IMG/VR virus record: IMGVR_UViG_3300044695_006401
Direction: 5' to 3' (one strand)
Length of the DNA stretch: 64,000 nt
Source: a virus
Taxonomy: Duplodnaviria > Caudoviricetes
Numbering within the stretch: position 1 is the stretch's first letter; every line of letters starts with the position of its first letter. The notes under the pieces were generated by a model. That model saw nothing but the letters and a program-made list of their open reading frames with translations, was not told where the DNA came from and did not search any database. Both the position numbers and the translations under genes were made by a program. Positions 1 to 64,000 of the stretch are shown here, piece after piece.

Positions 1-90
1 TATGGATTTCATTTCTTTTGAATCTACCGTACCATAGTAACATTTAGCATCATCAAAAACATTTAATTTCGATGTTTTTCCTTTTTTCAT
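1..90 (-). CDS. hypothetical protein, 5' part (runs off window start): MKKGKTSKLNVFDDAKCYYGTVDSKEMKSI...
   Basis: ATG at 90, open for 30 codons to position 1; AT-rich upstream region divergent from bS21. Confidence 0.55.
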   Translation of the reverse strand, partial: MKKGKTSKLNVFDDAKCYYGTVDSKEMKSI

Positions 91-170
91 TCTTCATAAC
101 TTAAAGTTTATTTGTTTTATACAATTATAATAAAAATAAACATCGTTGTCAAAAATCGAAAAATCTTGTA

Positions 171-177
171 TATTTAT
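171..177 (+). promoter_or_regulatory. TATTTAT motif upstream of bS21 (recurrent putative phage late promoter element)
   Basis: Same 7-mer sits upstream of about 20 starts in the window on the coding strand (see findings). Confidence 0.55.
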
Positions 178-181
178 ATCA

Positions 182-189
182 AAAGGAGG
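182..189 (+). promoter_or_regulatory. strong Shine-Dalgarno AAAGGAGG of bS21 gene
   Basis: AAAGGAGG at 182-189, 8 nt before ATG 198; complementary to 16S 3' CCUCCUUU. Confidence 0.85.
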
Positions 190-197
190 AAAAAAAT

Positions 198-380
198 ATG
201 ATTATAGTACCAGTAAAAAACCCTAACTCTATTGAGCAAGCACTTAAACAATATAAATTTAAAGTGTATAAAACAAAACAAATCGAAAGGTTGAGGGAAT
301 TACAGGAGTTTACGAAACCTTCAGTTTCAAAAAGAGACCAGAAGAAAAAGGCAGCTTATTTACAAAAAAAGAATAACTAG
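198..380 (+). CDS. rpsU: phage-encoded 30S ribosomal protein bS21, Bacteroidia type
   Basis: 60 aa basic protein: V.VK...SIEQALK.YK.K...LR..QEF.KPSV.KR...KKAAY; Tyr at residue 54. Confidence 0.93.
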   Translation: MIIVPVKNPNSIEQALKQYKFKVYKTKQIERLRELQEFTKPSVSKRDQKKKAAYLQKKNN

Positions 381-617
381 TTATTTGTTGTCACCTTTTT
401 TGTGTGTAAAGAAATCGACTGAAGTCAAACCTAAACACCCAAAGGCCAACAGACCTACAGCATCCACCAAAGTTGATGATGGTTCGTATTTTCCACAACT
501 AAACATAGATATAAATAATCCTACAATTAGGGATAATCCACAAAGAAGACCAATAAACCTTTTAGAGGAAATCCCCCCATTTGCCCCTTCCATCATTGAT
601 TTAAAAAACCTAATCAT
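381..617 (-). CDS. small two-TM membrane protein (holin-like possible)
   Basis: 78 aa, two hydrophobic stretches, basic C-terminus; couples to upstream gene by ATGA overlap. Confidence 0.6.
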   Translation of the reverse strand: MIRFFKSMMEGANGGISSKRFIGLLCGLSLIVGLFISMFSCGKYEPSSTLVDAVGLLAFGCLGLTSVDFFTHKKGDNK

Positions 618-1345
618 AATCCTTGACTTAAACCCCTCAACTTATAAAGATTGAATCTATCATAAGGTGATTCATTAATTTTTTTGATTGTATTTTCTAT
701 TGTTGATTTTAAATCAGATTCTGTCGATTCGTTCAAAGTAGATTTCAAATTAGAAATAACATTTTCTTTAAGTTGGTCCATTTCGGTTTTGATTTCTTCA
801 TCCGACATAGATGACAACTCCTCTATAACTTTTCTTTCTGATTCTGAAATATTTTTTAATTCTAATTTAATATTTTCTTCAGCAACCTTAACCATTGTTG
901 AAATTGGTAAGTTAACGCTTTCTATTATATCTTCTTTCTTTTCTTCTAAAATAATATTAGACTTAATTTTTCTTTTAGATTCTAAAACCGTGGATAGGTC
1001 TTTGATTGATTTCTTATATATCGTATTATCAATATCCTTGTATTCATTAGTATGTTCCAATACAATAGAATCAATCCAATTACTTACCTTTGTAATATGT
1101 TTTGAATTACCTTCAACTAAAATTTGAGAATACTCAACAGTTTCATTTATGTAATCTTCGGCGATAGATTCATTAATACCCTTGTTAGAAGATAAATCAT
1201 CGTAGATATAATATAACTCAGCAATGTCTTTGTTTTCTAAAACCATTGATTTAAATTGTTTCAAAAAAGATTTAAATTCAGGTTTTCCGTATAAACCGAT
1301 AGATGCTTTTTCTATTTTTGTTTTTATAGTGCCAAAAGTGTTCAT
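614..1345 (-). CDS. hypothetical protein (helical, acidic; possible head-associated)
   Basis: 243 aa ORF downstream of portal; TATTTAT 12 nt upstream. Confidence 0.75.
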   Translation of the reverse strand: MNTFGTIKTKIEKASIGLYGKPEFKSFLKQFKSMVLENKDIAELYYIYDDLSSNKGINESIAEDYINETVEYSQILVEGNSKHITKVSNWIDSIVLEHTNEYKDIDNTIYKKSIKDLSTVLESKRKIKSNIILEEKKEDIIESVNLPISTMVKVAEENIKLELKNISESERKVIEELSSMSDEEIKTEMDQLKENVISNLKSTLNESTESDLKSTIENTIKKINESPYDRFNLYKLRGLSQGL

Positions 1346-1364
1346 AGTTTTTATTTAATAAATA

Positions 1365-3185
1365 TTACTTATTCAATAAAGATTTAACTCTTTCATCTAT
1401 TTCAATCAACGAGTTTCTTCCTTTAGATAATTCTATAACATCTGCAGAATTAAATAATGACAAATCTTCCAATATTAAATCTAATCCATCTTTATTAAAA
1501 CTTTCAGGTGTTACCCCTCCAGGTTCAGGTGATGGTGAGCCTTCAGGTGGTGGTGGGGCTCCTCCGCCTAAATCTCCACCTCCCATATCCATATCACCTC
1601 CTTCAGGTGCCGCACCTCCTTCAGGTGTTGCTTCACCATCTTTTTTACCGTAAAGTTGGTCTATAGTATCAAAAAGTCCGGTTTTAGGTATACTCTCAGC
1701 AGTTTTTACAAGTTCTGCAGCCACTGCCCTTTCTACCCTTTGTTGTTGTATATCTAATCTTATTTCTTCATCTGAGAACCCTAAGATATGTTTTTTAGCC
1801 CAAGACGCTGAAACAGGGGCTACTGTGTCTGCGATAGGTGTAACTGCATCTTTATACAGAAGTATTTTTTCCTTCCATAGTTCGATTGAAAGTAATTCAG
1901 ATTGTTTAGATGGATTGTGTAAACCTAATGTGAAGTTTGTTAATTCGTCTTCAAAACCTAATAAAAAAAGATGAATAATTGCAATTTTATTTAATTCTGC
2001 AATCATAGACTTTTGAATTCTATTGATAGTTCTCGCAAAACGAATATCTAATAATGATAAATTTTTACCATCACCTACCGCCTCTTCGAATCCTAAATAA
2101 GCCTTAGGTATTCTAAGAGCTGTAACTAATTTCTTTTGAATATACTCAATGTCTGCGATTTCAGCTAAGTTCGTACCACCTGGTAATGTTTCAATAGGGT
2201 TGGTTGCTGCCGGATCACGAACAGGAATGAAATAATCTTGGTCTACCGCCATTTGATTATACCTCATATCGACATTACCTGTTGAGTGATCAACAATTTG
2301 ATCTCTTTTAAATTTATTAGCAACTCTTTGTACATATGGGTCAACATCTTTGTCGTCCATGTTACCGACAAATACTTTAAATACTCTTCTTTCAGGTGCT
2401 CTAGATACACGATAGATTAACATCGCATCTTCAGAAAGTAATAATTGTTTCCAAATTCTACGAGCCTTTTCGAGCATCGATGTACCATACGGTAGTTTTC
2501 TATCGTCACCTAAAATTCTAAAGTGTGCTACTTCCCAAGTATTGAACTCCATGTTTTTTTCCTTCCAAGTAAACTTCAAAGCGTCGTTTTCCATTTCTTG
2601 TGAGTACTTATCAGGTTGAAACCTCATCCCTTTTTCTAATCTTTCGATTTGAATGTTTGGTAGTTGTTGACATCCAACAATACCATTTTCAGGATCTAAC
2701 TTAAGATATACAAAGTTGTCACCAAACTTACATGTGTTTCTTGTCCACATTGGTAAGTTGGTGTTAATATCCAATTTATTAACAAAAAGATCGATTAATA
2801 CTGATTTTATTCTTTTTGATTCAGAATAAACTTTTAATATAAGTCCATCTTGATCTGGTGTTGTGGATTCTTCAGAATAAATGTCTAATGCCGCAGAAAT
2901 TTCAGGTGTATATTCCATAGATTCATAATCATAGTATGACGCCATTCTTGTTGGTTCATAATATACCGCTTGTTGGTATAAATTATTTTCTACTTTTTGC
3001 CATTGTTGGCCGATATACATTGTCTGCTGAGATTGTAATTTTTCTTTTTCAAACTCAGATTTATCTGTTGTCTTTAATAGCTCCTTTTTATCAAATTTGA
3101 ATACGGGAGATTGTTGGTCAAGGGTTGCATTAGGACCAAAAGTCCTACTCAATCTTTGCCACACCGTTAATTTTTGTTCTGACAT
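1365..3185 (-). CDS. portal protein (T4 gp20-like) with Gly/Pro/acidic C-terminal tail
   Basis: Motifs YR..RAPERRVFKV.VGNM, DYFIPVR, IETLPGG.NL, DIEY.QKKL..AL.IP. Confidence 0.92.
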   Translation of the reverse strand: MSEQKLTVWQRLSRTFGPNATLDQQSPVFKFDKKELLKTTDKSEFEKEKLQSQQTMYIGQQWQKVENNLYQQAVYYEPTRMASYYDYESMEYTPEISAALDIYSEESTTPDQDGLILKVYSESKRIKSVLIDLFVNKLDINTNLPMWTRNTCKFGDNFVYLKLDPENGIVGCQQLPNIQIERLEKGMRFQPDKYSQEMENDALKFTWKEKNMEFNTWEVAHFRILGDDRKLPYGTSMLEKARRIWKQLLLSEDAMLIYRVSRAPERRVFKVFVGNMDDKDVDPYVQRVANKFKRDQIVDHSTGNVDMRYNQMAVDQDYFIPVRDPAATNPIETLPGGTNLAEIADIEYIQKKLVTALRIPKAYLGFEEAVGDGKNLSLLDIRFARTINRIQKSMIAELNKIAIIHLFLLGFEDELTNFTLGLHNPSKQSELLSIELWKEKILLYKDAVTPIADTVAPVSASWAKKHILGFSDEEIRLDIQQQRVERAVAAELVKTAESIPKTGLFDTIDQLYGKKDGEATPEGGAAPEGGDMDMGGGDLGGGAPPPPEGSPSPEPGGVTPESFNKDGLDLILEDLSLFNSADVIELSKGRNSLIEIDERVKSLLNK

Positions 3186-3222
3186 AATTTTTTTCTTAAA
3201 AAATAATATGGTTAGTTATAAA

Positions 3223-4998
3223 CTAAACCCTTTTACCACTGAATAACCATAAATACTTTTCATAATCACTTTTAGTGACCGTGTTTCTCTGATATCCTGT
3301 TTGATCTCTCTGTGATACTGGTAAACTTGGATTAAAACTTGTATACTCTTTATGATAAGTATTACTTTCTACTGACCAAGAATCTAACATTGCCTTTGTT
3401 TGTTCTGTTACTTTTTCTAATTGGGCAAAAGATGTTTCAGCAACATAAATTGCTATTGCAAATGACATTATCAAGTCATCATGTTGTCCTTTTTGGTGAT
3501 CAGGTCTACCGTTTACATAAACGAATGTATTCAATTCATTAAATAACCTTTGTGATCTGACAACAAAATCATACCTTAAAGCTTCCTCAAATGATTGAAT
3601 AATTAGAACTCGTTTTGCGTTAAAATTAATACCAGGAATTTTATCATTAGCCTTTGGGTCCCACTTCCATTTATCTGCAGGGTTTACCCCATCAACATAT
3701 AAATTTTTATATCCAAGTTCTTGTAATTTTCTTGATGTTGACACTCCCATCCCTCCTGTTATATCAGTCACGATAAGGGAACCATACATAGTTCCCCACT
3801 TGAAAGCAATTTCTGCTAAAACATCGGGTGGGATTTTTCCAATATATTCTAAAACTTGTTCTCTTGAGTCAAAATCAATGATTGATATAGTACTAAAATC
3901 TTCACTATCTCCTCTTGATACATCGACACCCATAATATATTTATGACCAACAATAGGTTCTTTCCATTGCCAAAGTGCACCTCCCATAAATTTATTAACA
4001 GGTTCTTGGATGTGGTTTTCTTTTATTTTTTTCATCGTTTCAGGTGGGATAACATTGTCACCCGAACCTAAAAAATTACATTCTAATTCTTGAGAAATTT
4101 TTCTTTTGTCAAACTTTAACTTTTTGGCCATAGCCTCAAACCAAGAACTATACGGTTTGTAACCTTTATTAATTTTTTCCTTTATTTCTTCAAAGTCTCT
4201 ATTAATTACTTTGACTTCAGTATAGTCTAGTATGATTTCAGAATCATTATAATCCGCCCTATTCAACATATAGTGAACAATATCATCACACTTAATTAAT
4301 TTCAGATCCTTAGAATATCTAGGATCTCGAAACCAATACATTTCTGTTATTTTAAAGTCATTCATTCCTTTTATCGCCTGACTGTAAATTGAATAATATA
4401 TTGGATCAAATCCATTTGGTGTTGATATTACTATAACTTTACCTCCTGTAGATAGGGATGCCATACACGCTGACCAGAAATCTTCGTCCGCATTAATATA
4501 TGCTGCCTCATCAAAGATTAAGATCGTAGGTGTATACCCACGCAAAGCATCCTTAGATGTTGCAACTGCCTTTACTTCACATCCGTTAGTTAATTTAAAA
4601 TGTCTTTGTGAATTTTTTTCGTTAGAGAATGTTACACCTAACCAATTTGGCCACTGTTCAACAAAAGCTCTCACTTTATTTGCCATCTCTACAGCGGTGT
4701 CCATTTTATTTGCAATAATCAATATTTTTTCTGGTTTTGATTTTTTAGCAAATACTAACCTTTTAGATGCCCATGCGGATGTAACGGTTGAAACACCGGC
4801 TTGTCGGTATTTAAGTGCGATATTTTCTTCACACTCGTCATAATCTTTAACAAGTGTAACCTGATCATTAAAAAGTTCTAATGGAACATATTTGGACTGT
4901 GTGTTGTCGTAAGTTTGTAAATATGTTTTTAAGGCGTAAGGTGTATCATTTACACACTTAGCATACTCTAATAATATTTGTTCTTTCGATAACGACAT
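3223..4998 (-). CDS. terL: terminase large subunit (T4 gp17-like)
   Basis: Walker A-like KYRQAGVST, Walker B LIFDEAA, coupling motif ISTPNG, nuclease GVDVSRG..D and HDDL. Confidence 0.93.
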   Translation of the reverse strand: MSLSKEQILLEYAKCVNDTPYALKTYLQTYDNTQSKYVPLELFNDQVTLVKDYDECEENIALKYRQAGVSTVTSAWASKRLVFAKKSKPEKILIIANKMDTAVEMANKVRAFVEQWPNWLGVTFSNEKNSQRHFKLTNGCEVKAVATSKDALRGYTPTILIFDEAAYINADEDFWSACMASLSTGGKVIVISTPNGFDPIYYSIYSQAIKGMNDFKITEMYWFRDPRYSKDLKLIKCDDIVHYMLNRADYNDSEIILDYTEVKVINRDFEEIKEKINKGYKPYSSWFEAMAKKLKFDKRKISQELECNFLGSGDNVIPPETMKKIKENHIQEPVNKFMGGALWQWKEPIVGHKYIMGVDVSRGDSEDFSTISIIDFDSREQVLEYIGKIPPDVLAEIAFKWGTMYGSLIVTDITGGMGVSTSRKLQELGYKNLYVDGVNPADKWKWDPKANDKIPGINFNAKRVLIIQSFEEALRYDFVVRSQRLFNELNTFVYVNGRPDHQKGQHDDLIMSFAIAIYVAETSFAQLEKVTEQTKAMLDSWSVESNTYHKEYTSFNPSLPVSQRDQTGYQRNTVTKSDYEKYLWLFSGKRV

Positions 4999-5004
4999 TC
5001 ATTT

Positions 5005-5523
5005 TTAATTTCTTCTACGAATTACATCGAGAAGTTCACCTTTTGTGGTATGTGGAGGTAAATGATTTTGTAATATTCTAAGAATACCCTCTTCAAGATT
5101 TTTAACTTCTTCGTCCGTTTCTTTTTTCTTGGGTAACCCTTTTCTTTTAGTCGATGCAAAGTCTTCTAATTCTTTGTAAGTCATGTCTTTAGCCATTTTC
5201 TTTACTTCTTTAGAAACTTTAGATTTTGCAGTATCTCCTTTTTTCACTGAAAGTGCCAATCCCATTATTTTTTGTTGTTGTTGGGAAACTGACTTCTCCT
5301 TTACTTCAGTCTCCTCTTCTTTAACCTCAACATCAACACCTGAGTCTGTCATTTTTTTAAGATCGACAGTCCCCAACTTATCTGAAGAAACTGTTACCTT
5401 ACCTTTTTGCTCATTTATTCTTTTAAAAAGAACATTTAACTGGTTTTCGTTTAGTTTTTCTAATGTATTCATAGAAAAACCTTCATGTAAAAGTTTAACT
5501 AATTTAGGATTCATGTGTTTCAT
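5005..5523 (-). CDS. hypothetical protein containing DUF3008-like segment
   Basis: SVSQQQQKIMGLALSVKKG...MT.KELEDFASTKRKGLP resembles DUF3008; also RINEQ motif. Confidence 0.65.
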   Translation of the reverse strand: MKHMNPKLVKLLHEGFSMNTLEKLNENQLNVLFKRINEQKGKVTVSSDKLGTVDLKKMTDSGVDVEVKEEETEVKEKSVSQQQQKIMGLALSVKKGDTAKSKVSKEVKKMAKDMTYKELEDFASTKRKGLPKKKETDEEVKNLEEGILRILQNHLPPHTTKGELLDVIRRRN

Positions 5524-5923
5524 CTTTGACTAAATTTTTTTCCCATTTTAATACGACATCTCTTTCGTAAAGTTTGTTTTCTACAGATTCGTCTGTTTCA
5601 CCAAAGTGAAAAACTAATCTTTTATACTTGTTGAATGTAACTGAGTCAGAATCAGATTTTTCCCAAGCTAACCCAATAACACCATCTACTGCATCATATA
5701 CTCCAAAATAATCAGACTGTTGTATCAGTTCTAATTCTATTTCTGAGTTTCTTAAAACCCCAACCTTTTTTATAAATTCTATTTGAGGGGGGAGTGGTTT
5801 TCCACCTGATGGTGTTGCATCCCAATCTTCACCCCACACATCATTAATATCCGAAAATATAAATTCGTAAATGTTATCACCTTTGTAATTAGGTCCTAGC
5901 TCATTTACATAAATCAAATTCAT
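5504..5923 (-). CDS. hypothetical protein
   Basis: 139 aa ORF, overlapping neighbours in operon. Confidence 0.7.
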   Translation of the reverse strand: MNLIYVNELGPNYKGDNIYEFIFSDINDVWGEDWDATPSGGKPLPPQIEFIKKVGVLRNSEIELELIQQSDYFGVYDAVDGVIGLAWEKSDSDSVTFNKYKRLVFHFGETDESVENKLYERDVVLKWEKNLVKDETHES

Positions 5924-7212
5924 ATAATCGATCCTGTTGGTGTTACTTTAATTTGTTTACCTTCTTTAATAAAAACTAAGTTGGACTTATTGGTTTTACC
6001 AATGAATTTGGTTCCTTTATTTTCCTCTATCAATTCCAAACTAACTTTGTATTGAGTGTTGTTTTCACTTAATTTTCTCAAATCCCTCAATGTATCTATT
6101 TTATTAATTTTAGATTTTATAAAATCTTTTTTTGATTTTTTTTCTAAACCTTTTTTTTCATCTTCATTAATAATAAAATAGTTTGATAAAACACTTTCTA
6201 CAGATTCTTTGAAAGTGTATGTTTCTACAGGTTCAGACATTTCAGGTTCCATTCCCATCGGCTCTTCGCCGTCCATCGGTTCTGGCATTTCAGGTTCCAT
6301 TCCCATATCGAAGTCTTCTTCTCCTGACAAGTCAAACTCACCCTCACCTTCAGCACCATATTCATCAGATTCGTCGAATTTAGAAAGTATATCTTCTTTA
6401 TCGTCTTCATCTAAACTATCTAAATCCATTGCAGATATTATAGAATTAATTACATACTTAATATCTTGAGAATCTAGTCCTTGATCTTTATCAAAAGCTC
6501 TAATTTTTTGACTTAATTTACCTGTTAGTCTTTGAATTGATTTCAAACCTGCTGGTCCTTGTGGTTCTTCGTCACCATCGTCTTCTCCACCCATTTCAGG
6601 TTCCATACCCATTGGCTCTTCACCATCTACGGGTTCTTCTCCACCCATTTCCGGTTCCATACCCATTGGTTCTTCTCCACCCATTTCAGGTTCCATACCC
6701 ATTGGTTCTTCTCCACCCATTTCAGATCCCATAGGAGCATCCGCTGGTGGTTCAGGTGATGGGGAAGGCATTGGTGCCGGTTCCATTGCAGGTTCCGGTG
6801 CTGGCATTTCTTCAGATTTAGGTTTAGGAGTTCTTAAAACATATTTTTTTTTTGCCTCTTGTTCACCAATAAGAGGAATTTCAAATTCGTTTCCAGTTAC
6901 CCTGTTGACTTCGGCAGCGACAAGATTAAGTTTTTTCATCGCTTCAGAATATGATCTATAATATTTCCTTTGTTTCATAGGTTCGTTATAGTCCATTTCA
7001 GACTCGTTCAAACCTTTTTTGAGGATGTATCCTGTTTTTTCTTTAACAATACCATAAGTCATACCATCAGCCAAAGTAATAGTATAGTTAGTTGTGGAAA
7101 GTGGATTAGTTTCAGTTTTAGGTGCTTCGTTATAACGAGCAATCTCCATAATTCTTCTTAATTTTTCAACACCTTCTAATTTCTCACTACCAAGAGGTCT
7201 TAAATCTCCCAT
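5920..7212 (-). CDS. acidic Pro/Met/Glu-rich protein, possible prohead core/scaffold
   Basis: 430 aa; long EPMGMEPEMGGE low-complexity linkers between helical blocks; located in head gene block. Confidence 0.7.
   Translation of the reverse strand: MGDLRPLGSEKLEGVEKLRRIMEIARYNEAPKTETNPLSTTNYTITLADGMTYGIVKEKTGYILKKGLNESEMDYNEPMKQRKYYRSYSEAMKKLNLVAAEVNRVTGNEFEIPLIGEQEAKKKYVLRTPKPKSEEMPAPEPAMEPAPMPSPSPEPPADAPMGSEMGGEEPMGMEPEMGGEEPMGMEPEMGGEEPVDGEEPMGMEPEMGGEDDGDEEPQGPAGLKSIQRLTGKLSQKIRAFDKDQGLDSQDIKYVINSIISAMDLDSLDEDDKEDILSKFDESDEYGAEGEGEFDLSGEEDFDMGMEPEMPEPMDGEEPMGMEPEMSEPVETYTFKESVESVLSNYFIINEDEKKGLEKKSKKDFIKSKINKIDTLRDLRKLSENNTQYKVSLELIEENKGTKFIGKTNKSNLVFIKEGKQIKVTPTGSII
6582..6727 (-). repeat. 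36-nt coding tandem repeat (GEEPMGMEPEMG), about 3.5 copies
   Basis: cttctccacccatttcaggttccatacccattgg near-identical at 6582, 6636, 6672, partial 6708. Confidence 0.85.
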
Positions 7213-7226
7213 TTTTATATTTGTTT

Positions 7227-7427
7227 TTAATTGTTTAGTCCATTAAATCCGCCCAAGGCAACTCCATTACATTGTAAAGAAACAACACTCGCCTCATTTT
7301 TAACCGTATCGTTCCATACAGGTTTCGGAGTATTGAAAGTCACAATAGTACCTACTGTAGTTCCAGAAGCCGGAAGATAACCAACTACGGTAGTAGTATA
7401 ATAAGATGTACATGCAGTTGTAGACAT
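7227..7427 (-). CDS. small Thr-rich hypothetical protein
   Basis: 66 aa; TATTTAT motif 14 nt upstream. Confidence 0.6.
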   Translation of the reverse strand: MSTTACTSYYTTTVVGYLPASGTTVGTIVTFNTPKPVWNDTVKNEASVVSLQCNGVALGGFNGLNN

Positions 7428-7472
7428 AGTAATTTTTCTATATAAATATATTGTTAATTGGTAATTTTTACA

Positions 7473-8246
7473 TTATTCAGATTTTTCTTGCTCTAAGGAC
7501 AATTTTTTATCCGATAATGTATTTTTGAAATCTTCTAATTTGGATAAGTACCCATTTCTTCTTAGGTATTTAAACACTAAATTCTCATAAGAAAATTCAC
7601 CCTCTTTTTTAAGTCCGCAAGTTCTATACTTCCTCAACTTTTCTCGATATTTCTTCAAAAGATTCAAACCATCCTCCAAACTTTCATCTTCGGCATTTTC
7701 TATTACACCGTCAATTATTGTTTCCCATTGATCAACCTTGTCCTTTAAGACCTTTTCATCTATTGAAAATTCTTCTTTGTTGGGGTACCTTACCCACCTG
7801 TCACTTAAGATAGAGTAGGACCCCGCACTCTCTTCGGGGTCAGTAGATGCTTGGGCATAAACCTCTACTTCATATCCTTTTATTTTGATATCGTGTTTTG
7901 CGTTGAATACAGTTTTTTTAAGTCTAAAAAGTTCTTTGTATAATTCAACATCTCCATCTAATTTATCTATGTTGTAAATGATGTGTAAGTCGAAATCAGA
8001 AAATTCCGACCAATTATATCCTGTTAATGATCCGATTAAGACTACATCTTCAACATATAAATCAACATCCAAATAATCTATAAAAATATTTGCGATTTTT
8101 AATAAACGATCTCTGATTTCAGATTTAAGTTTTTCTTCTTGTCCCTCAGAATCTCCCATGTATTTTTCTTTTGGGAAATACCAAATTTTTGGGTTTAACT
8201 CATTTTGTAGGTATAAACTATCAATAATTTTTTTATCGGATGCCAT
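7473..8246 (-). CDS. nucleotidyltransferase (Pol-beta superfamily)
   Basis: LIGS...YNW...SDFDLHI (GS...DxD) plus third acidic residue in EVEVY. Confidence 0.8.
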   Translation of the reverse strand: MASDKKIIDSLYLQNELNPKIWYFPKEKYMGDSEGQEEKLKSEIRDRLLKIANIFIDYLDVDLYVEDVVLIGSLTGYNWSEFSDFDLHIIYNIDKLDGDVELYKELFRLKKTVFNAKHDIKIKGYEVEVYAQASTDPEESAGSYSILSDRWVRYPNKEEFSIDEKVLKDKVDQWETIIDGVIENAEDESLEDGLNLLKKYREKLRKYRTCGLKKEGEFSYENLVFKYLRRNGYLSKLEDFKNTLSDKKLSLEQEKSE

Positions 8247-8267
8247 ACATATAAATATGATAAAAAA

Positions 8268-8516
8268 TTAATTATCTAATTTTTTATATTTGAATGTTCT
8301 TGATATTTGAGAATTGAAAAATTTTCCTTGGGATTCTGACAATCTAAATTGAGCAAAGATGTTGTGCGGAACATCTTCATATTCATATCTTAAACCGTTT
8401 TTAAATGTAGTTATTAACTTTTTTGATTCTGTATCATACTCGGTTTTTACCAAGTTAGAAGATTCGATTTCACAAACAATTCTTGTGCCTTCTATGTCAG
8501 TTCTTTTTATTGCCAT
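8268..8516 (-). CDS. KTSC domain protein
   Basis: SSNL....YD....L...F.NG..YEY..VP.......SES.G.FFN..I...F. Confidence 0.88.
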   Translation of the reverse strand: MAIKRTDIEGTRIVCEIESSNLVKTEYDTESKKLITTFKNGLRYEYEDVPHNIFAQFRLSESQGKFFNSQISRTFKYKKLDN

Positions 8517-8811
8517 CTGGTTCTCTTAATGGGGTTATGTCATCTATATGACTAAGTTTATCCATAATATAATAATGAACTTCGTCTCTGTCAACATCAA
8601 AACCATAATCCTTAATTGTTTGAAAAATCTCACGCATTTTTGGTTGGAATTCGGAGTGCAATTTTAATAAGTCTTGGGGGAAGTATCTTGGACTTGCCAA
8701 CTCTTCTTGTGTCCACCCTTCTCTTTGAAATATTTTTCTCATGTCAAAATAATTCTGTTCTAAATCTTTTGTCAATTCCAAAGTATCCACGAATTTTCTC
8801 CAAGCTTTCAT
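8497..8811 (-). CDS. hypothetical protein
   Basis: 104 aa; TATTTAT 4 nt upstream. Confidence 0.65.
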   Translation of the reverse strand: MKAWRKFVDTLELTKDLEQNYFDMRKIFQREGWTQEELASPRYFPQDLLKLHSEFQPKMREIFQTIKDYGFDVDRDEVHYYIMDKLSHIDDITPLREPDGNKKN

Positions 8812-8836
8812 AACTATAAATACTACAGATTGGCAA

Positions 8837-8867
8837 TTGATTATTATTTAACTTATGTTTAATTTTG
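8837..8867 (+). promoter_or_regulatory. Bacteroidota sigma70-type promoter (TTG-N20-TAATTTTG)
   Basis: TTG 8837-39, TAnnTTTG 8860-67, 16 nt before clp ATG. Confidence 0.7.
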
Positions 8868-8883
8868 AGTCAAATTAGAAGTT

Positions 8884-10920
8884 ATGATAGAATCCGTAGA
8901 CGAAAACGAAAAACCAAAAAACAAACCTAAAGATAGTTCCTCAAAAACCCCCGTATTAGATAATTTCTCAAGAGATCTAATTAAGGCGGCAGAAGAAGGG
9001 AAGTTGGACCCTGTGATAGGGAGAGAAAACGAGATCAATAGGATTGCTCAAATTTTATCAAGGAGAAAGAAAAACAATCCAATTATTTTAGGGGAACCGG
9101 GTTGTGGTAAAACTGCAATTGTTGAGGGACTTGCAAAAAAGATTTTTGAAGGTGATTGTCCTCAAAATTTAGCAAACAAAAGAATAGTATCGTTAGATAT
9201 GACATCAGTTGTGGCAGGGACAAAATATAGAGGTCAGTTTGAAGAGAGGATGAAGGTTATAATGGAAGAATTATATGGAAATCCCGATATTATAATTTTT
9301 ATTGATGAAATACATACTATGATTGGTGCTGGTAATTCATCAGGTTCTATGGATGCGTCAAACATATTTAAACCCGCACTTTCAAGAGGGGAACTTCAAT
9401 GTATTGGGGCGACAACTTTAGACGAATACAGAAAAAATATTGAGAAGGATGGGGCATTAGAAAGAAGATTCCAAAAAGTTATTGTTGACGCATCAACAAA
9501 AGAAGAAACATTACTAATTCTTCAACAATCCAAAGAAAGTTATGAAAATTACCACAAAGTAATTTATAGTGATGATATTATGAAACTTTGTGTGGAGTTA
9601 GCCGATAGATATATTACTGATCGTGAATTTCCAGATAAGGCATTTGATATTATTGATGAGGTTGGGGCAAGATCTCAAGTGGAAGTAAAACTTCCTGAAA
9701 TTATTGAGGACTTGAAAAAAGAAGCTTTGAAAATCAAAGAAGAAAAGTTAGATGTCATCAACAAACAAAAGTATGAGGAGGCGGCTAATTTACGAGACAA
9801 AGAAAGAAAAGTTCTTGCCGAATTAGAAAATGAGAAACAAAAATTCGAAAAGAATCGTGACATGTTTAAAAGAGAAGTGACTGAAGATGTCGTTTATGAT
9901 GTAGTTTCTTTAATGACAAAAATTCCTGTGAATAAAATATCTACAGATGAAACACAACAACTTATTTCTTTAAAAGAAAATTTGAACACAAAAGTTATTG
10001 GTCAGGATGATGCTGTAAGTAAAATAGCAAGGGCAATTCAGAGAAATAAAGTTGGTTTAAACGATCCGAAAAAACCTATTTTCAGTGGTCTGTTAATTGG
10101 TAATTCGGGAGTCGGGAAAACAGAACTCGCAAAACAATTGGCAAAACATATGTTTAACAGTGAAGACGCTTTAATCCGTTTAGACATGAGTGAGTTTTCA
10201 GATAAAATTTCAACATCCAAATTGACGGGAACATCACCAGGTTATGTGGGGTTTGAAGAGGGCTCACCATTTTTGAATAAAATCAAAAACAAGCCATACT
10301 CTGTAATTCTATTAGATGAAATAGAAAAGGCACATTCCGATATATTCAATGTTTTTTTACAGATGTTGGATGAGGGTATGTTAACAGACGGTCATGGGAG
10401 AAAAATAAATTTTAAAAATTGTATTATTCTAATGACTTCTAATGTGGGAACTAAGGTTGTACAAGATTTTGGGACGGGTGTCGGTTTTTCAACAACGGCA
10501 AAAACTGAAAGAAAAGACGATGAGATCAAAACACTTTTGGAAAAAGAGCTATTCAAAAAATTCCCGCCTGAGTTTATCAATAGATTTGATGATATAGTTT
10601 ATTTCAAAGACCTTAATAAAGAGGATTTGTTAAAAATTGTTGATTTAGAACTTAATAAATTCTACGAAAGAATTTCTAAGTTAGAGTTTTCTGTAGATGT
10701 CGATGAGACACTAAAAAAACATCTAATAGAAGTCGGAATGGATACTCGTTTTGGGGCTAGAATACTTAAAAGAACCGTACAGAAATGGATTGATGATGCA
10801 ATCACTGAAAAAATCCTTACAGATAACCCAGAAAAAGGATCAAAGTTTGTTCTTACTTATAACGAGAAGGAAAAGAAAACTGATGTTAAAATAAAAAAAC
10901 CAATTAAAAGAAAAAAATAA
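8884..10920 (+). CDS. clpC: ClpC/ClpA-type AAA+ unfoldase lacking the N-terminal Clp-repeat domain
   Basis: Two AAA modules ([14 protein letters not shown]; [17 protein letters not shown]), UVR-like M-domain ([11 protein letters not shown]), ClpP-docking VGF loop; sequence begins just before LDNFSRDL. Confidence 0.9.
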
Positions 10921-10921
10921 T

Positions 10922-10952
10922 TTTGCAAATGTTAAAAACTTTTGTACATTTG
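10922..10952 (+). promoter_or_regulatory. Bacteroidota sigma70-type promoter (TTTG-N19-TACATTTG)
   Basis: Perfect consensus and spacing; it overlaps the ORF-track start 10942, so true start is ATG 10966. Confidence 0.8.
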
Positions 10953-10965
10953 TAAAAAAACAGCA

Positions 10966-12018
10966 ATGAACATAGAAAAATTTAAAGAGCTCCTTTCAGT
11001 CCCAAGCAAGACATATCAAGAAGAAGATATGGTAGAGTTTATTTGTGACGAGTTGGGGGATATGGAAGGGGTTACTTTCTATCGTGATGTAATGATGAAC
11101 ATCTACGCGACAAAAGGTGTGTTAGAGGAAGGTGAATTTTACCCTATGTTTATTGCTCACACAGATACAGTACACAGTAAGATTGAAAAAATAGTAGTTA
11201 AAGAAGAAAAACTTGCTCGACCTTACACTTTTGGTAAATCCTTTGACAACACACCAGTTGATGTATTAAAGGCTTATGACACTAACGGTAACCCAACAGG
11301 TATTGGTGGTGATGACAAGTGTGGTATTTTTATTTGTTTAGAGTTACTAAAACAATTAGACAAAGTAAAAATTGGTTTTTTTGTTTCAGAAGAAACAGGA
11401 TGTCACGGTTCATCAAAATGTGATGAAAACTTTTTACAGAATGTTGGTTATATCACTCAATATGACGCACCTGGTAATCACTTAATTACCGAGATTTGCT
11501 CGGGAGTTCGTTTGTTTGAAAGGGAGAGTGAGTTCTTTGAAAAAACATTAGAAGTTATTACGGAATCTTTTGGTAATGAAATGTTAGTTCAATCTCACCC
11601 TTACACCGACATTTCACAACTAAAAAAGAAAATCAATGTTTCTTGCATTAACATGTCTTGTGGTTATTACAATATGCACTCAGTTCAAGAGTTTGTATCC
11701 TTAGACGATGTAAAAAATGCGATTGAAGCAGGAAAGAAGATGGTTGCAGTATTGGGACTTAAAAAATACACATACGAATATGCTCCTATCAAATATACTC
11801 CTCAATTAATAATGAATTCACTTGTGGAAGATTTAGATGAAGAAGTTTTTGATTACCCTGAAGAAACTTTTCATCGTTTAGGGAGTATAGACGCATATGA
11901 AGAAAAAGATGGTATCACATTAAGTGACGCTTATGACGATGGATTTTTATTTATCCCCGATGAGGATTTAGTAAGTCTTTATGAAATTATTAAAGAAAGA
12001 TTGATTAAAAAGTATTAA
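10966..12018 (+). CDS. zinc metallopeptidase, M28/M20/M42 clan
   Basis: AHTDTVH, GGDDK, SEETG, QYD, YYNMH..E metal-ligand pattern; start moved to MNIEKF. Confidence 0.8.
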   Translation: MNIEKFKELLSVPSKTYQEEDMVEFICDELGDMEGVTFYRDVMMNIYATKGVLEEGEFYPMFIAHTDTVHSKIEKIVVKEEKLARPYTFGKSFDNTPVDVLKAYDTNGNPTGIGGDDKCGIFICLELLKQLDKVKIGFFVSEETGCHGSSKCDENFLQNVGYITQYDAPGNHLITEICSGVRLFERESEFFEKTLEVITESFGNEMLVQSHPYTDISQLKKKINVSCINMSCGYYNMHSVQEFVSLDDVKNAIEAGKKMVAVLGLKKYTYEYAPIKYTPQLIMNSLVEDLDEEVFDYPEETFHRLGSIDAYEEKDGITLSDAYDDGFLFIPDEDLVSLYEIIKERLIKKY

Positions 12019-13163
12019 TCAATATAAGGAACAATCGGTGGAGTTTCCAACATATCCAAGATACGACGTAATGGGGCGGACCCTTTTTTAAATGGTTCTC
12101 CCCATGTGTTTCCTTTACGTAAACCATAATTAACCATTAAAGTGTCACTATCAACATCAAATATTCTAATTTCATATCCTCCTGGAATTTTTTTACTACG
12201 ATTAAATCCTATTTTTTCATTTAGTGTGTTTAAAATTTGAAAATATTTTTTCATTTTTTCTTCTCCACCCTCTTGAACCATATCGTCTAACTCTTCCATT
12301 AAACTTTCTAAATCTCTAATACTTCTTTTATTAAATTCTTCGTAAAATACATCTCTGTTCCAAGCTTCGTATTGAATTTCATAATATTCTGAAGCGTGGT
12401 TTGTAACTTCTTTTTCTATTGCTTTAAACATTATATCCAGCAAACAATCTTCGGGAGTTCCGTATCTTACAAATAACATAATGGCGTCACCCCAACTTAA
12501 AAAATATTTCCAATAACAATTTTTTGATTGATTTTCAATACCAATAACAGATAAAGAATTACAATATATTTCATCAATATATCTTGGCACTTCCGCATCC
12601 GTTGCTCTATCATTTGCATATGCATAAGCCTCTATTAAATCATCCTTTGTTCTGCTACTTACAGATTCAATAAAATCACATATTTTATCCGTTTCTTTAC
12701 CATCTTTCCACTTAACGTGATTATCAATAACCTCAAAAGAATTTAATAAGTGTGGTTGATATTTTTTTAATATCTCATATAAAAGTTTTAATGGATCACC
12801 GTTTATTGATTCAATTATATACCCATCATTCCAATCTTCACTTGCTCTATCCCAAGTATCCCATTCCCATTGACCTCTACGCATAGAATCAAGATATCCC
12901 GCTTCATACCAAGCATCTGAACCTTCATCACCATAAGTTTCTTTGAAAAAAAATCTTAGGTATTCTTCTAATCCATCATGGAAAGTGAAAGTTATACCAT
13001 CATAACCTACTTCATAATAGTCTGAATAATCAGTACCATCACACCCATCAAAATCAGTTTCATATGGGTCAATCTTTCTTTTATTTAAAGCAAGAATTTT
13101 TTCGTAGTCGGTTAATTCTATCTCATCTTCGTCTTGTTCAAAAATATCTAATATTTTTCGCAT
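12015..13163 (-). CDS. hypothetical acidic protein
   Basis: 382 aa ORF; two overlapping TATTTAT motifs directly upstream. Confidence 0.75.
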   Translation of the reverse strand: MRKILDIFEQDEDEIELTDYEKILALNKRKIDPYETDFDGCDGTDYSDYYEVGYDGITFTFHDGLEEYLRFFFKETYGDEGSDAWYEAGYLDSMRRGQWEWDTWDRASEDWNDGYIIESINGDPLKLLYEILKKYQPHLLNSFEVIDNHVKWKDGKETDKICDFIESVSSRTKDDLIEAYAYANDRATDAEVPRYIDEIYCNSLSVIGIENQSKNCYWKYFLSWGDAIMLFVRYGTPEDCLLDIMFKAIEKEVTNHASEYYEIQYEAWNRDVFYEEFNKRSIRDLESLMEELDDMVQEGGEEKMKKYFQILNTLNEKIGFNRSKKIPGGYEIRIFDVDSDTLMVNYGLRKGNTWGEPFKKGSAPLRRILDMLETPPIVPYID

Positions 13164-13208
13164 ATATAAATAAATATATTATTAACAACATATATTAAAA
13201 AAAAATAT

Positions 13209-13216
13209 TATATTTG
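13209..13216 (+). promoter_or_regulatory. Bacteroidota -7 element TATATTTG (no clear -33)
   Basis: TAnnTTTG 36 nt before ATG 13253. Confidence 0.5.
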
Positions 13217-13252
13217 TATCTAATCTCAACATTCTAAAACCCCATTTTAACC

Positions 13253-13693
13253 ATGCAAAAATTTTCTATAACTCTATTAATTTTTTTATCATCTTTTTTT
13301 TCAATTTCACAAGTTATTACGGTTGAATTTGAAAAAACTAAATTTTTTATTTCTGAAGGTAGAATATCACCAAAGGATTTATTACTCGATACCTCCTCGA
13401 TGTATGCAAGTGAGCCAAGTAAGTATAAAAAAGTTTTTGATTTAGATAGTAATATTTGTAAATTTTATATTAATGATTCTCTTCAGAGTTCTTTAAGTAT
13501 AACCAAAGTCGAAAAGATTGAAGGAAGTTTAATTAAATTAACCTTTATTGAAAAAGATTTAAGAGACGGATTCCCTCTAGTTACCCATCAATTTGTAAGT
13601 GATACAATATGTTATTATTATTGGTATTGGGGAGGTCAGGATAACTTATCTAATTTAATTTTAGAAGAGGTAAGTAGTATATCTATAAAATAA
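13253..13693 (+). CDS. secreted hypothetical protein (SPI signal, Gln at +1)
   Basis: MQKFSITLLIFLSSFFSIS|Q. Confidence 0.75.
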   Translation: MQKFSITLLIFLSSFFSISQVITVEFEKTKFFISEGRISPKDLLLDTSSMYASEPSKYKKVFDLDSNICKFYINDSLQSSLSITKVEKIEGSLIKLTFIEKDLRDGFPLVTHQFVSDTICYYYWYWGGQDNLSNLILEEVSSISIK

Positions 13694-13720
13694 AAAAAGG
13701 TGGGTATACCCACCTTTTTT
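13693..13720. terminator. bidirectional intrinsic terminator
   Basis: aaaaaaggtggg-tata-cccacctttttt perfect inverted repeat between convergent genes. Confidence 0.88.
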
Positions 13721-13740
13721 ATTAAATTAATTTAAAGTCT

Positions 13741-14094
13741 TTAACAATCGGATTTAAGGGTCCCCTTCCAATTAGGGTGATTTAAAGTTAGTTGAGAAAC
13801 CACCATGGAAGAAATAGGTTGATTACTTTCATCCACTATCTGACCAGTTTTACATGAATAAGTATAATCTTTTCCACTTCTATCATTTATCCATCCTAAA
13901 TCTTGACTCCACTGTTTTAAATCAAACCCGACTCCGTCGGCACCATTGTTTCCAGTATTAGCAATACGCATTCCTTTTCTATTTTTTTCCGCAGCTACAG
14001 AATATTGCGCCCAATCCATCACTTCTTGTTCGTTGATTACTCTGGATACGATTCTTTTCAAGTCACTTTCAGTTAATCTTACAATTTTACTCAT
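13741..14094 (-). CDS. hypothetical protein with LTESDL..IV.RVI.EQ N-terminal leader
   Basis: MSKIVRLTESDLKRIVSRVINEQ. Confidence 0.75.
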   Translation of the reverse strand: MSKIVRLTESDLKRIVSRVINEQEVMDWAQYSVAAEKNRKGMRIANTGNNGADGVGFDLKQWSQDLGWINDRSGKDYTYSCKTGQIVDESNQPISSMVVSQLTLNHPNWKGTLKSDC

Positions 14095-14166
14095 AATTAA
14101 TATTTTAATATAATTTTATTTACTATATTCTATAAGTATATTGTTTTAAGTAAAAAAATTAATTAA

Positions 14167-14198
14167 TTTGATTTTTTAGGATATAATATTTATATTTG
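14167..14198 (+). promoter_or_regulatory. tmRNA promoter: TTTG-N20-TATATTTG, overlapping a TATTTAT motif (14187-14193)
   Basis: Consensus host promoter 36 nt upstream of mature tmRNA 5' end. Confidence 0.75.
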
Positions 14199-14234
14199 TA
14201 TTATTATTCTTTGAAGTAGTCAATTAAGATATAT

Positions 14235-14652
14235 GGGCCTATATTGGATTTGACGGGCGTTGGTTGAATAAAAGAAGCATGTCGGGACTGAATTAATCTC
14301 GTTAAAAACTGATTCGAACAACAACTGGCAATGTGCTAAACAACCTTGAGACTTTGGGACTTATCTCAACTCAAGAAGTTACTGTAGCTTAATTTAAGTA
14401 CGGAAACGGGGGGTCGGTGGATACATAACCTAGCAACAGAAATCCTTAAGGTGTGGTTTCTACCCAAAAAGAAACAAACGGTCTCGTTCAGAGGTCTACC
14501 GTAACAAAAGTGAACTCGACACAGTTTTTGGTAACGATGTTAAAATAGGAACCAAATATTTTGGAAGGTATGAAAAACCTTATCCTAAACATGTAGTTGT
14601 CTCTTAGACAAGACGAGCCGGACGAGGGAGTCGGAGCCCTCTAGGTCCACCA
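14235..14652 (+). ncRNA. ssrA: tmRNA (418 nt)
   Basis: Acceptor GGGCCTA/TAGGTCC+ACCA with G3:U70; GGATTTGAC D-loop-like motif; GCATGT/ACATGT helix 2; PK1 (CGGGA/TCTCG and GAATTA/TGATTC); GGAC-GAGGG/CCCTC T-arm. Confidence 0.93.
14327..14392 (+). other. tmRNA tag reading frame (A)GNVLNNLETLGLISTQEVTVA*
   Basis: AACT-GGC resume context after PK1 as in Bacteroidota tmRNAs (Gly resume codon); 21 codons then TAA. Confidence 0.7.
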
Positions 14653-14656
14653 ATTA

Positions 14657-14691
14657 ATCCCATCATTTAATTATGGTGGGATATTTTTTTT
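14657..14691 (+). terminator. intrinsic terminator after tmRNA
   Basis: ATCCCATCAT-ttaatt-ATGGTGGGAT stem then T-run. Confidence 0.8.
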
Positions 14692-14710
14692 AAAATATTT
14701 TTAAAAGTGT

Positions 14711-14740
14711 TTTGCAAATCAAAAAAAGGTCTTATCTTTG
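14711..14740 (+). promoter_or_regulatory. Bacteroidota promoter TTTG-N18-TATCTTTG
   Basis: Consensus elements; covers ORF-track TTG start 14712, so true start is ATG 14778. Confidence 0.7.
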
Positions 14741-14777
14741 TAGTGTAATCATTCATAAACCCTTTAAACCAAATAAC

Positions 14778-15221
14778 ATGAAAAATTTATTGACCTTAGT
14801 TTTCGCATTATTCTCAACAATTACTGTTTTCTCTCAAGCAAATTTGAACTTCCATACTTTGGGTGGTTTTGATTATTTTGACATTACAAATAAAAATATC
14901 AATCCTGAGGATCTTTTAAAGGGTAAGACTGTGGGTCAAGTTCTACAATCAGATGGATTTAATCTTTACGAGATCAACTTAGATAAAAAAACATTGACCC
15001 ACAATTATATTACTTTGGAATCGGGATCAAAAGACCGTAAAGAAGTGGTATACAAGATTACAAATTTGGAAGATGAGACATACTTTACAAAATTTGATGT
15101 TGTGACTGAAGATTTTGGTACGATGACTTTTGTAATTAATAAAATGAAATCAACAAACAAAGATTTGATTGTAGTCTTCAAAGATAATAACCGTACTTAC
15201 GCGGCAGTAGTAAATATGTAA
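14778..15221 (+). CDS. secreted hypothetical protein (SPI signal, Gln at +1), probable paralog of 13253..13693
   Basis: MKNLLTLVFALFSTITVFS|Q; INPEDLL vs ISPKDLL. Confidence 0.75.
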   Translation: MKNLLTLVFALFSTITVFSQANLNFHTLGGFDYFDITNKNINPEDLLKGKTVGQVLQSDGFNLYEINLDKKTLTHNYITLESGSKDRKEVVYKITNLEDETYFTKFDVVTEDFGTMTFVINKMKSTNKDLIVVFKDNNRTYAAVVNM

Positions 15222-15231
15222 TATTACCCAA

Positions 15232-15266
15232 AACAAAAAAACCCTCTTTTCGGAGGGTTTTTTGTT
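15232..15266. terminator. bidirectional intrinsic terminator
   Basis: aacaaaaaaaccctc-ttttcg-gagggttttttgtt between convergent genes. Confidence 0.85.
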
Positions 15267-15281
15267 CAATTAGTTTTTTAA

Positions 15282-15755
15282 TTATTTTGACATTGATAAT
15301 GCTTTTTTAGCATCTCCAATGTAATTTACAGCATTTCCTGCAGTTGGTGAACTAGGTTGACCTTTAGATTGACAAAAATTTCTAACCATTTTATCTACTA
15401 CACTACCTCTTCCAAAAACATAAGTACTACCACCTTCGAAAACATCCGCAGAACTTCTTGGACTTAATGCCCCTGGATTGGCGCTAGGACCACATGCGGC
15501 ATAAAGAACAATGTTTCCTTTTGTTACAGGAGATCCATTATCTTTGATTCTAACTCCGTTGAATTTAACCTGAGCAGTCACTGTTCCCTTGTAACCTGAA
15601 CCACCAGCGATAGTTGGTTGAGAAAGTACAATAGCGTAATCTTGCATATCACGACTATATCCAGCATCAATAACAGCTGGTGTAGTTTGTTCCTCGATTA
15701 CTCTTTTTACGATATTAACTAAATCGGATTCAGTTAGTCTAACAATTTTTTTCAT
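15282..15755 (-). CDS. hypothetical protein with LTESDL..IV.RVI.EQ N-terminal leader
   Basis: MKKIVRLTESDLVNIVKRVIEEQ. Confidence 0.75.
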   Translation of the reverse strand: MKKIVRLTESDLVNIVKRVIEEQTTPAVIDAGYSRDMQDYAIVLSQPTIAGGSGYKGTVTAQVKFNGVRIKDNGSPVTKGNIVLYAACGPSANPGALSPRSSADVFEGGSTYVFGRGSVVDKMVRNFCQSKGQPSSPTAGNAVNYIGDAKKALSMSK

Positions 15756-15830
15756 AATTTTTTTTTATTCTAAGTTAATTTTATTATCTTTACCATATAA
15801 ATATATCACTTTTTCAAAAAAATTAATTTT

Positions 15831-16322
15831 ATGCAAACTTTTCTTCCATATACTGATTTCAGAAAGTCTTTAGAGTCTTTAGACAACAAGCGCTTAGGAA
15901 AACAAAGAGTAGAAGCATATCAAATAATTTCAGCAATAACAGGTCGCACTAGAAAAGATGGTAAACCATATAAGGGTTGGTTAAATCACCCATGTTCTGT
16001 TATGTGGAAAGATTATGTAAACGCGTTAAAACAATACTATAATGATAGTATTGATGTATGGGTTTCTCGTGGATTTAAAAACACAATGGAACACGAACAA
16101 ATTGAAGGTGAGTTTGTTTTACCTCATTGGTTGGGTATGGAAGAATTTCACACTTCACATAGATCAAATCTATTAAGAAAAGATTCTGAGTATTATTCTA
16201 AACATGGGTGGACTGAGGACCCTAACGATCCATATGTATGGATGGATTCTAATGGTGAATGGTACAAACAAATGGTAGGTTCAAAAGAACGAGTATATTT
16301 TAGTGTTGGTGTTCTTGTATAG
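15831..16322 (+). CDS. MSMEG_6728 family / pyrimidine-dimer DNA glycosylase-like protein
   Basis: MQTFLPY.DF..S...LD.KRLGKQRVEA.QI, HP...MW, P.WLG....H.SHRSNLLRKD. Confidence 0.85.
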   Translation: MQTFLPYTDFRKSLESLDNKRLGKQRVEAYQIISAITGRTRKDGKPYKGWLNHPCSVMWKDYVNALKQYYNDSIDVWVSRGFKNTMEHEQIEGEFVLPHWLGMEEFHTSHRSNLLRKDSEYYSKHGWTEDPNDPYVWMDSNGEWYKQMVGSKERVYFSVGVLV

Positions 16323-16434
16323 TATATTCTATAATATTACCATAATCCTCTATCCATTGTAAACATTCCTCCTGAGTCTTATCCGAGAGGACAATGTTTT
16401 CTGTTTCTATTTCTATTACATCGTAAGTAATCAT
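16300..16434 (-). CDS. 44-aa small protein missed by ORF track (MITYDVIEIETENIVLSDKTQEECLQWIEDYGNIIEYTIQEHQH)
   Basis: ATG 2 nt after upstream TAG; 45 codons; tail overlaps convergent gene by 23 nt. Confidence 0.55.
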   Translation of the reverse strand: MITYDVIEIETENIVLSDKTQEECLQWIEDYGNIIEYTIQEHQH

Positions 16435-16436
16435 AT

Positions 16437-17318
16437 CTAACTAAATGTTAAAGTTATTGTTTGAGATGGTGCCCCTACCGTACTTTGATTAGTCCCTCCC
16501 CAGTTAGCATTATTAATCATAGGTCTAAGAGCATATGTACTACCCGCGTTACAACTAGCAATGTTTGAGAACTCAACGGCAACCCCACCAATTTTAGGTG
16601 TACCACATCCCGTACCAACTCTCCAAGACACACTATTAATAGTTACTGAAGTTATTGTGGCGGTTCTTAACCCATTCGCTAAGGTCTGTACTAAGGTTGG
16701 ATCTGAAACCGTTATTGAATTTCCATTTGTACTTGACCATACAAATTGGGTGTATGTAGTACCAGTTAATTGACTTCTAAATGTATTCCAAGCAGTTTCT
16801 ATTGCGGATGATGGTGCAGTCGCCCCTGTGAATGCTTGTGAGAATGTAACACCACTTTCAGGTATAGGATTAGTTGTTGGGGTTGGAGTTGGTGTTGCAG
16901 TAGGAGTAGCTGTTGGTGGTATTGGTGTTGCCGTTGGTGTAGGTGTTGCTGTAGGGGCAACAAAATTCCAAGAACTCCAATACCCATTACCACTTAACCA
17001 TAGATATGCTTCGTTTCCTGTGTTAAATGTTTGTCCTGAAGAAATAAGTTCCGACAACTCAATAAAGTCATTTTCTAAAAAACCATCAGTTCTAAAAAAA
17101 CCAACTGAAGCAGTTTGACCCGATACATTAGTAGGTTGGCTGTTATCAGGTACTGATTGGGCAACAACATAACCAAGATCTTCATCAGGTCCATTCCACC
17201 AAACTGGTGGACCTGAAAACCCCGAAAATGGGGTACCAACGCATAGATCACCAATTTGTGTTGTTCCTGAAATAGAAACTCTTGATGGGTTATATGCAAA
17301 TGGTCTTAGTGTTGGCAT
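16437..17318 (-). CDS. virion fibre-like protein with Pro/Thr linker
   Basis: Start at MPTLRP via TAATG overlap with upstream stop; [11 protein letters not shown] linker; Ser/Thr/Gly-rich beta C-domain. Confidence 0.7.
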   Translation of the reverse strand: MPTLRPFAYNPSRVSISGTTQIGDLCVGTPFSGFSGPPVWWNGPDEDLGYVVAQSVPDNSQPTNVSGQTASVGFFRTDGFLENDFIELSELISSGQTFNTGNEAYLWLSGNGYWSSWNFVAPTATPTPTATPIPPTATPTATPTPTPTTNPIPESGVTFSQAFTGATAPSSAIETAWNTFRSQLTGTTYTQFVWSSTNGNSITVSDPTLVQTLANGLRTATITSVTINSVSWRVGTGCGTPKIGGVAVEFSNIASCNAGSTYALRPMINNANWGGTNQSTVGAPSQTITLTFS

Positions 17319-17584
17319 TAGATAGTTGGCATCGGTGATGTCCATTCAGGAGTTGATAGAATCACCAAAATTTCATCATATGTGTATGGACCTTCTTTTG
17401 TTGTTAAGTTGTTAACACAAGATGGTATCGTACCGTCCCATTTAACAAATGTTTTTGTTTCATTGACTGATTTTCTCACAGTTTCTGCAGATGTTTCTAA
17501 TACGGTTGAGAAGTCGATTTGACCTAACTCACTCACATTAAAAATCATAAATCTTCTGTTGTCGTATTCTTCTAAAGTTGCCAT
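17318..17584 (-). CDS. small hypothetical protein (fibre-associated)
   Basis: 88 aa between LamG and PT-linker genes. Confidence 0.7.
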   Translation of the reverse strand: MATLEEYDNRRFMIFNVSELGQIDFSTVLETSAETVRKSVNETKTFVKWDGTIPSCVNNLTTKEGPYTYDEILVILSTPEWTSPMPTI

Positions 17585-17600
17585 ATCTTTTTATTTATAA

Positions 17601-18566
17601 TTATAATCCAAATCTCGATTTTTGTGCGTTAAAGTTTTGTAATATTTCAGCATCGCTTAATACCCTATTATATACTTGAGCAATTGCAATTCTACCTCCA
17701 AAAACATTAGAACCTGTACCATAAGCACCGACAAGTATTTCACTACCACCATTAAATGTTGATGTACTACTAGAAGTTGACTCAGACGCGCCATTTACAT
17801 ATAATTTCCATCCTGTGGTTGTGTTAAAAGTAACAGCACCAAAATACCAAGTGTTTAAAGATAAAGAAGTCGTACTTACAACGGTTGACCACTGTCCGTT
17901 GTGACCGGCATGTAGTTTATTTGTACCCGCTAACCAAAAAGCATGTTGACCATTATTACCACCACTAATTATGTTATAAAGATAACTGGTTATATAGAAC
18001 CATGAGATTTTTGTATAAGTACTATATGAAAGTATATTAGCATTGGAATTAACTACAACACAATCATTAACACCATCAAATACGATACTACCTCCGTTTG
18101 AGGAGTTAAAAGTGGGCCCATTGGTTAATGTCCCATCATTAACCCCATACGACAAATCATACCATGTGGTTCCTGAAGTGGTGTATGACGGGGTAAATCC
18201 CGCATCCAAGTTCAAAATTAAACCATTAGAACTAATAGCATCATAATCTCTATTAACACAAACATAATTTGTTTGCGTTGCATACCAATTTAAACATTGC
18301 GTAGCGGTATTAAAATTTTGACCTGAAACTCCATTTGTATATGCGATAAGTGCAGCATCGTTATTTGCAGAATGAAAACTCAACCTAGATACCTGACTTG
18401 CATTATATGAATATATTGTGTAACCACCGGCAGAAGGAGTAACCCCATTATAATATGTTGTTGCACTTGAAGGTCCTTTTCCAACATCACCAACACCAAA
18501 GAATATATTACCCTTCTTTAATGAGAGTGTATCACCTGTGGTTGAATATTTAATTGCGTTTGGCAT
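17601..18566 (-). CDS. LamG/concanavalin A-like lectin domain protein (virion fibre/adhesin)
   Basis: LDAG...SY...GTTWYDLS, FDGVND, NTWY...TF......LYVNG, GRIA....YNRVLS..EI.QNFNA. Confidence 0.85.
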   Translation of the reverse strand: MPNAIKYSTTGDTLSLKKGNIFFGVGDVGKGPSSATTYYNGVTPSAGGYTIYSYNASQVSRLSFHSANNDAALIAYTNGVSGQNFNTATQCLNWYATQTNYVCVNRDYDAISSNGLILNLDAGFTPSYTTSGTTWYDLSYGVNDGTLTNGPTFNSSNGGSIVFDGVNDCVVVNSNANILSYSTYTKISWFYITSYLYNIISGGNNGQHAFWLAGTNKLHAGHNGQWSTVVSTTSLSLNTWYFGAVTFNTTTGWKLYVNGASESTSSSTSTFNGGSEILVGAYGTGSNVFGGRIAIAQVYNRVLSDAEILQNFNAQKSRFGL

Positions 18567-18592
18567 CTAATCTTTTATTAGATAAATACCAA

Positions 18593-19522
18593 CTAAATCA
18601 ATTCTATTACCTTATTATAAACTTGAATTACCGATGGGTGACATTCAAAAGTTTCTTTTCTTTCTAAACAACCCACTAAAGATGGGACCCCTTGTATTGT
18701 ACCCCATTCTCTAACCCCGTATTTAACATCCGACGCACAATTTAATCCACAACCACCTCTAACATAATGATATTTATATTCTTGGGATCCGTGTCTGTAT
18801 GGTGATCTAAATTCAGGATTTATTGAACTTCCTAATTGTAATATTTCGCAATCTGTAGTCCCTGCCAAATGTAAAAGACCTGAATCCATTGTTACAAAAC
18901 AAGAACAGTTATTTAATAAATGCCAAGTCTGATCTAAACTTGTTTGATTCATCAAGTTATAACCAATTTTAATTGGGAAATTAAAAATAGGTTTGTCAAC
19001 ATTTGAACCACCTAATTCAGAAGAATCTTTACCTACGGAAATAACATAAATTCCTTTTTCATTTAATAACTGAGTTAACATTTGCCAATTTTTTGCAGTC
19101 CAAGTTCTCGAATCCCAATTTTGTACAGGATGGATTAAAACATATTTTTTTGGTAAATCAGGGAGGATAACATCTCTTGGGAAATAATCTAAAGTCATTT
19201 CATCTTTATTTAACATAAACCCTAAAGAGATCGCATGAAACTGTCTTATATCCATGGCATTATGTTTATTACATATACCATCAGATTTATATGAAATATC
19301 AAATGTATTAATTACATGGTACATTTCTTTTAATTGATCCTGATTTGTAGAACCATCAAAAATATTTTCCACATATGGATTTGATTGAAATAACTCAGGT
19401 ATGTTAGTTATTATAGATATTTTTTTACCATAAGAATTATATAGTTTTTTAATTGTTGGTGTCGAGCATAGTGTGTCCCCTAATGCTCTACAACCAGTTA
19501 TATCTAAACATATTTCTTTCAC
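18593..19522 (-). CDS. GT9-like glycosyltransferase (heptosyltransferase fold) with C-terminal Cys cluster
   Basis: ALGDTLC.TP, YVLIHP...R.W...W..L, FVTMDSGLLHLAG; C-terminal CGLNC...C...FECHP. Confidence 0.8.
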   Translation of the reverse strand: MKEICLDITGCRALGDTLCSTPTIKKLYNSYGKKISIITNIPELFQSNPYVENIFDGSTNQDQLKEMYHVINTFDISYKSDGICNKHNAMDIRQFHAISLGFMLNKDEMTLDYFPRDVILPDLPKKYVLIHPVQNWDSRTWTAKNWQMLTQLLNEKGIYVISVGKDSSELGGSNVDKPIFNFPIKIGYNLMNQTSLDQTWHLLNNCSCFVTMDSGLLHLAGTTDCEILQLGSSINPEFRSPYRHGSQEYKYHYVRGGCGLNCASDVKYGVREWGTIQGVPSLVGCLERKETFECHPSVIQVYNKVIELI

Positions 19523-19574
19523 ATTATAAGAATAAGATACTTCACAATTAAAATCTATATTTTATTTTTTTACT

Positions 19575-22511
19575 ATGGAAAAAATTACACTTCTTTATTT
19601 AACTCCCCACCTTTCAACAGGAGGGATGCCACAGTTTGTACTCAAAAGAATCGAGTCTCTTAAAAAACATTCAGATAAAATTGAAATAGTAGTTGTTGAA
19701 TATTCACAATTTAGTGACACATATGTTGTACAAAGAAACAAAATCATAAATCTAATTGGTCAACACAACTTTTATAGTTTAGGTGATACTACAGATACAC
19801 AAAAAAAGTATGATTTAATAAAAATCATAAAAGATAGAAATATTGATATTGTTCACGCAGAAGAGATACCTGAGGCGTTCGAAAGTTTTAATAGGATACC
19901 TATAGATCTTTTGAATAAACTTTATGATAATTTTAGAACTTGGAAAATTGTTGAGACATGTCACAATGTTTGGTTTGATGCAAATAACAAAAAGAAACTA
20001 CATCCTGATTATTATTGTTTAGTTACGCCGTATCATGAAAAAGTATCGTTTAATCAAACGATATCACCAAAAAAACTTTTAATGTTCCCATACGAAGATA
20101 AAGTAAAACCAATTTTAGAGGAACTTGAAATATATTATGAAGATCACAGAATTCCACTATTAAAAAAAATGACCGAAAGAACTAATTTGGGAATCGACCC
20201 AACGAAGACACATATTTTAAATGTTGGTCTTTGGACGGAAGGTAAAAATCAAAAAGAGGGTATTGAGGTGGCAAGACTTTTACAGGATTCACACCCAAAC
20301 TTACATTTCCATTTTGTTGGAAATCAAGCACCTAACTTCGAAAACTATTGGGGTCCTATCATGAATAATTTACCCAAAAATGTTACAGTTTGGGGAGAAA
20401 GAAATGATGTGGACTCATTTATGATGTCTTGTGATGTTCTCATGTTTAATTCGACATGGGAATGTAATCCACTTGTAGTAAGAGAAGCGGTCAACTATGG
20501 AATGAAAATTTTAACAAGAAATTTACCACAATACATGGGAATGTTTGATAACTACATTACTAGTATTGCAAATGAAGACACATTTGAAAGTATTTCCGAA
20601 AAATTAGTTTCAGTCATTAATTCAGAAAGTTCTTATAAAATTGAAAGTGGTTATGATTTTGGTGATGAGTTAATGTCATTTTATACTGAAGTTAAAAACA
20701 CACCACATATGGGGAATCAACCAATAAAAAATGATTATACGGTTAACCAACATTTTGTTGTAAATCCATACATTGAAATTTTAGGTGATTCAACAAATGA
20801 CATGGAAATATCGGTTTATGATAATCAAAATAATGAGTTGGTGTACACAAACAAATTACCAATAAAACATTGGGTAAAATTAAATCGTGAATATTTCACA
20901 GAATGGAGAACCGAAATAAAAGAAAATGGTGAAACATTTTATTTTGATATTTTGAGTTTAAAAAATAGAAGAGTTTATATTTCATTTGGGTCCAAATCTT
21001 TGGGTGACACAATGGCTTGGATCCCTTATTGCGAAGAGTTCAGAAAAAAACATAATTGCCATTTGATTGCATCAACATTTATGAATGAGCTATTTGTTGA
21101 TCAGTATTCCGAAATAGAATTTGTAAAACCTGGTGATTCAGTTAATAACATCTATGCACAATATAGATTAGGTTGGTTCTATAATGAAGATGGGACCTTC
21201 AATTCAAATGTACATAAAAATGATATTCGAAGACAGCCACTTCAAAAAACAGCAACAGATATATTGGGGTTAGATTATATTGAAATCAGACCAAACCTTA
21301 ATCTACCAAAAGTTGAAAAAAGAAAAAAGGTTGGTATAGGATTTCATTCCACGGCACAATCAAAGTATTGGAACAACCCGAATGGATGGCAAGAAGTTGT
21401 AGATTATTTAAATAATTTGGGGTATGAGTGTATGATATACTCAAGAGAAGGTGATGGTTACATGGGTAATAATTACCCAAAAGGCGTAACAATCTATAAA
21501 GGTGGAAACTTACAAGAAGTGATTAATGATTTATCTACATGTGAGTTTTTTATAGGTTTAGGTTCAGGATTAAGTTGGTTGGCTTGGGCTTGTGAATTAC
21601 CTGTGGTTTTAATCTCAGGGTTTAGTGAAAAATGGGCGGAAACAACTTTAGATACTTACAGAGTTATTAACGAAAATGTTTGTCATGGATGTTTTAATTC
21701 AGAAAGATTAGATGCGGGTGATTGGAACTGGTGTCCGTTACATAAAAATACAGACAGAATGTTTGAGTGTACCAAAAGAATAAGCTCCGATATGGTAGTA
21801 AAAGAAATAAATAAAATAATAAATAAAGAAGTGGTTGAAGAAAGAAAAAATAAATTAGAAGGATTTGATTGGGGTGGAAAAGATAATTGGTATGTTGACG
21901 CAACAATTGAAGAAATGGGTTATGGTAATATGTACGATAGATTTTTTACGGTTGAGGAAAATGATGTTGTTGTAGACTTAGGGGGGTCTTTAGGTCCGTT
22001 CACATATTCAATTCTCCCTAATAACCCAAAACAGTGTTATGTTGTTGAACCCCTAAATTCTCAAGTTGAGGTTATCAAAAAAAATCTTAATAAACCTAAT
22101 GTAAAAATTATTAGAGGTGCAATTACAGATAAAAAACATCTAACAATCACTTGGGACGATGTTTCTGAAAATGTACCAACATTTACATTTAAAGAGTTCT
22201 TAGAGGAAAATAATATAAACCATATTGATTTCTTAAAATGTGATTGTGAGGGAGGGGAATACGATGTATTTCAACCAAGTAATATTGAGTTTTTAAAAAC
22301 CATACCAAAAATTGTAACTGAATTCCATATGAGGGTTAATGAGAATTTTCATAACTGTAAGTTCAGATGGTTTAGAGATAATATACTACCACAATTTAAT
22401 AACTATCAAGTTTTTTCTGTTGATGGTGTTGATATTAAATGGGATTTATGGAATGACCATTTCTTGGATTGGTATTGTGAAGTAATAATTTATATAGACA
22501 ATAGAAACTAA
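19575..22511 (+). CDS. three-domain fusion: GT4-type glycosyltransferase + AAH/TibC-like autotransporter heptosyltransferase + FkbM-like methyltransferase
   Basis: GT4: PHLSTGG, KNQ.EG, FNSTWECNPLVVREA; BAHT: SLGDT.AW.PY.E.F, KYWNN..GW.EV, FFIGL.SGLSWLAWA..LPVVLISGFS, CHGC, WCP.HKNTDR.FECT; FkbM: VVDLGGSLG, IDFLKCDCEGGEY. Confidence 0.88.
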   Translation: MEKITLLYLTPHLSTGGMPQFVLKRIESLKKHSDKIEIVVVEYSQFSDTYVVQRNKIINLIGQHNFYSLGDTTDTQKKYDLIKIIKDRNIDIVHAEEIPEAFESFNRIPIDLLNKLYDNFRTWKIVETCHNVWFDANNKKKLHPDYYCLVTPYHEKVSFNQTISPKKLLMFPYEDKVKPILEELEIYYEDHRIPLLKKMTERTNLGIDPTKTHILNVGLWTEGKNQKEGIEVARLLQDSHPNLHFHFVGNQAPNFENYWGPIMNNLPKNVTVWGERNDVDSFMMSCDVLMFNSTWECNPLVVREAVNYGMKILTRNLPQYMGMFDNYITSIANEDTFESISEKLVSVINSESSYKIESGYDFGDELMSFYTEVKNTPHMGNQPIKNDYTVNQHFVVNPYIEILGDSTNDMEISVYDNQNNELVYTNKLPIKHWVKLNREYFTEWRTEIKENGETFYFDILSLKNRRVYISFGSKSLGDTMAWIPYCEEFRKKHNCHLIASTFMNELFVDQYSEIEFVKPGDSVNNIYAQYRLGWFYNEDGTFNSNVHKNDIRRQPLQKTATDILGLDYIEIRPNLNLPKVEKRKKVGIGFHSTAQSKYWNNPNGWQEVVDYLNNLGYECMIYSREGDGYMGNNYPKGVTIYKGGNLQEVINDLSTCEFFIGLGSGLSWLAWACELPVVLISGFSEKWAETTLDTYRVINENVCHGCFNSERLDAGDWNWCPLHKNTDRMFECTKRISSDMVVKEINKIINKEVVEERKNKLEGFDWGGKDNWYVDATIEEMGYGNMYDRFFTVEENDVVVDLGGSLGPFTYSILPNNPKQCYVVEPLNSQVEVIKKNLNKPNVKIIRGAITDKKHLTITWDDVSENVPTFTFKEFLEENNINHIDFLKCDCEGGEYDVFQPSNIEFLKTIPKIVTEFHMRVNENFHNCKFRWFRDNILPQFNNYQVFSVDGVDIKWDLWNDHFLDWYCEVIIYIDNRN

Positions 22512-23098
22512 TGGAATTTAAGGAAAACAAAATAGACCCGCAAAATTATTATTGGTATCAAAATGGGTTTAGTAAGGAAGAATTAATCAAAGTACATGAA
22601 GGTGTTTCTAATTTACCATTCAGTGAAGCCACTGTTTTTGGAAATGATAATCCTGAGATAATTAAAAAAATTAGAAGTTCGTCCGTTAAGTGGATACCAA
22701 AAACAGATGAGTGGATGTGGTTATATGAAAAACTACTCGACATGGCGAGCACCGCAAACAGAGAGGTTTGGAAGTTTAATCTGATATCAGCTCCCGAGTT
22801 AATTCAGTATACCGAATATTATGACACCGCAGGTGGTCATTATGATTGGCATCAAGATATTGGGCCCGGTATCGGATCAAGTAGAAAGGTTTCTTTGACC
22901 GTTCAACTTTCAGATCCAAGTGAGTATGATGGTGGAGATTTACAGTTATGGAGAGGTGGTGACGATGTTGTTAACGCCGAAAAAGGTGCTGGAGTTGTTT
23001 TTATTTTTCCAAGTTACATGATGCATAGAGTAACCCAAGTGACCAAAGGTACTAGAAGAAGTTTTGTGTTATGGGTTGGTGGTGACCACTATAGATAA
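22511..23098 (+). CDS. 2OG-Fe(II) oxygenase (prolyl-hydroxylase/PKHD-type)
   Basis: YDWHQD, RK.S..VQLS.P.EY.GG.L, HRVT.VTKG.R.S.V.W. Confidence 0.88.
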   Translation: MEFKENKIDPQNYYWYQNGFSKEELIKVHEGVSNLPFSEATVFGNDNPEIIKKIRSSSVKWIPKTDEWMWLYEKLLDMASTANREVWKFNLISAPELIQYTEYYDTAGGHYDWHQDIGPGIGSSRKVSLTVQLSDPSEYDGGDLQLWRGGDDVVNAEKGAGVVFIFPSYMMHRVTQVTKGTRRSFVLWVGGDHYR

Positions 23099-24291
23099 GA
23101 TGAAATTTCTTTTGATTTAAGTATATTGTCCTCTATTGAACAATATGTCCACTCACCGTACCTACCTATTGAAAATATATTTTTTGGGTTGTGTTTTTCA
23201 CACCATCGATTGTAAGTATTTTTTGAGTCATTAGTTATATGCACATATGCGGGGTTCATGATTAGAAATTGGTGGTCGACAAGTTTATGATCGGATATGA
23301 CATTTGTCTTCCTTAAATCATTAAGTACGGTGTCAAGTAAATCAATCTCGTCAACTAAATCATCTTTTTCCAAACCAATCTCAACATACAAACTCAATTT
23401 TTCCTGACCTAAAATATTGTTATAGAAACCAACCCTATAAAAAACCTCTTCATTTGGGTAATATCTCCAATGAGTTTTTATGTCAGAACCTTTATCAAAA
23501 CCTAAATTAAAAACCGCAACTTTATTGGCCGATAAATTATATCTTTGTTTTGTTAAATCTAATAATTTATTTAATGGTAGAGTACTAACTAATTTGTTGA
23601 ATCTTATGTCTCCGATATTTGTTCTAACAATTTTATTAGATAAGTCTATATCTATAACATTAGTATTTAATTGTATTTTACTTTGATCAACCCTCTTTAA
23701 TATAGATTTGATGTATTCATAACTACCATTTATTGGATAAATAAATGTGTCATTGTAACTTATATTAATATTTTCTTGTGGTGGTTTTGGAAAAAATCTA
23801 CCCATGGAATCAAACTCGAGTTGGTTAAGATCACAAGCATATAATTTTTCATTGTAGGGTATAATAAACTTATCACAAATACCATTCCCTAAAGTTGTTC
23901 TAACATAATTCTTAAATGTAGATCTATCTTCAGGTCCACAATTTTTAAGGTCAGTTAGGCACTCGTCATATTCTTCTTTATTAAGTTGGGATATGTTGTG
24001 TTGGAAAGGAAAATTAATAATCTTACCTTGATAATCAATGTCGGTTATTTTATTAACCTCTAACAATTCACAATCAATTTCAGATAAAACATAGTTTTTA
24101 ATTTCTTCATTTCTAAAATGAAAAAAATGTCCCGAATAATCCCATACATAATCACCTCTGATTGTTGTTTTACAATAACCACCTAACTCATTATCTTTCT
24201 CTATGATTAGATAATCTTTCCCATTTAAAAAAGACGCTAAGGATAAACCAGTCACACCACCACCAATAATAAGAATATCAGTTTGTTTCAT
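23089..24291 (-). CDS. FAD-dependent oxidoreductase, UDP-galactopyranose-mutase-like
   Basis: IIGGGVTG, IEK...LGG.C, YSGHFFH, GRYGEW.Y. Confidence 0.75.
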   Translation of the reverse strand: MKQTDILIIGGGVTGLSLASFLNGKDYLIIEKDNELGGYCKTTIRGDYVWDYSGHFFHFRNEEIKNYVLSEIDCELLEVNKITDIDYQGKIINFPFQHNISQLNKEEYDECLTDLKNCGPEDRSTFKNYVRTTLGNGICDKFIIPYNEKLYACDLNQLEFDSMGRFFPKPPQENINISYNDTFIYPINGSYEYIKSILKRVDQSKIQLNTNVIDIDLSNKIVRTNIGDIRFNKLVSTLPLNKLLDLTKQRYNLSANKVAVFNLGFDKGSDIKTHWRYYPNEEVFYRVGFYNNILGQEKLSLYVEIGLEKDDLVDEIDLLDTVLNDLRKTNVISDHKLVDHQFLIMNPAYVHITNDSKNTYNRWCEKHNPKNIFSIGRYGEWTYCSIEDNILKSKEISSYL

Positions 24292-25423
24292 TAATAGTAA
24301 TTTTTTCCATAAAGAAGTTATAGTTTGTGGTTAACCTATCTTTGTGACCCTCAAATAACGGATCGTTAATAATGTTGTTTAACAAATATAAACCTTCATC
24401 ATATCTCTGAGTCCAATAACAAGAAACCGATAACTCATCATTAACATAATTATTATACGAGGTGTCATCCACAAATAGTATATATTTCTTTTTTACATCC
24501 TCAAGGGAAAGATTTTTGGCAATTTTCAAATGTTTGTAACCCATCTCAAAGTCACCAATCTGATTAAAATATAAACCTATTTTATAGTGTGGTTCGGCTC
24601 TGTCCGAAAATATATTAATAGCCCTTAACATTTCGTTATATATTTTTTCTCGATCAAAATTTAATTTCATCATACATATTGAAATTCTCATCTGAGACTC
24701 AAACAATTCTTCCACCCAAGCGTCTTTTAAGTTGGTATATAGTTTGTTCCACTTTAACGCTTCTTCAAACATACCATAGTCCATAAAACTTTGGGCCGCG
24801 TAGAATACGGATCTATAATTCAAACCATCAGGATCGTCAATCAAAGTATCCCAAAATTGTTTTTGGAGTCTTTCAGCGTCGTAATAATATTTCTTAGGGT
24901 CAAAGGCTCTTGACCCAACACCATCCGCAATCACATAACCACGATTGGATAAATCACCAGTCGTGTAATGGTCTTTATCTAAACATTTAATTATTGTGTG
25001 TGCAACGCCACAGAATTTCCACCTTAATCTGTTGTTGTAAATTACGGTTGCCTTCCATGTTGAGGTTCCTCGTTTCATCATCATGAAATAATTGTCATAA
25101 CCAACATCATCAAACCCAAAAGAAAAGTCACCTGCTAAAATATCATCAGCATCTAAATGTAAAACATAATCAGTTTTATCAAAAACATATTCCATCATCA
25201 TGTTTTTGTTTTTATCAAAACCAAACCACTCATCACGATGAATTTCACCAGGTATACCTGTACGATCCATGAACTCTTGTACAATATCTAATGTTCTATC
25301 AGTCGATCCGTTATCGGCAACAACCAAATAATCTATATATGGTGCAACCGCATCTAATACGGTTCCGATGATGTGTTCTTCATTTTTACACATCGTAGCA
25401 AATGCTAATGTTGGTCTATTCAT
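24278..25423 (-). CDS. GT2 glycosyltransferase with C-terminal TPR-like helices
   Basis: CKNEE, D.GSTDRT, LDADD; helical C-terminal half with Y/A TPR pattern. Confidence 0.85.
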   Translation of the reverse strand: MNRPTLAFATMCKNEEHIIGTVLDAVAPYIDYLVVADNGSTDRTLDIVQEFMDRTGIPGEIHRDEWFGFDKNKNMMMEYVFDKTDYVLHLDADDILAGDFSFGFDDVGYDNYFMMMKRGTSTWKATVIYNNRLRWKFCGVAHTIIKCLDKDHYTTGDLSNRGYVIADGVGSRAFDPKKYYYDAERLQKQFWDTLIDDPDGLNYRSVFYAAQSFMDYGMFEEALKWNKLYTNLKDAWVEELFESQMRISICMMKLNFDREKIYNEMLRAINIFSDRAEPHYKIGLYFNQIGDFEMGYKHLKIAKNLSLEDVKKKYILFVDDTSYNNYVNDELSVSCYWTQRYDEGLYLLNNIINDPLFEGHKDRLTTNYNFFMEKITINETN

Positions 25424-26666
25424 AAATTTTGTTTAATATTTCTTCTTCTTGATAATATTTTTTGGTGTAGATCATGTTCTGAAATTTCTGAGAGTGTCCT
25501 ACCGAATCATCCCAATTCCAATCTTTTTTACCTAACTCTAATATTCTATTGTGTATTTGATTATCATAAAAATCTCTAATCAGTCTTGATCTACGATTAA
25601 TATCTACTGAGTTATTATCCACAGTACTATTTCTATCGTTCCATTGTAGATATAACATCTTTTTAATGTGTACTATTTCAGTATTTAAAAATGTTCTAAC
25701 AATCAATTCATAATCATCCGCAACGGGTGTATGAGTATTGTGACCTCCGATCTTATCATACACTCCTTTTTTCCAAACCCTAACATGATTTGGCATACTA
25801 ATATTAAACCTAATTGTGAGGGGATTAATATCGGGATAATGATGATTAATATATGTTTTTCCATCGACCTCCACATAAGTGTGACCTGCATACCCAAAGT
25901 CAAAATAGTTATCGTGTCTGGCATACCAATTACCTGAATAGTCATGATCATAAGTTTTCATCTCACCATCTTCATAAAGTTCACACACATCACTATACAT
26001 AAAACCAGCATTTGGAAACTGTAAACTTGCTTTATGACATTCCTCTAAACATGTTGAAATTAATGTATCATCATGATCTAACTCAACTAACCATTCACCA
26101 TTACAAAGTGATGTCGCTCGATGTTTAACCAAACCAATATTACCGTTACTTTGGGGTAATATGCGGTGTATCTTCACTCTAAAATCTTTTTCAGATATAT
26201 CTTTTATAATATTCCAAGTCGTACCATCATTTGAATCATCAACAATAACCCATTCCCAATCATCGACGGTTTGATTTTTTATACTTTCATAAGTTCTGAT
26301 TATTTTTCTACCTGTTTGAAAAGTTGGTGTGAAGATTGAAAACTTAGGTCTAATATTTTGACAATTTCTAAATGTTGATTGGCATACAACATCATTTGCT
26401 AAAATATTGTCGGGTGGAAAACTTAAATATCTAATTATTCTATTCGAAATAATTTTATTATTTGAGGAAACTCTGTTGTCGCAACCCATGATAATATCAG
26501 GTTGGTAAACCGAAAAATCTTTAATTATATCATCGCTAAAAGGTAATGAATAAATTATAACTTCCTCTAAAAGATTTTCTTCATAATATACATCAGATGT
26601 TAGAGTGAATGTACCTAACTCCCTCCAACCATAAACGATCGCGGATGGTTTTTTTGTTTTCATCAT
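25416..26666 (-). CDS. GT2 glycosyltransferase with N-terminal extension
   Basis: FSIFTPTF, WEWVIVDDS.D, LVELDHDD, IGG....P.ADDYEL; start may be 26663. Confidence 0.85.
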   Translation of the reverse strand: MMKTKKPSAIVYGWRELGTFTLTSDVYYEENLLEEVIIYSLPFSDDIIKDFSVYQPDIIMGCDNRVSSNNKIISNRIIRYLSFPPDNILANDVVCQSTFRNCQNIRPKFSIFTPTFQTGRKIIRTYESIKNQTVDDWEWVIVDDSNDGTTWNIIKDISEKDFRVKIHRILPQSNGNIGLVKHRATSLCNGEWLVELDHDDTLISTCLEECHKASLQFPNAGFMYSDVCELYEDGEMKTYDHDYSGNWYARHDNYFDFGYAGHTYVEVDGKTYINHHYPDINPLTIRFNISMPNHVRVWKKGVYDKIGGHNTHTPVADDYELIVRTFLNTEIVHIKKMLYLQWNDRNSTVDNNSVDINRRSRLIRDFYDNQIHNRILELGKKDWNWDDSVGHSQKFQNMIYTKKYYQEEEILNKIYE

Positions 26667-27247
26667 TTTTCAGTATCAAAAAAGAATGTTTGAAATAAAC
26701 GGCCATCATAAATGTCTTGACCAAAATAATCCAAGGAAATGTGAAAATGATCACCCCTATAAAGAACCAAACGATTATAAACATTTCCAATTCTATCAAC
26801 TAATTCCCATTTAGTCATGTCTTGTGAATCTTTATATATTTGATTTAATATATCCATATTATAGGATCCGTCCTCATTTTTAGGTGCCATTGTTAGACCT
26901 GTTGGTTTATGTTTAAATAAACCAGTGCCTGAACTTAGTGGAGCATCTGGGGTTAAATAACATACTCCAGCCCATTTAGTTGTTTGATCTGCGTGGATCC
27001 AACTACGATCTTTAGATGTTGTAAATTGGTATGACCCTGTATATTGTTCTTCAGACCAATAAGTTACTTTTCCATAATATGGGAATACAACAGATTCTAT
27101 AACATCTTTCATAGAATCGTTTAAAAAAGATTTGGTTCTCCTACCTGGATAATTACCACTTACAGGGTAATCTTGCTGTAGTGCGAACTTTCTAACTTCA
27201 TCAACATCTGAGTAAAAGTCATCAATAATATAAGTGGATATTTGCAT
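26663..27247 (-). CDS. 2OG-Fe(II) oxygenase-fold protein (DUF6445-like)
   Basis: IIDDFY, YPG.RT, WIHAD, YL.P...SGT, NRL..Y....FH, RL.Q.FF. Confidence 0.72.
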   Translation of the reverse strand: MQISTYIIDDFYSDVDEVRKFALQQDYPVSGNYPGRRTKSFLNDSMKDVIESVVFPYYGKVTYWSEEQYTGSYQFTTSKDRSWIHADQTTKWAGVCYLTPDAPLSSGTGLFKHKPTGLTMAPKNEDGSYNMDILNQIYKDSQDMTKWELVDRIGNVYNRLVLYRGDHFHISLDYFGQDIYDGRLFQTFFFDTEK

Positions 27248-27293
27248 ATTTTTATTGTAAAAATATGAAATGTTTAAGTTAAATAAATAGAAG

Positions 27294-27746
27294 TTAACAA
27301 GGACCTTGATAAACTAAAGTAGATCCATTCCATTGGTAACAATCGTTCCCATCTGAATAAAATCCACTTGGTGCTGGAGTAGTACATTGATCCTCATCAA
27401 ATATTCCAGTGGCAAATGCTAATAAACATGGGTCATCCTGACAAGTTCGTTTCAAATAAACACTTCTTATATCATTACACTCACAAGACTTTCTACAATC
27501 ATCTCTGTCAAAACATAAGTTAGCAGGACAACAGTCAGGTACACATGTAGGTGTTGGAGTAGGTGTTGGTCTTGGAGTAGGTGTTGGTCCTCCAGGTGTT
27601 GGTGTTGGTGTTGGTGTTGGGGTAGGTGTTGGACAAAATGGGTTGTCATCCCAAAATTTTATATCTCCACCAGCACCCGCTAATAAATTATTAACCGCAT
27701 TTATATTACCACATAATACATCATTAAGTTTAGTTATATTACCCAT
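27294..27746 (-). CDS. small Cys-rich protein with Pro/Thr linker
   Basis: PTPTPTPTP linker then about 10 Cys in C-terminal domain. Confidence 0.75.
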   Translation of the reverse strand: MGNITKLNDVLCGNINAVNNLLAGAGGDIKFWDDNPFCPTPTPTPTPTPTPGGPTPTPRPTPTPTPTCVPDCCPANLCFDRDDCRKSCECNDIRSVYLKRTCQDDPCLLAFATGIFDEDQCTTPAPSGFYSDGNDCYQWNGSTLVYQGPC

Positions 27747-27753
27747 ATTAACA

Positions 27754-30700
27754 TCATACTAATTCAATCCAATCTTGTGAAGGATTAAAGTAAATTATAT
27801 CAGCTGAAATCGCATAACCAACAACTCTTACTATGTCACTAGTGCCCGATGGTTGAGTGGATGTTATATCTCCATCGGTAGTTGATAAATACAACACTTG
27901 ACCTGGAGTCCAGTTCCATGCCGATCTATATGCATAACCTCGTAACATCATACCCGAGTTGAATTGAACACCTATCGCCATTCCAAGTAGACCCTGAGCG
28001 GTTGCAGAACTATCAGCATCCGCAAGTGCCCATGCTGAACCACTTGTCCAATAGTATACATTATATTTAGTTGAGGTTCCGCTACCACCAAATGTTACAA
28101 GTTCGCCATAATAATCATCGATAGTCATGAGTGTGGTCGGATCAGTCGCTAATCTCCATTCACCCTCTAATAAGGTTGTTGAACTAGTATTAGCTCTAAA
28201 CAAGTTAGCACCTGTATTAATGGTAAAGGCGGCACTTGAGTTCGCTGAATTCGATGTACCGTTTGCAACTAAAATATTATTAGCAGTAGTTGGAGAAATT
28301 GATGTAAATCCTGCACCTTGGGCCCCTTGTGCCCCCTGTGGACCAGGACCTCCCGTTGCACCTTGAGCCCCTTGGGCTCCAGTTGCCCCTAATCCCGCAG
28401 GTCCAGTTGGTCCTTGTGCTCCTTGAGGTCCAGGTCCGCCTGTCGCTCCTTGTGCTCCTTGAGGTCCAGGACCGCCTGTAGCTCCTTGTGCTCCTTGAGG
28501 TCCAGGACCACCTGTTGCTCCTTGAGCTCCGGTCGCTCCTTGGGCACCTTGAGGTCCAGGTCCGCCTGTTGCTCCTTGTGCACCTTGAGGTCCAGGTCCG
28601 CCTGTTGCTCCTTGGGCACCTTGAGGTCCAGGTCCGCCTGTTGCTCCTTGAGCTCCGGTCGCTCCTTGTGCACCTTGAGGTCCAGGTCCGCCTGTTGCTC
28701 CTTGTGCTCCGGTTGCTCCTTGTGCTCCGTTAACTCCGCTAGTTCCATTTGTTCCTGAAGTACCAGCAGCACCTTGTGCTCCGGTTGCTCCTTGTGCTCC
28801 AGTTGCTCCTTGTGCTCCGGTTGCTCCTTGTGCTCCGTTAACGCCTGAAGTACCTCTCGTACCGCTAGTTCCATTTGTTCCTGAAGTACCAGCGGCCCCT
28901 TGTGCTCCGGTTGCTCCTTGTGCTCCAGTTGCTCCTTGTGCTCCGTTAACTCCGCTAGTTCCATTTGTTCCTGAAGTACCAGCGGCCCCTTGTGCTCCGG
29001 TTGCTCCTTGTGCTCCAGTTGCTCCTTGTGCTCCGTTAACTCCGCTAGTTCCATTTGTTCCTGAAGTGCCAGCGGCTCCTTGTGCTCCAGTTGCACCTTG
29101 TGCTCCAGTCGCTCCTTGTGCTCCGTTAACTCCGCTAGTTCCATTTGTTCCTGAAGTGCCAGCAGCTCCTTGTGCTCCAGTTGCACCTTGTGCTCCGGTT
29201 GCTCCTTGTGCTCCGGTTGCTCCTTGTGCTCCGTTAACTCCGCTAGTTCCATTTGTTCCTGAAGTACCAGCAGCACCTTGTGCTCCGGTTGCTCCTTGTG
29301 CTCCAGTTGCTCCTTGTGCTCCGGTTGCTCCTTGTGCTCCGTTAACGCCTGAAGTACCTCTCGTACCGCTAGTTCCATTTGTTCCTGAAGTACCAGCGGC
29401 CCCTTGTGCTCCGGTTGCTCCTTGTGCTCCAGTTGCTCCTTGTGCTCCGTTAACTCCGCTAGTTCCATTTGTTCCTGAAGTACCAGCGGCCCCTTGTGCT
29501 CCGGTTGCTCCTTGTGCTCCAGTTGCTCCTTGTGCTCCGTTAACTCCGCTAGTTCCATTTGTTCCTGAAGTGCCAGCGGCTCCTTGTGCTCCAGTTGCAC
29601 CTTGTGCTCCAGTCGCTCCTTGTGCTCCGTTAACTCCGCTAGTTCCATTTGTTCCTGAAGTACCAGCGGCTCCTTGTGCTCCAGTTGCTCCTTGTGCTCC
29701 GTTAACACCTGATGTTCCTCTCGTACCGCTAGTACCGTTTGTTCCTGAAGTCCCATTCGTTCCATTTGTACCTGACGTTCCGTTAGTCCCGTTTGTTCCA
29801 TTTGTCCCGTTAGTACCTGACGTACCATTTGTTCCGCTAGTACCGTTTGTTCCTGACGTTCCATTTGTACCGTTTGTACCTGAAGTACCATTGGTTCCAC
29901 TTGTGCCGTTAGTTCCGTTAGTACCTGAAGTTCCATTTGTACCATTTGTTCCCGAAGTTCCGTTAGTTCCTGATGTGCCATTTGTTCCTGATGTTCCATT
30001 TGTACCACTTGTGCCGTTTGTTCCTGATGTTCCATTAGTACCATTGGTACCTGATGTTCCGTTTGTACCATTCGTCCCATTAGTTCCTGACGTTCCGTTT
30101 GTGCCATTCGTTCCTGATGTACCTCTTGTACCTGACGTACCGTTTGTTCCATTCGTTCCGCTAGTACCATTTGTTCCTGAAGTTCCGTTGGTTCCATTAG
30201 TCCCCGATGTTCCATTGGTTCCGTTGGTACCTGATGTGCCATTAGTTCCATTTGTTCCTGATGTTCCGTTTGTACCATTAGTACCTGAAGTGCCGGCAGC
30301 ACCTTGAGCTCCCTGAGGTCCAGTTGGTCCTTGTGCTCCCTGAGGTCCAGTCGCGCCTTGTGCTCCAACCGCACCTTGAGCTCCCTGAGGTCCAGTTGCG
30401 CCTTGTGCTCCGTTTACTCCTGATGTACCATTAGTACCTGAAGTACCCGCAGCCCCTTGAGCTCCTTGTGGTCCAGTCGCCCCTTGAGCGCCTTGTGGTC
30501 CAGTGGCACCTTGTGCCCCATTTACTCCTGATGTTCCGTTTGTCCCCGATGTACCATTTGTACCATTAAGACCACTTACTCCCGAAGTACCATTAGTTCC
30601 TGATGTACCATTAGTTCCGTTCGTACCTGAAGTCCCATTAGTACCATTAGTTCCCGAAGTTCCGTTTGTTCCATTAGTTCCTGATGTTCCTCTTGTCCCT

Positions 30701-33700
30701 GAAGTTCCATTGGTTCCTGAAGTGCCGTTTGTTCCACTAGTACCATTTGTACCATTAGTTCCTGATGTTCCGTTTGTTCCACTAGTACCATTTGTTCCAC
30801 TAGTACCATTTGTACCTGAAGTACCATTTGTCCCATTCGTTCCGCTAGTTCCGTTAGTTCCATTAGTACCGCTAGTTCCGTTCGTTCCTGATGTACCGTT
30901 TGTACCATTAGTTCCGTTAGTTCCTGAAGTTCCATTTGTACCGTTTGTTCCACTTGTACCATTTGTCCCCGAAGTCCCGTTGGTTCCATTAGTTCCTGAT
31001 GTTCCTCGTGTCCCTGATGTTCCATTCGTTCCGCTAGTACCGTTAGTTCCCGATGTTCCATTAGTACCGTTGGTGCCACTTGAACCATTCGTTCCCGATG
31101 TTCCATTAGTACCGCTCGTACCGTTAGTACCATTCGTTCCACTAGTACCGTTAGTTCCCGAAGTACCGTTAGTACCTGAAGTCCCATTAGTTCCATTTGT
31201 TCCTGAAGTACCATTAGTACCGTTTGTACCTGAAGTACCATTAGTTCCACTTGACCCGTTTGTCCCTGAAGTACCATTTGTCCCACTAGTTCCATTTGTT
31301 CCTGATGTACCATTGGTTCCATTTGTTCCCGATGTACCGTTTGTACCTGATGTTCCATTAGTTCCTGAAGTACCATTCGTGCCTGAGGTTCCATTTGTTC
31401 CGTTAGTTCCGCTTGTACCATTAGTCCCGTTTGTGCCTGATGTTCCATTAGTTCCGCTTGTACCATTAGTCCCGTTAGTACCATTTGTACCGGATGTTCC
31501 TCTTGTGCCAGAAGTCCCGTTCGTTCCGCTAGTACCGTTTGTACCATTCGTTCCTGAAGTTCCATTTGTGCCTGATGTGCCGTTAGTTCCATTGGTTCCC
31601 GAAGTTCCATTAGTACCTGAAGTACCATTTGTCCCGTTTGTACCGCTAGTACCATTAGTTCCCGATGTTCCATTAGTACCATTCGTACCTGAGGTTCCAT
31701 TTACACCACTTGTTCCATTTGTTCCGTTTGTACCAGAAGTCCCATTAGTTCCACTTGTACCGTTGGTTCCACTTGAACCATTTGTTCCTGAAGTCCCGTT
31801 GGTACCATTTGTTCCTGAAGTCCCGTTGGTACCATTTGTTCCGTTAGTTCCTGATGTTCCATTCGTTCCGCTAGTACCGTTAGTTCCATTAGTACCTGAT
31901 GTTCCGTTAGTACCACTCGTACCATTTGTACCGTTAGTTCCTGAAGTTCCATTAGTACCGCTTGTTCCGTTAGTTCCTGAAGTACCATTCGTGCCTGAGG
32001 TTCCATTTGTTCCGTTTGTACCACTAGTACCGTTCGTACCATTCGTTCCGTTAGTACCTGAAGTTCCGTTTGTACCGGATGTTCCATTAGTACCGCTAGT
32101 ACCATTAGTTCCATTTGTTCCGTTCGTACCCGATGTTCCGTTCGTACCATTCGTTCCTGATGTTCCTCTTGTACCACTAGTGCCATTTGTTCCTGAAGTA
32201 CCGTTAGTTCCGTTTGTACCTGATGTGCCGTTTGTTCCTGAAGTTCCATTGGTCCCGTTAGTTCCTGAAGTACCATTTGTACCGGATGTTCCATTAGTAC
32301 CGTTTGTTCCATTGGTTCCTGAAGTTCCATTTGTTCCACTAGTTCCATTGGTACCGTTAGTTCCTGAAGTACCATTTGTTCCATTAGTCCCTGATGTTCC
32401 GTTAGTTCCAGATGTTCCATTTGTCCCGCTAGTTCCGTTTGTACCGCTAGTTCCGTTTGTTCCATTAGTCCCTGATGTACCATTTGTACCCGAAGTTCCA
32501 TTAGTTCCTGATGTACCATTTGTGCCAGATGTTCCGTTTGTTCCATTAGTTCCTGATGTACCGTTTGTTCCTGAAGTACCATTCGTTCCGTTTGTACCGC
32601 TAGTACCATTCGTTCCTGAAGTACCATTCGTTCCACTTGTACCATTTGTACCATTCGTTCCGCTAGTCCCGTTTGTTCCACTAGTACCATTCGTACCGTT
32701 AGTTCCAGATGTTCCGTTAGTTCCAGATGTTCCGTTGGTTCCGTTCGTTCCTGAAGTTCCATTCGTACCATTTGTCCCTGATGTTCCTCTTGTTCCTGAA
32801 GTTCCATTCGTACCTGAAGTTCCGTTAGTTCCGCTAGTTCCATTCGTACCATTTGTCCCGTTGGTTCCTGATGTTCCATTAGTACCATTCGTACCGCTAG
32901 TTCCATTTGTTCCTGATGTTCCATTAGTACCATTCGTACCGCTAGTCCCATTTGTTCCTGATGTACCATTGGTTCCATTTGTTCCTGACGATCCATTAGT
33001 TCCGTTTGTTCCTGACGATCCATTCGTACCATTTGTGCCAGATGTTCCGTTAGTTCCACTAGTTCCATTCGTACCGTTTGTTCCGCTTGTTCCATTGGTC
33101 CCGTTTGTTCCCGAAGTACCATTTGTGCCTGAAGTACCATTTGTACCATTCGTTCCGCTAGTTCCATTCGTACCGCTAGTTCCATTCGTACCGCTAGTTC
33201 CGTTTGTTCCATTAGTCCCTGATGTACCGTTGGTTCCGCTAGTTCCATTTGTACCATTTGTCCCACTAGTGCCATTAGTTCCATTGGTACCGTTTGTTCC
33301 TGATGTTCCTCTTGTTCCTGAAGTTCCGTTTGTTCCACTAGTACCATTCGTACCATTTGTACCGCTAGTTCCATTTGTACCGCTAGTTCCATTTGTTCCT
33401 GATGTCCCGTTTGTACCGTTAGTTCCTGAAGTACCATTCGTTCCGCTAGTTCCATTTGTACCTGATGTACCATTTGTTCCTGATGTTCCGTTCGTACCGT
33501 TAGTGCCTGAAGTACCATTCGTTCCGCTAGTACCATTCGTACCATTCGTGCCTGATGTACCATTCGTGCCGTTCGTTCCAGAAGTTCCGTTTGTTCCATT
33601 CGTTCCGCTAGTTCCGTTTGTACCATTAGTTCCCGATGTTCCGTTTGTTCCGCTAGACCCGTTTGTTCCATTTGTACCTGAAGTCCCATTCGTTCCGCTA

Positions 33701-36700
33701 GTACCATTCGTACCATTTGTACCTGAAGTACCATTGGTTCCGTTTGTACCACTTGAACCATTTGTTCCGCTAGTACCGTTAGTTCCTGATGTTCCATTGG
33801 TCCCGTTTGTACCTGAAGTACCATTGGTTCCTGATGTTCCATTGGTCCCGTTTGTTCCGCTAGTGCCATTCGTACCGTTAGTTCCCGATGTTCCGTTAGT
33901 TCCTGATGTACCATTAGTTCCATTTGTACCATTAGTCCCACTTGTTCCGTTAGTACCGTTCGTTCCTGATGTTCCATTTGTACCATTAGTTCCTGAAGTT
34001 CCGTTGGTTCCGTTTGTACCATTCGTACCTGAAGTTCCATTCGTACCATTAGTCCCTGATGTTCCTCTTGTTCCTGAAGTACCGTTGGTACCGCTTGAAC
34101 CATTTGTTCCGTTTGTTCCCGATGTCCCATTAGTACCATTTGTACCTGAAGTACCATTAGTTCCGCTAGTTCCGTTTGTACCTGATGTTCCATTCGTACC
34201 ATTGGTTCCTGACGTTCCGTTAGTACCATTTGTACCTGAAGTTCCATTAGTTCCTGATGTTCCGTTAGTACCATTTGTACCTGAAGTTCCATTTGTACCT
34301 GAAGTTCCATTAGTTCCAGATGTTCCGTTTGTTCCATTGGTCCCACTTGTACCATTAGTTCCGTTTGTTCCGCTAGTGCCATTAGTACCCGAAGTTCCGT
34401 TGGTTCCTGAAGTACCGTTCGTACCATTTGTTCCTGAAGTCCCATTCGTACCGTTTGTACCCGATGTTCCGTTTGTACCGTTAGTACCACTTGAACCATT
34501 CGTTCCGCTAGTTCCATTAGTTCCGTTGGTACCTGAAGTACCATTTGTTCCGCTAGTACCATTCGTACCATTTGTTCCTGAAGTTCCTCTTGTCCCTGAT
34601 GTTCCGTTAGTTCCGGAAGTACCATTTGTTCCGTTTGTACCCGAAGTACCGTTTGTACCCGATGTTCCGTTAGTTCCATTAGTGCCTGACGTACCGTTAG
34701 TTCCGTTGGTTCCGTTCGTTCCTGAAGTTCCATTTGTACCGTTAGTACCTGATGTACCGTTGGTACCATTCGTACCGCTAGTCCCATTAGTACCATTGGT
34801 CCCGCTCGTACCATTAGTTCCTGATGTTCCATTAGTTCCGTTGGTACCTGAAGTTCCATTCGTTCCTGATGATCCATTAGTACCATTAGTACCGCTTGAT
34901 CCATTTGTTCCATTCGTACCTGAAGTACCGTTAGTTCCCGATGTACCGTTAGTTCCTGATGTACCATTCGTACCATTTGTTCCACTTGTACCGTTCGTTC
35001 CATTTGTTCCCGAAGTTCCATTAGTTCCACTAGTTCCATTAGTTCCGTTTGTACCATTTGTTCCTGAGGTTCCATTAGTACCGCTAGTACCATTCGTTCC
35101 GTTAGTTCCTGATGTACCATTGGTCCCGCTCGTACCGTTGGTTCCCGAAGTTCCATTTGTACCATTCGTACCTGAAGTTCCGTTTGTACCATTAGTACCT
35201 GATGTGCCGTTTGTTCCTGAAGTTCCGTTTGTTCCTGAGGTACCATTTGTGCCTGAAGTCCCATTGGTTCCGTTTGTACCCGATGTTCCGTTAGTTCCAT
35301 TAGTGCCACTTGTCCCATTAGTTCCATTCGTACCGTTTGTTCCCGAAGTTCCGTTAGTTCCTGACGATCCATTTGTGCCGTTAGTACCTGAAGTACCGTT
35401 TGTTCCGCTCGTACCATTAGTACCATTCGTTCCTGATGTGCCATTAGTACCATTCGTTCCTGATGTACCGTTTGTTCCACTGGTTCCATTAGTTCCTGAA
35501 GTTCCGTTGGTGCCCGATGTTCCATTAGTCCCATTCGTTCCTGAGGTACCGTTTGTTCCGTTTGTACCTGAAGTTCCACGAGTACCTGAAGTCCCATTAG
35601 TCCCCGAAGTACCATTAGTCCCACTTGTTCCATTAGTACCGTTCGTACCTGAAGTTCCATTAGTACCGTTCGTACCTGAAGTTCCGTTTGTGCCGCTAGT
35701 ACCATTCGTTCCTGATGTACCATTCGTACCATTTGTACCTGATGTTCCATTCGTCCCATTAGTTCCGGATGTTCCGTTAGTACCATTTGTTCCATTGGTA
35801 CCTGAAGTACCATTAGTACCATTAGTTCCATTTGTTCCCGATGTACCATTTGTACCGTTAGTACCATTTGTTCCTGAAGTTCCATTAGTACCGTTCGTGC
35901 CTGATGTACCATTCGTTCCGTTTGTTCCATTAGTCCCGCTAGTCCCGTTTGTACCATTAGTTCCATTTGTTCCACTAGTTCCATTTGTTCCTGATGTCCC
36001 GTTGGTACCATTCGTTCCGCTAGTTCCATTTGTTCCTGATGTACCATTGGTTCCATTTGTTCCTGATGTACCATTTGTACCGCTAGATCCATTGGTTCCT
36101 GATGTACCATCAGTACCTGAAGTACCTCTAGTTCCTGAAGTCCCGTTTGTACCATTAGTGCCTGATGTTCCGTTCGTACCAGATGTCCCATTTGTGCCTG
36201 AAGTTCCATTAGTCCCGTTGGTTCCTGAAGTACCGTTTGTTCCATTAGTTCCTGAGGTTCCATTTGTACCATTCGTCCCTGAAGTCCCATTCGTTCCGCT
36301 AGTACCATTTGTACCGTTGGTGCCTGATGTTCCATTAGTTCCTGAAGTACCATTCGTACCATTGGTCCCTGATGTTCCATTTGTACCGTTGGTACCATTA
36401 GTGCCTGAAGTACCTCTTGTTCCTGATGTCCCATTAGTTCCGCTAGTACCATTTGTGCCTGAGGTTCCGTTTGTACCACTGGTACCATTGGTACCATTTG
36501 TACCCGAAGTCCCATCGGCACCCGCAATGTCCCAATTTGATCCATCACTTTGTACGGTTATTGAGCCATATTGTGTTAAAGTTTTTGTTGAGCTACCATC
36601 TATAGTTTGACCTCCTGTTGTTGCAAGAGTAATTGTTCCTGATCCACTATTTTTGATGACAAAAATTTGTCCCGCAATACCAACAGATGTCGGTAAGGTG

Positions 36701-36837
36701 ACCGTAAATGTACCTGTGGTACAATCTACAAGATAATTACTTCGATTAATTGTGTATGTCGTGGTAACCGCACTATACGGAAATAATACCCCACCTAAAG
36801 ATTTGACCCCATTACGGGCTACGAATTCATTTGACAT
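27754..36837 (-). CDS. giant collagen-like fibre protein A (3027 aa)
   Basis: About 105-aa N-terminal beta domain, about 2740 residues of Gly-X-Y, C-terminal domain resembling capsid cement/decoration fold. Confidence 0.88.
28309..36522 (-). repeat. Gly-X-Y repeat region (GTN/GTS dominant; GAQ/GAT/GPQ blocks toward C-terminus)
   Basis: Gly every third residue, essentially unbroken by eye apart from a GL interruption near the end. Confidence 0.95.
28694..29660 (-). repeat. 504-bp-period near-exact tandem duplication inside fibre A
   Basis: Marker ctccgttaac at 28725/28833/28941/29031/29121 recurs at +504 (29229/29337/29445/29535/29625). Confidence 0.8.
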
Positions 36838-36946
36838 CTATTTTTTCTTTTTTCCCTCTCCAAAAGAAAACCCTTTGATTTATGTTTTATAGATAAATAT
36901 TACCTGAGTAAAGTTTATCCACCAAAAAGAAAAATTAAATAATTAT

Positions 36947-39900
36947 TTAGAATATAATTCTTGTTGAAACAAGTATAGTCCATGTTCCTCCACCTATAGC
37001 GCAAGCTAATTCGACACTACCACCAGAAACCTGAACTTTCCAAACAAAATTTGCCGTGGAACCACCCAAATCAGGACTTGATACATCGGTACCATCCCCA
37101 TTCGTGTTATTCCATACTGCGTACACTTGACCTATCCTTTTTGCTCCACCATTTTCAGTAACACAATATTCAAATATAGCACCACACCCAATATCAGTAC
37201 CGTAAGATTCAACAACTTGTCCAGAAGAGATATTCGTCAAACTTGTTGTATTAACTAAACTGTGTGTAGAATTAAGAGTTAAAGTACCATCAGATCCGTT
37301 ATATGTAAATCCAGATTCAGCAACAATATTACCAGACCCATCCGAAGTTAGTACCTCGTTGTCAGCCCCAGGAACTATAGGTGTAGTACCACTTGTTCCA
37401 TTCGTTCCGTTAGTTCCTGATGTACCGTTAGTCCCGCTAGTTCCATTTGTTCCAGAAGTACCATTAGTTCCTGATGTTCCATTAGTCCCTGAAGTTCCGT
37501 TTGTACCTGAAGTACCATTCGTACCGTTAGTACCTGATGTACCATTAGTTCCCGATGTCCCGTTAGTCCCGTTTGTTCCCGAAGTACCATTCGTACCGCT
37601 AGTTCCGTTAGTTCCACTCGTACCATTCGTACCGCTAGTTCCATTTGTTCCGTTAGTTCCACTCGTACCATTCGTACCGCTAGTTCCATTTGTTCCGTTA
37701 GTTCCACTCGTACCATTCGTACCATTGGTACCGCTAGTCCCATTTGTCCCACTAGTTCCGTTCGTCCCATTAGTCCCGTTAGTACCTGAAGTACCATTTG
37801 TACCATTTGTTCCAGAAGTACCGTTTGTACCTGATGTTCCGTTGGTTCCATTTGTTCCGTTTGTTCCTGAAGTACCGTTTGTACCGTTGGTTCCACTTGT
37901 CCCATTAGTCCCTGAGGTTCCATTTGTACCATTTGTTCCAGAAGTACCGTTTGTACCTGATGTACCATTTGTTCCCGAAGTACCATTAGTACCGTTTGTT
38001 CCTGATGTTCCGTTAGTACCGTTGGTACCACTAGTTCCATTAGTCCCTGAGGTTCCGTTAGTTCCATTCGTTCCGCTAGTTCCATTCGTTCCGCTAGTTC
38101 CGTTTGTACCTGATGTTCCGTTTGTTCCATTAGTTCCTGAAGTTCCATTCGTTCCGCTAGTTCCGTTTGTACCATTCGTCCCTGAAGTTCCATTGGTACC
38201 TGAGGTACCGTTTGTCCCATTCGTTCCGCTAGTACCATTAGTTCCTGATGTTCCGTTAGTTCCATTCGTTCCTGATGTACCATTTGTTCCATTAGTCCCT
38301 GACGTTCCGTTTGTACCATTTGTACCTGACGATCCATTAGTCCCTGAAGTTCCGTTTGTACCTGATGTACCGTTTGTACCATTCGTCCCTGAAGTTCCAT
38401 TGGTTCCACTTGAACCATTTGTTCCGTTAGTTCCTGAAGTACCGTTAGTACCGTTCGTTCCCGATGTTCCGTTTGTTCCACTAGTACCATTAGTTCCTGA
38501 AGTCCCATTCGTTCCGTTTGTACCTGATGTTCCGTTTGTTCCATTAGTTCCTGAAGTACCGTTAGTACCCGATGTTCCGTTTGTTCCTGATGTTCCATTT
38601 GTACCTGAAGTACCATTAGTTCCATTTGTACCTGAAGTTCCATTAGTACCTGATGTTCCATTAGTACCATTTGTTCCTGAAGTTCCATTAGTACCATTTG
38701 TTCCTGAAGTTCCGTTAGTACCTGAAGTACCATTAGTTCCGTTAGTTCCTGACGTTCCGTTCGTTCCTGATGTACCATTAGTTCCTGAAGTTCCATTCGT
38801 ACCGTTAGTTCCGCTAGTACCATTCGTACCGCTTGTTCCGTTAGTCCCCGAAGTTCCATTGGTTCCATTAGTACCTGATGTTCCATTAGTACCTGATGTT
38901 CCGTTTGTACCTGATGTTCCATTTGTACCATTAGTCCCACTTGTACCGTTTGTACCATTTGTCCCGCTAGTTCCATTAGTACCTGAAGTTCCGTTTGTTC
39001 CTGAAGTTCCATTAGTACCGTTAGTTCCTGACGTTCCGTTAGTTCCGTTTGTTCCCGATGTTCCATTAGTACCATTTGTTCCACTTGTGCCGTTAGTACC
39101 GTTAGTTCCTGAAGTACCATTTGTTCCGCTAGTTCCGTTAGTACCATTCGTTCCACTAGTACCATTAGTTCCGTTTGTTCCCGATGTTCCATTCGTTCCA
39201 CTAGTACCATTAGTTCCCGAAGTACCATTAGTACCATTAGTTCCTGATGTTCCATTTGTACCTGAGGTTCCATTTGTTCCATTTGTTCCGCTAGTGCCGT
39301 TTGTACCTGAAGTTCCGTTAGTTCCTGAAGTTCCATTTGTACCATTTGTACCGCTAGTTCCATTTGTCCCATTCGTACCTGAGGTACCATTTGTTCCACT
39401 TGTACCATTTGTTCCATTTGTACCTGAAGTGCCGTTTGTTCCGTTGGTTCCTGAAGTTCCGTTTGTCCCATTGGTACCATTTGTTCCTGAAGTTCCGTTT
39501 GTACCTGAAGTACCATTAGTTCCACTCGTACCATTAGTTCCCGATGTTCCATTGGTGCCGTTAGTCCCATTCGTTCCACTAGTTCCGTTAGTTCCATTTG
39601 TACCTGATGTGCCGTTAGTACCATTTGTTCCAGAAGTCCCGTTAGTACCTGAAGTACCATTAGTCCCGTTAGTACCAGAAGTTCCGTTTGTACCACTAGT
39701 TCCATTAGTTCCACTAGTTCCATTAGTTCCATTAGTTCCACTAGTTCCTGAAGATCCATTTGTACCATTAGTACCTGAAGTTGATGTGTAAGCAACCGCA
39801 GCAACTCCGATGTTCTTGATAGTTACTATAATTGATGGTGCCGCAGGTGCTATGTAAGGTGATGTTTGAGCCGCCTCCGCTGTCAATTGGACATCTTCTG

Positions 39901-42900
39901 AAGTACTAGCAAAAACTAATTCCAAGTAATCATTTTGTTGTAAATCAGCCACGATCGAAACAAATGGTAATTGTTTGACGCTATTAGACACTAATCCTAA
40001 AATACTATCAGTTCTTATTATATTAGTACCATTTTTTCTAACAAAGAAATCCACATCTACAGCAGCACCCCCTTGATTTTTTTCAACTTGGGGGGAAAAA
40101 CTGAATTCATATATACCTGAGTATTGTACAGTTACCCTACTTCCGCTCACAACCGAAATACCATTCTCAATTTCAACCGTATTGTATGTTACAACCGTAG
40201 GGGTATTTGCCCCTGAAACTTGTTGTGTTAAACTACTACTATATTGGGCATAATAGTTAGCAACCCCCGCACCACTACTTCCTGAAGTCCCATTTGTCCC
40301 GCTAGTTCCGTTCGTACCATTAGTCCCTGAAGTTCCGTTTGTACCATTAGTCCCTGAAGTTCCATTAGTCCCTGAAGTACCATTTGTACCGTTAGTTCCG
40401 CTAGTTCCATTTGTACCATTGGTCCCGTTCGTACCTGATGTTCCATTTGTTCCGCTAGTTCCATTTGTTCCGCTAGTACCGCTAGTTCCATTTGTTCCGC
40501 TAGTACCGTTAGTTCCATTCGTTCCTGAAGTCCCATTTGTACCGCTTGATCCATTAGTACCCGATGTTCCATTGGTTCCGTTCGTTCCGCTCGTACCATT
40601 TGTTCCACTTGAACCATTGGTTCCATTTGTTCCGCTAGTACCATTAGTTCCTGAGGTTCCGTTCGTTCCGTTAGTACCACTTGTACCATTTGTTCCGTTA
40701 GTACCTGAAGTTCCGTTCGTTCCACTAGTTCCATTTGTACCATTCGTTCCACTCGTACCGTTAGTACCCGAAGTACCATTTGTTCCATTGGTTCCGCTCG
40801 TACCGTTAGTACCTGAAGTTCCATCTGTTCCGTTGGTTCCTGAAGTTCCATTAGTACCACTTGACCCATCTGTTCCATTAGTTCCTGATGTTCCGTCTGT
40901 ACCATTAGTCCCTGAAGTACCATTTGTTCCACTTGACCCATCCGTACCATTAGTTCCGCTGGTTCCGTCGCTACCACTAGTACCATCTGTTCCGTTTGTT
41001 CCTGAAGTTCCGTCAGTTCCCGACGTTCCATTAGTTCCGTCAGTACCGCTAGTACCATCTGTTCCGTTAGTTCCTGAAGTTCCATTAGTCCCATTTGTAC
41101 CTGAAGTTCCGTTGGTACCATTCGTACCGCTAGTTCCATTCGTACCATTTGTACCACTACTTCCATCCGTACCGCTAGTTCCATCGGTACCATTAGTTCC
41201 GTTTGTACCATTCGTTCCTGACGTTCCATCCGTTCCTGACGTTCCATCCGTACCTGAAGTTCCATCTGTCCCTGAAGTTCCATCCGTTCCGTTTGTTCCA
41301 CTTGTACCATCCGTTCCGTTAGTACCTGAAGTACCATCTGTTCCGCTTGAACCATCCGTTCCATTAGTACCTGATGTTCCGTCTGTACCGTTGGTTCCTG
41401 AAGTTCCATCTGTACCATTTGTACCTGAAGTACCATCCGTACCATCCGTACCATTTGTTCCGCTAGTTCCATCTGTTCCGCTAGTACCATCCGTACCATT
41501 AGTTCCTGAAGTTCCATTCGCACCATTAGTCCCATTTGTACCATTAGTCCCGCTTGTACCATTTGTACCATTAGTCCCGCTTGTACCATTTGTACCTGAT
41601 GTTCCGTTTGTACCTGAAGTACCGTTAGTTCCATTTGTTCCGTTAGTACCCGAAGTTCCGTTGGTGCCACTTGTACCATTGGTTCCATTTGTACCAGAAG
41701 TCCCATTTGTTCCACTAGTACCATTAGTCCCTGAAGTACCGTTTGTACCGTTAGTTCCACTTGTGCCGTTCGTACCTGAAGTTCCATTAGTACCGTTTGT
41801 ACCTGATGTTCCATTCGTACCGTTAGTACCTGAAGTACCATTTGTTCCTGATGTTCCATTGGTTCCTGATGTACCGTTAGTACCATTTGTTCCTGAGGTT
41901 CCATTGGTTCCGGATGTTCCGTTTGTTCCGCTAGTACCATTCGTTCCGTTAGTACCTGATGTCCCGTTTGTCCCATTTGTACCTGATGTTCCATTTGTAC
42001 CACTAGTACCGTTTGTACCTGAAGTTCCGTTAGTTCCATTAGTTCCGCTAGTACCATTAGTCCCTGATGTCCCATTTGTACCATTACTTCCCGATGTTCC
42101 ATCGGTCCCGCTAGTACCATTAGTTCCAGAAGTTCCGTCGGTACCGCTCGACCCTGAAGTTCCTGATGTGCCGTCTGTTCCTGAGGATCCACTTGTTCCG
42201 CTAGTACCATCCGTACCACTAGAACCTGATGTTCCACTTGTGCCATCGGTACCGCTTGATCCTGAAGAACCTGATGTTCCACTTGTTCCGTCAGTACCTG
42301 AAGAACCGCTTGTGCCGCTTGAACCAGATGTCCCTGATGTACCGTCTGTTCCGCTAGAACCTGAAGTTCCACTTGTACCGTCAGTACCGCTCGACCCTGA
42401 AGTTCCTGATGTGCCGTCTGTTCCTGAGGACCCACTTGTTCCGCTAGAACCTGATGTCCCGCTAGAACCTGATGTCCCGCTAGTTCCGTCAGTTCCTGAA
42501 GATCCACTTGTTCCACTAGTACCATCTGTACCTGAAGATCCGCTCGTCCCATTAGTACCATCTGTTCCTGAAGTTCCATCCGTACCTGAAGTACCATCTG
42601 TTCCTGAAGTACCATCTGTTCCACTTGTCCCGTCTGTTCCGTTAGTACCTGAAGAACCACTAGTGCCATCCGTACCATTTGTTCCTGATGAACCACTAGT
42701 TCCATCAGTTCCGCTTGAACCCGAAGTTCCGTTAGTACCATCCGTACCGCTTGTTCCACTAGTCCCATCTGTTCCGCTAGAACCAGATGTTCCATCTGTG
42801 CCTGAAGACCCATTTGTCCCATCAGTACCTGAGGTTCCACTTGACCCACTAGTGCCATTCGTACCACTTGAACCTGATGTACCGTTAGTTCCATTAGTTC

Positions 42901-45043
42901 CTGAAGATCCGCTAGTCCCGTCTGTACCGCTCGTTCCATCGGTACCGCTAGAACCTGATGTTCCGTCTGTCCCTGAAGAACCTGAAGTTCCGCTAGTTCC
43001 ATCCGTACCTGAAGTTCCGCTAGTTCCATCCGTACCTGAAGATCCGCTAGACCCATCTGTTCCGCTAGTCCCTGAAGTTCCATCTGTACCATTAGTGCCT
43101 GATGTTCCGCTAGTCCCTGAAGTTCCATCTGTTCCGTTAGTTCCACTTGAACCATTTGTTCCATTCGTTCCGCTAGTACCATTCGTTCCGTTTGTACCTG
43201 ATGTTCCGTTTGTACCATTAGTTCCCGAAGTTCCGTTTGTACCACTTGAACCATTTGTTCCTGATGTACCGTTAGTTCCATTTGTGCCTGAGCTTCCGCT
43301 AGTACCATTTGTTCCACTAGAACCATCTGTACCATTTGTTCCCGAAGTTCCGTCTGTACCATCTACACCCGATAAACCACTAGTTCCGTTTGTACCTGAC
43401 GATCCATCGGTACCGTTTGTTCCGCTAGTTCCGCTAGTTCCATTCGTACCTGAAGACCCATTTGTACCGTTAGTTCCTGATGAACCATTAGTTCCATTTG
43501 TGCCCGATGATCCGTTAGTTCCATCAGTGCCGCTTGTACCATTGGTTCCGTTTGTTCCTGAAGTCCCATTAGTTCCATCATTACCACTCGTACCATCTGT
43601 ACCACTAGACCCATCTGTTCCACTAGTACCATCAGTACCGTTTGTTCCGCTACTTCCGCTTGTTCCGTTTGTACCTGAAGTACCATCAGTACCGTTTGTT
43701 CCTGAAGATCCGTTAGATCCGTTAGTTCCGTTTGTACCTGAGGTACCGTCAGTACCACTAGTCCCATTAGTACCAGATGTACCGTTTGTACCGGAAGTAC
43801 CATCAGATCCTGAAGTACCATTTGTTCCAGATGTTCCGTTAGTTCCATTAGTACCGCTAGTACCATTCGTTCCATTTGTTCCTGAAGACCCATTTGTGCC
43901 GTTAGTTCCTGATGATCCGTCTGTACCACTAGACCCATCAACACCACTTGTTCCATTTGTACCTGAAGACCCGTTAGTACCATTGGTACCACTACTTCCT
44001 GAAGTCCCATTTGTACCTGATGTACCATCGGACCCCGAAGACCCATTAGTCCCCGAAGTTCCACTCGTACCATTAACTCCCGAAATACCACTAGTACCAT
44101 CAGTACCATTTGTTCCTGATGTCCCACTTGACCCGTTAGCAGTTATTCCTGTAATAGAAACAACTCCATTGTCAGTTCTAAATAATTCAATTGTACTTGA
44201 CGCTGAATAGTATGTTCCTCCGGTCACATATATGTCTGTAAAACCAGTTAAAAACCCTGTTACATTGAATGTTCCTCCCGTATTATTTGTAAAAGTCGCA
44301 GTACCATTATTTGGGTCATAGGTACCACCTGTGACAACTATTTCAGGAGGTAAACCTAAATAAGTTGTTGCAGAAAAACTACCATTAACAGTCAAACCTG
44401 TAAAATCATTTACAGTTGTAGAGTAAGTCCCGCCTGTCACATCAAATATCGTAAATGTATTATTACCATATGTAAAAGCAGAAATACCACTTCCTTGACC
44501 ACCTGTTGTAAATTTTCTCCATGTCGAATTACTACCTCCACCATTATAACCTTCAACAGTATTTCCTGTCCAAGCATTTATAAAAGCAATACCCGCGGCA
44601 CTATTAGATTTTACAGTTGTACCAAATTCTGAAACAACTACAGTGGATCCACCAGGACCTGTTGCCCCTGTGGCATTATTCCATAATGTTTGGTAGTTTG
44701 GAATTTGAAATTGATATACTTCTTGTGTTTCTTGAACATAAGCCAACATACCTAATCTTCTTCTTCCTGAAGAGATGTTATCTGATCCAAGTGTTAATAC
44801 ATCAGGTGAAAATATAGACCCTGTTCCTTTTTGTAATTGAATAGGGATAGTATTACCTGATATTTCTATATATCCTGTTGAACCTGATGGTACGGTGAAA
44901 AATAAGTCACTTATATTGTATACCTCCATGTACCCACCAACTCCTAAAATACTGAAGTTTGTTCCATAGGTACTTGTTCTAGATACTGAACTTGCACCTA
45001 GTACATTTATTGGGGTTATTGGGTTTTTATATAATCCAGACAT
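36947..45043 (-). CDS. giant collagen-like fibre protein B (2698 aa) with internal C1q/BclA-CTD-like domain
   Basis: About 300-aa N-domain, about 1290 Gly-X-Y residues, about 160-aa beta insert, about 800 Gly-X-Y residues, C-terminal beta domain. Confidence 0.88.
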   Translation of the reverse strand: MSGLYKNPITPINVLGASSVSRTSTYGTNFSILGVGGYMEVYNISDLFFTVPSGSTGYIEISGNTIPIQLQKGTGSIFSPDVLTLGSDNISSGRRRLGMLAYVQETQEVYQFQIPNYQTLWNNATGATGPGGSTVVVSEFGTTVKSNSAAGIAFINAWTGNTVEGYNGGGSNSTWRKFTTGGQGSGISAFTYGNNTFTIFDVTGGTYSTTVNDFTGLTVNGSFSATTYLGLPPEIVVTGGTYDPNNGTATFTNNTGGTFNVTGFLTGFTDIYVTGGTYYSASSTIELFRTDNGVVSITGITANGSSGTSGTNGTDGTSGISGVNGTSGTSGTNGSSGSDGTSGTNGTSGSSGTNGTNGSSGTNGTSGVDGSSGTDGSSGTNGTNGSSGTNGTNGTSGTNGTNGTSGTNGTSGSDGTSGTNGTSGTNGTSGTDGTSGTNGTNGSNGSSGTNGTDGTSGTNGTSGSSGTNGTDGTSGTDGSSGTDGTSGNDGTNGTSGTNGTNGTSGTDGTNGSSGTNGTNGSSGTNGTNGSSGTNGTSGTSGTNGTDGSSGTNGTSGLSGVDGTDGTSGTNGTDGSSGTNGTSGSSGTNGTNGTSGTNGSSGTNGTSGTNGTNGTSGTNGTNGTSGTNGTNGSSGTNGTDGTSGTSGTSGTNGTDGTSGTSGTDGSSGSSGTDGTSGTSGTDGTSGTSGSSGTDGTSGSSGTDGTSGTDGTSGSSGTNGTNGTSGSSGTNGTSGSSGTSGTDGTNGSSGTDGTSGSSGTDGTSGTSGTDGTNGTSGSSGTDGTSGSSGTNGTDGTSGSSGTNGTDGTSGTDGTSGTDGTSGTDGTSGTDGTNGTSGSSGTDGTSGTSGSSGTDGTSGTSGSSGTSGSSGTSGSSGTDGTSGTSGSSGTDGTSGTSGSSGTDGTSGTSGSSGTSGSSGTDGTSGTSGSSGSSGTDGTSGTSGSSGTDGTSGTSGSSGTDGTSGTSGSSGTDGTSGTNGTSGTDGTSGSNGTNGTSGTNGTSGTNGTNGTSGTNGTSGTNGTSGTNGTNGTSGTNGTNGTSGTNGTSGTNGTSGTNGTNGTSGTNGTSGTNGTSGTNGTNGTSGTNGTNGTSGTNGTSGTNGTNGTSGTNGTSGTNGTSGTNGTNGTSGTNGTSGTNGTNGTNGTSGTNGTSGTNGTSGTNGTNGTSGTNGTNGTNGANGTSGTNGTDGTSGTDGTSGTNGTDGTDGTSGTNGTDGTSGTNGTDGTSGTNGTDGSSGTDGTSGTNGTDGTSGTNGTDGTSGTDGTSGTDGTSGTDGTSGTNGTNGTNGTDGTSGTDGSSGTNGTNGTSGTNGTNGTSGTNGTNGTSGTNGTDGTSGTDGTNGTSGTDGTSGTNGTDGTSGSDGTSGTNGTDGSSGTNGTSGTNGTDGTSGTNGTDGSSGTNGTSGTNGTDGTSGTNGTSGTNGTNGTSGTNGTSGTNGTNGTSGTNGTSGTNGTNGTSGTNGTNGTSGTNGTSGTNGTNGSSGTNGTSGTNGTNGTSGTNGSSGTNGTSGTNGTNGTSGTNGTSGTSGTNGTSGTNGTSGTNGTNGTNGTSGTNGTNGTSGTNGTSGTNGTNGTSGTNGTNGTSGTNGTSGSSGAGVANYYAQYSSSLTQQVSGANTPTVVTYNTVEIENGISVVSGSRVTVQYSGIYEFSFSPQVEKNQGGAAVDVDFFVRKNGTNIIRTDSILGLVSNSVKQLPFVSIVADLQQNDYLELVFASTSEDVQLTAEAAQTSPYIAPAAPSIIVTIKNIGVAAVAYTSTSGTNGTNGSSGTSGTNGTNGTSGTNGTSGTNGTSGTNGTNGTSGTNGTSGTNGTNGTSGTNGTNGTSGTNGTNGTNGTSGTNGTSGTNGTSGTNGTSGTNGTNGTNGTSGTNGTNGTSGTNGTNGTSGTNGTSGTNGTNGTSGTNGTNGTSGTNGTSGTNGTSGTNGTNGTSGTNGTSGTNGTNGTSGTNGTSGTNGTSGTNGTNGTSGTNGTNGTSGTNGTSGTNGTNGTSGTNGTNGTSGTNGTNGTSGTNGTNGTSGTNGTSGTNGTSGTNGTNGTSGTNGTNGTSGTNGTSGTNGTSGTNGTNGTSGTNGTSGTNGTSGTNGTNGTSGTNGTSGTNGTSGTNGTNGTSGTNGTSGTNGTNGTSGTNGTNGTSGTNGTSGTNGTNGTSGTNGTSGTNGTSGTNGTSGTNGTNGTSGTNGTNGTSGTNGTSGTNGTSGTNGTNGTSGTNGTNGSSGTNGTSGTNGTNGTSGTNGTSGTNGSSGTNGTNGTSGTNGTNGTSGTNGTNGTSGTNGTSGTNGTNGTSGTNGTSGTNGTNGTSGTNGTSGTNGTNGTSGTNGTSGTNGTSGTNGTNGTSGTNGTSGTNGTNGTSGTNGTNGTSGTNGTSGTNGTSGTNGTNGTSGTNGTSGTNGTNGTSGTNGTNGTNGTSGTNGTSGTNGTNGTSGTNGTNGTNGTSGTNGTSGTNGTNGTSGTNGTNGTSGTNGTSGTNGTNGTSGTNGTSGTNGTSGTNGTSGTNGTNGTSGTNGTSGTNGTNGTSGTNGTSGTNGTSGTNGTSGTNGTSGTNGTSGTNGTNGTSGTTPIVPGADNEVLTSDGSGNIVAESGFTYNGSDGTLTLNSTHSLVNTTSLTNISSGQVVESYGTDIGCGAIFEYCVTENGGAKRIGQVYAVWNNTNGDGTDVSSPDLGGSTANFVWKVQVSGGSVELACAIGGGTWTILVSTRIIF
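37388..44134 (-). repeat. two Gly-X-Y tracts (40274-44134: [12 protein letters not shown]; 37388-39775: GTN/GTS)
   Basis: Direct translation. Confidence 0.95.
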
Positions 45044-45061
45044 TAATTGTAAACATTAAAA

Positions 45062-46225
45062 TTATGGTTGGGTGTCGTTCCCTCTAAAATAAATATTTGT
45101 TGAATCAAGTATTTTGAATATTTGGTAAGGGAATGTGGTATATACTTTATACGTATCTGCAGGAATTGTCGAACCAGTATACACCAAGTCATATTGGTAA
45201 ATCGTTGGTTCAGTATTAACTCCTGTAAATAAATTAGCATCACCCGTAGTGTTTATGTCAATTTTAACTTGGTATTCGTCGTTAGTTGCACTAAATGGTA
45301 TCAACCATGTATACCAAGCCTGTCCGTTCACTGTCCCGGCAGGTACTTCTGTTGTTAAGAAGTTGTAAGCGTATATAGGGTTACCAAAACTATCCAAACC
45401 TCCACTTACTTGTGGTACAGTTTGAGTAATTATTGATGGGAATTGAGAGTTAGTCCACCCTGCGTAATCAACATATAAGTTCATATCGATATCGAATTGA
45501 GCTTGATTTTGTGTTGGTTGCGAAGAGTTAGAGAATCCAAAGAAGTTAGATCCGCTGTTATACATCCATGTACCAATGTCTTCTGATCCATCTATAGGTT
45601 CTATGAATAAGTATGCAAATGTATTCAAGAACGGAGTAGGTGTTGGAGTAGGTGTTGCAGTTGGTGTTGGTGTAGGTGTTTCTGTTGGTGTTGCAGTCGG
45701 CGTTGTTGTCGGTGTTGGGGTTACGGTTGGTGTCGGTGTTATAGTTGGTGTTGGTGTTGCAGTTGGTGTTGATGTCGGAGTTGCGGTTGGCGTTGCAGTC
45801 GGTGTTGGTGACATTGTTGGTGTCGGAGTTGGTGTAGGAGTTGGATCCAATGTAACAGGTGGAGGTGCCGGAAAACAACAAAAATCACTATCCACAATTG
45901 ATTCCAAAATAGATATAAATAAAACATCTCTTAAAGGTAGAATTACAGTTCCTTGAGTTGTTTGGATACTAAATTCTCCTTTAAACCTACCTATTTTACT
46001 TGTATTTTTTTCTGTGAATTGATAATATATAGAATTTCTTTCAGATGAGTAAGAACACAAAGCATTTGCAATACGATATACACCTGTGTCAACATCTATC
46101 ATGGAAAAATAGATGGTACTCCCCGTTAAGTTATTATAAGGGTAGTTATAATCTAATTTTCCGTCTTTGATGAGGTCTATTTCAAGGTATGGTAGAGTGC
46201 TCTTTTTGCGAATAAAAAATTCCAT
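45062..46225 (-). CDS. structural protein: BppU-N-like domain + long Pro/Thr linker + C-terminal domain
   Basis: F.I.K.STLP.LEI.L, YQFT...T...G.F.GEF.I resembles baseplate upper protein N-domain; about 70-aa PT linker. Confidence 0.65.
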
Positions 46226-46240
46226 ACAGATAAATACCTC

Positions 46241-46276
46241 AAAAAAGAAAAGGTGTTCTCTACGAACACCTTTCTT
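46241..46276 (-). terminator. intrinsic terminator
   Basis: AAGAAAGGTGTTC-GTAGA-GAACACCTTTTCTTTTTT on minus strand. Confidence 0.7.
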
Positions 46277-46376
46277 AGATTTAGAACACCCCCCTTTTCT
46301 TTAAAGGTTTATGAAAACTCAAACTACTTGTGTTTTCAGATTTTGTTGGATATACCGCCAACAACTTCGGTATGTC

Positions 46377-48077
46377 TTATAGTCTTGTCATAATTTCGTG
46401 AAATTCTTCATTAACTATAGTTTTATTATAACCAAAATCGATCAATTTACTCTTTTCTTCAATAAGTGATTTTTTGATTGTTTTTGAGTGACTATTTTCA
46501 ACAATAAAACTCAAACGATTGCGAATGATTTTTGATTCATTCGATGAATCTTGTTTTCTTTGTTTGTGCTCTAACACAACTTTAGAAATGGTTTTAGAAA
46601 GTTCCATAACTTTTTTATTATAAATATCTTCTTTATTGTAATGTTCAGGTAAAATTAATTGGAAATCTAAAAATTGTCCTACAGGATTTCTCATTAGTAG
46701 TATGTTTTTTTCGCCGATTTTCCTTCTAAAACCTTTCACATCCTTATATTTGTTCCAACAAAATTGTAATTGATTTTTAACAGATTTTAATTGTTCATTA
46801 TTTTTTAGATCTGAAAAATTTATTTCTTTTTCAGTATCTAATAAACTAAGGTTTGTTGGGAATTTACCAGTTTGGTGCATCACTTTCAAATCTTCGCCAT
46901 ATTCTGAAAGTTTTTGAAGGCAATCTTCTTCTAAAGTTTTTGGTGTGGATTTATCTTTATACCCTCCTCTATTATCGGATGGTACAAACATATTACGATA
47001 CCAATCAGTATTGAATGATTTTTTAGAAAGATCAGATTTATTAAATTCTACAGTTTCAGTTTCTGACTTTTTGAGTTGCTTATTAGGTGATAAAATCAAA
47101 TTAACTATTTCGTTATCTTCATCAATATCTAATTCATCTATTTTTAAAAAAAAGTAACGACTATCACCATGAGATAGAGTTGCCGTTAAAACATAAACAC
47201 CATAATTTATATCCTCAATTAAAAAATCACCATTTTTGTCACTTTTACCTATTTTAACATCGTCTTTATTATCTTTTCTAACTAATTTCACACTTACATT
47301 TGGTAGTGTTCCTTCAAATGTTCTCGAAAGGTTATTTGACTTCCTATCCTCGGGTTTTTCTTTATAAACAATTGTGGATTTGAAATTTGTTACTCCTTTT
47401 AAATTTGCGGACTTTCTTACATTAAAAGTCAAACTATCGTTTTTTACAGGATTTACACTTATTTCAGAATCAAAAATATTTTTAATTACGGTTCCATCAG
47501 ATAGGGTAACACCTATTACAATATCATTTTGTTTAAATGTTCCTTTTATTTCTTTACCTGTAGATAGTGATTTATATGTCCCGACGCCATCAATCATTCC
47601 GTTTTTGAACTCGCCCTTATAGGTGTCTTTACTGTCTAAAAATATGATCGTACCTTTACCACCTATTTTACCATCTATAAATTCACCAGCGTATTTCCAA
47701 TTATTAGTAAAAAAATTATAATCTTTTGAATCCGTTAAAGTTCCATACTGAAATTTATTTGCTTTTGAGTTGTCTCCTTTAAATGGTCTTGGCGTCGATA
47801 GTGGTGTAGAGTCACTGTAATATTCTCCATTGAAGGTTCCTCTGTCCCCAGTTTCCGATTCCATTGTACGAATCAATTTATAACTATCGAAACAAGCCTT
47901 TACCTTAATATTTTTACCATCAATTACACCATCAAATTCTGCATAACCAAATTCGGGAGGTGTTGATAGTGGACCTAAAGAATATAAATTTACAAAAGGA
48001 CTTGGGTCTCCACATCCTTTCCATTTGGATCTGTTCTGATCTAATGTTCTTTTAATTATGACGGTTTCAAAATCCAT
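46377..48077 (-). CDS. MORN-repeat protein with prealbumin/carboxypeptidase-regulatory-like domain
   Basis: YAGEFIDGK..GKG, YKGEFKNG.IDG.G; L.NVSV.L...G.SD.NG.F.I..I.YG.Y.L.A. Confidence 0.75.
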   Translation of the reverse strand: MDFETVIIKRTLDQNRSKWKGCGDPSPFVNLYSLGPLSTPPEFGYAEFDGVIDGKNIKVKACFDSYKLIRTMESETGDRGTFNGEYYSDSTPLSTPRPFKGDNSKANKFQYGTLTDSKDYNFFTNNWKYAGEFIDGKIGGKGTIIFLDSKDTYKGEFKNGMIDGVGTYKSLSTGKEIKGTFKQNDIVIGVTLSDGTVIKNIFDSEISVNPVKNDSLTFNVRKSANLKGVTNFKSTIVYKEKPEDRKSNNLSRTFEGTLPNVSVKLVRKDNKDDVKIGKSDKNGDFLIEDINYGVYVLTATLSHGDSRYFFLKIDELDIDEDNEIVNLILSPNKQLKKSETETVEFNKSDLSKKSFNTDWYRNMFVPSDNRGGYKDKSTPKTLEEDCLQKLSEYGEDLKVMHQTGKFPTNLSLLDTEKEINFSDLKNNEQLKSVKNQLQFCWNKYKDVKGFRRKIGEKNILLMRNPVGQFLDFQLILPEHYNKEDIYNKKVMELSKTISKVVLEHKQRKQDSSNESKIIRNRLSFIVENSHSKTIKKSLIEEKSKLIDFGYNKTIVNEEFHEIMTRL

Positions 48078-48100
48078 ATCAACTAATAAATACTTTGAAA

Positions 48101-48970
48101 TTAAAACTTGTAACGAATTCCGAACTTACCGTCAAATTTTCTGTCACACTCAGATAGAATATGGTCTACTACTTTTTGGTGGTCCTCTTGTATACTATTG
48201 TCATTTTTAACCAAGTATAATGATCGACAAAAACCTCTATTAACTCTAATTTTTGGGGAATTAGATTTCAATTCATCAAAAAATAAAGAGGTTGGTTTCA
48301 GTTTGTAAATTTTGATTTTGTCATTGAAAGCTGAGTTTATTTCACTTTCAGTATAAAAGTCTTTAAAGAACTGAAATGGGGGTATTGTAGTCCACCCATT
48401 TTCCATTTTTTCTTTTACCTTACCTTTGATTTTAATCGGTAACCTATTAACACCATTAAGTTCATTCACTTTTAGTGTTTCTATTGCTTTTTGTTCTTTT
48501 TTTTTTAAACCGTCTTCAGGTTTTTCTCTTGGTTCATCTTCCTCTTTTGACTTTCTCTCGATTTTTTTTAAATCCATATTTGAAAGTTCTTTTTTGTTAA
48601 ATGATCCTTTTACTAAAAACCAGTTACCGTCGGCAGGTCTTGAAACAGACCAAATTTCCATTTCTCCTCTTGATTCTCTTAAAGATTGTAAAACCTTAAC
48701 TAAACCAACAAGTTCGACAGATTCGGTCAAATGTGCTAAATCCTTTGTAAACATAATTTTAACAACATCTTCATGCGTGTCAACCACTGCTCTTACAAAT
48801 GAGTCGTCCTCATCATATTTTTTTCTGTAATGGTTTATTCTATCCATCACATCTTCCATGTTAATTTTCACATCTTTGTATTCACCTTTTTCTTCATCAT
48901 ACGATTTAAATTTGAAAGTGTCCTTCCAGTGTTTAAAATTATCTTCGTCGAATCTTTTTCCTGTTTCCAT
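48101..48970 (-). CDS. hypothetical protein
   Basis: 289 aa ORF in operon. Confidence 0.7.
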   Translation of the reverse strand: METGKRFDEDNFKHWKDTFKFKSYDEEKGEYKDVKINMEDVMDRINHYRKKYDEDDSFVRAVVDTHEDVVKIMFTKDLAHLTESVELVGLVKVLQSLRESRGEMEIWSVSRPADGNWFLVKGSFNKKELSNMDLKKIERKSKEEDEPREKPEDGLKKKEQKAIETLKVNELNGVNRLPIKIKGKVKEKMENGWTTIPPFQFFKDFYTESEINSAFNDKIKIYKLKPTSLFFDELKSNSPKIRVNRGFCRSLYLVKNDNSIQEDHQKVVDHILSECDRKFDGKFGIRYKF

Positions 48971-48974
48971 GTTA

Positions 48975-51647
48975 TTATTTTTTGTAATATGTATCTATAA
49001 AGTCTTTTATTGTGTTGTAAGTTCTTTCCGTATTCAAGTCTAAATTATTAAATTCAGGAGTAACCCACATAATTTCTTGTCCTTTAGGGAAACTATTATA
49101 AACACTTTCTGGTAATGAGTAGATATCTCTTTTTTGTAGAACTACTAAGTATTGTACATTATCACCATTTAAGACTATAGACCCTAAATCCACCCCTCGT
49201 GGGATTGATACTGATGTTATATCAATATTTGACACACCAAATATTGTGTTCATTTTTGTCAACAATTCACCCGCATTACCAGCGGCAACCATTTCTTTTT
49301 GTTTTTGTTTTACCATATTTAAGTAATCCTTGGGTAACTTTGGAACATATTTCATATTGTTTTTTACAAATTCTCCTTGTTCTTTATCGATAATTCCCTC
49401 TTTTACTAAGTCGTCTACTCGATTTTTAAAAATCGGTAGAGCAATTTGTTGAGTCTTAATTATTTGATCATAACCAACTTCTTCAACTCTCTCCTCCAAA
49501 CGATTGTTAGTCTTTTCAATTATCTTATCATTTTTCTTAATTATTTCTTGATTAGATTTCTCTCCTACTGCCGCTTTAGTTGCATCCACAATATTGTCAT
49601 ACTCACCAGGGTTGTCTTTATAATAACTAAGCCTGTTATAAAGTTGAATTATCGTGTTGTCCGCAAATCCTGGAACTGCGATTTGTAGTACGTCGGTCCA
49701 TTCATTACCTCCAGGTATTTTACCCATATATTGCTCAAACCCAAATTCTACAATTGACTTACCTGATATAAAATCGATATATTCGGGTAACCAGTAAGCC
49801 TCAAATAAATTTTTATCCTTGGTGTCCATCCCAACTACATTTCTCGCCTTTTGGAATGCGTCAAAAATAGCAGAGAGTAATCCGGCAACAAACGGAACTA
49901 AAATATATCTTAAACCAATAGTTTTTAATGTGTTGTAATAAATCGTCCTTCCTCTATATCCCTTTGTTGCCAATAATCTCTCAACCTCTCTAGGTGTCTT
50001 CCAAGATCCTGTCGTAAACCATGACAGTACTTTACTGTTCATAATAAACTCACCCATTTTGTCCTTAATAACTGTGGTAACTTCATTATTTTTTACGGTT
50101 TTGGACATGTCTTCGAATTTTTTACTAGTTTCTTCTGACATTTTTTTAAAGTCCATACCACCCTCATCGACAGATGCTTTATTAAAAAGGTCTCTAATAG
50201 ATGCTGATCTAAAACCCGGAGGTTGTTCATCAACCACTTTACAAAAACTTTGGAATGACTCTATATCTTGTTGGGTTGTAAGTTTCTTAACCGCGTTTTC
50301 TTTGAAAGCCTTCCACAAATCTTCTACAAAAAGTTCTCGACTATATTTTGCCGGATCCAAAATAATTTCAGATCGTAGTTTTAGTAATCTATCTTTTATT
50401 TTAAAAAGATAATATGGATCTAACTTTGTTGGGTTTTCACTAACATTTCTATATGCTGCCAATCCCTCTCCGAACGCCTTTTCAAATTCTTTAGCATATG
50501 TTTCAAATTTAGGTTTCAAGGTACTATTGATTACTGCATCAACTAATACTTCAAAATTTGCAACCCACCATCTAAATAATGGTCTAAAATATTTAACATA
50601 CCATGAATCAAAATTTACATTTTTCGCACTCAAAATTTTAAATGTGTTTCCTAATTCTTCCAATCTTTCTGATCTAATTACAAATTCAAGGGAGTCATCA
50701 AGATTTACATCAATCCCCTTTTTGAAATCATCAACATCTTTTATAAATTGTTTTTGTTGGTCGTTTAATTCATCCTGATTTTTTTGTAATAATTCTTCGT
50801 ATTTGCTTAAAAACTTTGCATCAACTCCTTGTCCACCAATGCTTTTAATAACCTCATCAGCGTTTAAACCTAAAGGGGCGTCCCCATATTTTACAGTTTT
50901 TGTTCTTTTTGGATAGTTGAATACTTGTTTGTTTTCAACCATATCATCTAGTAACTGTTTTGTTTTTGAAAAATTTCTTAAGAATTCTGATGTTTGTTGA
51001 AAAAGCAAGTTTGGATCCACTATCGACGGGTCAATTTTTCCCGTTTTTACATTGTGTTTAATTATGTAATTAATGTTATCGTCGATCAAATCAAATACTT
51101 CGTCAACATTATTTAACTTTTGTCCTGATGTGGATATTCCATATATCGCCTCGTAAAAAGTTTCATCTAATAGCGTATATAAACGATTCATTGGATGGTT
51201 TCTGTTACGAAGTAATGCTTTTACGGCATCTTCTGATATTTTCTTTATTTGATCGGGATTAAGTTTAATTTTGGAAAGTCCCGCCAATGATGTATTCGGA
51301 ACGGCATCGTCAGGGAATTTATTTGCCAAATCAGATAAAAAATCATCTGTAGTAGAAAGTATTTTTCTCACTTCGATGTCATTTCTTAAAACTTTCATCA
51401 GATTTTCAATTTCATCATCAGTAAGACCACCAGCTTCAATTAGTTTGAGTTGTATTTCATCTAATTCCGAATCAGTTATTTTAACGCCCTTTTGTCTTAC
51501 AGACTTTAATATTGTCATAAAACTATCAAACGATCTAGGTGCTTTGATTGCTAAAGTTTTTAACCAAGTTCCTTGTTCAACAATTAGTTTTTGAACACCC
51601 ATGAGTTCCTGTATTCTCGATATTTCAGATATGAGTTCTTTTTTCAT
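48975..51647 (-). CDS. large helical protein with LISEISRIQELM...LIVEQ leader
   Basis: 890 aa; one hydrophobic segment; TATTTAT 5 nt upstream. Confidence 0.8.
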   Translation of the reverse strand: MKKELISEISRIQELMGVQKLIVEQGTWLKTLAIKAPRSFDSFMTILKSVRQKGVKITDSELDEIQLKLIEAGGLTDDEIENLMKVLRNDIEVRKILSTTDDFLSDLANKFPDDAVPNTSLAGLSKIKLNPDQIKKISEDAVKALLRNRNHPMNRLYTLLDETFYEAIYGISTSGQKLNNVDEVFDLIDDNINYIIKHNVKTGKIDPSIVDPNLLFQQTSEFLRNFSKTKQLLDDMVENKQVFNYPKRTKTVKYGDAPLGLNADEVIKSIGGQGVDAKFLSKYEELLQKNQDELNDQQKQFIKDVDDFKKGIDVNLDDSLEFVIRSERLEELGNTFKILSAKNVNFDSWYVKYFRPLFRWWVANFEVLVDAVINSTLKPKFETYAKEFEKAFGEGLAAYRNVSENPTKLDPYYLFKIKDRLLKLRSEIILDPAKYSRELFVEDLWKAFKENAVKKLTTQQDIESFQSFCKVVDEQPPGFRSASIRDLFNKASVDEGGMDFKKMSEETSKKFEDMSKTVKNNEVTTVIKDKMGEFIMNSKVLSWFTTGSWKTPREVERLLATKGYRGRTIYYNTLKTIGLRYILVPFVAGLLSAIFDAFQKARNVVGMDTKDKNLFEAYWLPEYIDFISGKSIVEFGFEQYMGKIPGGNEWTDVLQIAVPGFADNTIIQLYNRLSYYKDNPGEYDNIVDATKAAVGEKSNQEIIKKNDKIIEKTNNRLEERVEEVGYDQIIKTQQIALPIFKNRVDDLVKEGIIDKEQGEFVKNNMKYVPKLPKDYLNMVKQKQKEMVAAGNAGELLTKMNTIFGVSNIDITSVSIPRGVDLGSIVLNGDNVQYLVVLQKRDIYSLPESVYNSFPKGQEIMWVTPEFNNLDLNTERTYNTIKDFIDTYYKK

Positions 51648-51688
51648 TTTATATAAATATACCCTAATTATTTAAATAATATAGTTTA

Positions 51689-53815
51689 TCAGTTCTTTAT
51701 CAAGGTGTCTGATTTTTTACTTACCATATTTAACATATTTTCATCAAACTCGAGGTCATTTAAATCATCGGTAATTTCTTTTATTTTTTTTCCTTTTTGT
51801 TTGTTTAATTCCTCCTGTACTTCTTCTTTAGTGACTTGACTTTCATTCTTCTTTTCCCACTCAAGTTGATTTTTTTCGATTTGAGAACTCGCTTGTTCTA
51901 TAGCTAATTTTATTGATTTTGAATCTAAAGAAATATTACCGTAATTATTTATTTTGTCAAATTTTTTGGAGTCTTCCAATAATGATTCTAATGTATCATT
52001 TCCACAAACACCGTCAGGATTCAATCCTCTATTTTTTTGATATTTTTTAATTACATTTTCAGTGTATTTATCATAATATCCCCATTTGAATGATGAATTA
52101 ACGGCACCCAAATTATATGCGGGAGACGACTTTTTCAAAGAAAATATTTTGAAGTTTCGTTTTGTATCGTCCGATAATGTAATATTAACTATATATACCC
52201 CTTCTTGTAATTTAGACATGTCAACAAGTATGTTAGTTTTTTCATCATTATTTTTTGATGCCATTTCTCTACCGTAAACACTATACACTTTGACACTACT
52301 TATTTCTTCAGCATTCTGAAAGTTCAAAATCATATTTTTACTATCGTAGCTATAGCTAGCAACTTTTTGATCACTTTTAATACCTAGTTTTTTTAGAACA
52401 TACTGAATAAAAACAACTTCATACATAAAAGTATTCTTAAAATTTTTCTCACTAAATGTAAGATTAGATTTTATTATTTGTTCCAATGACATGACAACAA
52501 TATCCTTTAAAGTACTAAGTTGTTTCTCTATGTCATCAATTAGTTTTTCTTTCTCTTCTGTATCGCATCTTTCAGCAAATCTTTGTGTTGCTCCGCCAAT
52601 TTTACCTAAGAGAGATAATATTTTATTTTCTGAACCTTCAAGGTCTTGTAGACTAAACGACCTACAAACTCCAAGACCACTTGCGATTGCGTCCCATGTC
52701 ATAAAACCACCTCCCATTACAAGACCTGCTTGTGTTAAAAAATTTGCAGGTAACAAAGATTTTTTTACTAAGTATAGTAAAAATTCTAAAAACTTTTCTA
52801 CATTTTTAGTTAGAGTCATTAGTGTTTTGGTTACTACATTTTTCATGGCAGTTTTAAGTGCCAATTTTACATAATAGTCTTGATTCTCAATAAATTCATT
52901 TAAAGCTTGTCTTTCTTGTGAACTTAACGATTCGGAACCGATCTTTCCTGCTTTCCATAAACCTAACTTTTCTAAAAACTTTTTGAACTTAGGTATGCCC
53001 ATATTCTTTAGGTATTTTGCCAAAAGAGTAAAACCAGGCACTAAAGCAAATACCATACCTAATCCTGCCATATATATATCACCATCTACCGTGGCATAAA
53101 TAGCAGCATCTAATAATTCGAGTGAAAACTCTACTAATCCATAACCTAAACTAGTTCCAATACCACCCGTCGCTATTGCAACTAATACCGCAGATACGGG
53201 TAACACAACATGTAAAAGTTCTCTTGTATATGGAGGTATCATTTGTTTGGCTATTGTTGTGGATGGGTCAAAAACTGATTCATAAGAATATTTTTCATAT
53301 GGATTAAATTTTTGAAGAATATTTTGATATTGTATTAACCATTTGTCATTTTTCTGATATTGTATTTCAGAAGCCATATTAACATCCCTATTAAGTTCTT
53401 GAAAAAATGGGTCTTGGGCAACACTAAACTCTTGTTGTTGTAAAAACTGAATTATTGTTAACCCTACCGATTCGGGAAAATTTTTGTGTATTAATTTTAA
53501 AAGTATGTCATACTGATTTTTGTTTTTTAAGGTTTTTAATGATTCTAGTAATCCGTCCTCATCTGTACCCCATTTCCAAAACTCAACCCAGTATGAATCT
53601 TTGTTTATTTCTTTTTTAATTTTTTCAAAAACTCTATATGCAACTGTCGTGTCTTTAGATGGTCTGTTAGTATCAATTAATGGTTGGAACTGCCCTTCTG
53701 AACCTAATCTATCACTTTTAACGGTTTGTTCCATTAAAGTCTTAGATCTATCAAAATTGATTAATGATAATTGTCTAAGTAGTTCAATATTTAGTGATAA
53801 ATCTTTGTCCATCAT
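51689..53815 (-). CDS. multi-domain protein: leader, hydrophobic helices, PG-binding domain split by T9SS-CTD-like insert
   Basis: Start at 53815 by ATGA overlap; EVVFIQYVLKKLG ... T..VIKKYQKNRGL.PDGVCG..TL. Confidence 0.75.
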   Translation of the reverse strand: MMDKDLSLNIELLRQLSLINFDRSKTLMEQTVKSDRLGSEGQFQPLIDTNRPSKDTTVAYRVFEKIKKEINKDSYWVEFWKWGTDEDGLLESLKTLKNKNQYDILLKLIHKNFPESVGLTIIQFLQQQEFSVAQDPFFQELNRDVNMASEIQYQKNDKWLIQYQNILQKFNPYEKYSYESVFDPSTTIAKQMIPPYTRELLHVVLPVSAVLVAIATGGIGTSLGYGLVEFSLELLDAAIYATVDGDIYMAGLGMVFALVPGFTLLAKYLKNMGIPKFKKFLEKLGLWKAGKIGSESLSSQERQALNEFIENQDYYVKLALKTAMKNVVTKTLMTLTKNVEKFLEFLLYLVKKSLLPANFLTQAGLVMGGGFMTWDAIASGLGVCRSFSLQDLEGSENKILSLLGKIGGATQRFAERCDTEEKEKLIDDIEKQLSTLKDIVVMSLEQIIKSNLTFSEKNFKNTFMYEVVFIQYVLKKLGIKSDQKVASYSYDSKNMILNFQNAEEISSVKVYSVYGREMASKNNDEKTNILVDMSKLQEGVYIVNITLSDDTKRNFKIFSLKKSSPAYNLGAVNSSFKWGYYDKYTENVIKKYQKNRGLNPDGVCGNDTLESLLEDSKKFDKINNYGNISLDSKSIKLAIEQASSQIEKNQLEWEKKNESQVTKEEVQEELNKQKGKKIKEITDDLNDLEFDENMLNMVSKKSDTLIKN

Positions 53816-54261
53816 GATGCGTATTTTCCTGTTGGTCCGTAACCTCTTCCTGAAGTCCATTTATAACCCGTACCTTGGTAAGTCGGACCTTTAGTTCTCC
53901 CACTATCCCAAACAGTGTTCCCGACAGGGTTTCCCTTAGATCTATTGACTCCACTTTCCCACTTACTTACAGTACCTCCCCCTGAAGATGCGGTATCAGT
54001 AGTGGTATCTGTGGTAGTATCTGTTGTAGTTGCAGTTTCTTCACCCTCTTCTTTGATTTCACCTTCACCCATCCCATCAGAATCATAACTATCCATTTCT
54101 TTGTCCATTTCTGGATTTACACCATATTGTGATGGTCCTGTTTGTCTTGGGTCTTGGTCGTCCGCATAGTCACCATACGGATCTTTTGTAAACTCCGTTG
54201 ATCCTTCTAAGATATTCATCAAATTTTTGATGCGTGATATGCTCTCTTGTAAATTTTTCAT
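53812..54261 (-). CDS. hypothetical protein with LQESISRIKNLM leader and WxSG repeats
   Basis: KWESG/VWDSG/KWTSG in C-terminus; TTTD repeats. Confidence 0.75.
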   Translation of the reverse strand: MKNLQESISRIKNLMNILEGSTEFTKDPYGDYADDQDPRQTGPSQYGVNPEMDKEMDSYDSDGMGEGEIKEEGEETATTTDTTTDTTTDTASSGGGTVSKWESGVNRSKGNPVGNTVWDSGRTKGPTYQGTGYKWTSGRGYGPTGKYAS

Positions 54262-54298
54262 TTACTAATAAATACTTTAACAATAAGAAAAATAAGAT

Positions 54299-55636
54299 TT
54301 ATCCTTTGTATTGTAAATGGAAGTGAGGACCTGTGGAAGCATCCGAGGGGTCATTATATTCGTCAATATAACCGAATCCAGAATATTGACCTTTATAATT
54401 ATTCAATAGATTTATAAATTGGCGATGATAACCCCCATCCAAAGTAACATCTAAAGCCTTACCCATAGAGTGTAGACTAGTATAATTTAATCCATGATGG
54501 AATTTATCATTTCCAGATGTCACAACTAAATTTGCGTTAGGAACCATTTTTTTAAATTCCTGAAATAGTGATGTTACAATACCTAAAAACTTAGGATCAA
54601 CATTTCCTCCACTATCTATATCTGCACCACCACCCTTTAGTTGTACGCCAATATTAGACATTTCTTGTTTGAAATCCGAAACGGACCTGTTAATCATCTC
54701 GAATTCATCTTCAGGTTCAACATCTTTTAATATTTTACTTAAAAACTTACTCAAGTCATCCTCATCAAATCCATGAACTCTTAATTCATAAATTAATTCC
54801 TCTAAAGTGTCATTATCAGATATACCTGTTGGTTGAATTGTATTATCCATTTGGAACTTTTTTACCGCCTTTTCTGTTTCTTCATCGTAAAACCCATTTT
54901 CGGTCAAGTCCCCATACCCTAAGAATGATAATGCTATTTTAATAATCCTAACATCATCAATATCACTAAACCTGTCATCAATACTGTAACTATTTTTTGA
55001 TTTAACAATTAAATCGAAGTTATCTAAAAACTCATATATCGTGTCGTAATCTGTTTCGTCATTAATATTAAGGTTTTGGTTTTTCTGTAAAATTTCTTTT
55101 TGATCTTCATTTTCAAATTCAAATCCACCATCGTTAATAAAATTATCAACAACCCCTCTTAGGTTTCTTATAACTTTACTACCCTTTGAAAGTACCTCAT
55201 CCCCAAAAGAAAAGTAGTTACCGACAACATTTACTTTGTCTTTTTCTAACATCTGATGAAATATGATTTCATCATCACCAATTTTGTCCCATTGTTCGTC
55301 ATCAAAGTCATATTCATCGATATCAATATATCCTTTCATCAAATAAAGTTCAGCATTAGGAAATACTCTTGAAAGTTCATTAACTAATGCCGATATGCTC
55401 GTATTTGGGTCAAATAAATCGTTTGACCCAACAGAAAAAAACAAAGTATCAACAAATGGATATGGTTCTTGTCTAGTAAGTTGCATCAATAATAGATTGA
55501 CATCGATGTTTGGATCTATAAGGTCTATTGGTCTAAATAAATCTGAATTATCCAACAAGTAGGCAATTTCATCACCGATTACTGCAACATTTGGTTCGTT
55601 AACAAAATCCTCTTGTAAATTAAAAATCTTTTTCAT
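54299..55636 (-). CDS. SGNH-like + PG-binding + M15/Hedgehog-like Zn peptidase
   Basis: IGDEI, VGSND; AVKKFQ....I..TG..D..T; TSG, SLHSMGKALD, HFH. Confidence 0.72.
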   Translation of the reverse strand: MKKIFNLQEDFVNEPNVAVIGDEIAYLLDNSDLFRPIDLIDPNIDVNLLLMQLTRQEPYPFVDTLFFSVGSNDLFDPNTSISALVNELSRVFPNAELYLMKGYIDIDEYDFDDEQWDKIGDDEIIFHQMLEKDKVNVVGNYFSFGDEVLSKGSKVIRNLRGVVDNFINDGGFEFENEDQKEILQKNQNLNINDETDYDTIYEFLDNFDLIVKSKNSYSIDDRFSDIDDVRIIKIALSFLGYGDLTENGFYDEETEKAVKKFQMDNTIQPTGISDNDTLEELIYELRVHGFDEDDLSKFLSKILKDVEPEDEFEMINRSVSDFKQEMSNIGVQLKGGGADIDSGGNVDPKFLGIVTSLFQEFKKMVPNANLVVTSGNDKFHHGLNYTSLHSMGKALDVTLDGGYHRQFINLLNNYKGQYSGFGYIDEYNDPSDASTGPHFHLQYKG

Positions 55637-55938
55637 TTGATTTGTGTTTTAGGTAGTTTGTCGGGATACACAACATAATATTCATTCAAAAATGTCAATA
55701 AGTCATCTTCGTTATTAATATAATCATATTCATCATTATCCCATTCGTCCTCCTCGTCGATTATTGATTCAAAAATATCAAAGTCTTTACTGTTGTCAAA
55801 ACCAAACTCTTCAAAAAAAGAATATTCGATAATATCTTCTCTTACATTATCTTCAGAGTCGCCTAATAACCTAAACTCAATGTTTATTATATTTTGAGTT
55901 TTGTCAACATAATGTGATATAACTTCAATTACTTCCAT
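55633..55938 (-). CDS. hypothetical acidic protein
   Basis: 101 aa, coupled overlaps. Confidence 0.7.
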   Translation of the reverse strand: MEVIEVISHYVDKTQNIINIEFRLLGDSEDNVREDIIEYSFFEEFGFDNSKDFDIFESIIDEEDEWDNDEYDYINNEDDLLTFLNEYYVVYPDKLPKTQIK

Positions 55939-56432
55939 TAATTGTATTTTTGAAATCTTTTGAACATATCTAATGATTTATATACATTCTCCTCAATTTG
56001 ATCTCTTTGTTGTTGTAAATCTTCATCCTTATTAAGTAAATCATCTAAATTAGATTCTTCGTAAACTTCTTCCTCCACTTCATATTCATAAACATCCGAA
56101 GGTCCCTTTGATTCAAAATCATAAGGTCTTTTACCCATACCCATTTGTGTCATAGATTGTTGTGGACCTTTAGAGTCAAAGTCATACGCCGGTGTAATCT
56201 CATCATAGTTGAGTGGTTTTGCTGTAATCTCATTAATATTATGATTTCTGTAGTTCCCAACCTCACCTCTAGAATTAACAGTAATTCCTTCTTTATCACC
56301 AGTGGCGTCGTAAACCCTCAATGGAGTCATATTAGATGGAATATTACCTACCGCATAACCATTATATAATTCACTGTGTTTTTTTAATATTTCTTGTCTT
56401 TCATCATTAGACATTATTGAATATCCTCTCAT
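55938..56432 (-). CDS. hypothetical protein with internal YDF.SKGP repeat
   Basis: 164 aa. Confidence 0.7.
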   Translation of the reverse strand: MRGYSIMSNDERQEILKKHSELYNGYAVGNIPSNMTPLRVYDATGDKEGITVNSRGEVGNYRNHNINEITAKPLNYDEITPAYDFDSKGPQQSMTQMGMGKRPYDFESKGPSDVYEYEVEEEVYEESNLDDLLNKDEDLQQQRDQIEENVYKSLDMFKRFQKYN

Positions 56433-57112
56433 TCTATTTCTTTATTTAAAAATTTATTACCTCCAAACATCCAAAATTGTTTAGCCGTTGTTGCCAAACG
56501 ACCCATAGTTCTTTGAACCCTCGGAATACTTATTTCTTCGTTTTTTTTCTCAAGATATTTTAAGGATGCCCTTACAAACAAATCATAAATGTCTTGGGAT
56601 CGACCAACAAGTTTATCTATAAGTATCTGCTTATCTTCATCAGGAGTTCTGTGGTAACTTTGTAATTTGAAAAAATCTTTTATATAGTCAGGACCCATTA
56701 ATAAAAACTTACCACCTTCCGTAGCCATATTGTGTGAACCGATTCTTCTTTCAAGCTCCAAAAACTTATATATCTCATCTAAATCTCTTGTTGAAAAACA
56801 TGCTAAAAAATCACCTTTAGCCATTAGGTCATCAAGATTTTTAAAATTAATTTCTTGTATGTCTTCCTTTTTTTCTTCTTCATCCATTAACCACCCATCA
56901 ACATCGGGTAATAATGAAAGAGTACTGATTACTTTACCATCATTATCAAACCAATTCACTCGGTATTGGTAATCAACGGAACCACCGAAAGAAGGTATTT
57001 TTTCTACTTTTATAACTTCACCTTTAGTTCCGGGACCAACATCCTCCCCATCCATATGGACAAGAATGATTTTATCACCGGTGTCAAGTTTAGGGTTTAA
57101 TCCTTTTTTCAT
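56429..57112 (-). CDS. hypothetical protein, N-terminal DUF4314-like (SH3-like) domain
   Basis: GD.I.L.HM......PGTKG.V..V......V.W......L.L.P..D.W. Confidence 0.6.
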   Translation of the reverse strand: MKKGLNPKLDTGDKIILVHMDGEDVGPGTKGEVIKVEKIPSFGGSVDYQYRVNWFDNDGKVISTLSLLPDVDGWLMDEEEKKEDIQEINFKNLDDLMAKGDFLACFSTRDLDEIYKFLELERRIGSHNMATEGGKFLLMGPDYIKDFFKLQSYHRTPDEDKQILIDKLVGRSQDIYDLFVRASLKYLEKKNEEISIPRVQRTMGRLATTAKQFWMFGGNKFLNKEIE

Positions 57113-57132
57113 ATCTATAAATAGTATATAAA

Positions 57133-57164
57133 AACAAAACCCAATCGTATGATCAGGTTTTGTT
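57133..57164 (-). terminator. possible intrinsic terminator
   Basis: aacaaaacc/ggttttgtt stem, 14-nt loop. Confidence 0.4.
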
Positions 57165-57168
57165 AAAA

Positions 57169-57789
57169 TTAGTGTCCGTTAAATTTTAATCCTTCATTAG
57201 GTCCTGTTCCTGTCACAACAACTGTAGATACCATAGAACCCTTAATCATCACATCAATGGCAATATACTTGTAGTCTCTATCTTCCAAAATCTTTTTGTG
57301 TGGTGGAGAATTTAAAAAAGACTCTAAAACTTTTTTTGCCTGAACCTCATTAGATGGTCTAACCCCTCCACTATTTATTACCTCACCAATAGGTCCAAAG
57401 TCTTTATTCGTATTGTAGTATCTGATTCTATCTGCAAAGTTTGGAATTAACTGTGTTTTACCCTTGTATTCAAAAGTTGATCCGTCACTAGTGGTGCTTT
57501 TTTGTGGTTCCCCGTGACTAATAAAATACTTTTCTTGTTTGAAAGACTTATCTTGATTTTGTGGTTTATTTACCCAAACCATATCAAACAAATAATTGTT
57601 ATGATGCTCACACGCAAGACTTGCATTTTTATTTATTGTTAAATCAACAACAGAGTCACCATACAAAGTCTTTCTGTGTTCGTTCAGATATTTTAAAAAA
57701 TAAAACTCAACACTATCTGAAAAAATAGTTGTTTGTGTATAACCAAAAGTGTAAATAAAAAAAGATAAAAAAACTAATAGACTTTTCAT
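57169..57789 (-). CDS. secreted CAP/SCP domain protein
   Basis: Signal MKSLLVFLSFFIYTFGYT|Q; YLNEHR, AC..H, GEVI, FLNSP.H..IL; host-type TATATTTG upstream (57809-16). Confidence 0.8.
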   Translation of the reverse strand: MKSLLVFLSFFIYTFGYTQTTIFSDSVEFYFLKYLNEHRKTLYGDSVVDLTINKNASLACEHHNNYLFDMVWVNKPQNQDKSFKQEKYFISHGEPQKSTTSDGSTFEYKGKTQLIPNFADRIRYYNTNKDFGPIGEVINSGGVRPSNEVQAKKVLESFLNSPPHKKILEDRDYKYIAIDVMIKGSMVSTVVVTGTGPNEGLKFNGH

Positions 57790-57860
57790 GTGGAGGTGGT
57801 TTATACCACAAATATATACATTTTTTTATTTTTAAAGATATTTATTTTAAAATATTTTAA

Positions 57861-59441
57861 ATGGAAAATGAAAAAAAAATATTAGAAGAAATCAAAAGGT
57901 TTTCTTTTATGACAAATTACGACCCAAGTAAAGTAATTAATGAACAAGAAACAGAGAGAAGAGGTTTTAATATAGGTGCAGATCTTTTTGGTAACGAATT
58001 CAACATGAGAGGAATTCAAAGAAGTCCAACTAAAATTGGTTTAGGTTTTGAATACGATAAAGAACTAGATAAAGAACTGACGACCGCAGGTGATGTATAT
58101 TCTAAAATGTCTGCAGAAATACAAGATGGGGATTATCAAAAACTACCAGCAGAAACTAAAAATATGTTTGCAGAAGGTTTTTATAATGCAATAGAAGCGG
58201 TTATCAACGGACAGAAAGTTAATAAGGAAGATAAAGAAAGTGTAAAAAAACTAAGAAAGTTTTTTAAAAAATCACAAAGATGGTCCTTTTCTGTTATAGA
58301 ACCCGAAGATGTTGGGGTAGTTAAGTTAAGTGTGACATCGAAAGGCGATTTATCAACATTAGAGGGTCTTAATCAAGTAATGAATCAAGAAGTCTTTAAC
58401 CTTAATGAGGCGAATTCTAAAGAAGGTACTATATTATCAAAACAAGGTTCATATTTTTATTACGATAAAAAAGAGGGTGATGTCTCATCAAATGTAATTA
58501 ATAAACCTATACTATCATCATTATTTGCGAGAGCATCTAAACCATTAACTATTAAGGAACTGTCACCTGACGAAAAATACACGACCGTTGGTGGTTTTGA
58601 AATTGTTGTTCCTAAAATCCCTGGAAAGTATGTTGCTGGTTCTTCTGACCCCCAAATGTTCCTCCCAAACATGATGAAAACAATTTTGGATATAGTTTAT
58701 AAAACATCAGTATCATTTAGTGATGGTGATCCGGCAATTACAGTTAAAGAAATGATCGAATGTGGTGATGGTAACTGTGATAGCACATATACAATTAATG
58801 TGACTAGTGCATCAATATTGTCTTCAGCAAGTAACACTTGGGTTAGAGATGAAATATTAGATTATACTCATGAAAATAATGGCACCAAAGTCAAAGATAT
58901 TGGTAGTTTAGATCGTAAAGGAAATAATATTAAAAACTTTAAATTAGCGAAAGAAAGGGGTAATAAGTTAATTCAGGCGGTTCTTACTGACATCGCAAAA
59001 ACACCAGGAATTAAATTATCACAGTCTTTTGATTGGTCGAGTGATATCGAGACGGAAATTCGTATCACAAATACAGGTGGAAAAGTAGACGAAACAAAAA
59101 CATCTGAATTTCCGAATCCCGGTCAATATTCTGAAATATTAATAGATTTTTCGGTTACAAAAACAAAACAAAGGACTAGAGCATCAGTGAACCAACTTAA
59201 AGGTGAAATAACACAGAAAATTATCGTACTGAAATATACAGGACGCAAAGGTGGTGGTTTTGATATAGATTTTTCTTTAATTCCAGGAAGTAAAGAAAAA
59301 TCAATGTACTTAAGAAAAGGATTATTCGGTGGTCGTAAGTGGCTTTCACAAAACACAACAGATCGAAGACTCTCTAATATGTACAAAAAAAGAGATAAGG
59401 CGTTTGAAAGAAAAAGAAAGGCAAATAACCCAAACAGATAA
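57861..59441 (+). CDS. hypothetical protein with ILEEIKRF...VINEQ leader; possible OmpA-like motif
   Basis: 526 aa; N.KLAKERG..L recalls the OmpA-C N..LS..RA motif (weak). Confidence 0.75.
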   Translation: MENEKKILEEIKRFSFMTNYDPSKVINEQETERRGFNIGADLFGNEFNMRGIQRSPTKIGLGFEYDKELDKELTTAGDVYSKMSAEIQDGDYQKLPAETKNMFAEGFYNAIEAVINGQKVNKEDKESVKKLRKFFKKSQRWSFSVIEPEDVGVVKLSVTSKGDLSTLEGLNQVMNQEVFNLNEANSKEGTILSKQGSYFYYDKKEGDVSSNVINKPILSSLFARASKPLTIKELSPDEKYTTVGGFEIVVPKIPGKYVAGSSDPQMFLPNMMKTILDIVYKTSVSFSDGDPAITVKEMIECGDGNCDSTYTINVTSASILSSASNTWVRDEILDYTHENNGTKVKDIGSLDRKGNNIKNFKLAKERGNKLIQAVLTDIAKTPGIKLSQSFDWSSDIETEIRITNTGGKVDETKTSEFPNPGQYSEILIDFSVTKTKQRTRASVNQLKGEITQKIIVLKYTGRKGGGFDIDFSLIPGSKEKSMYLRKGLFGGRKWLSQNTTDRRLSNMYKKRDKAFERKRKANNPNR

Positions 59442-59442
59442 T

Positions 59443-59472
59443 AAAAAACCCAACCGAAGTTGGGTTTTTTTT
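59443..59472. terminator. bidirectional intrinsic terminator
   Basis: aaaaaacccaac-cgaa-gttgggtttttt. Confidence 0.88.
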
Positions 59473-60307
59473 ATTTAAGTAAGTTGTAATACTCTTTGAA
59501 ATGTTTGATTCGATCGGCTAAACCTATTGTACCACCATTTACTCTTTTAGTAACTGATGTTACGGTAGCGTCATCAGCACCTTTATCACAAATCGCCCAT
59601 AACTTATTTGAATCAAAAAAGAACGCGGCGGAAGCTAATGGATATTTAGTGGCTACTAAGTCAGGGTTAGCAACACAATCCTCACCAATAAACTTTGTAA
59701 AGTTTGTGTAGTTTGCCTTTCCTGTCAATTGAATATAACCTCTTCCTCTGAATTTGAAACCTTCACCTGACGCTTCGTCACCATTACCCATTCTTGATGC
59801 GTAAACACGAGCTGCAATTTTTTCAGGTTTACGAGCGTAAGATTCGTTCAAATTTCCTGGAAAATATTTACCAAATATTTTCTTTAATCCATCCGCAGAA
59901 TAATTTAAGTTTTCACTTACCGCCTTAAAGTTACCCGATTCGTGACCACACTGAGCTAAGAAATGTGCTAACCTTAAATTATTTGTAATATTAAACTTAG
60001 CCGCCGTCTCAGGTATTTGAGTTAGAACCGCATCAGGAATATGACCTTTTAACTTTTCAATATTTAATGGACCCCCTTTTGGAAGAACCACATCTTCTTT
60101 AATGACTTCTGTTTTTGGCGATTGTTCTCCGAACAATTTTGTCCATGTTGTATCTCCAACAATACCATCGTCTTTTAACCCGTTTGCTTTTTGCCAAGCT
60201 TTCACAGCCGCTTCAGTTTTTGGACCGAAGGTTCCTATTGCTTCGACTCCAAGTTTTACCTGTAATTTTTTTACATCTTCTCCTTTAGATCCGACCTTTA
60301 ATAACAT
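59471..60307 (-). CDS. endolysin: PG-binding domain + GH19 lysozyme/chitinase-like
   Basis: GSKGEDVKKLQ..L, AVK.WQ..NGL.DDG.VG; AHFLAQC.HES, FRGRGYIQLTG..NY, VTKRVNGG..GL.DR. Confidence 0.92.
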   Translation of the reverse strand: MLLKVGSKGEDVKKLQVKLGVEAIGTFGPKTEAAVKAWQKANGLKDDGIVGDTTWTKLFGEQSPKTEVIKEDVVLPKGGPLNIEKLKGHIPDAVLTQIPETAAKFNITNNLRLAHFLAQCGHESGNFKAVSENLNYSADGLKKIFGKYFPGNLNESYARKPEKIAARVYASRMGNGDEASGEGFKFRGRGYIQLTGKANYTNFTKFIGEDCVANPDLVATKYPLASAAFFFDSNKLWAICDKGADDATVTSVTKRVNGGTIGLADRIKHFKEYYNLLK

Positions 60308-60361
60308 ATTTTTTAGTTTTATTAATTAATGTGTTTCCACATAAAATAAATATAAGTAAGT

Positions 60362-62596
60362 CTACCTTATTATTGTTAAATTTCCGTGATATTCTTTAAC
60401 CTCATCAGTGTTTGACACACCAAACTGTAAAATCCAAGTATAAGAACCGTCAGGACATATAACATTATTGTATGTACCATCCCAACCAACTTTAGAATCC
60501 ATACTTTCCCATATCACTTCTCCCCAACGATTGTAGATAGTCATGCGATACTGATATAAATCAACACCTGAAGTTATTACCGGTAAAAAATACTGATTAT
60601 GTTCATTACCATCAGGAGTAAATGTATTAGGTATATAAATCAATTCTTGCGGACATAGACTTAGAGCTACGGTAATCGTTTCAGGATTAGAAATACAACC
60701 ATTACTCCATCTCACAACATCAAATTGAAATATACCTTCTTGATCCCAAGTTAAACTAATTGTGGGTCCTTGTAGTGTATCACCAAACACATACCATTCA
60801 TTATAACCAACGAATGGTGATTGTGCTTCATATAAATCTTGTATTGTGTCCCCATCACATATTTCGTGATATTCATAATTAACACCAACCCTCCCATCGA
60901 TTACAGGAATTACGGTCGGTCTTGGGAATACATTTACTGATATTGTGGTATCAAACCAACAACCAGATTGTGTTACAAAATAACTTACACCATCAACCCC
61001 AATAAAACCATTGTTGGGACAATAATCATTCAACCATACATTATTACCACTAAATGTTCCTCCAGCCGGGACAGCAGTAAGAGGTGTACACCCATCGTAT
61101 TCACAAAAAGGTCCGATTTGTGCAACTTGGGGTAATAAATTGAAATTAACTAACGAAAAGTTTACAGGGTTACTCATACACCCAAATTGGTTAATTCCAT
61201 AAACAGATAACACATTATTATAGAATCCACTGTTTTCACCACTTACATCTAAATTAATTTGTTGTGTTCCTTGACCTGATGTTATATTACCTAAATTGGT
61301 TGACCAGTTATATGTCAAATTAGGAAACACACTACCAACATTAAAAATATTGTTTGTCGAATTATAACATAGAGTGTCTGACCCAACTATCGGTGTTAAA
61401 GTTACTTGTGGTGGGTCAACTAAGTTTACGACACCCGTAACACTACAACCAAGTGCGTCCGTAATAGTAAATGGATATGTGCCGGCACATAAACTTAAAT
61501 TTATAAAATTATTTGGTAATTGACCGTTCCACGAAATTGTTTGAACTCCGTTACCACCTTGTGCAATAATATCAATAAAACCATCGCAACTTTGAAAACA
61601 AGTTGGGTTACCGAAATTAATTATTGGTTGAGGTAGGTTTGGTGGACCAGGTAAAACAAATACTGTGTCAGGTCCTAAATTACTGCCTTGACCCGCATTA
61701 CAAGTGTTCCATCCTGCATTACAGGTTGGGTATACAAACTGACAGGTATAATTCGCACCTGCAGCAGGTGGGGTAACGGTTATTGTTGGTCCTGTACCAA
61801 TAGGATTTGGGTTACCGACTTGGTACCAAGTTAAAGTTGGCAAAACTACCGGTCCTGTTGGTGTCCATCGGTAAGCATCATTAACTGCTGTCCATACAGA
61901 TGAGTTTCTACCAGGAACGGCAATTCCAATAGTACCTAATTGATTATGAATACCTTGTGTTGCTGTTCCATTCTGCCATTGTAGACAAGCAGGTTTGTTT
62001 TGAATGTAACTATCAATATAATTTGTTGATTCGTTTATCACAATATGGAATGTTCCAAAGTTATTAGTGCAAGAGAACATAGGCATGTTAGTCCAAGACA
62101 CAATTAACTTTCTACAAGGAGCAACTCCTGTTGTTTGGTATCTGATCTGACCACCAATACCAGGATGCCAGTCTTGCCATGGTCCCATAATACAGTTTTT
62201 AGGGACATTTATATTACCTGTTGGTATAGTTTGTGTTGTGAAGGTTATTGGTTGTGCTGGTGAGAAGGAAATCCACCCATTTGACCCCACCCAAAACTGA
62301 GTATAAGTCTGACCAAAGAAACAAAAGGTAAACCCAATGTTAAAAGGACCTTGTTGTGAGTCATCAGTCATGAATAACTGATTACCTGTGTTAGTTTGAT
62401 TCACATAAGGGATTGGTGCAACACTATAGTTTGTTGTTTGATTAGGTGTAGGTCCACCAACACCACACTGACTAAGGTCTGCAGTTAAGGTTGTGGATCC
62501 AACTCCACACGGAAGAATTTGGTCAGGTCCTAATGCCGGACAGAATTGCGAATACGCAAAAAGGGGGAATAAGAATAAAAGTATTAGATGTTTCAT
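60362..62596 (-). CDS. SprB-like T9SS cargo protein (signal peptide, NIDO-like, SprB repeat, type-B/CHU_C CTD)
   Basis: MKHLILLFLFPLFAYS|Q; PTC..SCDG.I.....GG...Y.FTITD..GC; YIPN.FTPDG...N, IYNRWGE.I, WDGTYN, G.Y...L. Confidence 0.88.
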   Translation of the reverse strand: MKHLILLFLFPLFAYSQFCPALGPDQILPCGVGSTTLTADLSQCGVGGPTPNQTTNYSVAPIPYVNQTNTGNQLFMTDDSQQGPFNIGFTFCFFGQTYTQFWVGSNGWISFSPAQPITFTTQTIPTGNINVPKNCIMGPWQDWHPGIGGQIRYQTTGVAPCRKLIVSWTNMPMFSCTNNFGTFHIVINESTNYIDSYIQNKPACLQWQNGTATQGIHNQLGTIGIAVPGRNSSVWTAVNDAYRWTPTGPVVLPTLTWYQVGNPNPIGTGPTITVTPPAAGANYTCQFVYPTCNAGWNTCNAGQGSNLGPDTVFVLPGPPNLPQPIINFGNPTCFQSCDGFIDIIAQGGNGVQTISWNGQLPNNFINLSLCAGTYPFTITDALGCSVTGVVNLVDPPQVTLTPIVGSDTLCYNSTNNIFNVGSVFPNLTYNWSTNLGNITSGQGTQQINLDVSGENSGFYNNVLSVYGINQFGCMSNPVNFSLVNFNLLPQVAQIGPFCEYDGCTPLTAVPAGGTFSGNNVWLNDYCPNNGFIGVDGVSYFVTQSGCWFDTTISVNVFPRPTVIPVIDGRVGVNYEYHEICDGDTIQDLYEAQSPFVGYNEWYVFGDTLQGPTISLTWDQEGIFQFDVVRWSNGCISNPETITVALSLCPQELIYIPNTFTPDGNEHNQYFLPVITSGVDLYQYRMTIYNRWGEVIWESMDSKVGWDGTYNNVICPDGSYTWILQFGVSNTDEVKEYHGNLTIIR

Positions 62597-62702
62597 ATAA
62601 TTAATAAATATGAAATACTAAACCTAATACTTCATTTAGTCAAATTAGATTATCAAATATGGGTATTTAGTTATTAAATGATATTTATTAAAATATATCT
62701 AA

Positions 62703-63284
62703 ATGAAATTATTAAAAATACTCAAAGAAAACATTTACGAACAAGGTGGTAAGTTCGGATCGATGATCGATCCTGAGAGCGGAATCTCTGTTGGTCAAAC
62801 TATTGGGTCTTTGGATTTTTCAGACTCGTCAAGTGTTAAGACAAGAAAACCAAAAGATGTATATACTTCAGAAGTAGGTTCAAAAATTATTGCATCGGCA
62901 GAATCTCAAATTGGTAAACCTTATGTGTGGGGATCTGAAAGTGAAAGTGATGGGTTTGATTGTAGTGGATTAGTAACATGGGCATATAATGATGCTGGGG
63001 TTTCAATACCGAGAGGTACCGCACAATCATTTTTTAATAGTGCTGAGAAAATAGATAAAGAAAATGCACAAGTAGGTGATATGATATTTTTTGATGCAAA
63101 TACAGAAAGTAGTGATATTGATCATATTGGTATTGTTCACGCAGTAAATGAAGATGGAACTATAGATATGATACACTCTTCAACAGATAAGGGTGTAAAT
63201 ATTCAAAAAAATGTCTTAAGTGGTTATTATGGAAGGGTATTCAAAGGGTTTGGTAGGATGTCCCAAGTATCTCAAGAACCATAA
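62703..63284 (+). CDS. NlpC/P60 (C40) cell-wall peptidase with ILKENIYEQ leader
   Basis: GKPYVWG, GFDCSGLV, HIGI, MIHSS. Confidence 0.88.
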   Translation: MKLLKILKENIYEQGGKFGSMIDPESGISVGQTIGSLDFSDSSSVKTRKPKDVYTSEVGSKIIASAESQIGKPYVWGSESESDGFDCSGLVTWAYNDAGVSIPRGTAQSFFNSAEKIDKENAQVGDMIFFDANTESSDIDHIGIVHAVNEDGTIDMIHSSTDKGVNIQKNVLSGYYGRVFKGFGRMSQVSQEP

Positions 63285-63289
63285 ATAAA

Positions 63290-63315
63290 AAAACCGTAAC
63301 TTTCGTCACGGTTTT
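63290..63315. terminator. bidirectional intrinsic terminator
   Basis: aaaaccgt...acggtttt stem between convergent genes. Confidence 0.7.
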
Positions 63316-63336
63316 CCTGCTCAGATGATACGCCTT

Positions 63337-63798
63337 TTATTTTAAAAATCTTAATTTATAAAGTGTAGAATTAATTAATTCACAAACAGTATCAATTTGA
63401 TTTTGAATATAAGAATCTTCACAACAATCTCTTAATTCTATAACTTTTTCACATAAACCTTTCATGTATTTTACAGTGTCTTCAGTACTTTTCCATTCTT
63501 GTAGGTTCATACTTTTATATCCTTTAATAATACCGTATTTACCTTGAAAAGATTCAACTAAACCGTCAACTATCCCATCAATACCTTCATAATAATTTTG
63601 AAGTGCTTTATGTTCTGAATAGGATTCAGTTTGGAGATGTAATGTATGGGCTTGAGTTTGTGAGTGTAAAAGAATAGACATCATTTCTGCAAAGTCCCAA
63701 TTGTTAGTTTCTTTTTCATCTTTTTTATCTTCCTCTTCTTCATTCAAAAAAGAAAATGATTTGTAATTTCTATTTAATAAATCTTTTTTAGTAATCAT
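63337..63798 (-). CDS. ferritin-like four-helix protein (DUF5856-like)
   Basis: Q.H..H.QT.SYSEH.AL..YY......D.L.E..QG.YG. Confidence 0.72.
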   Translation of the reverse strand: MITKKDLLNRNYKSFSFLNEEEEDKKDEKETNNWDFAEMMSILLHSQTQAHTLHLQTESYSEHKALQNYYEGIDGIVDGLVESFQGKYGIIKGYKSMNLQEWKSTEDTVKYMKGLCEKVIELRDCCEDSYIQNQIDTVCELINSTLYKLRFLK

Positions 63799-63865
63799 AT
63801 CTAGTCTAGTGCTAGTTTATTTAAAGCTAGTAGCAAGCTTGCTGCCTAGTATTATATTTATAAAT

Positions 63866-64000
63866 ATGCTACTATATGAAGAAATTTTAAAAATTAAGAA
63901 CTTAATGAACTTAAACGAAACCAAAATGGACAAAAACAATTTGTTTTATAAGTTTGATTATTCATCATTTAAAGATGTTCCACCACCTTCAGATTCTAGT
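63866..64000 (+). CDS. hypothetical protein, 5' part (runs off window end), LYEEILKIKNLMNLNE leader
   Basis: ATG 63866, open to window end; TATTTAT 4 nt upstream. Confidence 0.65.
   Translation, partial: MLLYEEILKIKNLMNLNETKMDKNNLFYKFDYSSFKDVPPPSDSS

Follow-up and report, generated by a model that had tools for sequence, protein, structure and literature searches.

EPclA, the tail-fibre collagen of an E. coli O157 prophage, forms a triple helix that is nucleated by its C-terminal domain; the collagen domain comprises 111 residues (~30 nm), is Pro-rich in the X position of its Gly-X-Y triplets, charged and unglycosylated, and has a Tm of 42°C (PMC3368898). In bacterial collagens generally, Pro occupies the X position and Thr the Y position (PMC8968730). 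BclA of the Bacillus exosporium 'hair' is a Thr-rich Gly-X-Y surface fibre with tens of GPT triplets (Pro in X, Thr in Y), a polymorphic repeat number and a C1q-like C-terminal trimerising domain, and it is O-glycosylated by dedicated adjacent enzymes. The cuticle collagen of the hydrothermal-vent worm Riftia, an animal extracellular protein of micrometre scale, reportedly carries galactosylated Thr, located in Y after a Pro-rich X, and owes its stability to glycosylated Thr and not to hydroxyproline. Mimivirus, a eukaryotic giant virus, combines a viral collagen-like protein bearing hydroxylysine-linked glucose with a viral hydroxylase and glycosyltransferases in a glycosylated fibre layer. 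We analysed a window of 64,000 nucleotides from an uncultured, T4-like jumbo phage that lives in fresh water and infects Bacteroidota; a published description of its fibre locus was not found in the literature. The gene at the centre of this study, fibre A, is organised as follows:

27754-36837, minus strand: fibre A gene (P0001), an ORF of 3,027 aa
36523-36837, minus strand: N-terminal domain (residues 1-105), a predicted beta-sandwich of the tailspike-anchor/depolymerase C-terminal type
30499-36522, minus strand: proline-free, nearly charge-free GTN/GTS tract (residues 106-2113, 669 triplets)
28309-30498, minus strand: mixed collagen tract (residues 2114-2843), GTN/GTS blocks alternating with 18-residue modules
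27757-28308, minus strand: C-terminal domain (residues 2844-3027), a linker and a predicted beta-tulip knob

The N-terminal phage-fibre domain, Gly-X-Y stalk and C-terminal trimerising knob resemble the layout of EPclA-type fibres, and as in other collagen-like phage and prophage fibres length changes by multiples of three residues. In contrast to EPclA, the tract extends over 2,738 residues, 2,008 of them without Pro, with almost no charges, the end domains are different and a dedicated modification locus is present. Fibre A also differs from BclA, having Thr in X, no Pro, 904 triplets, a beta-tulip knob and a BAHT as candidate transferase, and from Riftia collagen, being a phage protein in which Thr occupies X and Y is Asn or Ser. 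The related loci L033/L034, L003, L004 and L002 encode orthologues that share its end domains. We consider it fairly likely that fibre A is a homotrimeric, O-glycosylated, collagen-like long fibre of the virion, most likely attached to the tail.

The repetitive part of the protein, residues 106-2843, corresponds exactly to positions 28309-36522. Its first 904 triplets (residues 106-2817) are uninterrupted and are followed by a 2-residue break and 8 further triplets; 440 GTN and 295 GTS triplets make up 81% of the 904. Among the 2,738 residues of the tract are 24 prolines, beginning with residue 2114, which leaves residues 106-2113 as 2,008 in a row without proline. The original prediction of a nearly unbroken, largely proline-free Gly-Thr-Asn/Ser tract of ~2,740 residues was therefore confirmed. 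Only 17 residues of the whole tract are charged (2 Asp and 15 Arg, with Glu, Lys and His absent), and two thirds of the collagen-type triplets are proline-free and almost charge-free. The mixed tract holds every one of the 24 prolines, the only 2-residue break and near-perfect DNA repeats of 504 nt. In this C-terminal quarter of the repeat the sequence shifts to the 18-residue modules, and the Gly phase is kept without a shift where GTN/GTS gives way to GAQ/GPQ, which are canonical collagen triplets. With the Pfam Collagen model (PF01391; cut-off 27.2), each tract reaches 268-294 bits.

Codon usage within the repeat is like that of other genes of the same phage, only 8.6% of its 31-mers are repeated and the repeat units share ~65% DNA identity (TRF). 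As the units have drifted in DNA and the Gly periodicity is nevertheless intact, the periodicity is maintained by selection on the protein; the repeat results neither from chance nor from recent amplification, and the 904 triplets are under purifying selection. An assembly artefact, in which mis-joined repeats or strain variants lengthen a metagenomic repeat, is very improbable. It could be suspected from contigs of related phages, which often end within or beside these genes, and from the Logan contigs across the fibre A gene, which are only 190-680 nt long with many short-sided joints. However, 91% of the 31-mers of the GTN/GTS part occur only once, and its 200-nt windows never exceed 85% identity to one another; this part therefore consists neither of identical repeats nor of concatenated strain variants. 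Exact pieces of the gene were found in four independent lake metagenome runs (2020 and 2024), covering 30 of 30 bins, and independent assemblies of IMG/VR relatives recover identical or almost identical long ORFs, with numbers of such triplets ranging from 334 up to at least 861 (666 and 668 in L072 and L073, at least 835 in both L087 and L089, at least 861 in both L105 and L106). Inflation of the repeat, which would have undermined the original prediction, is thus unlikely for the GTN/GTS part. The near-perfect repeats of 504-nt period between 28.35 and 29.55 kb (GAQ/GAT modules) leave room for a mis-assembled copy number there. The relatives conserve Ser/Thr and not Asn (GSS/GTS types), and fibre length differs about threefold among close relatives.

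If triple-helical, the shaft would be ~0.78 μm long, in good agreement with the ~0.8 μm proposed earlier. Host-guest propensity studies reportedly place Thr in X, and Asn or Ser in Y, among the least favourable residues; the composition is therefore unfavourable, as anticipated for GTN/GTS triplets, and this counts against our main reading. The weak predicted helix formation would suit a shaft with no triple helix at all, namely an extended polymer brush of mucin-like character, heavily O-glycosylated and either single-chain or loosely associated, in which Gly would only confer flexibility and the end domains would serve for attachment. The Thr/Ser/Asn/Gly composition resembles glycosylated linkers, neighbouring proteins of the same phage contain Thr-Pro linkers and another glycosylation cassette is found elsewhere in the phage genome. 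However, a strict three-residue spacing of Gly would be needless in a disordered linker, yet here it is kept with zero slips over 904 triplets although the DNA has drifted to ~65-80% identity. The triplets also follow ordering rules that point to a defined structure: Ser in Y is never found in adjacent triplets (0 observed versus ~99 expected) and GTR is flanked by GTS in every case. As canonical collagen triplets moreover follow in the same frame and trimer folds are found in the terminal domains, we regard such a brush as improbable. Even less probable, and barely to be entertained, is a polyglycine-II/PPII bundle like the snow-flea antifreeze protein with an ice-binding Thr array, which had been offered in the original prediction. 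Gly at every third residue, regular Thr and the cold freshwater habitat would fit. However, Gly amounts to 34% compared to roughly 45% in such bundles, X is beta-branched Thr, and both non-Gly positions bear side chains (Thr and Asn/Ser), so that a second small face on which sheets could pack is missing. Over ~2,000 residues of fibre A the autocorrelation of the Y pattern dies out after 2-5 triplets and reveals no periodic turn or loop signal, and the protein exceeds any such bundle 30-fold in length; the unshifted phase into GAQ/GPQ, the trimeric fibre end domains and the synteny with glycosyltransferases also indicate otherwise.

Both end domains of fibre A yielded confident structural models. 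The N-domain (AF2 pLDDT 88.6) is predicted to match the tailspike of phage Solidus (VIA Z 12.3), CBA120 TSP4-N (9.9), the baseplate cup of Klebsiella phage KP1 (9.3) and the Pa223 capsid spike (8.6), and T4 gp9 was also matched (Foldseek); Pfam Phage_depo_C remained under its cut-off on this domain. The fold resembles baseplate docking domains of tailspikes and fibres, and we therefore propose that the N-domain attaches the fibre to the virion. Among 29 related loci the domain is C-terminal in 24, internal in one and N-terminal in four, the latter being the collagen fibres; in L041, stand-alone homologues adjoin a collagen-like tail fibre gene. The knob (pLDDT >90) adopts a modelled beta-tulip fold that is common to obligate trimers. 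Its highest VIA Z scores are for trimeric capsid decoration proteins (8saj, 9.7; 8qsy, 9.1; Pam3, 8.5) and the capsid decoration protein of Patience (8.0), followed by the C-terminal autochaperone of phi29 gp12 (6.1) and the base of the phi29 head fibre, gp8.5 (4.7). These best matches, and that of the N-domain to a capsid spike, count against a tail fibre. They would fit a head (capsid or neck) fibre, in which the beta-tulip anchors the trimer on the capsid, a glycosylated collagen 'hair' points outward and the N-terminal beta-sandwich is the distal binding tip. The C-domain further matches one Atlas row, 'Phage cement protein', and exists in stand-alone versions of 129 aa; the N-domain position in the 24 loci is of distal type, the threefold length variation would be compatible with such a hair, and in SPP1 a collagen-like protein, gp12, binds the capsid. 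Decoration proteins, however, bind the capsid mainly via a free N-terminal arm (PMC7602432, also for SPP1 gp12), whereas the N-terminus of the C-domain runs on into the fibre. The domain is carried by 7,607 representative proteins, almost always C-terminally, and mostly ends long tail-fibre-like proteins (the BFVD matches are of this kind, and some carriers are named tail fibre). By our estimate, filling all capsid three-fold sites would amount to several times the capsid mass, and the N-domain fold matches baseplate anchors. We therefore consider a head fibre rather unlikely, though deserving of attention.

Fibre A is part of a cluster with a second long fibre gene and two smaller ORFs:

27294-27746, minus strand: 150-aa ORF directly 3′ of fibre A, with a Thr-Pro linker and a Cys-rich 85-aa domain
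36947-45043, minus strand: fibre B gene (P0002), 2,698 aa, directly upstream of fibre A
45062-46225, minus strand: 387-aa protein immediately preceding fibre B, with an 80-aa Thr-Pro linker between its two domains

Fibre B consists of an N-domain (1-303), 430 triplets, a globular insert (1594-1756), 266 triplets and a C-domain (2555-2698). Its orthologue in L033/L034, where the 387-aa protein is also conserved, has an 81% identical N-domain. The position of the 150-aa ORF is kept in relatives, and the cassette [387 aa]-B-A-[small ORF]-[BAHT fusion] in L002, L003, L004, L033 and L034. The arrangement resembles the T4 long tail fibre cluster (g34-g38), with two very long tandem fibre genes and small accessory genes beside them, away from baseplate genes, and the predicted fold of the fibre A N-domain is related to gp9/gp10-type connectors. 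Sequence homology of the fibre genes to T4 gp34-gp38 was not found, and the T4 shafts are beta-structured and ~145 nm in total, whereas those described here are collagen-like and 5-10 times longer. A distance of ~22 kb separates the fibre genes from the portal gene, and one of ~100 kb from the gene for the baseplate wedge, both here and in a 99%-complete relative; the vicinity of portal, terminase and capsid-cargo genes and the distance from the baseplate favour the head fibre and count against tail attachment. The long-tail-fibre genes of T4 also stand away from its baseplate genes.

Next to the 150-aa ORF lies a set of putative modification genes:

18593-19522, minus strand: GT9-family glycosyltransferase, 309 aa
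19575-22511, plus strand: fusion of GT4, TibC-like BAHT and FkbM methyltransferase (Pfam), 978 aa, candidate fibre O-glycosyltransferase
22511-23098, plus strand: 2OG-Fe(II) oxygenase
23089-24291, minus strand: UDP-galactopyranose mutase homologue
24278-25423, minus strand: GT2
25416-26666, minus strand: GT2
26663-27247, minus strand: DUF6445

The BAHT domain aligns with TibC (4rap) over 318 residues (E 1e-66). Compared with the TibC reference residues (PMC4358343), it conserves Asp110 (the catalytic base), Thr226, Lys230, Trp305 and all four iron-finger Cys, while Arg286 (sugar binding) aligns with Val and Pro300 with Gly; three of the four sugar-binding residues are conserved, and the loss of Arg286 counts against our main reading. 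TibC and AAH act in the cytoplasm, where they hyper-glycosylate a fibre or adhesin that is long, repetitive and Ser-rich, a role for which the phage enzyme is a candidate. The only known BAHT substrates are beta-helical autotransporter passengers (PMC4358343), a further point against this reading, whereas the phage enzyme adjoins collagen-like genes and, unlike TibC/AAH, is fused to GT4 and FkbM domains. Among close BAHT clade loci with enough flank, a Pro-free Ser/Thr collagen ORF lies within 10 kb of the BAHT in 38 of 45, a synteny observed over many independent contigs; in a more distant clade (50-53% identity) a collagen ORF is nearby in 0 of 11, which again counts against it. The GT9-family gene has a 71% identical copy in L002. 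Together with the further glycosyltransferases, the mutase homologue and the two 2OG oxygenases adjoining the fibre A gene, the TibC-family fusion and its synteny lend independent support to the suggestion that glycosylation stabilises the helix. We infer that fibre A is O-glycosylated by the adjacent TibC-type enzyme, a parallel to BclA and to the proposed Riftia-like stabilisation. The likeness to Mimivirus fibrils does not extend to demonstrated homology of end domains or enzymes.

We propose that the C-terminal knob would register three identical fibre A chains and that the Pro/Gln/Ala-containing triplets beside it would nucleate a collagen triple helix, which would then zip toward the N-terminus over the 904 unbroken triplets. 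Stability could come from O-glycosylation of the shaft Ser/Thr by the TibC-type fusion and accessory enzymes, from the 15 Y-position Arg acting as 'staples', and from sheer length in cold lake water. The N-terminal beta-sandwich would join the fibre to the virion, the likeliest site being the tail/baseplate or fibre B, within a T4 long-tail-fibre-like gene cluster. Since a conserved protein-glycosylating enzyme adjoins the gene, fibre A is probably a sugar-stabilised, nearly micrometre-long fibre outside the usual collagen stability rules, and it may serve the phage in host capture, as a flexible line of great length.

The minus strand of the window carries an ORF (27754-36837) that translates into the 3,027 residues of fibre A. 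The stretch 28309-36522, for which the original prediction gave a run of about 2,740 largely proline-free GTN/GTS residues, corresponds exactly to residues 106-2843. The run stood on closer counting: it comprises 2,738 residues, with 904 Gly-X-Y triplets without interruption (residues 106-2817), a break of two residues and 8 further triplets. GTN (440 triplets) and GTS (295) account for 81% of the 904; Thr occupies 83% of the X positions, Asn or Ser the Y position, and the Gly content is 34%. From about residue 2114 the GTN/GTS triplets are interleaved with [15 protein letters not shown] and GGP modules, and all 24 prolines of the tract lie from this residue onward, which leaves 2,008 consecutive residues (669 triplets) without proline:

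30499-36522, minus strand: proline-free GTN/GTS tract of fibre A (residues 106-2113)

Charged residues are limited to 2 Asp and 15 Arg, and Glu, Lys and His do not occur. Fibre B, the collagen-like ORF of 2,698 aa directly upstream of fibre A (36947-45043), contains two tracts of such triplets, 430 and 266 in number, split by a globular insert of 163 residues. If triple-helical, the tract of fibre A would extend over ~780 nm (at 0.286 nm per residue), in agreement with the ~0.8 μm estimated originally.

The Pfam Collagen model (PF01391) matched every tract tested, pure GTN/GTS included, with 268-294 bits (gathering cut-off 27.2). Fibre A shows the collagen hallmark, a long unbroken stretch in which each third residue is Gly; the known stabilising compositions, Pro in X together with Hyp, Thr or Arg in Y, or many charged pairs, are not found in it. 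By published triple-helix propensities its composition is poor, and an extra stabiliser would therefore be needed. Typical bacterial collagens carry Pro in X and Thr in Y (PMC8968730), whereas fibre A has the inverse arrangement with Thr in X and Asn or Ser in Y. It also differs from the BclA-type exosporium collagens, which combine GXT repeats (Thr in Y) with a C1q-like C-terminal domain: fibre A has Thr in X and ends in a β-tulip.

A repeat of this length could be inflated by assembly, which had been named as the finding that would overturn the prediction. At the DNA level the units of the fibre A repeat are only ~65% identical (TRF), only 8.6% of its 31-mers are repeated, and its codon choice for Gly, Thr, Asn and Ser is the same as in other phage genes. 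In an exhaustive diagonal scan every 200-nt window of the GTN/GTS part was at most 85% identical to any other in either fibre gene, the background level that one peptide encoded with free synonymous sites would give. The repeat is thus old and diversified at the DNA level. The sole near-perfect DNA repeats of the gene lie at 28354-29553 (GAQ/GAT/GVN modules, 504-nt period, longest exact repeat 464 nt), and only here might the number of copies be mis-assembled or have expanded recently. The stretch occurs in at least 24 lake-water metagenome runs; in four of them (2020, 2024) all 30 of 30 bins were covered, with exact pieces along the whole fibre A gene. These Logan contigs measure 190-680 nt, with many short-sided joints, and none of them spans the gene. 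Relatives assembled independently in IMG/VR contain complete ORFs of 2,807/2,813 aa (666/668 triplets), 2,730 aa (644) and 2,396 aa (566); in other relatives the flank limit cuts the ORFs, whose lower bounds are 3,100 aa (835 triplets) and 3,087 aa (861), each found in two assemblies. Taken together, the diverged repeat DNA, the covered lake runs and the equally long ORFs of relatives make assembly inflation unlikely, with the possible exception of the GAQ/GAT module copy number; the exact number of triplets is that of the assembled sequence. Near-identical phages from different samples differ by 2 (666 in L072 and 668 in L073) and 8 (334 in L033 and 342 in L034) triplets in orthologous fibres, which is natural length polymorphism by whole triplets.

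The order of the triplets follows strict rules. Triplets with Ser in Y are never adjacent in fibre A, where ~99 adjacencies would be expected and 2,000 shuffles gave no fewer than 79; GTN comes in runs of 1-3 triplets, and each of the 15 GTR triplets has GTS neighbours. Arg in Y strongly stabilises the collagen helix, and the other rules may reflect glycan spacing or chain registration. In fibre B the second tract obeys the no-adjacent-GTS rule (1 adjacency in 105) and the first breaks it (53). A further proposal had been a polyglycine-II bundle like the snow-flea antifreeze protein. Such bundles contain ~45% Gly, with two of the three residues in each triplet small, and consist of short PPII segments connected by regular turns. 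With 34% Gly, Thr in X, a GTN/GTS pattern whose periodicity fades after 2-5 triplets and 2,000 residues free of any turn motif, fibre A does not conform to this architecture. The strict Gly phase, kept against synonymous drift, argues for a collagen-type shaft and against both such a bundle and a disordered linker. The seamless passage into canonical collagen triplets beside a trimer-type knob and the fibre-type domains at both ends point in the same direction. Prophage tail-fibre collagens fold from a C-terminal trimerisation domain (PMC3368898), and with this precedent among the arguments fibre A would form a homotrimeric collagen-type shaft with its trimer-type C-terminal knob next to the canonical triplets.

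The C-domain of fibre A (~130 residues, pLDDT >90) was modelled as a β-tulip, the fold of the decoration/cement family (gpD, gp87, phi29 gp8.5 base) and of obligate trimers, which makes it a candidate trimerisation domain. Its best matches among solved structures are trimeric capsid decoration proteins (structural match scores Z 9.7, 9.1, 8.5 and 8.0), led by the decoration protein of phage Adjutor (Z 9.7, 109 aligned residues, rmsd 2.8). The 12 best-ranked matches are all chains from phage or archaeal-virus capsid reconstructions, with herpesvirus capsid entries ranking lower; Z was 6.1 for the C-terminal autochaperone of phi29 gp12 and 4.7 for the phi29 head-fibre base. Decoration proteins need a free N-terminal arm for capsid binding (PMC7602432). 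The C-domain is neither a small stand-alone head-module protein nor does it have such an arm: it forms the C-terminal end of a 3,027-aa fibre, and its N-terminus runs on into the collagen tract. Homologues were found in 7,607 representative proteins (E <0.001) of 116 to >1,600 residues, almost always at the extreme C-terminus and sometimes in tandem. Some metagenomic proteins, such as P0003 (414 aa) and P0024 (841 aa), carry at least three tandem β-tulip domains per chain and are possibly pseudo-trimers. Stand-alone β-tulip genes of 128-129 aa lie on contigs of only 1.8-5.4 kb with neighbours that carry no annotation.

The N-domain (residues 1-105, pLDDT 88.6) was modelled as a β-sandwich with matches well above background: the C-terminal/depolymerase domain of an Acinetobacter phage tailspike (Z 12.3), the N-terminal assembly domains of CBA120 TSP4 (Z 9.9 and 9.4), a baseplate-cup protein of a Klebsiella phage (KP1; Z 9.3) and a Pseudomonas phage capsid spike (Z 8.6), as well as T4 gp9 (Foldseek probability 0.94). 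In 29 occurrences in related viral loci it ends short non-collagen proteins in 24, is internal in one and, as in fibre A, heads Ser/Thr-rich collagen fibres in four (L032-L035). PDB sequence searches with both end domains of fibre A and with the N-domain and mid-domain of fibre B gave nothing significant, which leaves a C1q-like fold of the fibre B insert a conjecture, and an ESM-Atlas feature search with the fibre B N-domain gave scores below 0.9 and no lead.

These domains bear on where the fibre is attached. A position on the capsid or neck is suggested by the decoration fold of the C-domain, the capsid-spike match of the N-domain, the genomic neighbourhood of the fibre genes and the freely varying fibre length. 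For a tail or baseplate fibre speak the kinship of the N-domain to baseplate anchor domains, the separate, T4-like fibre cluster and the tail-fibre contexts of both end domains. The sole cultured match of the C-domain is labelled 'tail fiber protein' by its annotators and lies in the tail module of Flavobacterium phage immuto; matching predicted viral structures (BFVD) are mostly long proteins with the annotator label 'tail fibre-like'. In another phage (L041 2518-3323; L036 3416-4158) the A N-domain and the fibre B insert each have a stand-alone homologue (105 and 167 aa, respectively), encoded side by side next to a collagen-like tail-fibre gene. This pairing hints at a possible docking of the A N-domain on the B insert in a branched fibre. 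We lean towards the tail or baseplate; the capsid or neck is rather improbable, and other sites, or no virion fibre at all, are less probable still. An argument on fibre polarity from the conservation of the two end domains was dropped because BAHT identity ranks the opposite way and the locus is mosaic: N- and C-domain are 80% and 48% identical in the relative L033, but 48% and 51% in L003.

A T4-type portal (1365-3185) and a large terminase (3223-4998) identify the genome, with a GC content of ~31%, as that of a tailed phage. A nucleotide search with window positions 1-8000 found no match among 50,697 phage records, and thus no close cultured relative there. The window also encodes a full two-ring ClpB/ClpA-like AAA+ chaperone (8884-10920, plus strand; 678 aa) with a homologue in the related locus L012. 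Two proteins on the minus strand (51689-53860 and 60362-62596) combine type-IX-secretion sorting domains (Por_Secre_tail, CHU_C) with peptidoglycan-binding or PKD-like domains, and these C-terminal domains hint at a Bacteroidota host. A 99%-complete relative of 292 kb has the same portal/BAHT/fibre/baseplate layout as the window (Baseplate_J at ~80 kb, portal at 158 kb, BAHT gene at ~177 kb, collagen fibre at ~181-188 kb), a layout that is not decisive for head or tail. PHROGs and Pfam searches with the fibre-flanking genes (45-54 kb and the 150-aa ORF) gave low-complexity Thr-Pro linker matches or none and left head versus tail unsettled.

Downstream of fibre A lies a modification locus:

27294-27746, minus strand: ORF of 150 aa, a Thr-Pro linker followed by a Cys-rich domain of 85 residues that is conserved directly after fibre A in five relatives
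26663-27247, minus strand: DUF6445 protein, a 2OG-Fe(II)-type oxygenase
downstream of fibre A: two GT2 enzymes
23089-24291, minus strand: homologue of eukaryote-type UDP-galactopyranose mutase (E 5e-20 to Aspergillus UGM)
22511-23098, plus strand: PKHD/PiuC-type 2OG oxygenase
19575-22511, plus strand: fusion of GT4, TibC-like domain and FkbM methyltransferase, 978 aa
beyond this BAHT fusion: GT9 enzyme, then a LamG-domain protein

Enzymes of the TibC/AAH type are cytoplasmic hyper-glycosylators of Ser-rich repetitive adhesins. The TibC-like domain aligns to TibC over 318 residues (E 1e-66) and keeps the catalytic base Asp110, Thr226, Lys230, Trp305 and the four iron-finger cysteines (Cys339/342/358/370), with Arg286 replaced by Val and Pro300 by Gly (residue roles from PMC4358343); apart from Arg286, the features that define BAHT enzymes are thus present. 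The mutase homologue suggests galactofuranose in the glycan, as judged from homology, and candidate targets of the two oxygenases are the few prolines of the mixed tract, Asn, or sugars. On each side of the fibre gene pair lies a gene for a protein with a long Thr-Pro linker (27294-27746 and 45062-46225, both minus strand); for the 150-aa protein, chaperone, adaptor and tip are candidate roles.

The cassette is conserved. In L033 and L034 a 387-aa protein is followed by fibre B (1,713 aa), fibre A (1,305-1,329 aa; 334-342 GSS/GTS triplets), a small ORF and the BAHT fusion, and three further relatives (L002, L003, L004) share this core order. A BAHT-domain scan of IMG/VR yielded 357 viral contigs. 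Restriction to loci with an identity of at least 59% and a flank of at least 4 kb leaves 45, and 38 of them have a proline-free Ser/Thr-rich collagen ORF within 10 kb, compared with none of 11 in a more distant BAHT clade (50-53% identity). Gln/Pro-type collagen fibres with the A C-domain (L012, L016) have no BAHT gene nearby. The conserved BAHT-centred locus is the obvious candidate for the extra stabiliser. The earlier idea of a glycosylated repeat has thereby gained an enzyme locus beside the fibre; the glycan itself is predicted.

In the fibres of relatives Ser and Thr fill 66-91% of the X and Y positions, whereas Asn, and with it the N-X-S/T sequons, can be lost, a pattern that fits O-glycosylation better than N-glycosylation. 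The option that the 447 N-G-T/S sequons carry N-glycans was set aside, as close orthologues swap Asn for Ser (GSS/GTS) and keep Ser/Thr. No NGT/PglB-type enzyme was seen in the modification locus.

As a whole, we consider it probable that fibre A is a collagen-like glycosylated virion fibre, with tail attachment as the preferred and least certain step. More tentatively, fibres A and B may represent an undescribed class of 'glyco-collagen': a micrometre-long triple helix of Thr, Ser and Asn, free of imino acids and charge and stabilised by dense O-glycosylation from a phage BAHT-type enzyme, that would serve a clade of freshwater jumbo phages as host-capture lines of ~0.8-1.4 μm. We found no published account of micrometre-scale proline-free Ser/Thr/Asn collagen phage fibres or of a BAHT enzyme linked to collagen. 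Known collagen-like stretches of phage fibres are tens of triplets long, and if the proposal is true no virus or prokaryote would, to our knowledge, have a longer uninterrupted triple helix, and the fibres would be 5-10 times longer than the T4 long tail fibre (~145 nm).

The finding is of high interest for both collagen biophysics and jumbo-phage biology. In textbooks collagen owes its stability to imino acids, hydroxyproline or charge networks; in fibre A selection has preserved a run of 669 triplets that lack all three. If they form a triple helix, they do so by a different route, probably sugars and hydration by Thr/Ser/Asn, which short recombinant fragments make testable and which is relevant to designed collagens and biomaterials. 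The glyco-collagen, if real, would be a new solution to collagen stability and the first collagen substrate of the BAHT family, extending TibC/AAH enzymes from bacterial adhesins to phage virion proteins. With the linked enzyme on 357 contigs the clade of lake jumbo phages is widespread, and such long fibres bear on how large, slowly diffusing phages find their hosts in dilute water.

Follow-up and report, generated by a model that had tools for sequence, protein, structure and literature searches.

Why would a phage encode a protein that carries the address of its host's secretion system, and does the gene belong to the phage at all? Both questions are raised by a minus-strand open reading frame at positions 60362–62596 of the window (the whole stretch of 64,000 nucleotides analysed here), which encodes a protein of 744 aa. 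The initial annotation had read the product as a phage-encoded, SprB-like substrate of the host type IX secretion system (T9SS), made for display on the host surface, and had named contamination by host DNA as an objection to this reading.

With regard to the origin of the gene, the window also holds TerL, a portal gene, and a GH19 endolysin. Relatives of the cargo protein are encoded on 154 IMG/VR stretches, phage genes are syntenic around the cargo gene on independent IMG/VR contigs, and an orthologue with 49.7% identity was identified in the complete genome of a 634,780-bp phage, LR745206.1 (PMC7162821). In two carrier genomes, TerL was 86–87% identical. Megablast with 20 kb of the window as query revealed no match in the phage collection. 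The abundance of the cargo family in Bacteroidota genomes could suggest that the stretch is host DNA or a chimeric assembly and the gene bacterial rather than phage. We regard this as hardly credible, since numerous independent viral contigs, and a complete phage genome that has been curated, display the same gene in the same phage neighbourhood, and since the stretch is present in at least 18 lake metagenome runs, with contigs of two of them extending without differences across the gene and into its neighbours. Furthermore, none of 77 bacterial loci shared any of the window's phage genes in their flanks. TerL was not found in three metagenome-assembled genomes (MAGs) with close copies of the cargo gene. 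Both of these are empty answers and no proof of absence. Altogether, the hallmark genes, the synteny, the independent viral contigs, and the complete phage genome identify this as a phage gene, so that the objection of host contamination falls. In a tree of the head domain, all 68 phage rows and one MAG row formed one clade (SH-aLRT 99), which is nested among longer Bacteroidota relatives and has bacterial proteins of 1,040–1,055 aa as its sisters. With the exception of one MAG bearing the label Akkermansia, all cellular relatives came from genomes or MAGs of Bacteroidota, and it is this Bacteroidota range that suggests the presence of a T9SS in the host.

The protein is built of five parts, namely a Sec signal peptide, a head, an Ig stalk with a PKD_6 domain and a sub-threshold SprB repeat, and a type-B C-terminal sorting domain (CTD). 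A structure model of the full-length protein reached a pLDDT of 86. The parts are located as follows:

62549–62596, minus strand: Sec signal peptide, residues 1–16, predicted cleavage A-Y-S/Q, exposing Gln17
61697–62548, minus strand: head domain, residues 17–300, a beta-sandwich, remotely NIDO-like, with many conserved Cys
60647–61669, minus strand: stalk of four Ig-like domains, residues ~310–650, holding the sub-threshold SprB repeat (330–358) and PKD_6 (398–472)
60365–60637, minus strand: T9SS type-B C-terminal sorting domain, residues 654–744 (PF13585 and TIGR04131)

The signal peptide, already claimed in the initial annotation, was called by inspection and not by a predictor, and consists of M-K-H, a hydrophobic run, and A-Y-S followed by Gln17. 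This Sec-type pattern thus ends at the "+1 Gln" described as the Q-rule for signal peptides of Bacteroidetes (PMC5837995). All 56 distinct phage orthologues displayed a K/R, a hydrophobic core, a small-x-small motif, and the invariant Gln, the pattern being kept though the mean identity of this segment was just 38%. At the extreme C-terminus, Pfam CHU_C (PF13585) matched residues 654–740 with 47.4 bits (cut-off 27), spanning profile positions 2–84 of 86, and NCBIfam TIGR04131 matched residues 654–744 with 41.7 bits (cut-off 35). With both curated cut-offs passed, the CTD is indeed a complete type-B domain, as had been proposed. It is the only one in the window, and the related phage records of 220–290 kb likewise encode exactly one CHU_C protein each. 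Though the phage orthologues share 46–86% identity, none of them has lost the features of the signal peptide, the +1 Gln, or the motifs of the CTD. Thus, the core of the earlier reading, a phage-encoded type-B T9SS substrate for host surface display, is supported by its phage context and by domain calls that proved right or nearly right, while export itself is predicted from sequence.

The comparison with SprB holds for one part of the claim only. SprB has a length of about 6,500 aa. The phage protein resembles it in architecture (head, Ig stalk, type-B CTD) and shares Ig/SprB-type repeats and a terminal type-B CTD with SprB and the giant SprB-repeat proteins of Bacteroidota, and phmmer matched up to 74 stalk-region stretches in proteins of 2,000–7,400 aa. 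However, at 744 aa it has about one-ninth of the size of SprB, it displays only four Ig domains, no sprF is adjacent, and nothing shows or implies that it takes part in gliding. Its single SprB repeat (PF13573, residues 330–358) scored 19.3 bits, which is below the Pfam cut-off of 28, though the repeat is clear in phage orthologues of 817 aa (P0120: 47.8 bits). A PKD_6 domain (PF19408, residues 398–472, 33.6 bits, cut-off 25) had been missed by the initial annotation. Overall, the stalk is the least conserved part of the protein, with 38–52% identity within the phage clade and a differing number of Ig domains among orthologues, and a Foldseek search with the whole model matched only strings of Ig domains.

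In contrast to the stalk, the head exceeds every other part in conservation, with a mean pairwise identity of 77% within the phage clade and 50–60% identity to bacterial relatives. An AF2 model of the head (~285 aa) revealed a pLDDT of 92.5 and a pTM of 0.88. The NIDO-like domain of the earlier reading stands as a remote homology but not as a direct Pfam match, since NIDO (PF06119) did not match the 744-aa protein at E values up to 10, though three of the 41 family members in the alignment did match it (best E 3e-5). In addition, the head-domain profile matched the NIDO region of Bacteroidota proteins that pass the NIDO cut-off (66.8 and 60.4 bits), and a language-model search led to a NIDO cluster at 0.85. 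Foldseek with the head alone gave no match at E <= 0.001, VIA-align reached at best Z <= 7 over about 75 residues, corresponding to an Ig-like sub-part and giving no convincing PDB match, and a profile search of PDB sequences was empty. The modelled fold can therefore not be named from solved structures, which does not by itself make it a novel one. Based on the architecture and the NIDO link, and with no solved structural relative, we infer that the head may be a binding domain, and, given how well it is conserved, a conserved ligand is more likely than a target caught in an arms race.

It is PorP-like proteins that serve type-B cargos as anchors (PMC9143113), and the CTDs of these cargos are highly specific for their own shuttle (PMC12618676). 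A porP/sprF-like partner, which the initial annotation had suggested to look for in the genome, was found neither in the window nor in related phage loci or near-complete related phage genomes. Pfam PorP_SprF gave no match in LR745206.1 or in five IMG/VR records, two of which are 99–100% complete, and a home-made PorP profile gave none in the window or in 84 phage loci. These empty searches are to be read together with a positive control, in which the same Pfam model revealed 7–26 copies per bacterial genome. Even among the bacterial relatives, just four of 77 had a shuttle gene within 5 kb of the cargo gene. As no PorP/SprF was detected in the phage, the cargo would have to use a host shuttle, which would make it an orphan type-B cargo. 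Orphan cargos with an unlinked shuttle are an accepted subclass in F. johnsoniae (PMC12618676), where Fjoh_1123 and Fjoh_1720 as well as Fjoh_4934 likewise combine a Sec signal peptide and a type-B CTD with no linked PorP/SprF. As with the phage cargo, their shuttle is encoded elsewhere, and they are putative adhesins. Unlike them, the phage cargo would have to obtain its shuttle from another genome, its head is NIDO-like, and its secretion is predicted.

The neighbourhood of the gene revealed a small unit together with the endolysin:

62604–62610, minus strand: TATTTAT upstream motif, separated from the ATG by 7 nt
59471–60307, minus strand: GH19 + PG_binding_1 endolysin (Pfam; PHROG phrog_181, E 4e-69)
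59443–59470, both strands: bidirectional intrinsic terminator closing the cargo-endolysin unit, 12-bp stem, then a T-run on both strands
63287–63318, minus strand: terminator 3' of the DUF5856 gene lying upstream, which shields the unit against transcription from there, 14-bp stem, then a T-run

Both the position of the endolysin, directly downstream on the same strand, and that of the TATTTAT motif had been described correctly. Within −25 to −8 of same-strand start codons, the motif was observed 14 times in the window, compared to 0.26–1.35 expected, an enrichment beyond chance, and it is probably a phage promoter-like element. A long same-strand block of structural-looking genes carries it upstream as well. 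No terminator-like site was detected in the gap between cargo gene and endolysin (60308–60361). Both genes are probably co-transcribed from their own TATTTAT element, and expression of the cargo would hence be late, together with that of the endolysin. Contigs from two RNA libraries lie inside the cargo gene (one exact match of 287 nt, three with 1–5 mismatches) and give a weak hint of its transcription; they cover small parts of the gene, are silent on start, strand, and level, and RNA libraries can hold DNA. Peptidoglycan-related proteins are encoded on either side of the cargo gene (NlpC/P60 at 62703–63284, PG_binding proteins at 51689–55636); this phage has no evident spanin. The endolysin is not a conserved neighbour of the cargo gene, as the next gene in most related phages encodes a cytoplasmic protein of 227 aa. 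Whether this conserved downstream gene, orf227, might be a PorP-like partner in disguise was also weighed, and the idea was discarded because the protein lacks a signal peptide and its charged sequence looks cytoplasmic.

What, then, might such a protein do? We favour, with somewhat better than even confidence, a compact surface adhesin that is made in the course of infection by a giant Bacteroidota phage and handed to the host export machinery. The cargo would be exported via Sec and cut by signal peptidase I before Gln17, pass through the host T9SS translocon by means of its C-terminal type-B domain, and be held on the outer membrane by a PorP/SprF-like shuttle of the host, the phage having none of its own, so that the conserved NIDO-like binding head would be projected on the four-Ig stalk. 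Its activity would be the binding of a conserved ligand, which may change the surface properties of the infected cell, the likeliest effect being that this cell sticks to other cells or particles before the burst. Against the adhesin, late co-expression with the endolysin, in a gene order not conserved among relatives, leaves a surface protein little time to act, and a matching host shuttle for the shuttle-specific CTD is still only presumed.

The same placement on the cell surface might serve receptor masking or superinfection exclusion, which we consider rather unlikely. This had been the leading suggestion of the initial annotation, with altered motility and cell aggregation as further putative roles. 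Here, the cargo would take a host type-B shuttle or gliding track and displace or cover the T9SS-dependent adhesin that serves as receptor, shielding the infected cell from further infection and sparing the progeny loss on debris. T5 Llp, a phage lipoprotein that blocks the FhuA receptor, would be the model for such a role, as it too is a phage protein that reaches the outer membrane through host machinery and there alters the surface of the infected cell; it has, however, no relation to the cargo in sequence or fold and uses another export route, and the function of the cargo is putative. Resistance to phages in Flavobacterium mutants can often be traced to gliding and T9SS genes, a single copy of the cargo is retained across very different giant phages, and its production with the lysis enzyme in this phage would fit protection of the progeny at burst. 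Moreover, an orphan cargo without a shuttle must compete for that of the host (PMC12618676), though strict CTD-shuttle pairing argues against general jamming (PMC12618676). A variable receptor would also lead us to expect a variable head, whereas the head is the most conserved part and keeps 50–60% identity to bacterial relatives, and the phage receptor on which masking depends is only presumed. More broadly, though we consider this clearly less likely than not, a wide range of giant Bacteroidota phages may keep one orphan cargo with a CTD mimicking that of a host adhesin, which would borrow one specific PorP/SprF shuttle of the host, perhaps along with the gliding track, and either replace the host adhesin, thereby blocking a receptor, or make the infected cell cling to fresh hosts before the burst. 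If shuttle borrowing were true, this would be the first virus for which the T9SS type-B shuttle system serves as a tool of infection; clinging, if true, would compensate for the fact that very large virions diffuse poorly.

Two further explanations place the protein outside of adhesion and masking. As a lysis accessory, it would be a late outer-membrane protein that stands in for a spanin and aids the breach after the GH19 endolysin has cut the wall. The terminator-bounded unit common to both genes and the flanking peptidoglycan-related proteins would agree with this, but we consider it improbable, as the gene does not lie beside the endolysin in most related phages, head, Ig stalk, and CTD form the build of an adhesin and not of a membrane-fusing or pore-forming protein, and the closest bacterial relatives are ordinary long T9SS cargos. 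Highly improbable, in our view, is a Hoc-like virion decoration or fibre protein with Ig domains, in which the signal peptide and the CTD would persist as relics after capture of a host gene. The Ig region of the stalk did reveal weak profile matches to phage Hoc and decoration proteins, and the gene lies on the same strand as the structural-looking block with its shared upstream motif. Relics would decay, however, whereas the export signals are kept in every orthologue; a Sec-exported protein would be unavailable for cytoplasmic assembly, and the cargo had no PHROG match.

Compared to phage proteins already known to be addressed to the T9SS of Bacteroidota hosts, the adhesin favoured here differs in several respects. 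'Cryophage' proteins with type-A sorting domains have been reported (PMC7468147), as have crAss-like ORFs with BACON and T9SS sorting domains, for which the CTD type is not named (PMC6949934). While the known cargos are enzymes or BACON proteins and the Cryophage CTDs are hypervariable between variants, the cargo described here needs a specific shuttle and has a conserved head, and it occurs as a single copy across many giant phages. It is of type B, type A having been reported before. It adds a putative case, conserved and clade-wide, in which a giant phage remodels the surface of infected cells, and this could have consequences for superinfection of abundant freshwater Bacteroidota, for their aggregation, and for their attachment to particles. 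T9SS cargo sorting is an open problem, above all the pairing of type-B domain and shuttle, and a phage cargo needing a shuttle that the phage does not encode would be a natural experiment in this specificity. With 744 aa instead of the thousands in bacterial relatives, the protein would also offer a manageable system for studying the NIDO-like head, which so far lacks a structure.

For the stalk, a solved match is available. GhpA, the grappling-hook protein of Aureispira, a T9SS-secreted surface protein that forms heptameric hooks, was the best solved match (PDB 9flp and related entries) by both profile and fold. The profile match (E 1.9e-136) with this 5,898-aa protein comprised 16 stretches and covered repeats and the C-terminal region, the head being excluded.

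The candidate substrate of the host type IX secretion system (T9SS), in the following named cargo, is encoded by a single ORF:

60362-62596, minus strand, cargo ORF of 744 aa

The type-B C-terminal sorting domain (CTD) predicted by the initial annotation was recovered with both the Pfam profile CHU_C (residues 654-740, almost the full profile, 47.4 bits with a cut-off of 27 bits) and the NCBIfam profile TIGR04131 (residues 654-744, 41.7 bits with a cut-off of 35 bits), while Pfam also revealed a PKD_6 domain (residues 398-472). The SprB repeat also proposed there scored below the cut-off in the cargo itself (residues 330-358, 19.3 bits versus 28), but is clear in 817-aa phage orthologues (47.8 bits), which have one Ig domain more. 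The N-terminus resembles a Sec signal peptide, displaying K2, a hydrophobic stretch, A-Y-S, and Gln17, with Gln at position +1 corresponding to the Q-rule for signal peptidase I substrates of Bacteroidetes (PMC5837995). Since a basic residue, a hydrophobic core, and the predicted +1 Gln were retained in 56/56 distinct phage copies despite a mean pairwise identity of 38% in this region, the signal is unlike a relic. Finally, a confident AlphaFold model of the full cargo (pLDDT 86, built on 34 relatives) predicted a beta-rich head of about 285 residues (17-300), followed by four Ig-like domains forming a stalk (about 310-650) and by the CTD.

The cargo gene is accompanied in the window by genes for a T4-type large terminase (TerL), a portal, a minor coat protein, and a GH19 endolysin. 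Using tblastn, a full-length orthologue (49.7% identity) was identified in LR745206.1, a 634,780-bp uncultured phage record; the largest genomes (>634 kb) of Al-Shayeb et al. were predicted to infect Bacteroidetes (PMC7162821). More than 1,200 relatives with 53-86% identity were found in the protein database, many of them on contigs of 150-311 kb crowded with small ORFs without family assignment, and 154 stretches in IMG/VR encode relatives. Related contigs have the gene order DUF5856, NlpC/P60, cargo, orf227, orf164, orf101, and PG_binding protein in common, and flanking genes were shared between the window and 0/77 bacterial loci carrying relatives. Furthermore, the stretch was found in no fewer than 18 metagenome runs of lake water, two of which yielded contigs spanning the borders of the cargo gene with 0 differences. 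Phage context, synteny, and the bacterial loci thus count against contamination with host DNA, a reservation raised initially, and we consider it highly improbable that the gene does not belong to the phage.

Modelled alone, the head was predicted with high confidence (pLDDT 92.5, pTM 0.88). Neither Foldseek (best E 0.08) nor VIA-align (Z of at most 7 across about 75 residues) revealed a convincing solved relative, and a profile search of PDB sequences with the head resulted in no match. Pfam NIDO did not match the cargo itself either. However, NIDO matched 3/41 aligned relatives (best E 3e-5), the head profile scored 66.8 and 60.4 bits on two Bacteroidota proteins passing the NIDO cut-off, exactly at their NIDO region, and a language-model search listed a cluster that is 92% NIDO (at 0.85). 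Based on these three lines, the description of the head as NIDO-like is supported at the level of remote homology.

A quick maximum likelihood tree of the head (143 distinct rows, midpoint root, SH-aLRT support only) united 68/68 phage rows with a single long-branched MAG row (clade support 99). Neighbouring clades consist of bacterial proteins that are 1,040-1,055 aa long and derive from MAGs of Flavobacteriales, Sphingobacteriaceae, and Chitinophagaceae; as the root is a midpoint, the tree can at most suggest a direction of transfer. The MAG row (L110:4986-6311, plus strand, on a 127,545-bp Crocinitomicaceae contig) is a 442-aa copy comprising head and CTD without an Ig stalk and with several conserved cysteines substituted. 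The window TerL had no match in this MAG; the copy may have passed from a phage to its host and might hint at the host family.

Mean pairwise identity within the phage clade
Head, 77%
CTD, 52%
Ig domains, 38-52%
Signal peptide, 38%

Identity of carrier phage proteins to those of the window
G009, TerL 87%, cargo 70% (first 397 aa)
G006, TerL 86%, cargo 77%
G007, TerL 45%, cargo 58%
G010, TerL about 32%, cargo 57%
LR745206.1, TerL 28%, cargo 50%

While the cargo is less conserved than TerL in the close relatives G009 and G006, it is more conserved in the three distant carriers, which suggests unusually strong constraint or exchange between giant phages. Phage orthologues differ in the length of the stalk (whole proteins of 817-823 aa in P0120, L003, L010, L076, and L078, and of about 660-680 aa in L079-L084), and the extra SprB-repeat Ig domain of some copies and the shortness of others fit a spacer role.

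Type-B cargos require a PorP/SprF-like outer-membrane protein as shuttle from the translocon and as anchor (PMC9143113; PMC12618676). Five bacterial genomes carrying relatives harbored 7-26 PorP_SprF copies each, but the Pfam profile detected none in LR745206.1 or in five IMG/VR records, which include two with a rated completeness of 99-100%. Likewise, a home-made profile of 18 bacterial PorP proteins revealed no such gene in the window and 84 phage loci, so that the partner envisaged by the initial annotation was not found. As the same profile detected PorP within 5 kb of a relative in only 4/77 bacterial loci, the family appears to be orphan even among bacteria, resembling the situation in F. 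johnsoniae, where three orphan cargos without a linked shuttle gene have one unlinked shuttle, Fjoh_1677, in common (PMC12618676). Judging from gene content, the phage cargo would have to use a host shuttle. Each related 220-290-kb phage record encodes exactly one CHU_C protein, as does the window (the cargo), and LR745206.1 encodes four, the first of the additional ones lying 12 kb from the cargo orthologue:

15127-15387, minus strand, CHU_C in an ORF of 833 aa
498975-499202, plus strand, CHU_C in an ORF of 127 aa
578823-579080, minus strand, CHU_C in an ORF of 1,207 aa

Taken together, the architecture, the kinship to long bacterial surface proteins and to the Ig stalk of GhpA, the grappling hook of Aureispira, and the conservation of the head also against bacterial relatives (50-60% identity) favour an adhesin that binds a conserved ligand. 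The cargo would be exported by Sec, cut before Gln17, carried through the host T9SS by its CTD, and anchored to the outer membrane through a PorP/SprF-like protein of the host, where its short Ig stalk would present a conserved binding head. We consider this reading probable, and infected cells could thereby stick to new hosts or particles. Its main rival, the initial suggestion that the cargo masks a T9SS-dependent receptor or competes for its shuttle, seems rather unlikely to us. A role as lysis helper would fit the endolysin gene directly downstream, but this arrangement occurs only in the window and three related loci, the next gene elsewhere being orf227, which encodes a cytoplasmic-looking protein; we therefore regard it as improbable, and decoration of the virion, for a protein bearing export signals, as slightly more so. 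With regard to known phage cargo, type-A sorting domains in three variable genes of Cryophage were described as a unique occurrence (PMC7468147), T9SS sorting domains occur on BACON proteins of crAss-like phages or in their vicinity (PMC6949934), and Al-Shayeb et al. remarked generally that huge phages encode surface-localised proteins (PMC7162821). In our incomplete coverage of the literature, we found no report of an orphan, single-copy type-B cargo kept across many giant phages.

Regarding transcription, the following signals and examples of genes with an upstream TATTTAT were identified:

62604-62610, minus strand, TATTTAT, 7 nt before the cargo ATG
63287-63318, strong terminator just upstream of the cargo unit
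59443-59470, strong, perfect, bidirectional terminator just after the endolysin gene, common to the convergent endolysin gene and orf526
7473-8246, gene with TATTTAT
8497-8811, gene with TATTTAT
45062-46225, gene with TATTTAT
46377-48077, gene with TATTTAT
48975-51647, gene with TATTTAT
53812-54261, gene with TATTTAT
56429-57112, gene with TATTTAT

TATTTAT occurs 42 times on both strands of the window, with 14 copies at -25 to -8 of same-strand start codons of 13 genes (expected 0.26 from the window-wide and 1.35 from the intergenic rate), many of them in a structural-looking block at 45-57 kb, and is probably a promoter class of this phage. In these 13 genes, the motif often follows G or A and is located 9-22 nt 5' of the start codon; as mostly 4-8 nt separate it from the ATG, the transcripts may have almost no leader or none at all. 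With no terminator in the gap between cargo and endolysin gene and terminators on either side, both genes probably form one transcription unit, which suggests late expression of the cargo. Contigs from two RNA libraries lie inside the cargo gene (one matching exactly over 287 nt, 61397-61683, and three more at 61842-62400 with 1-5 mismatches), a weak hint of transcription as such libraries can contain DNA.

The block of endolysin gene, orf526, and orf206 between cargo and orf227 is found in the window phage and L006/L063, and is missing from most relatives. Its 206-aa ORF (57169-57789, minus strand) has a clear signal peptide with a Q-rule ending (G-Y-T|Q) and no Pfam or PHROG family, and may encode a second exported phage protein or a part of a lysis cassette. 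Finally, the G+C content rises from about 0.32 to 0.42-0.53 at 28000-44000 of the window, across two giant ORFs (27754-36837 and 36947-45043).
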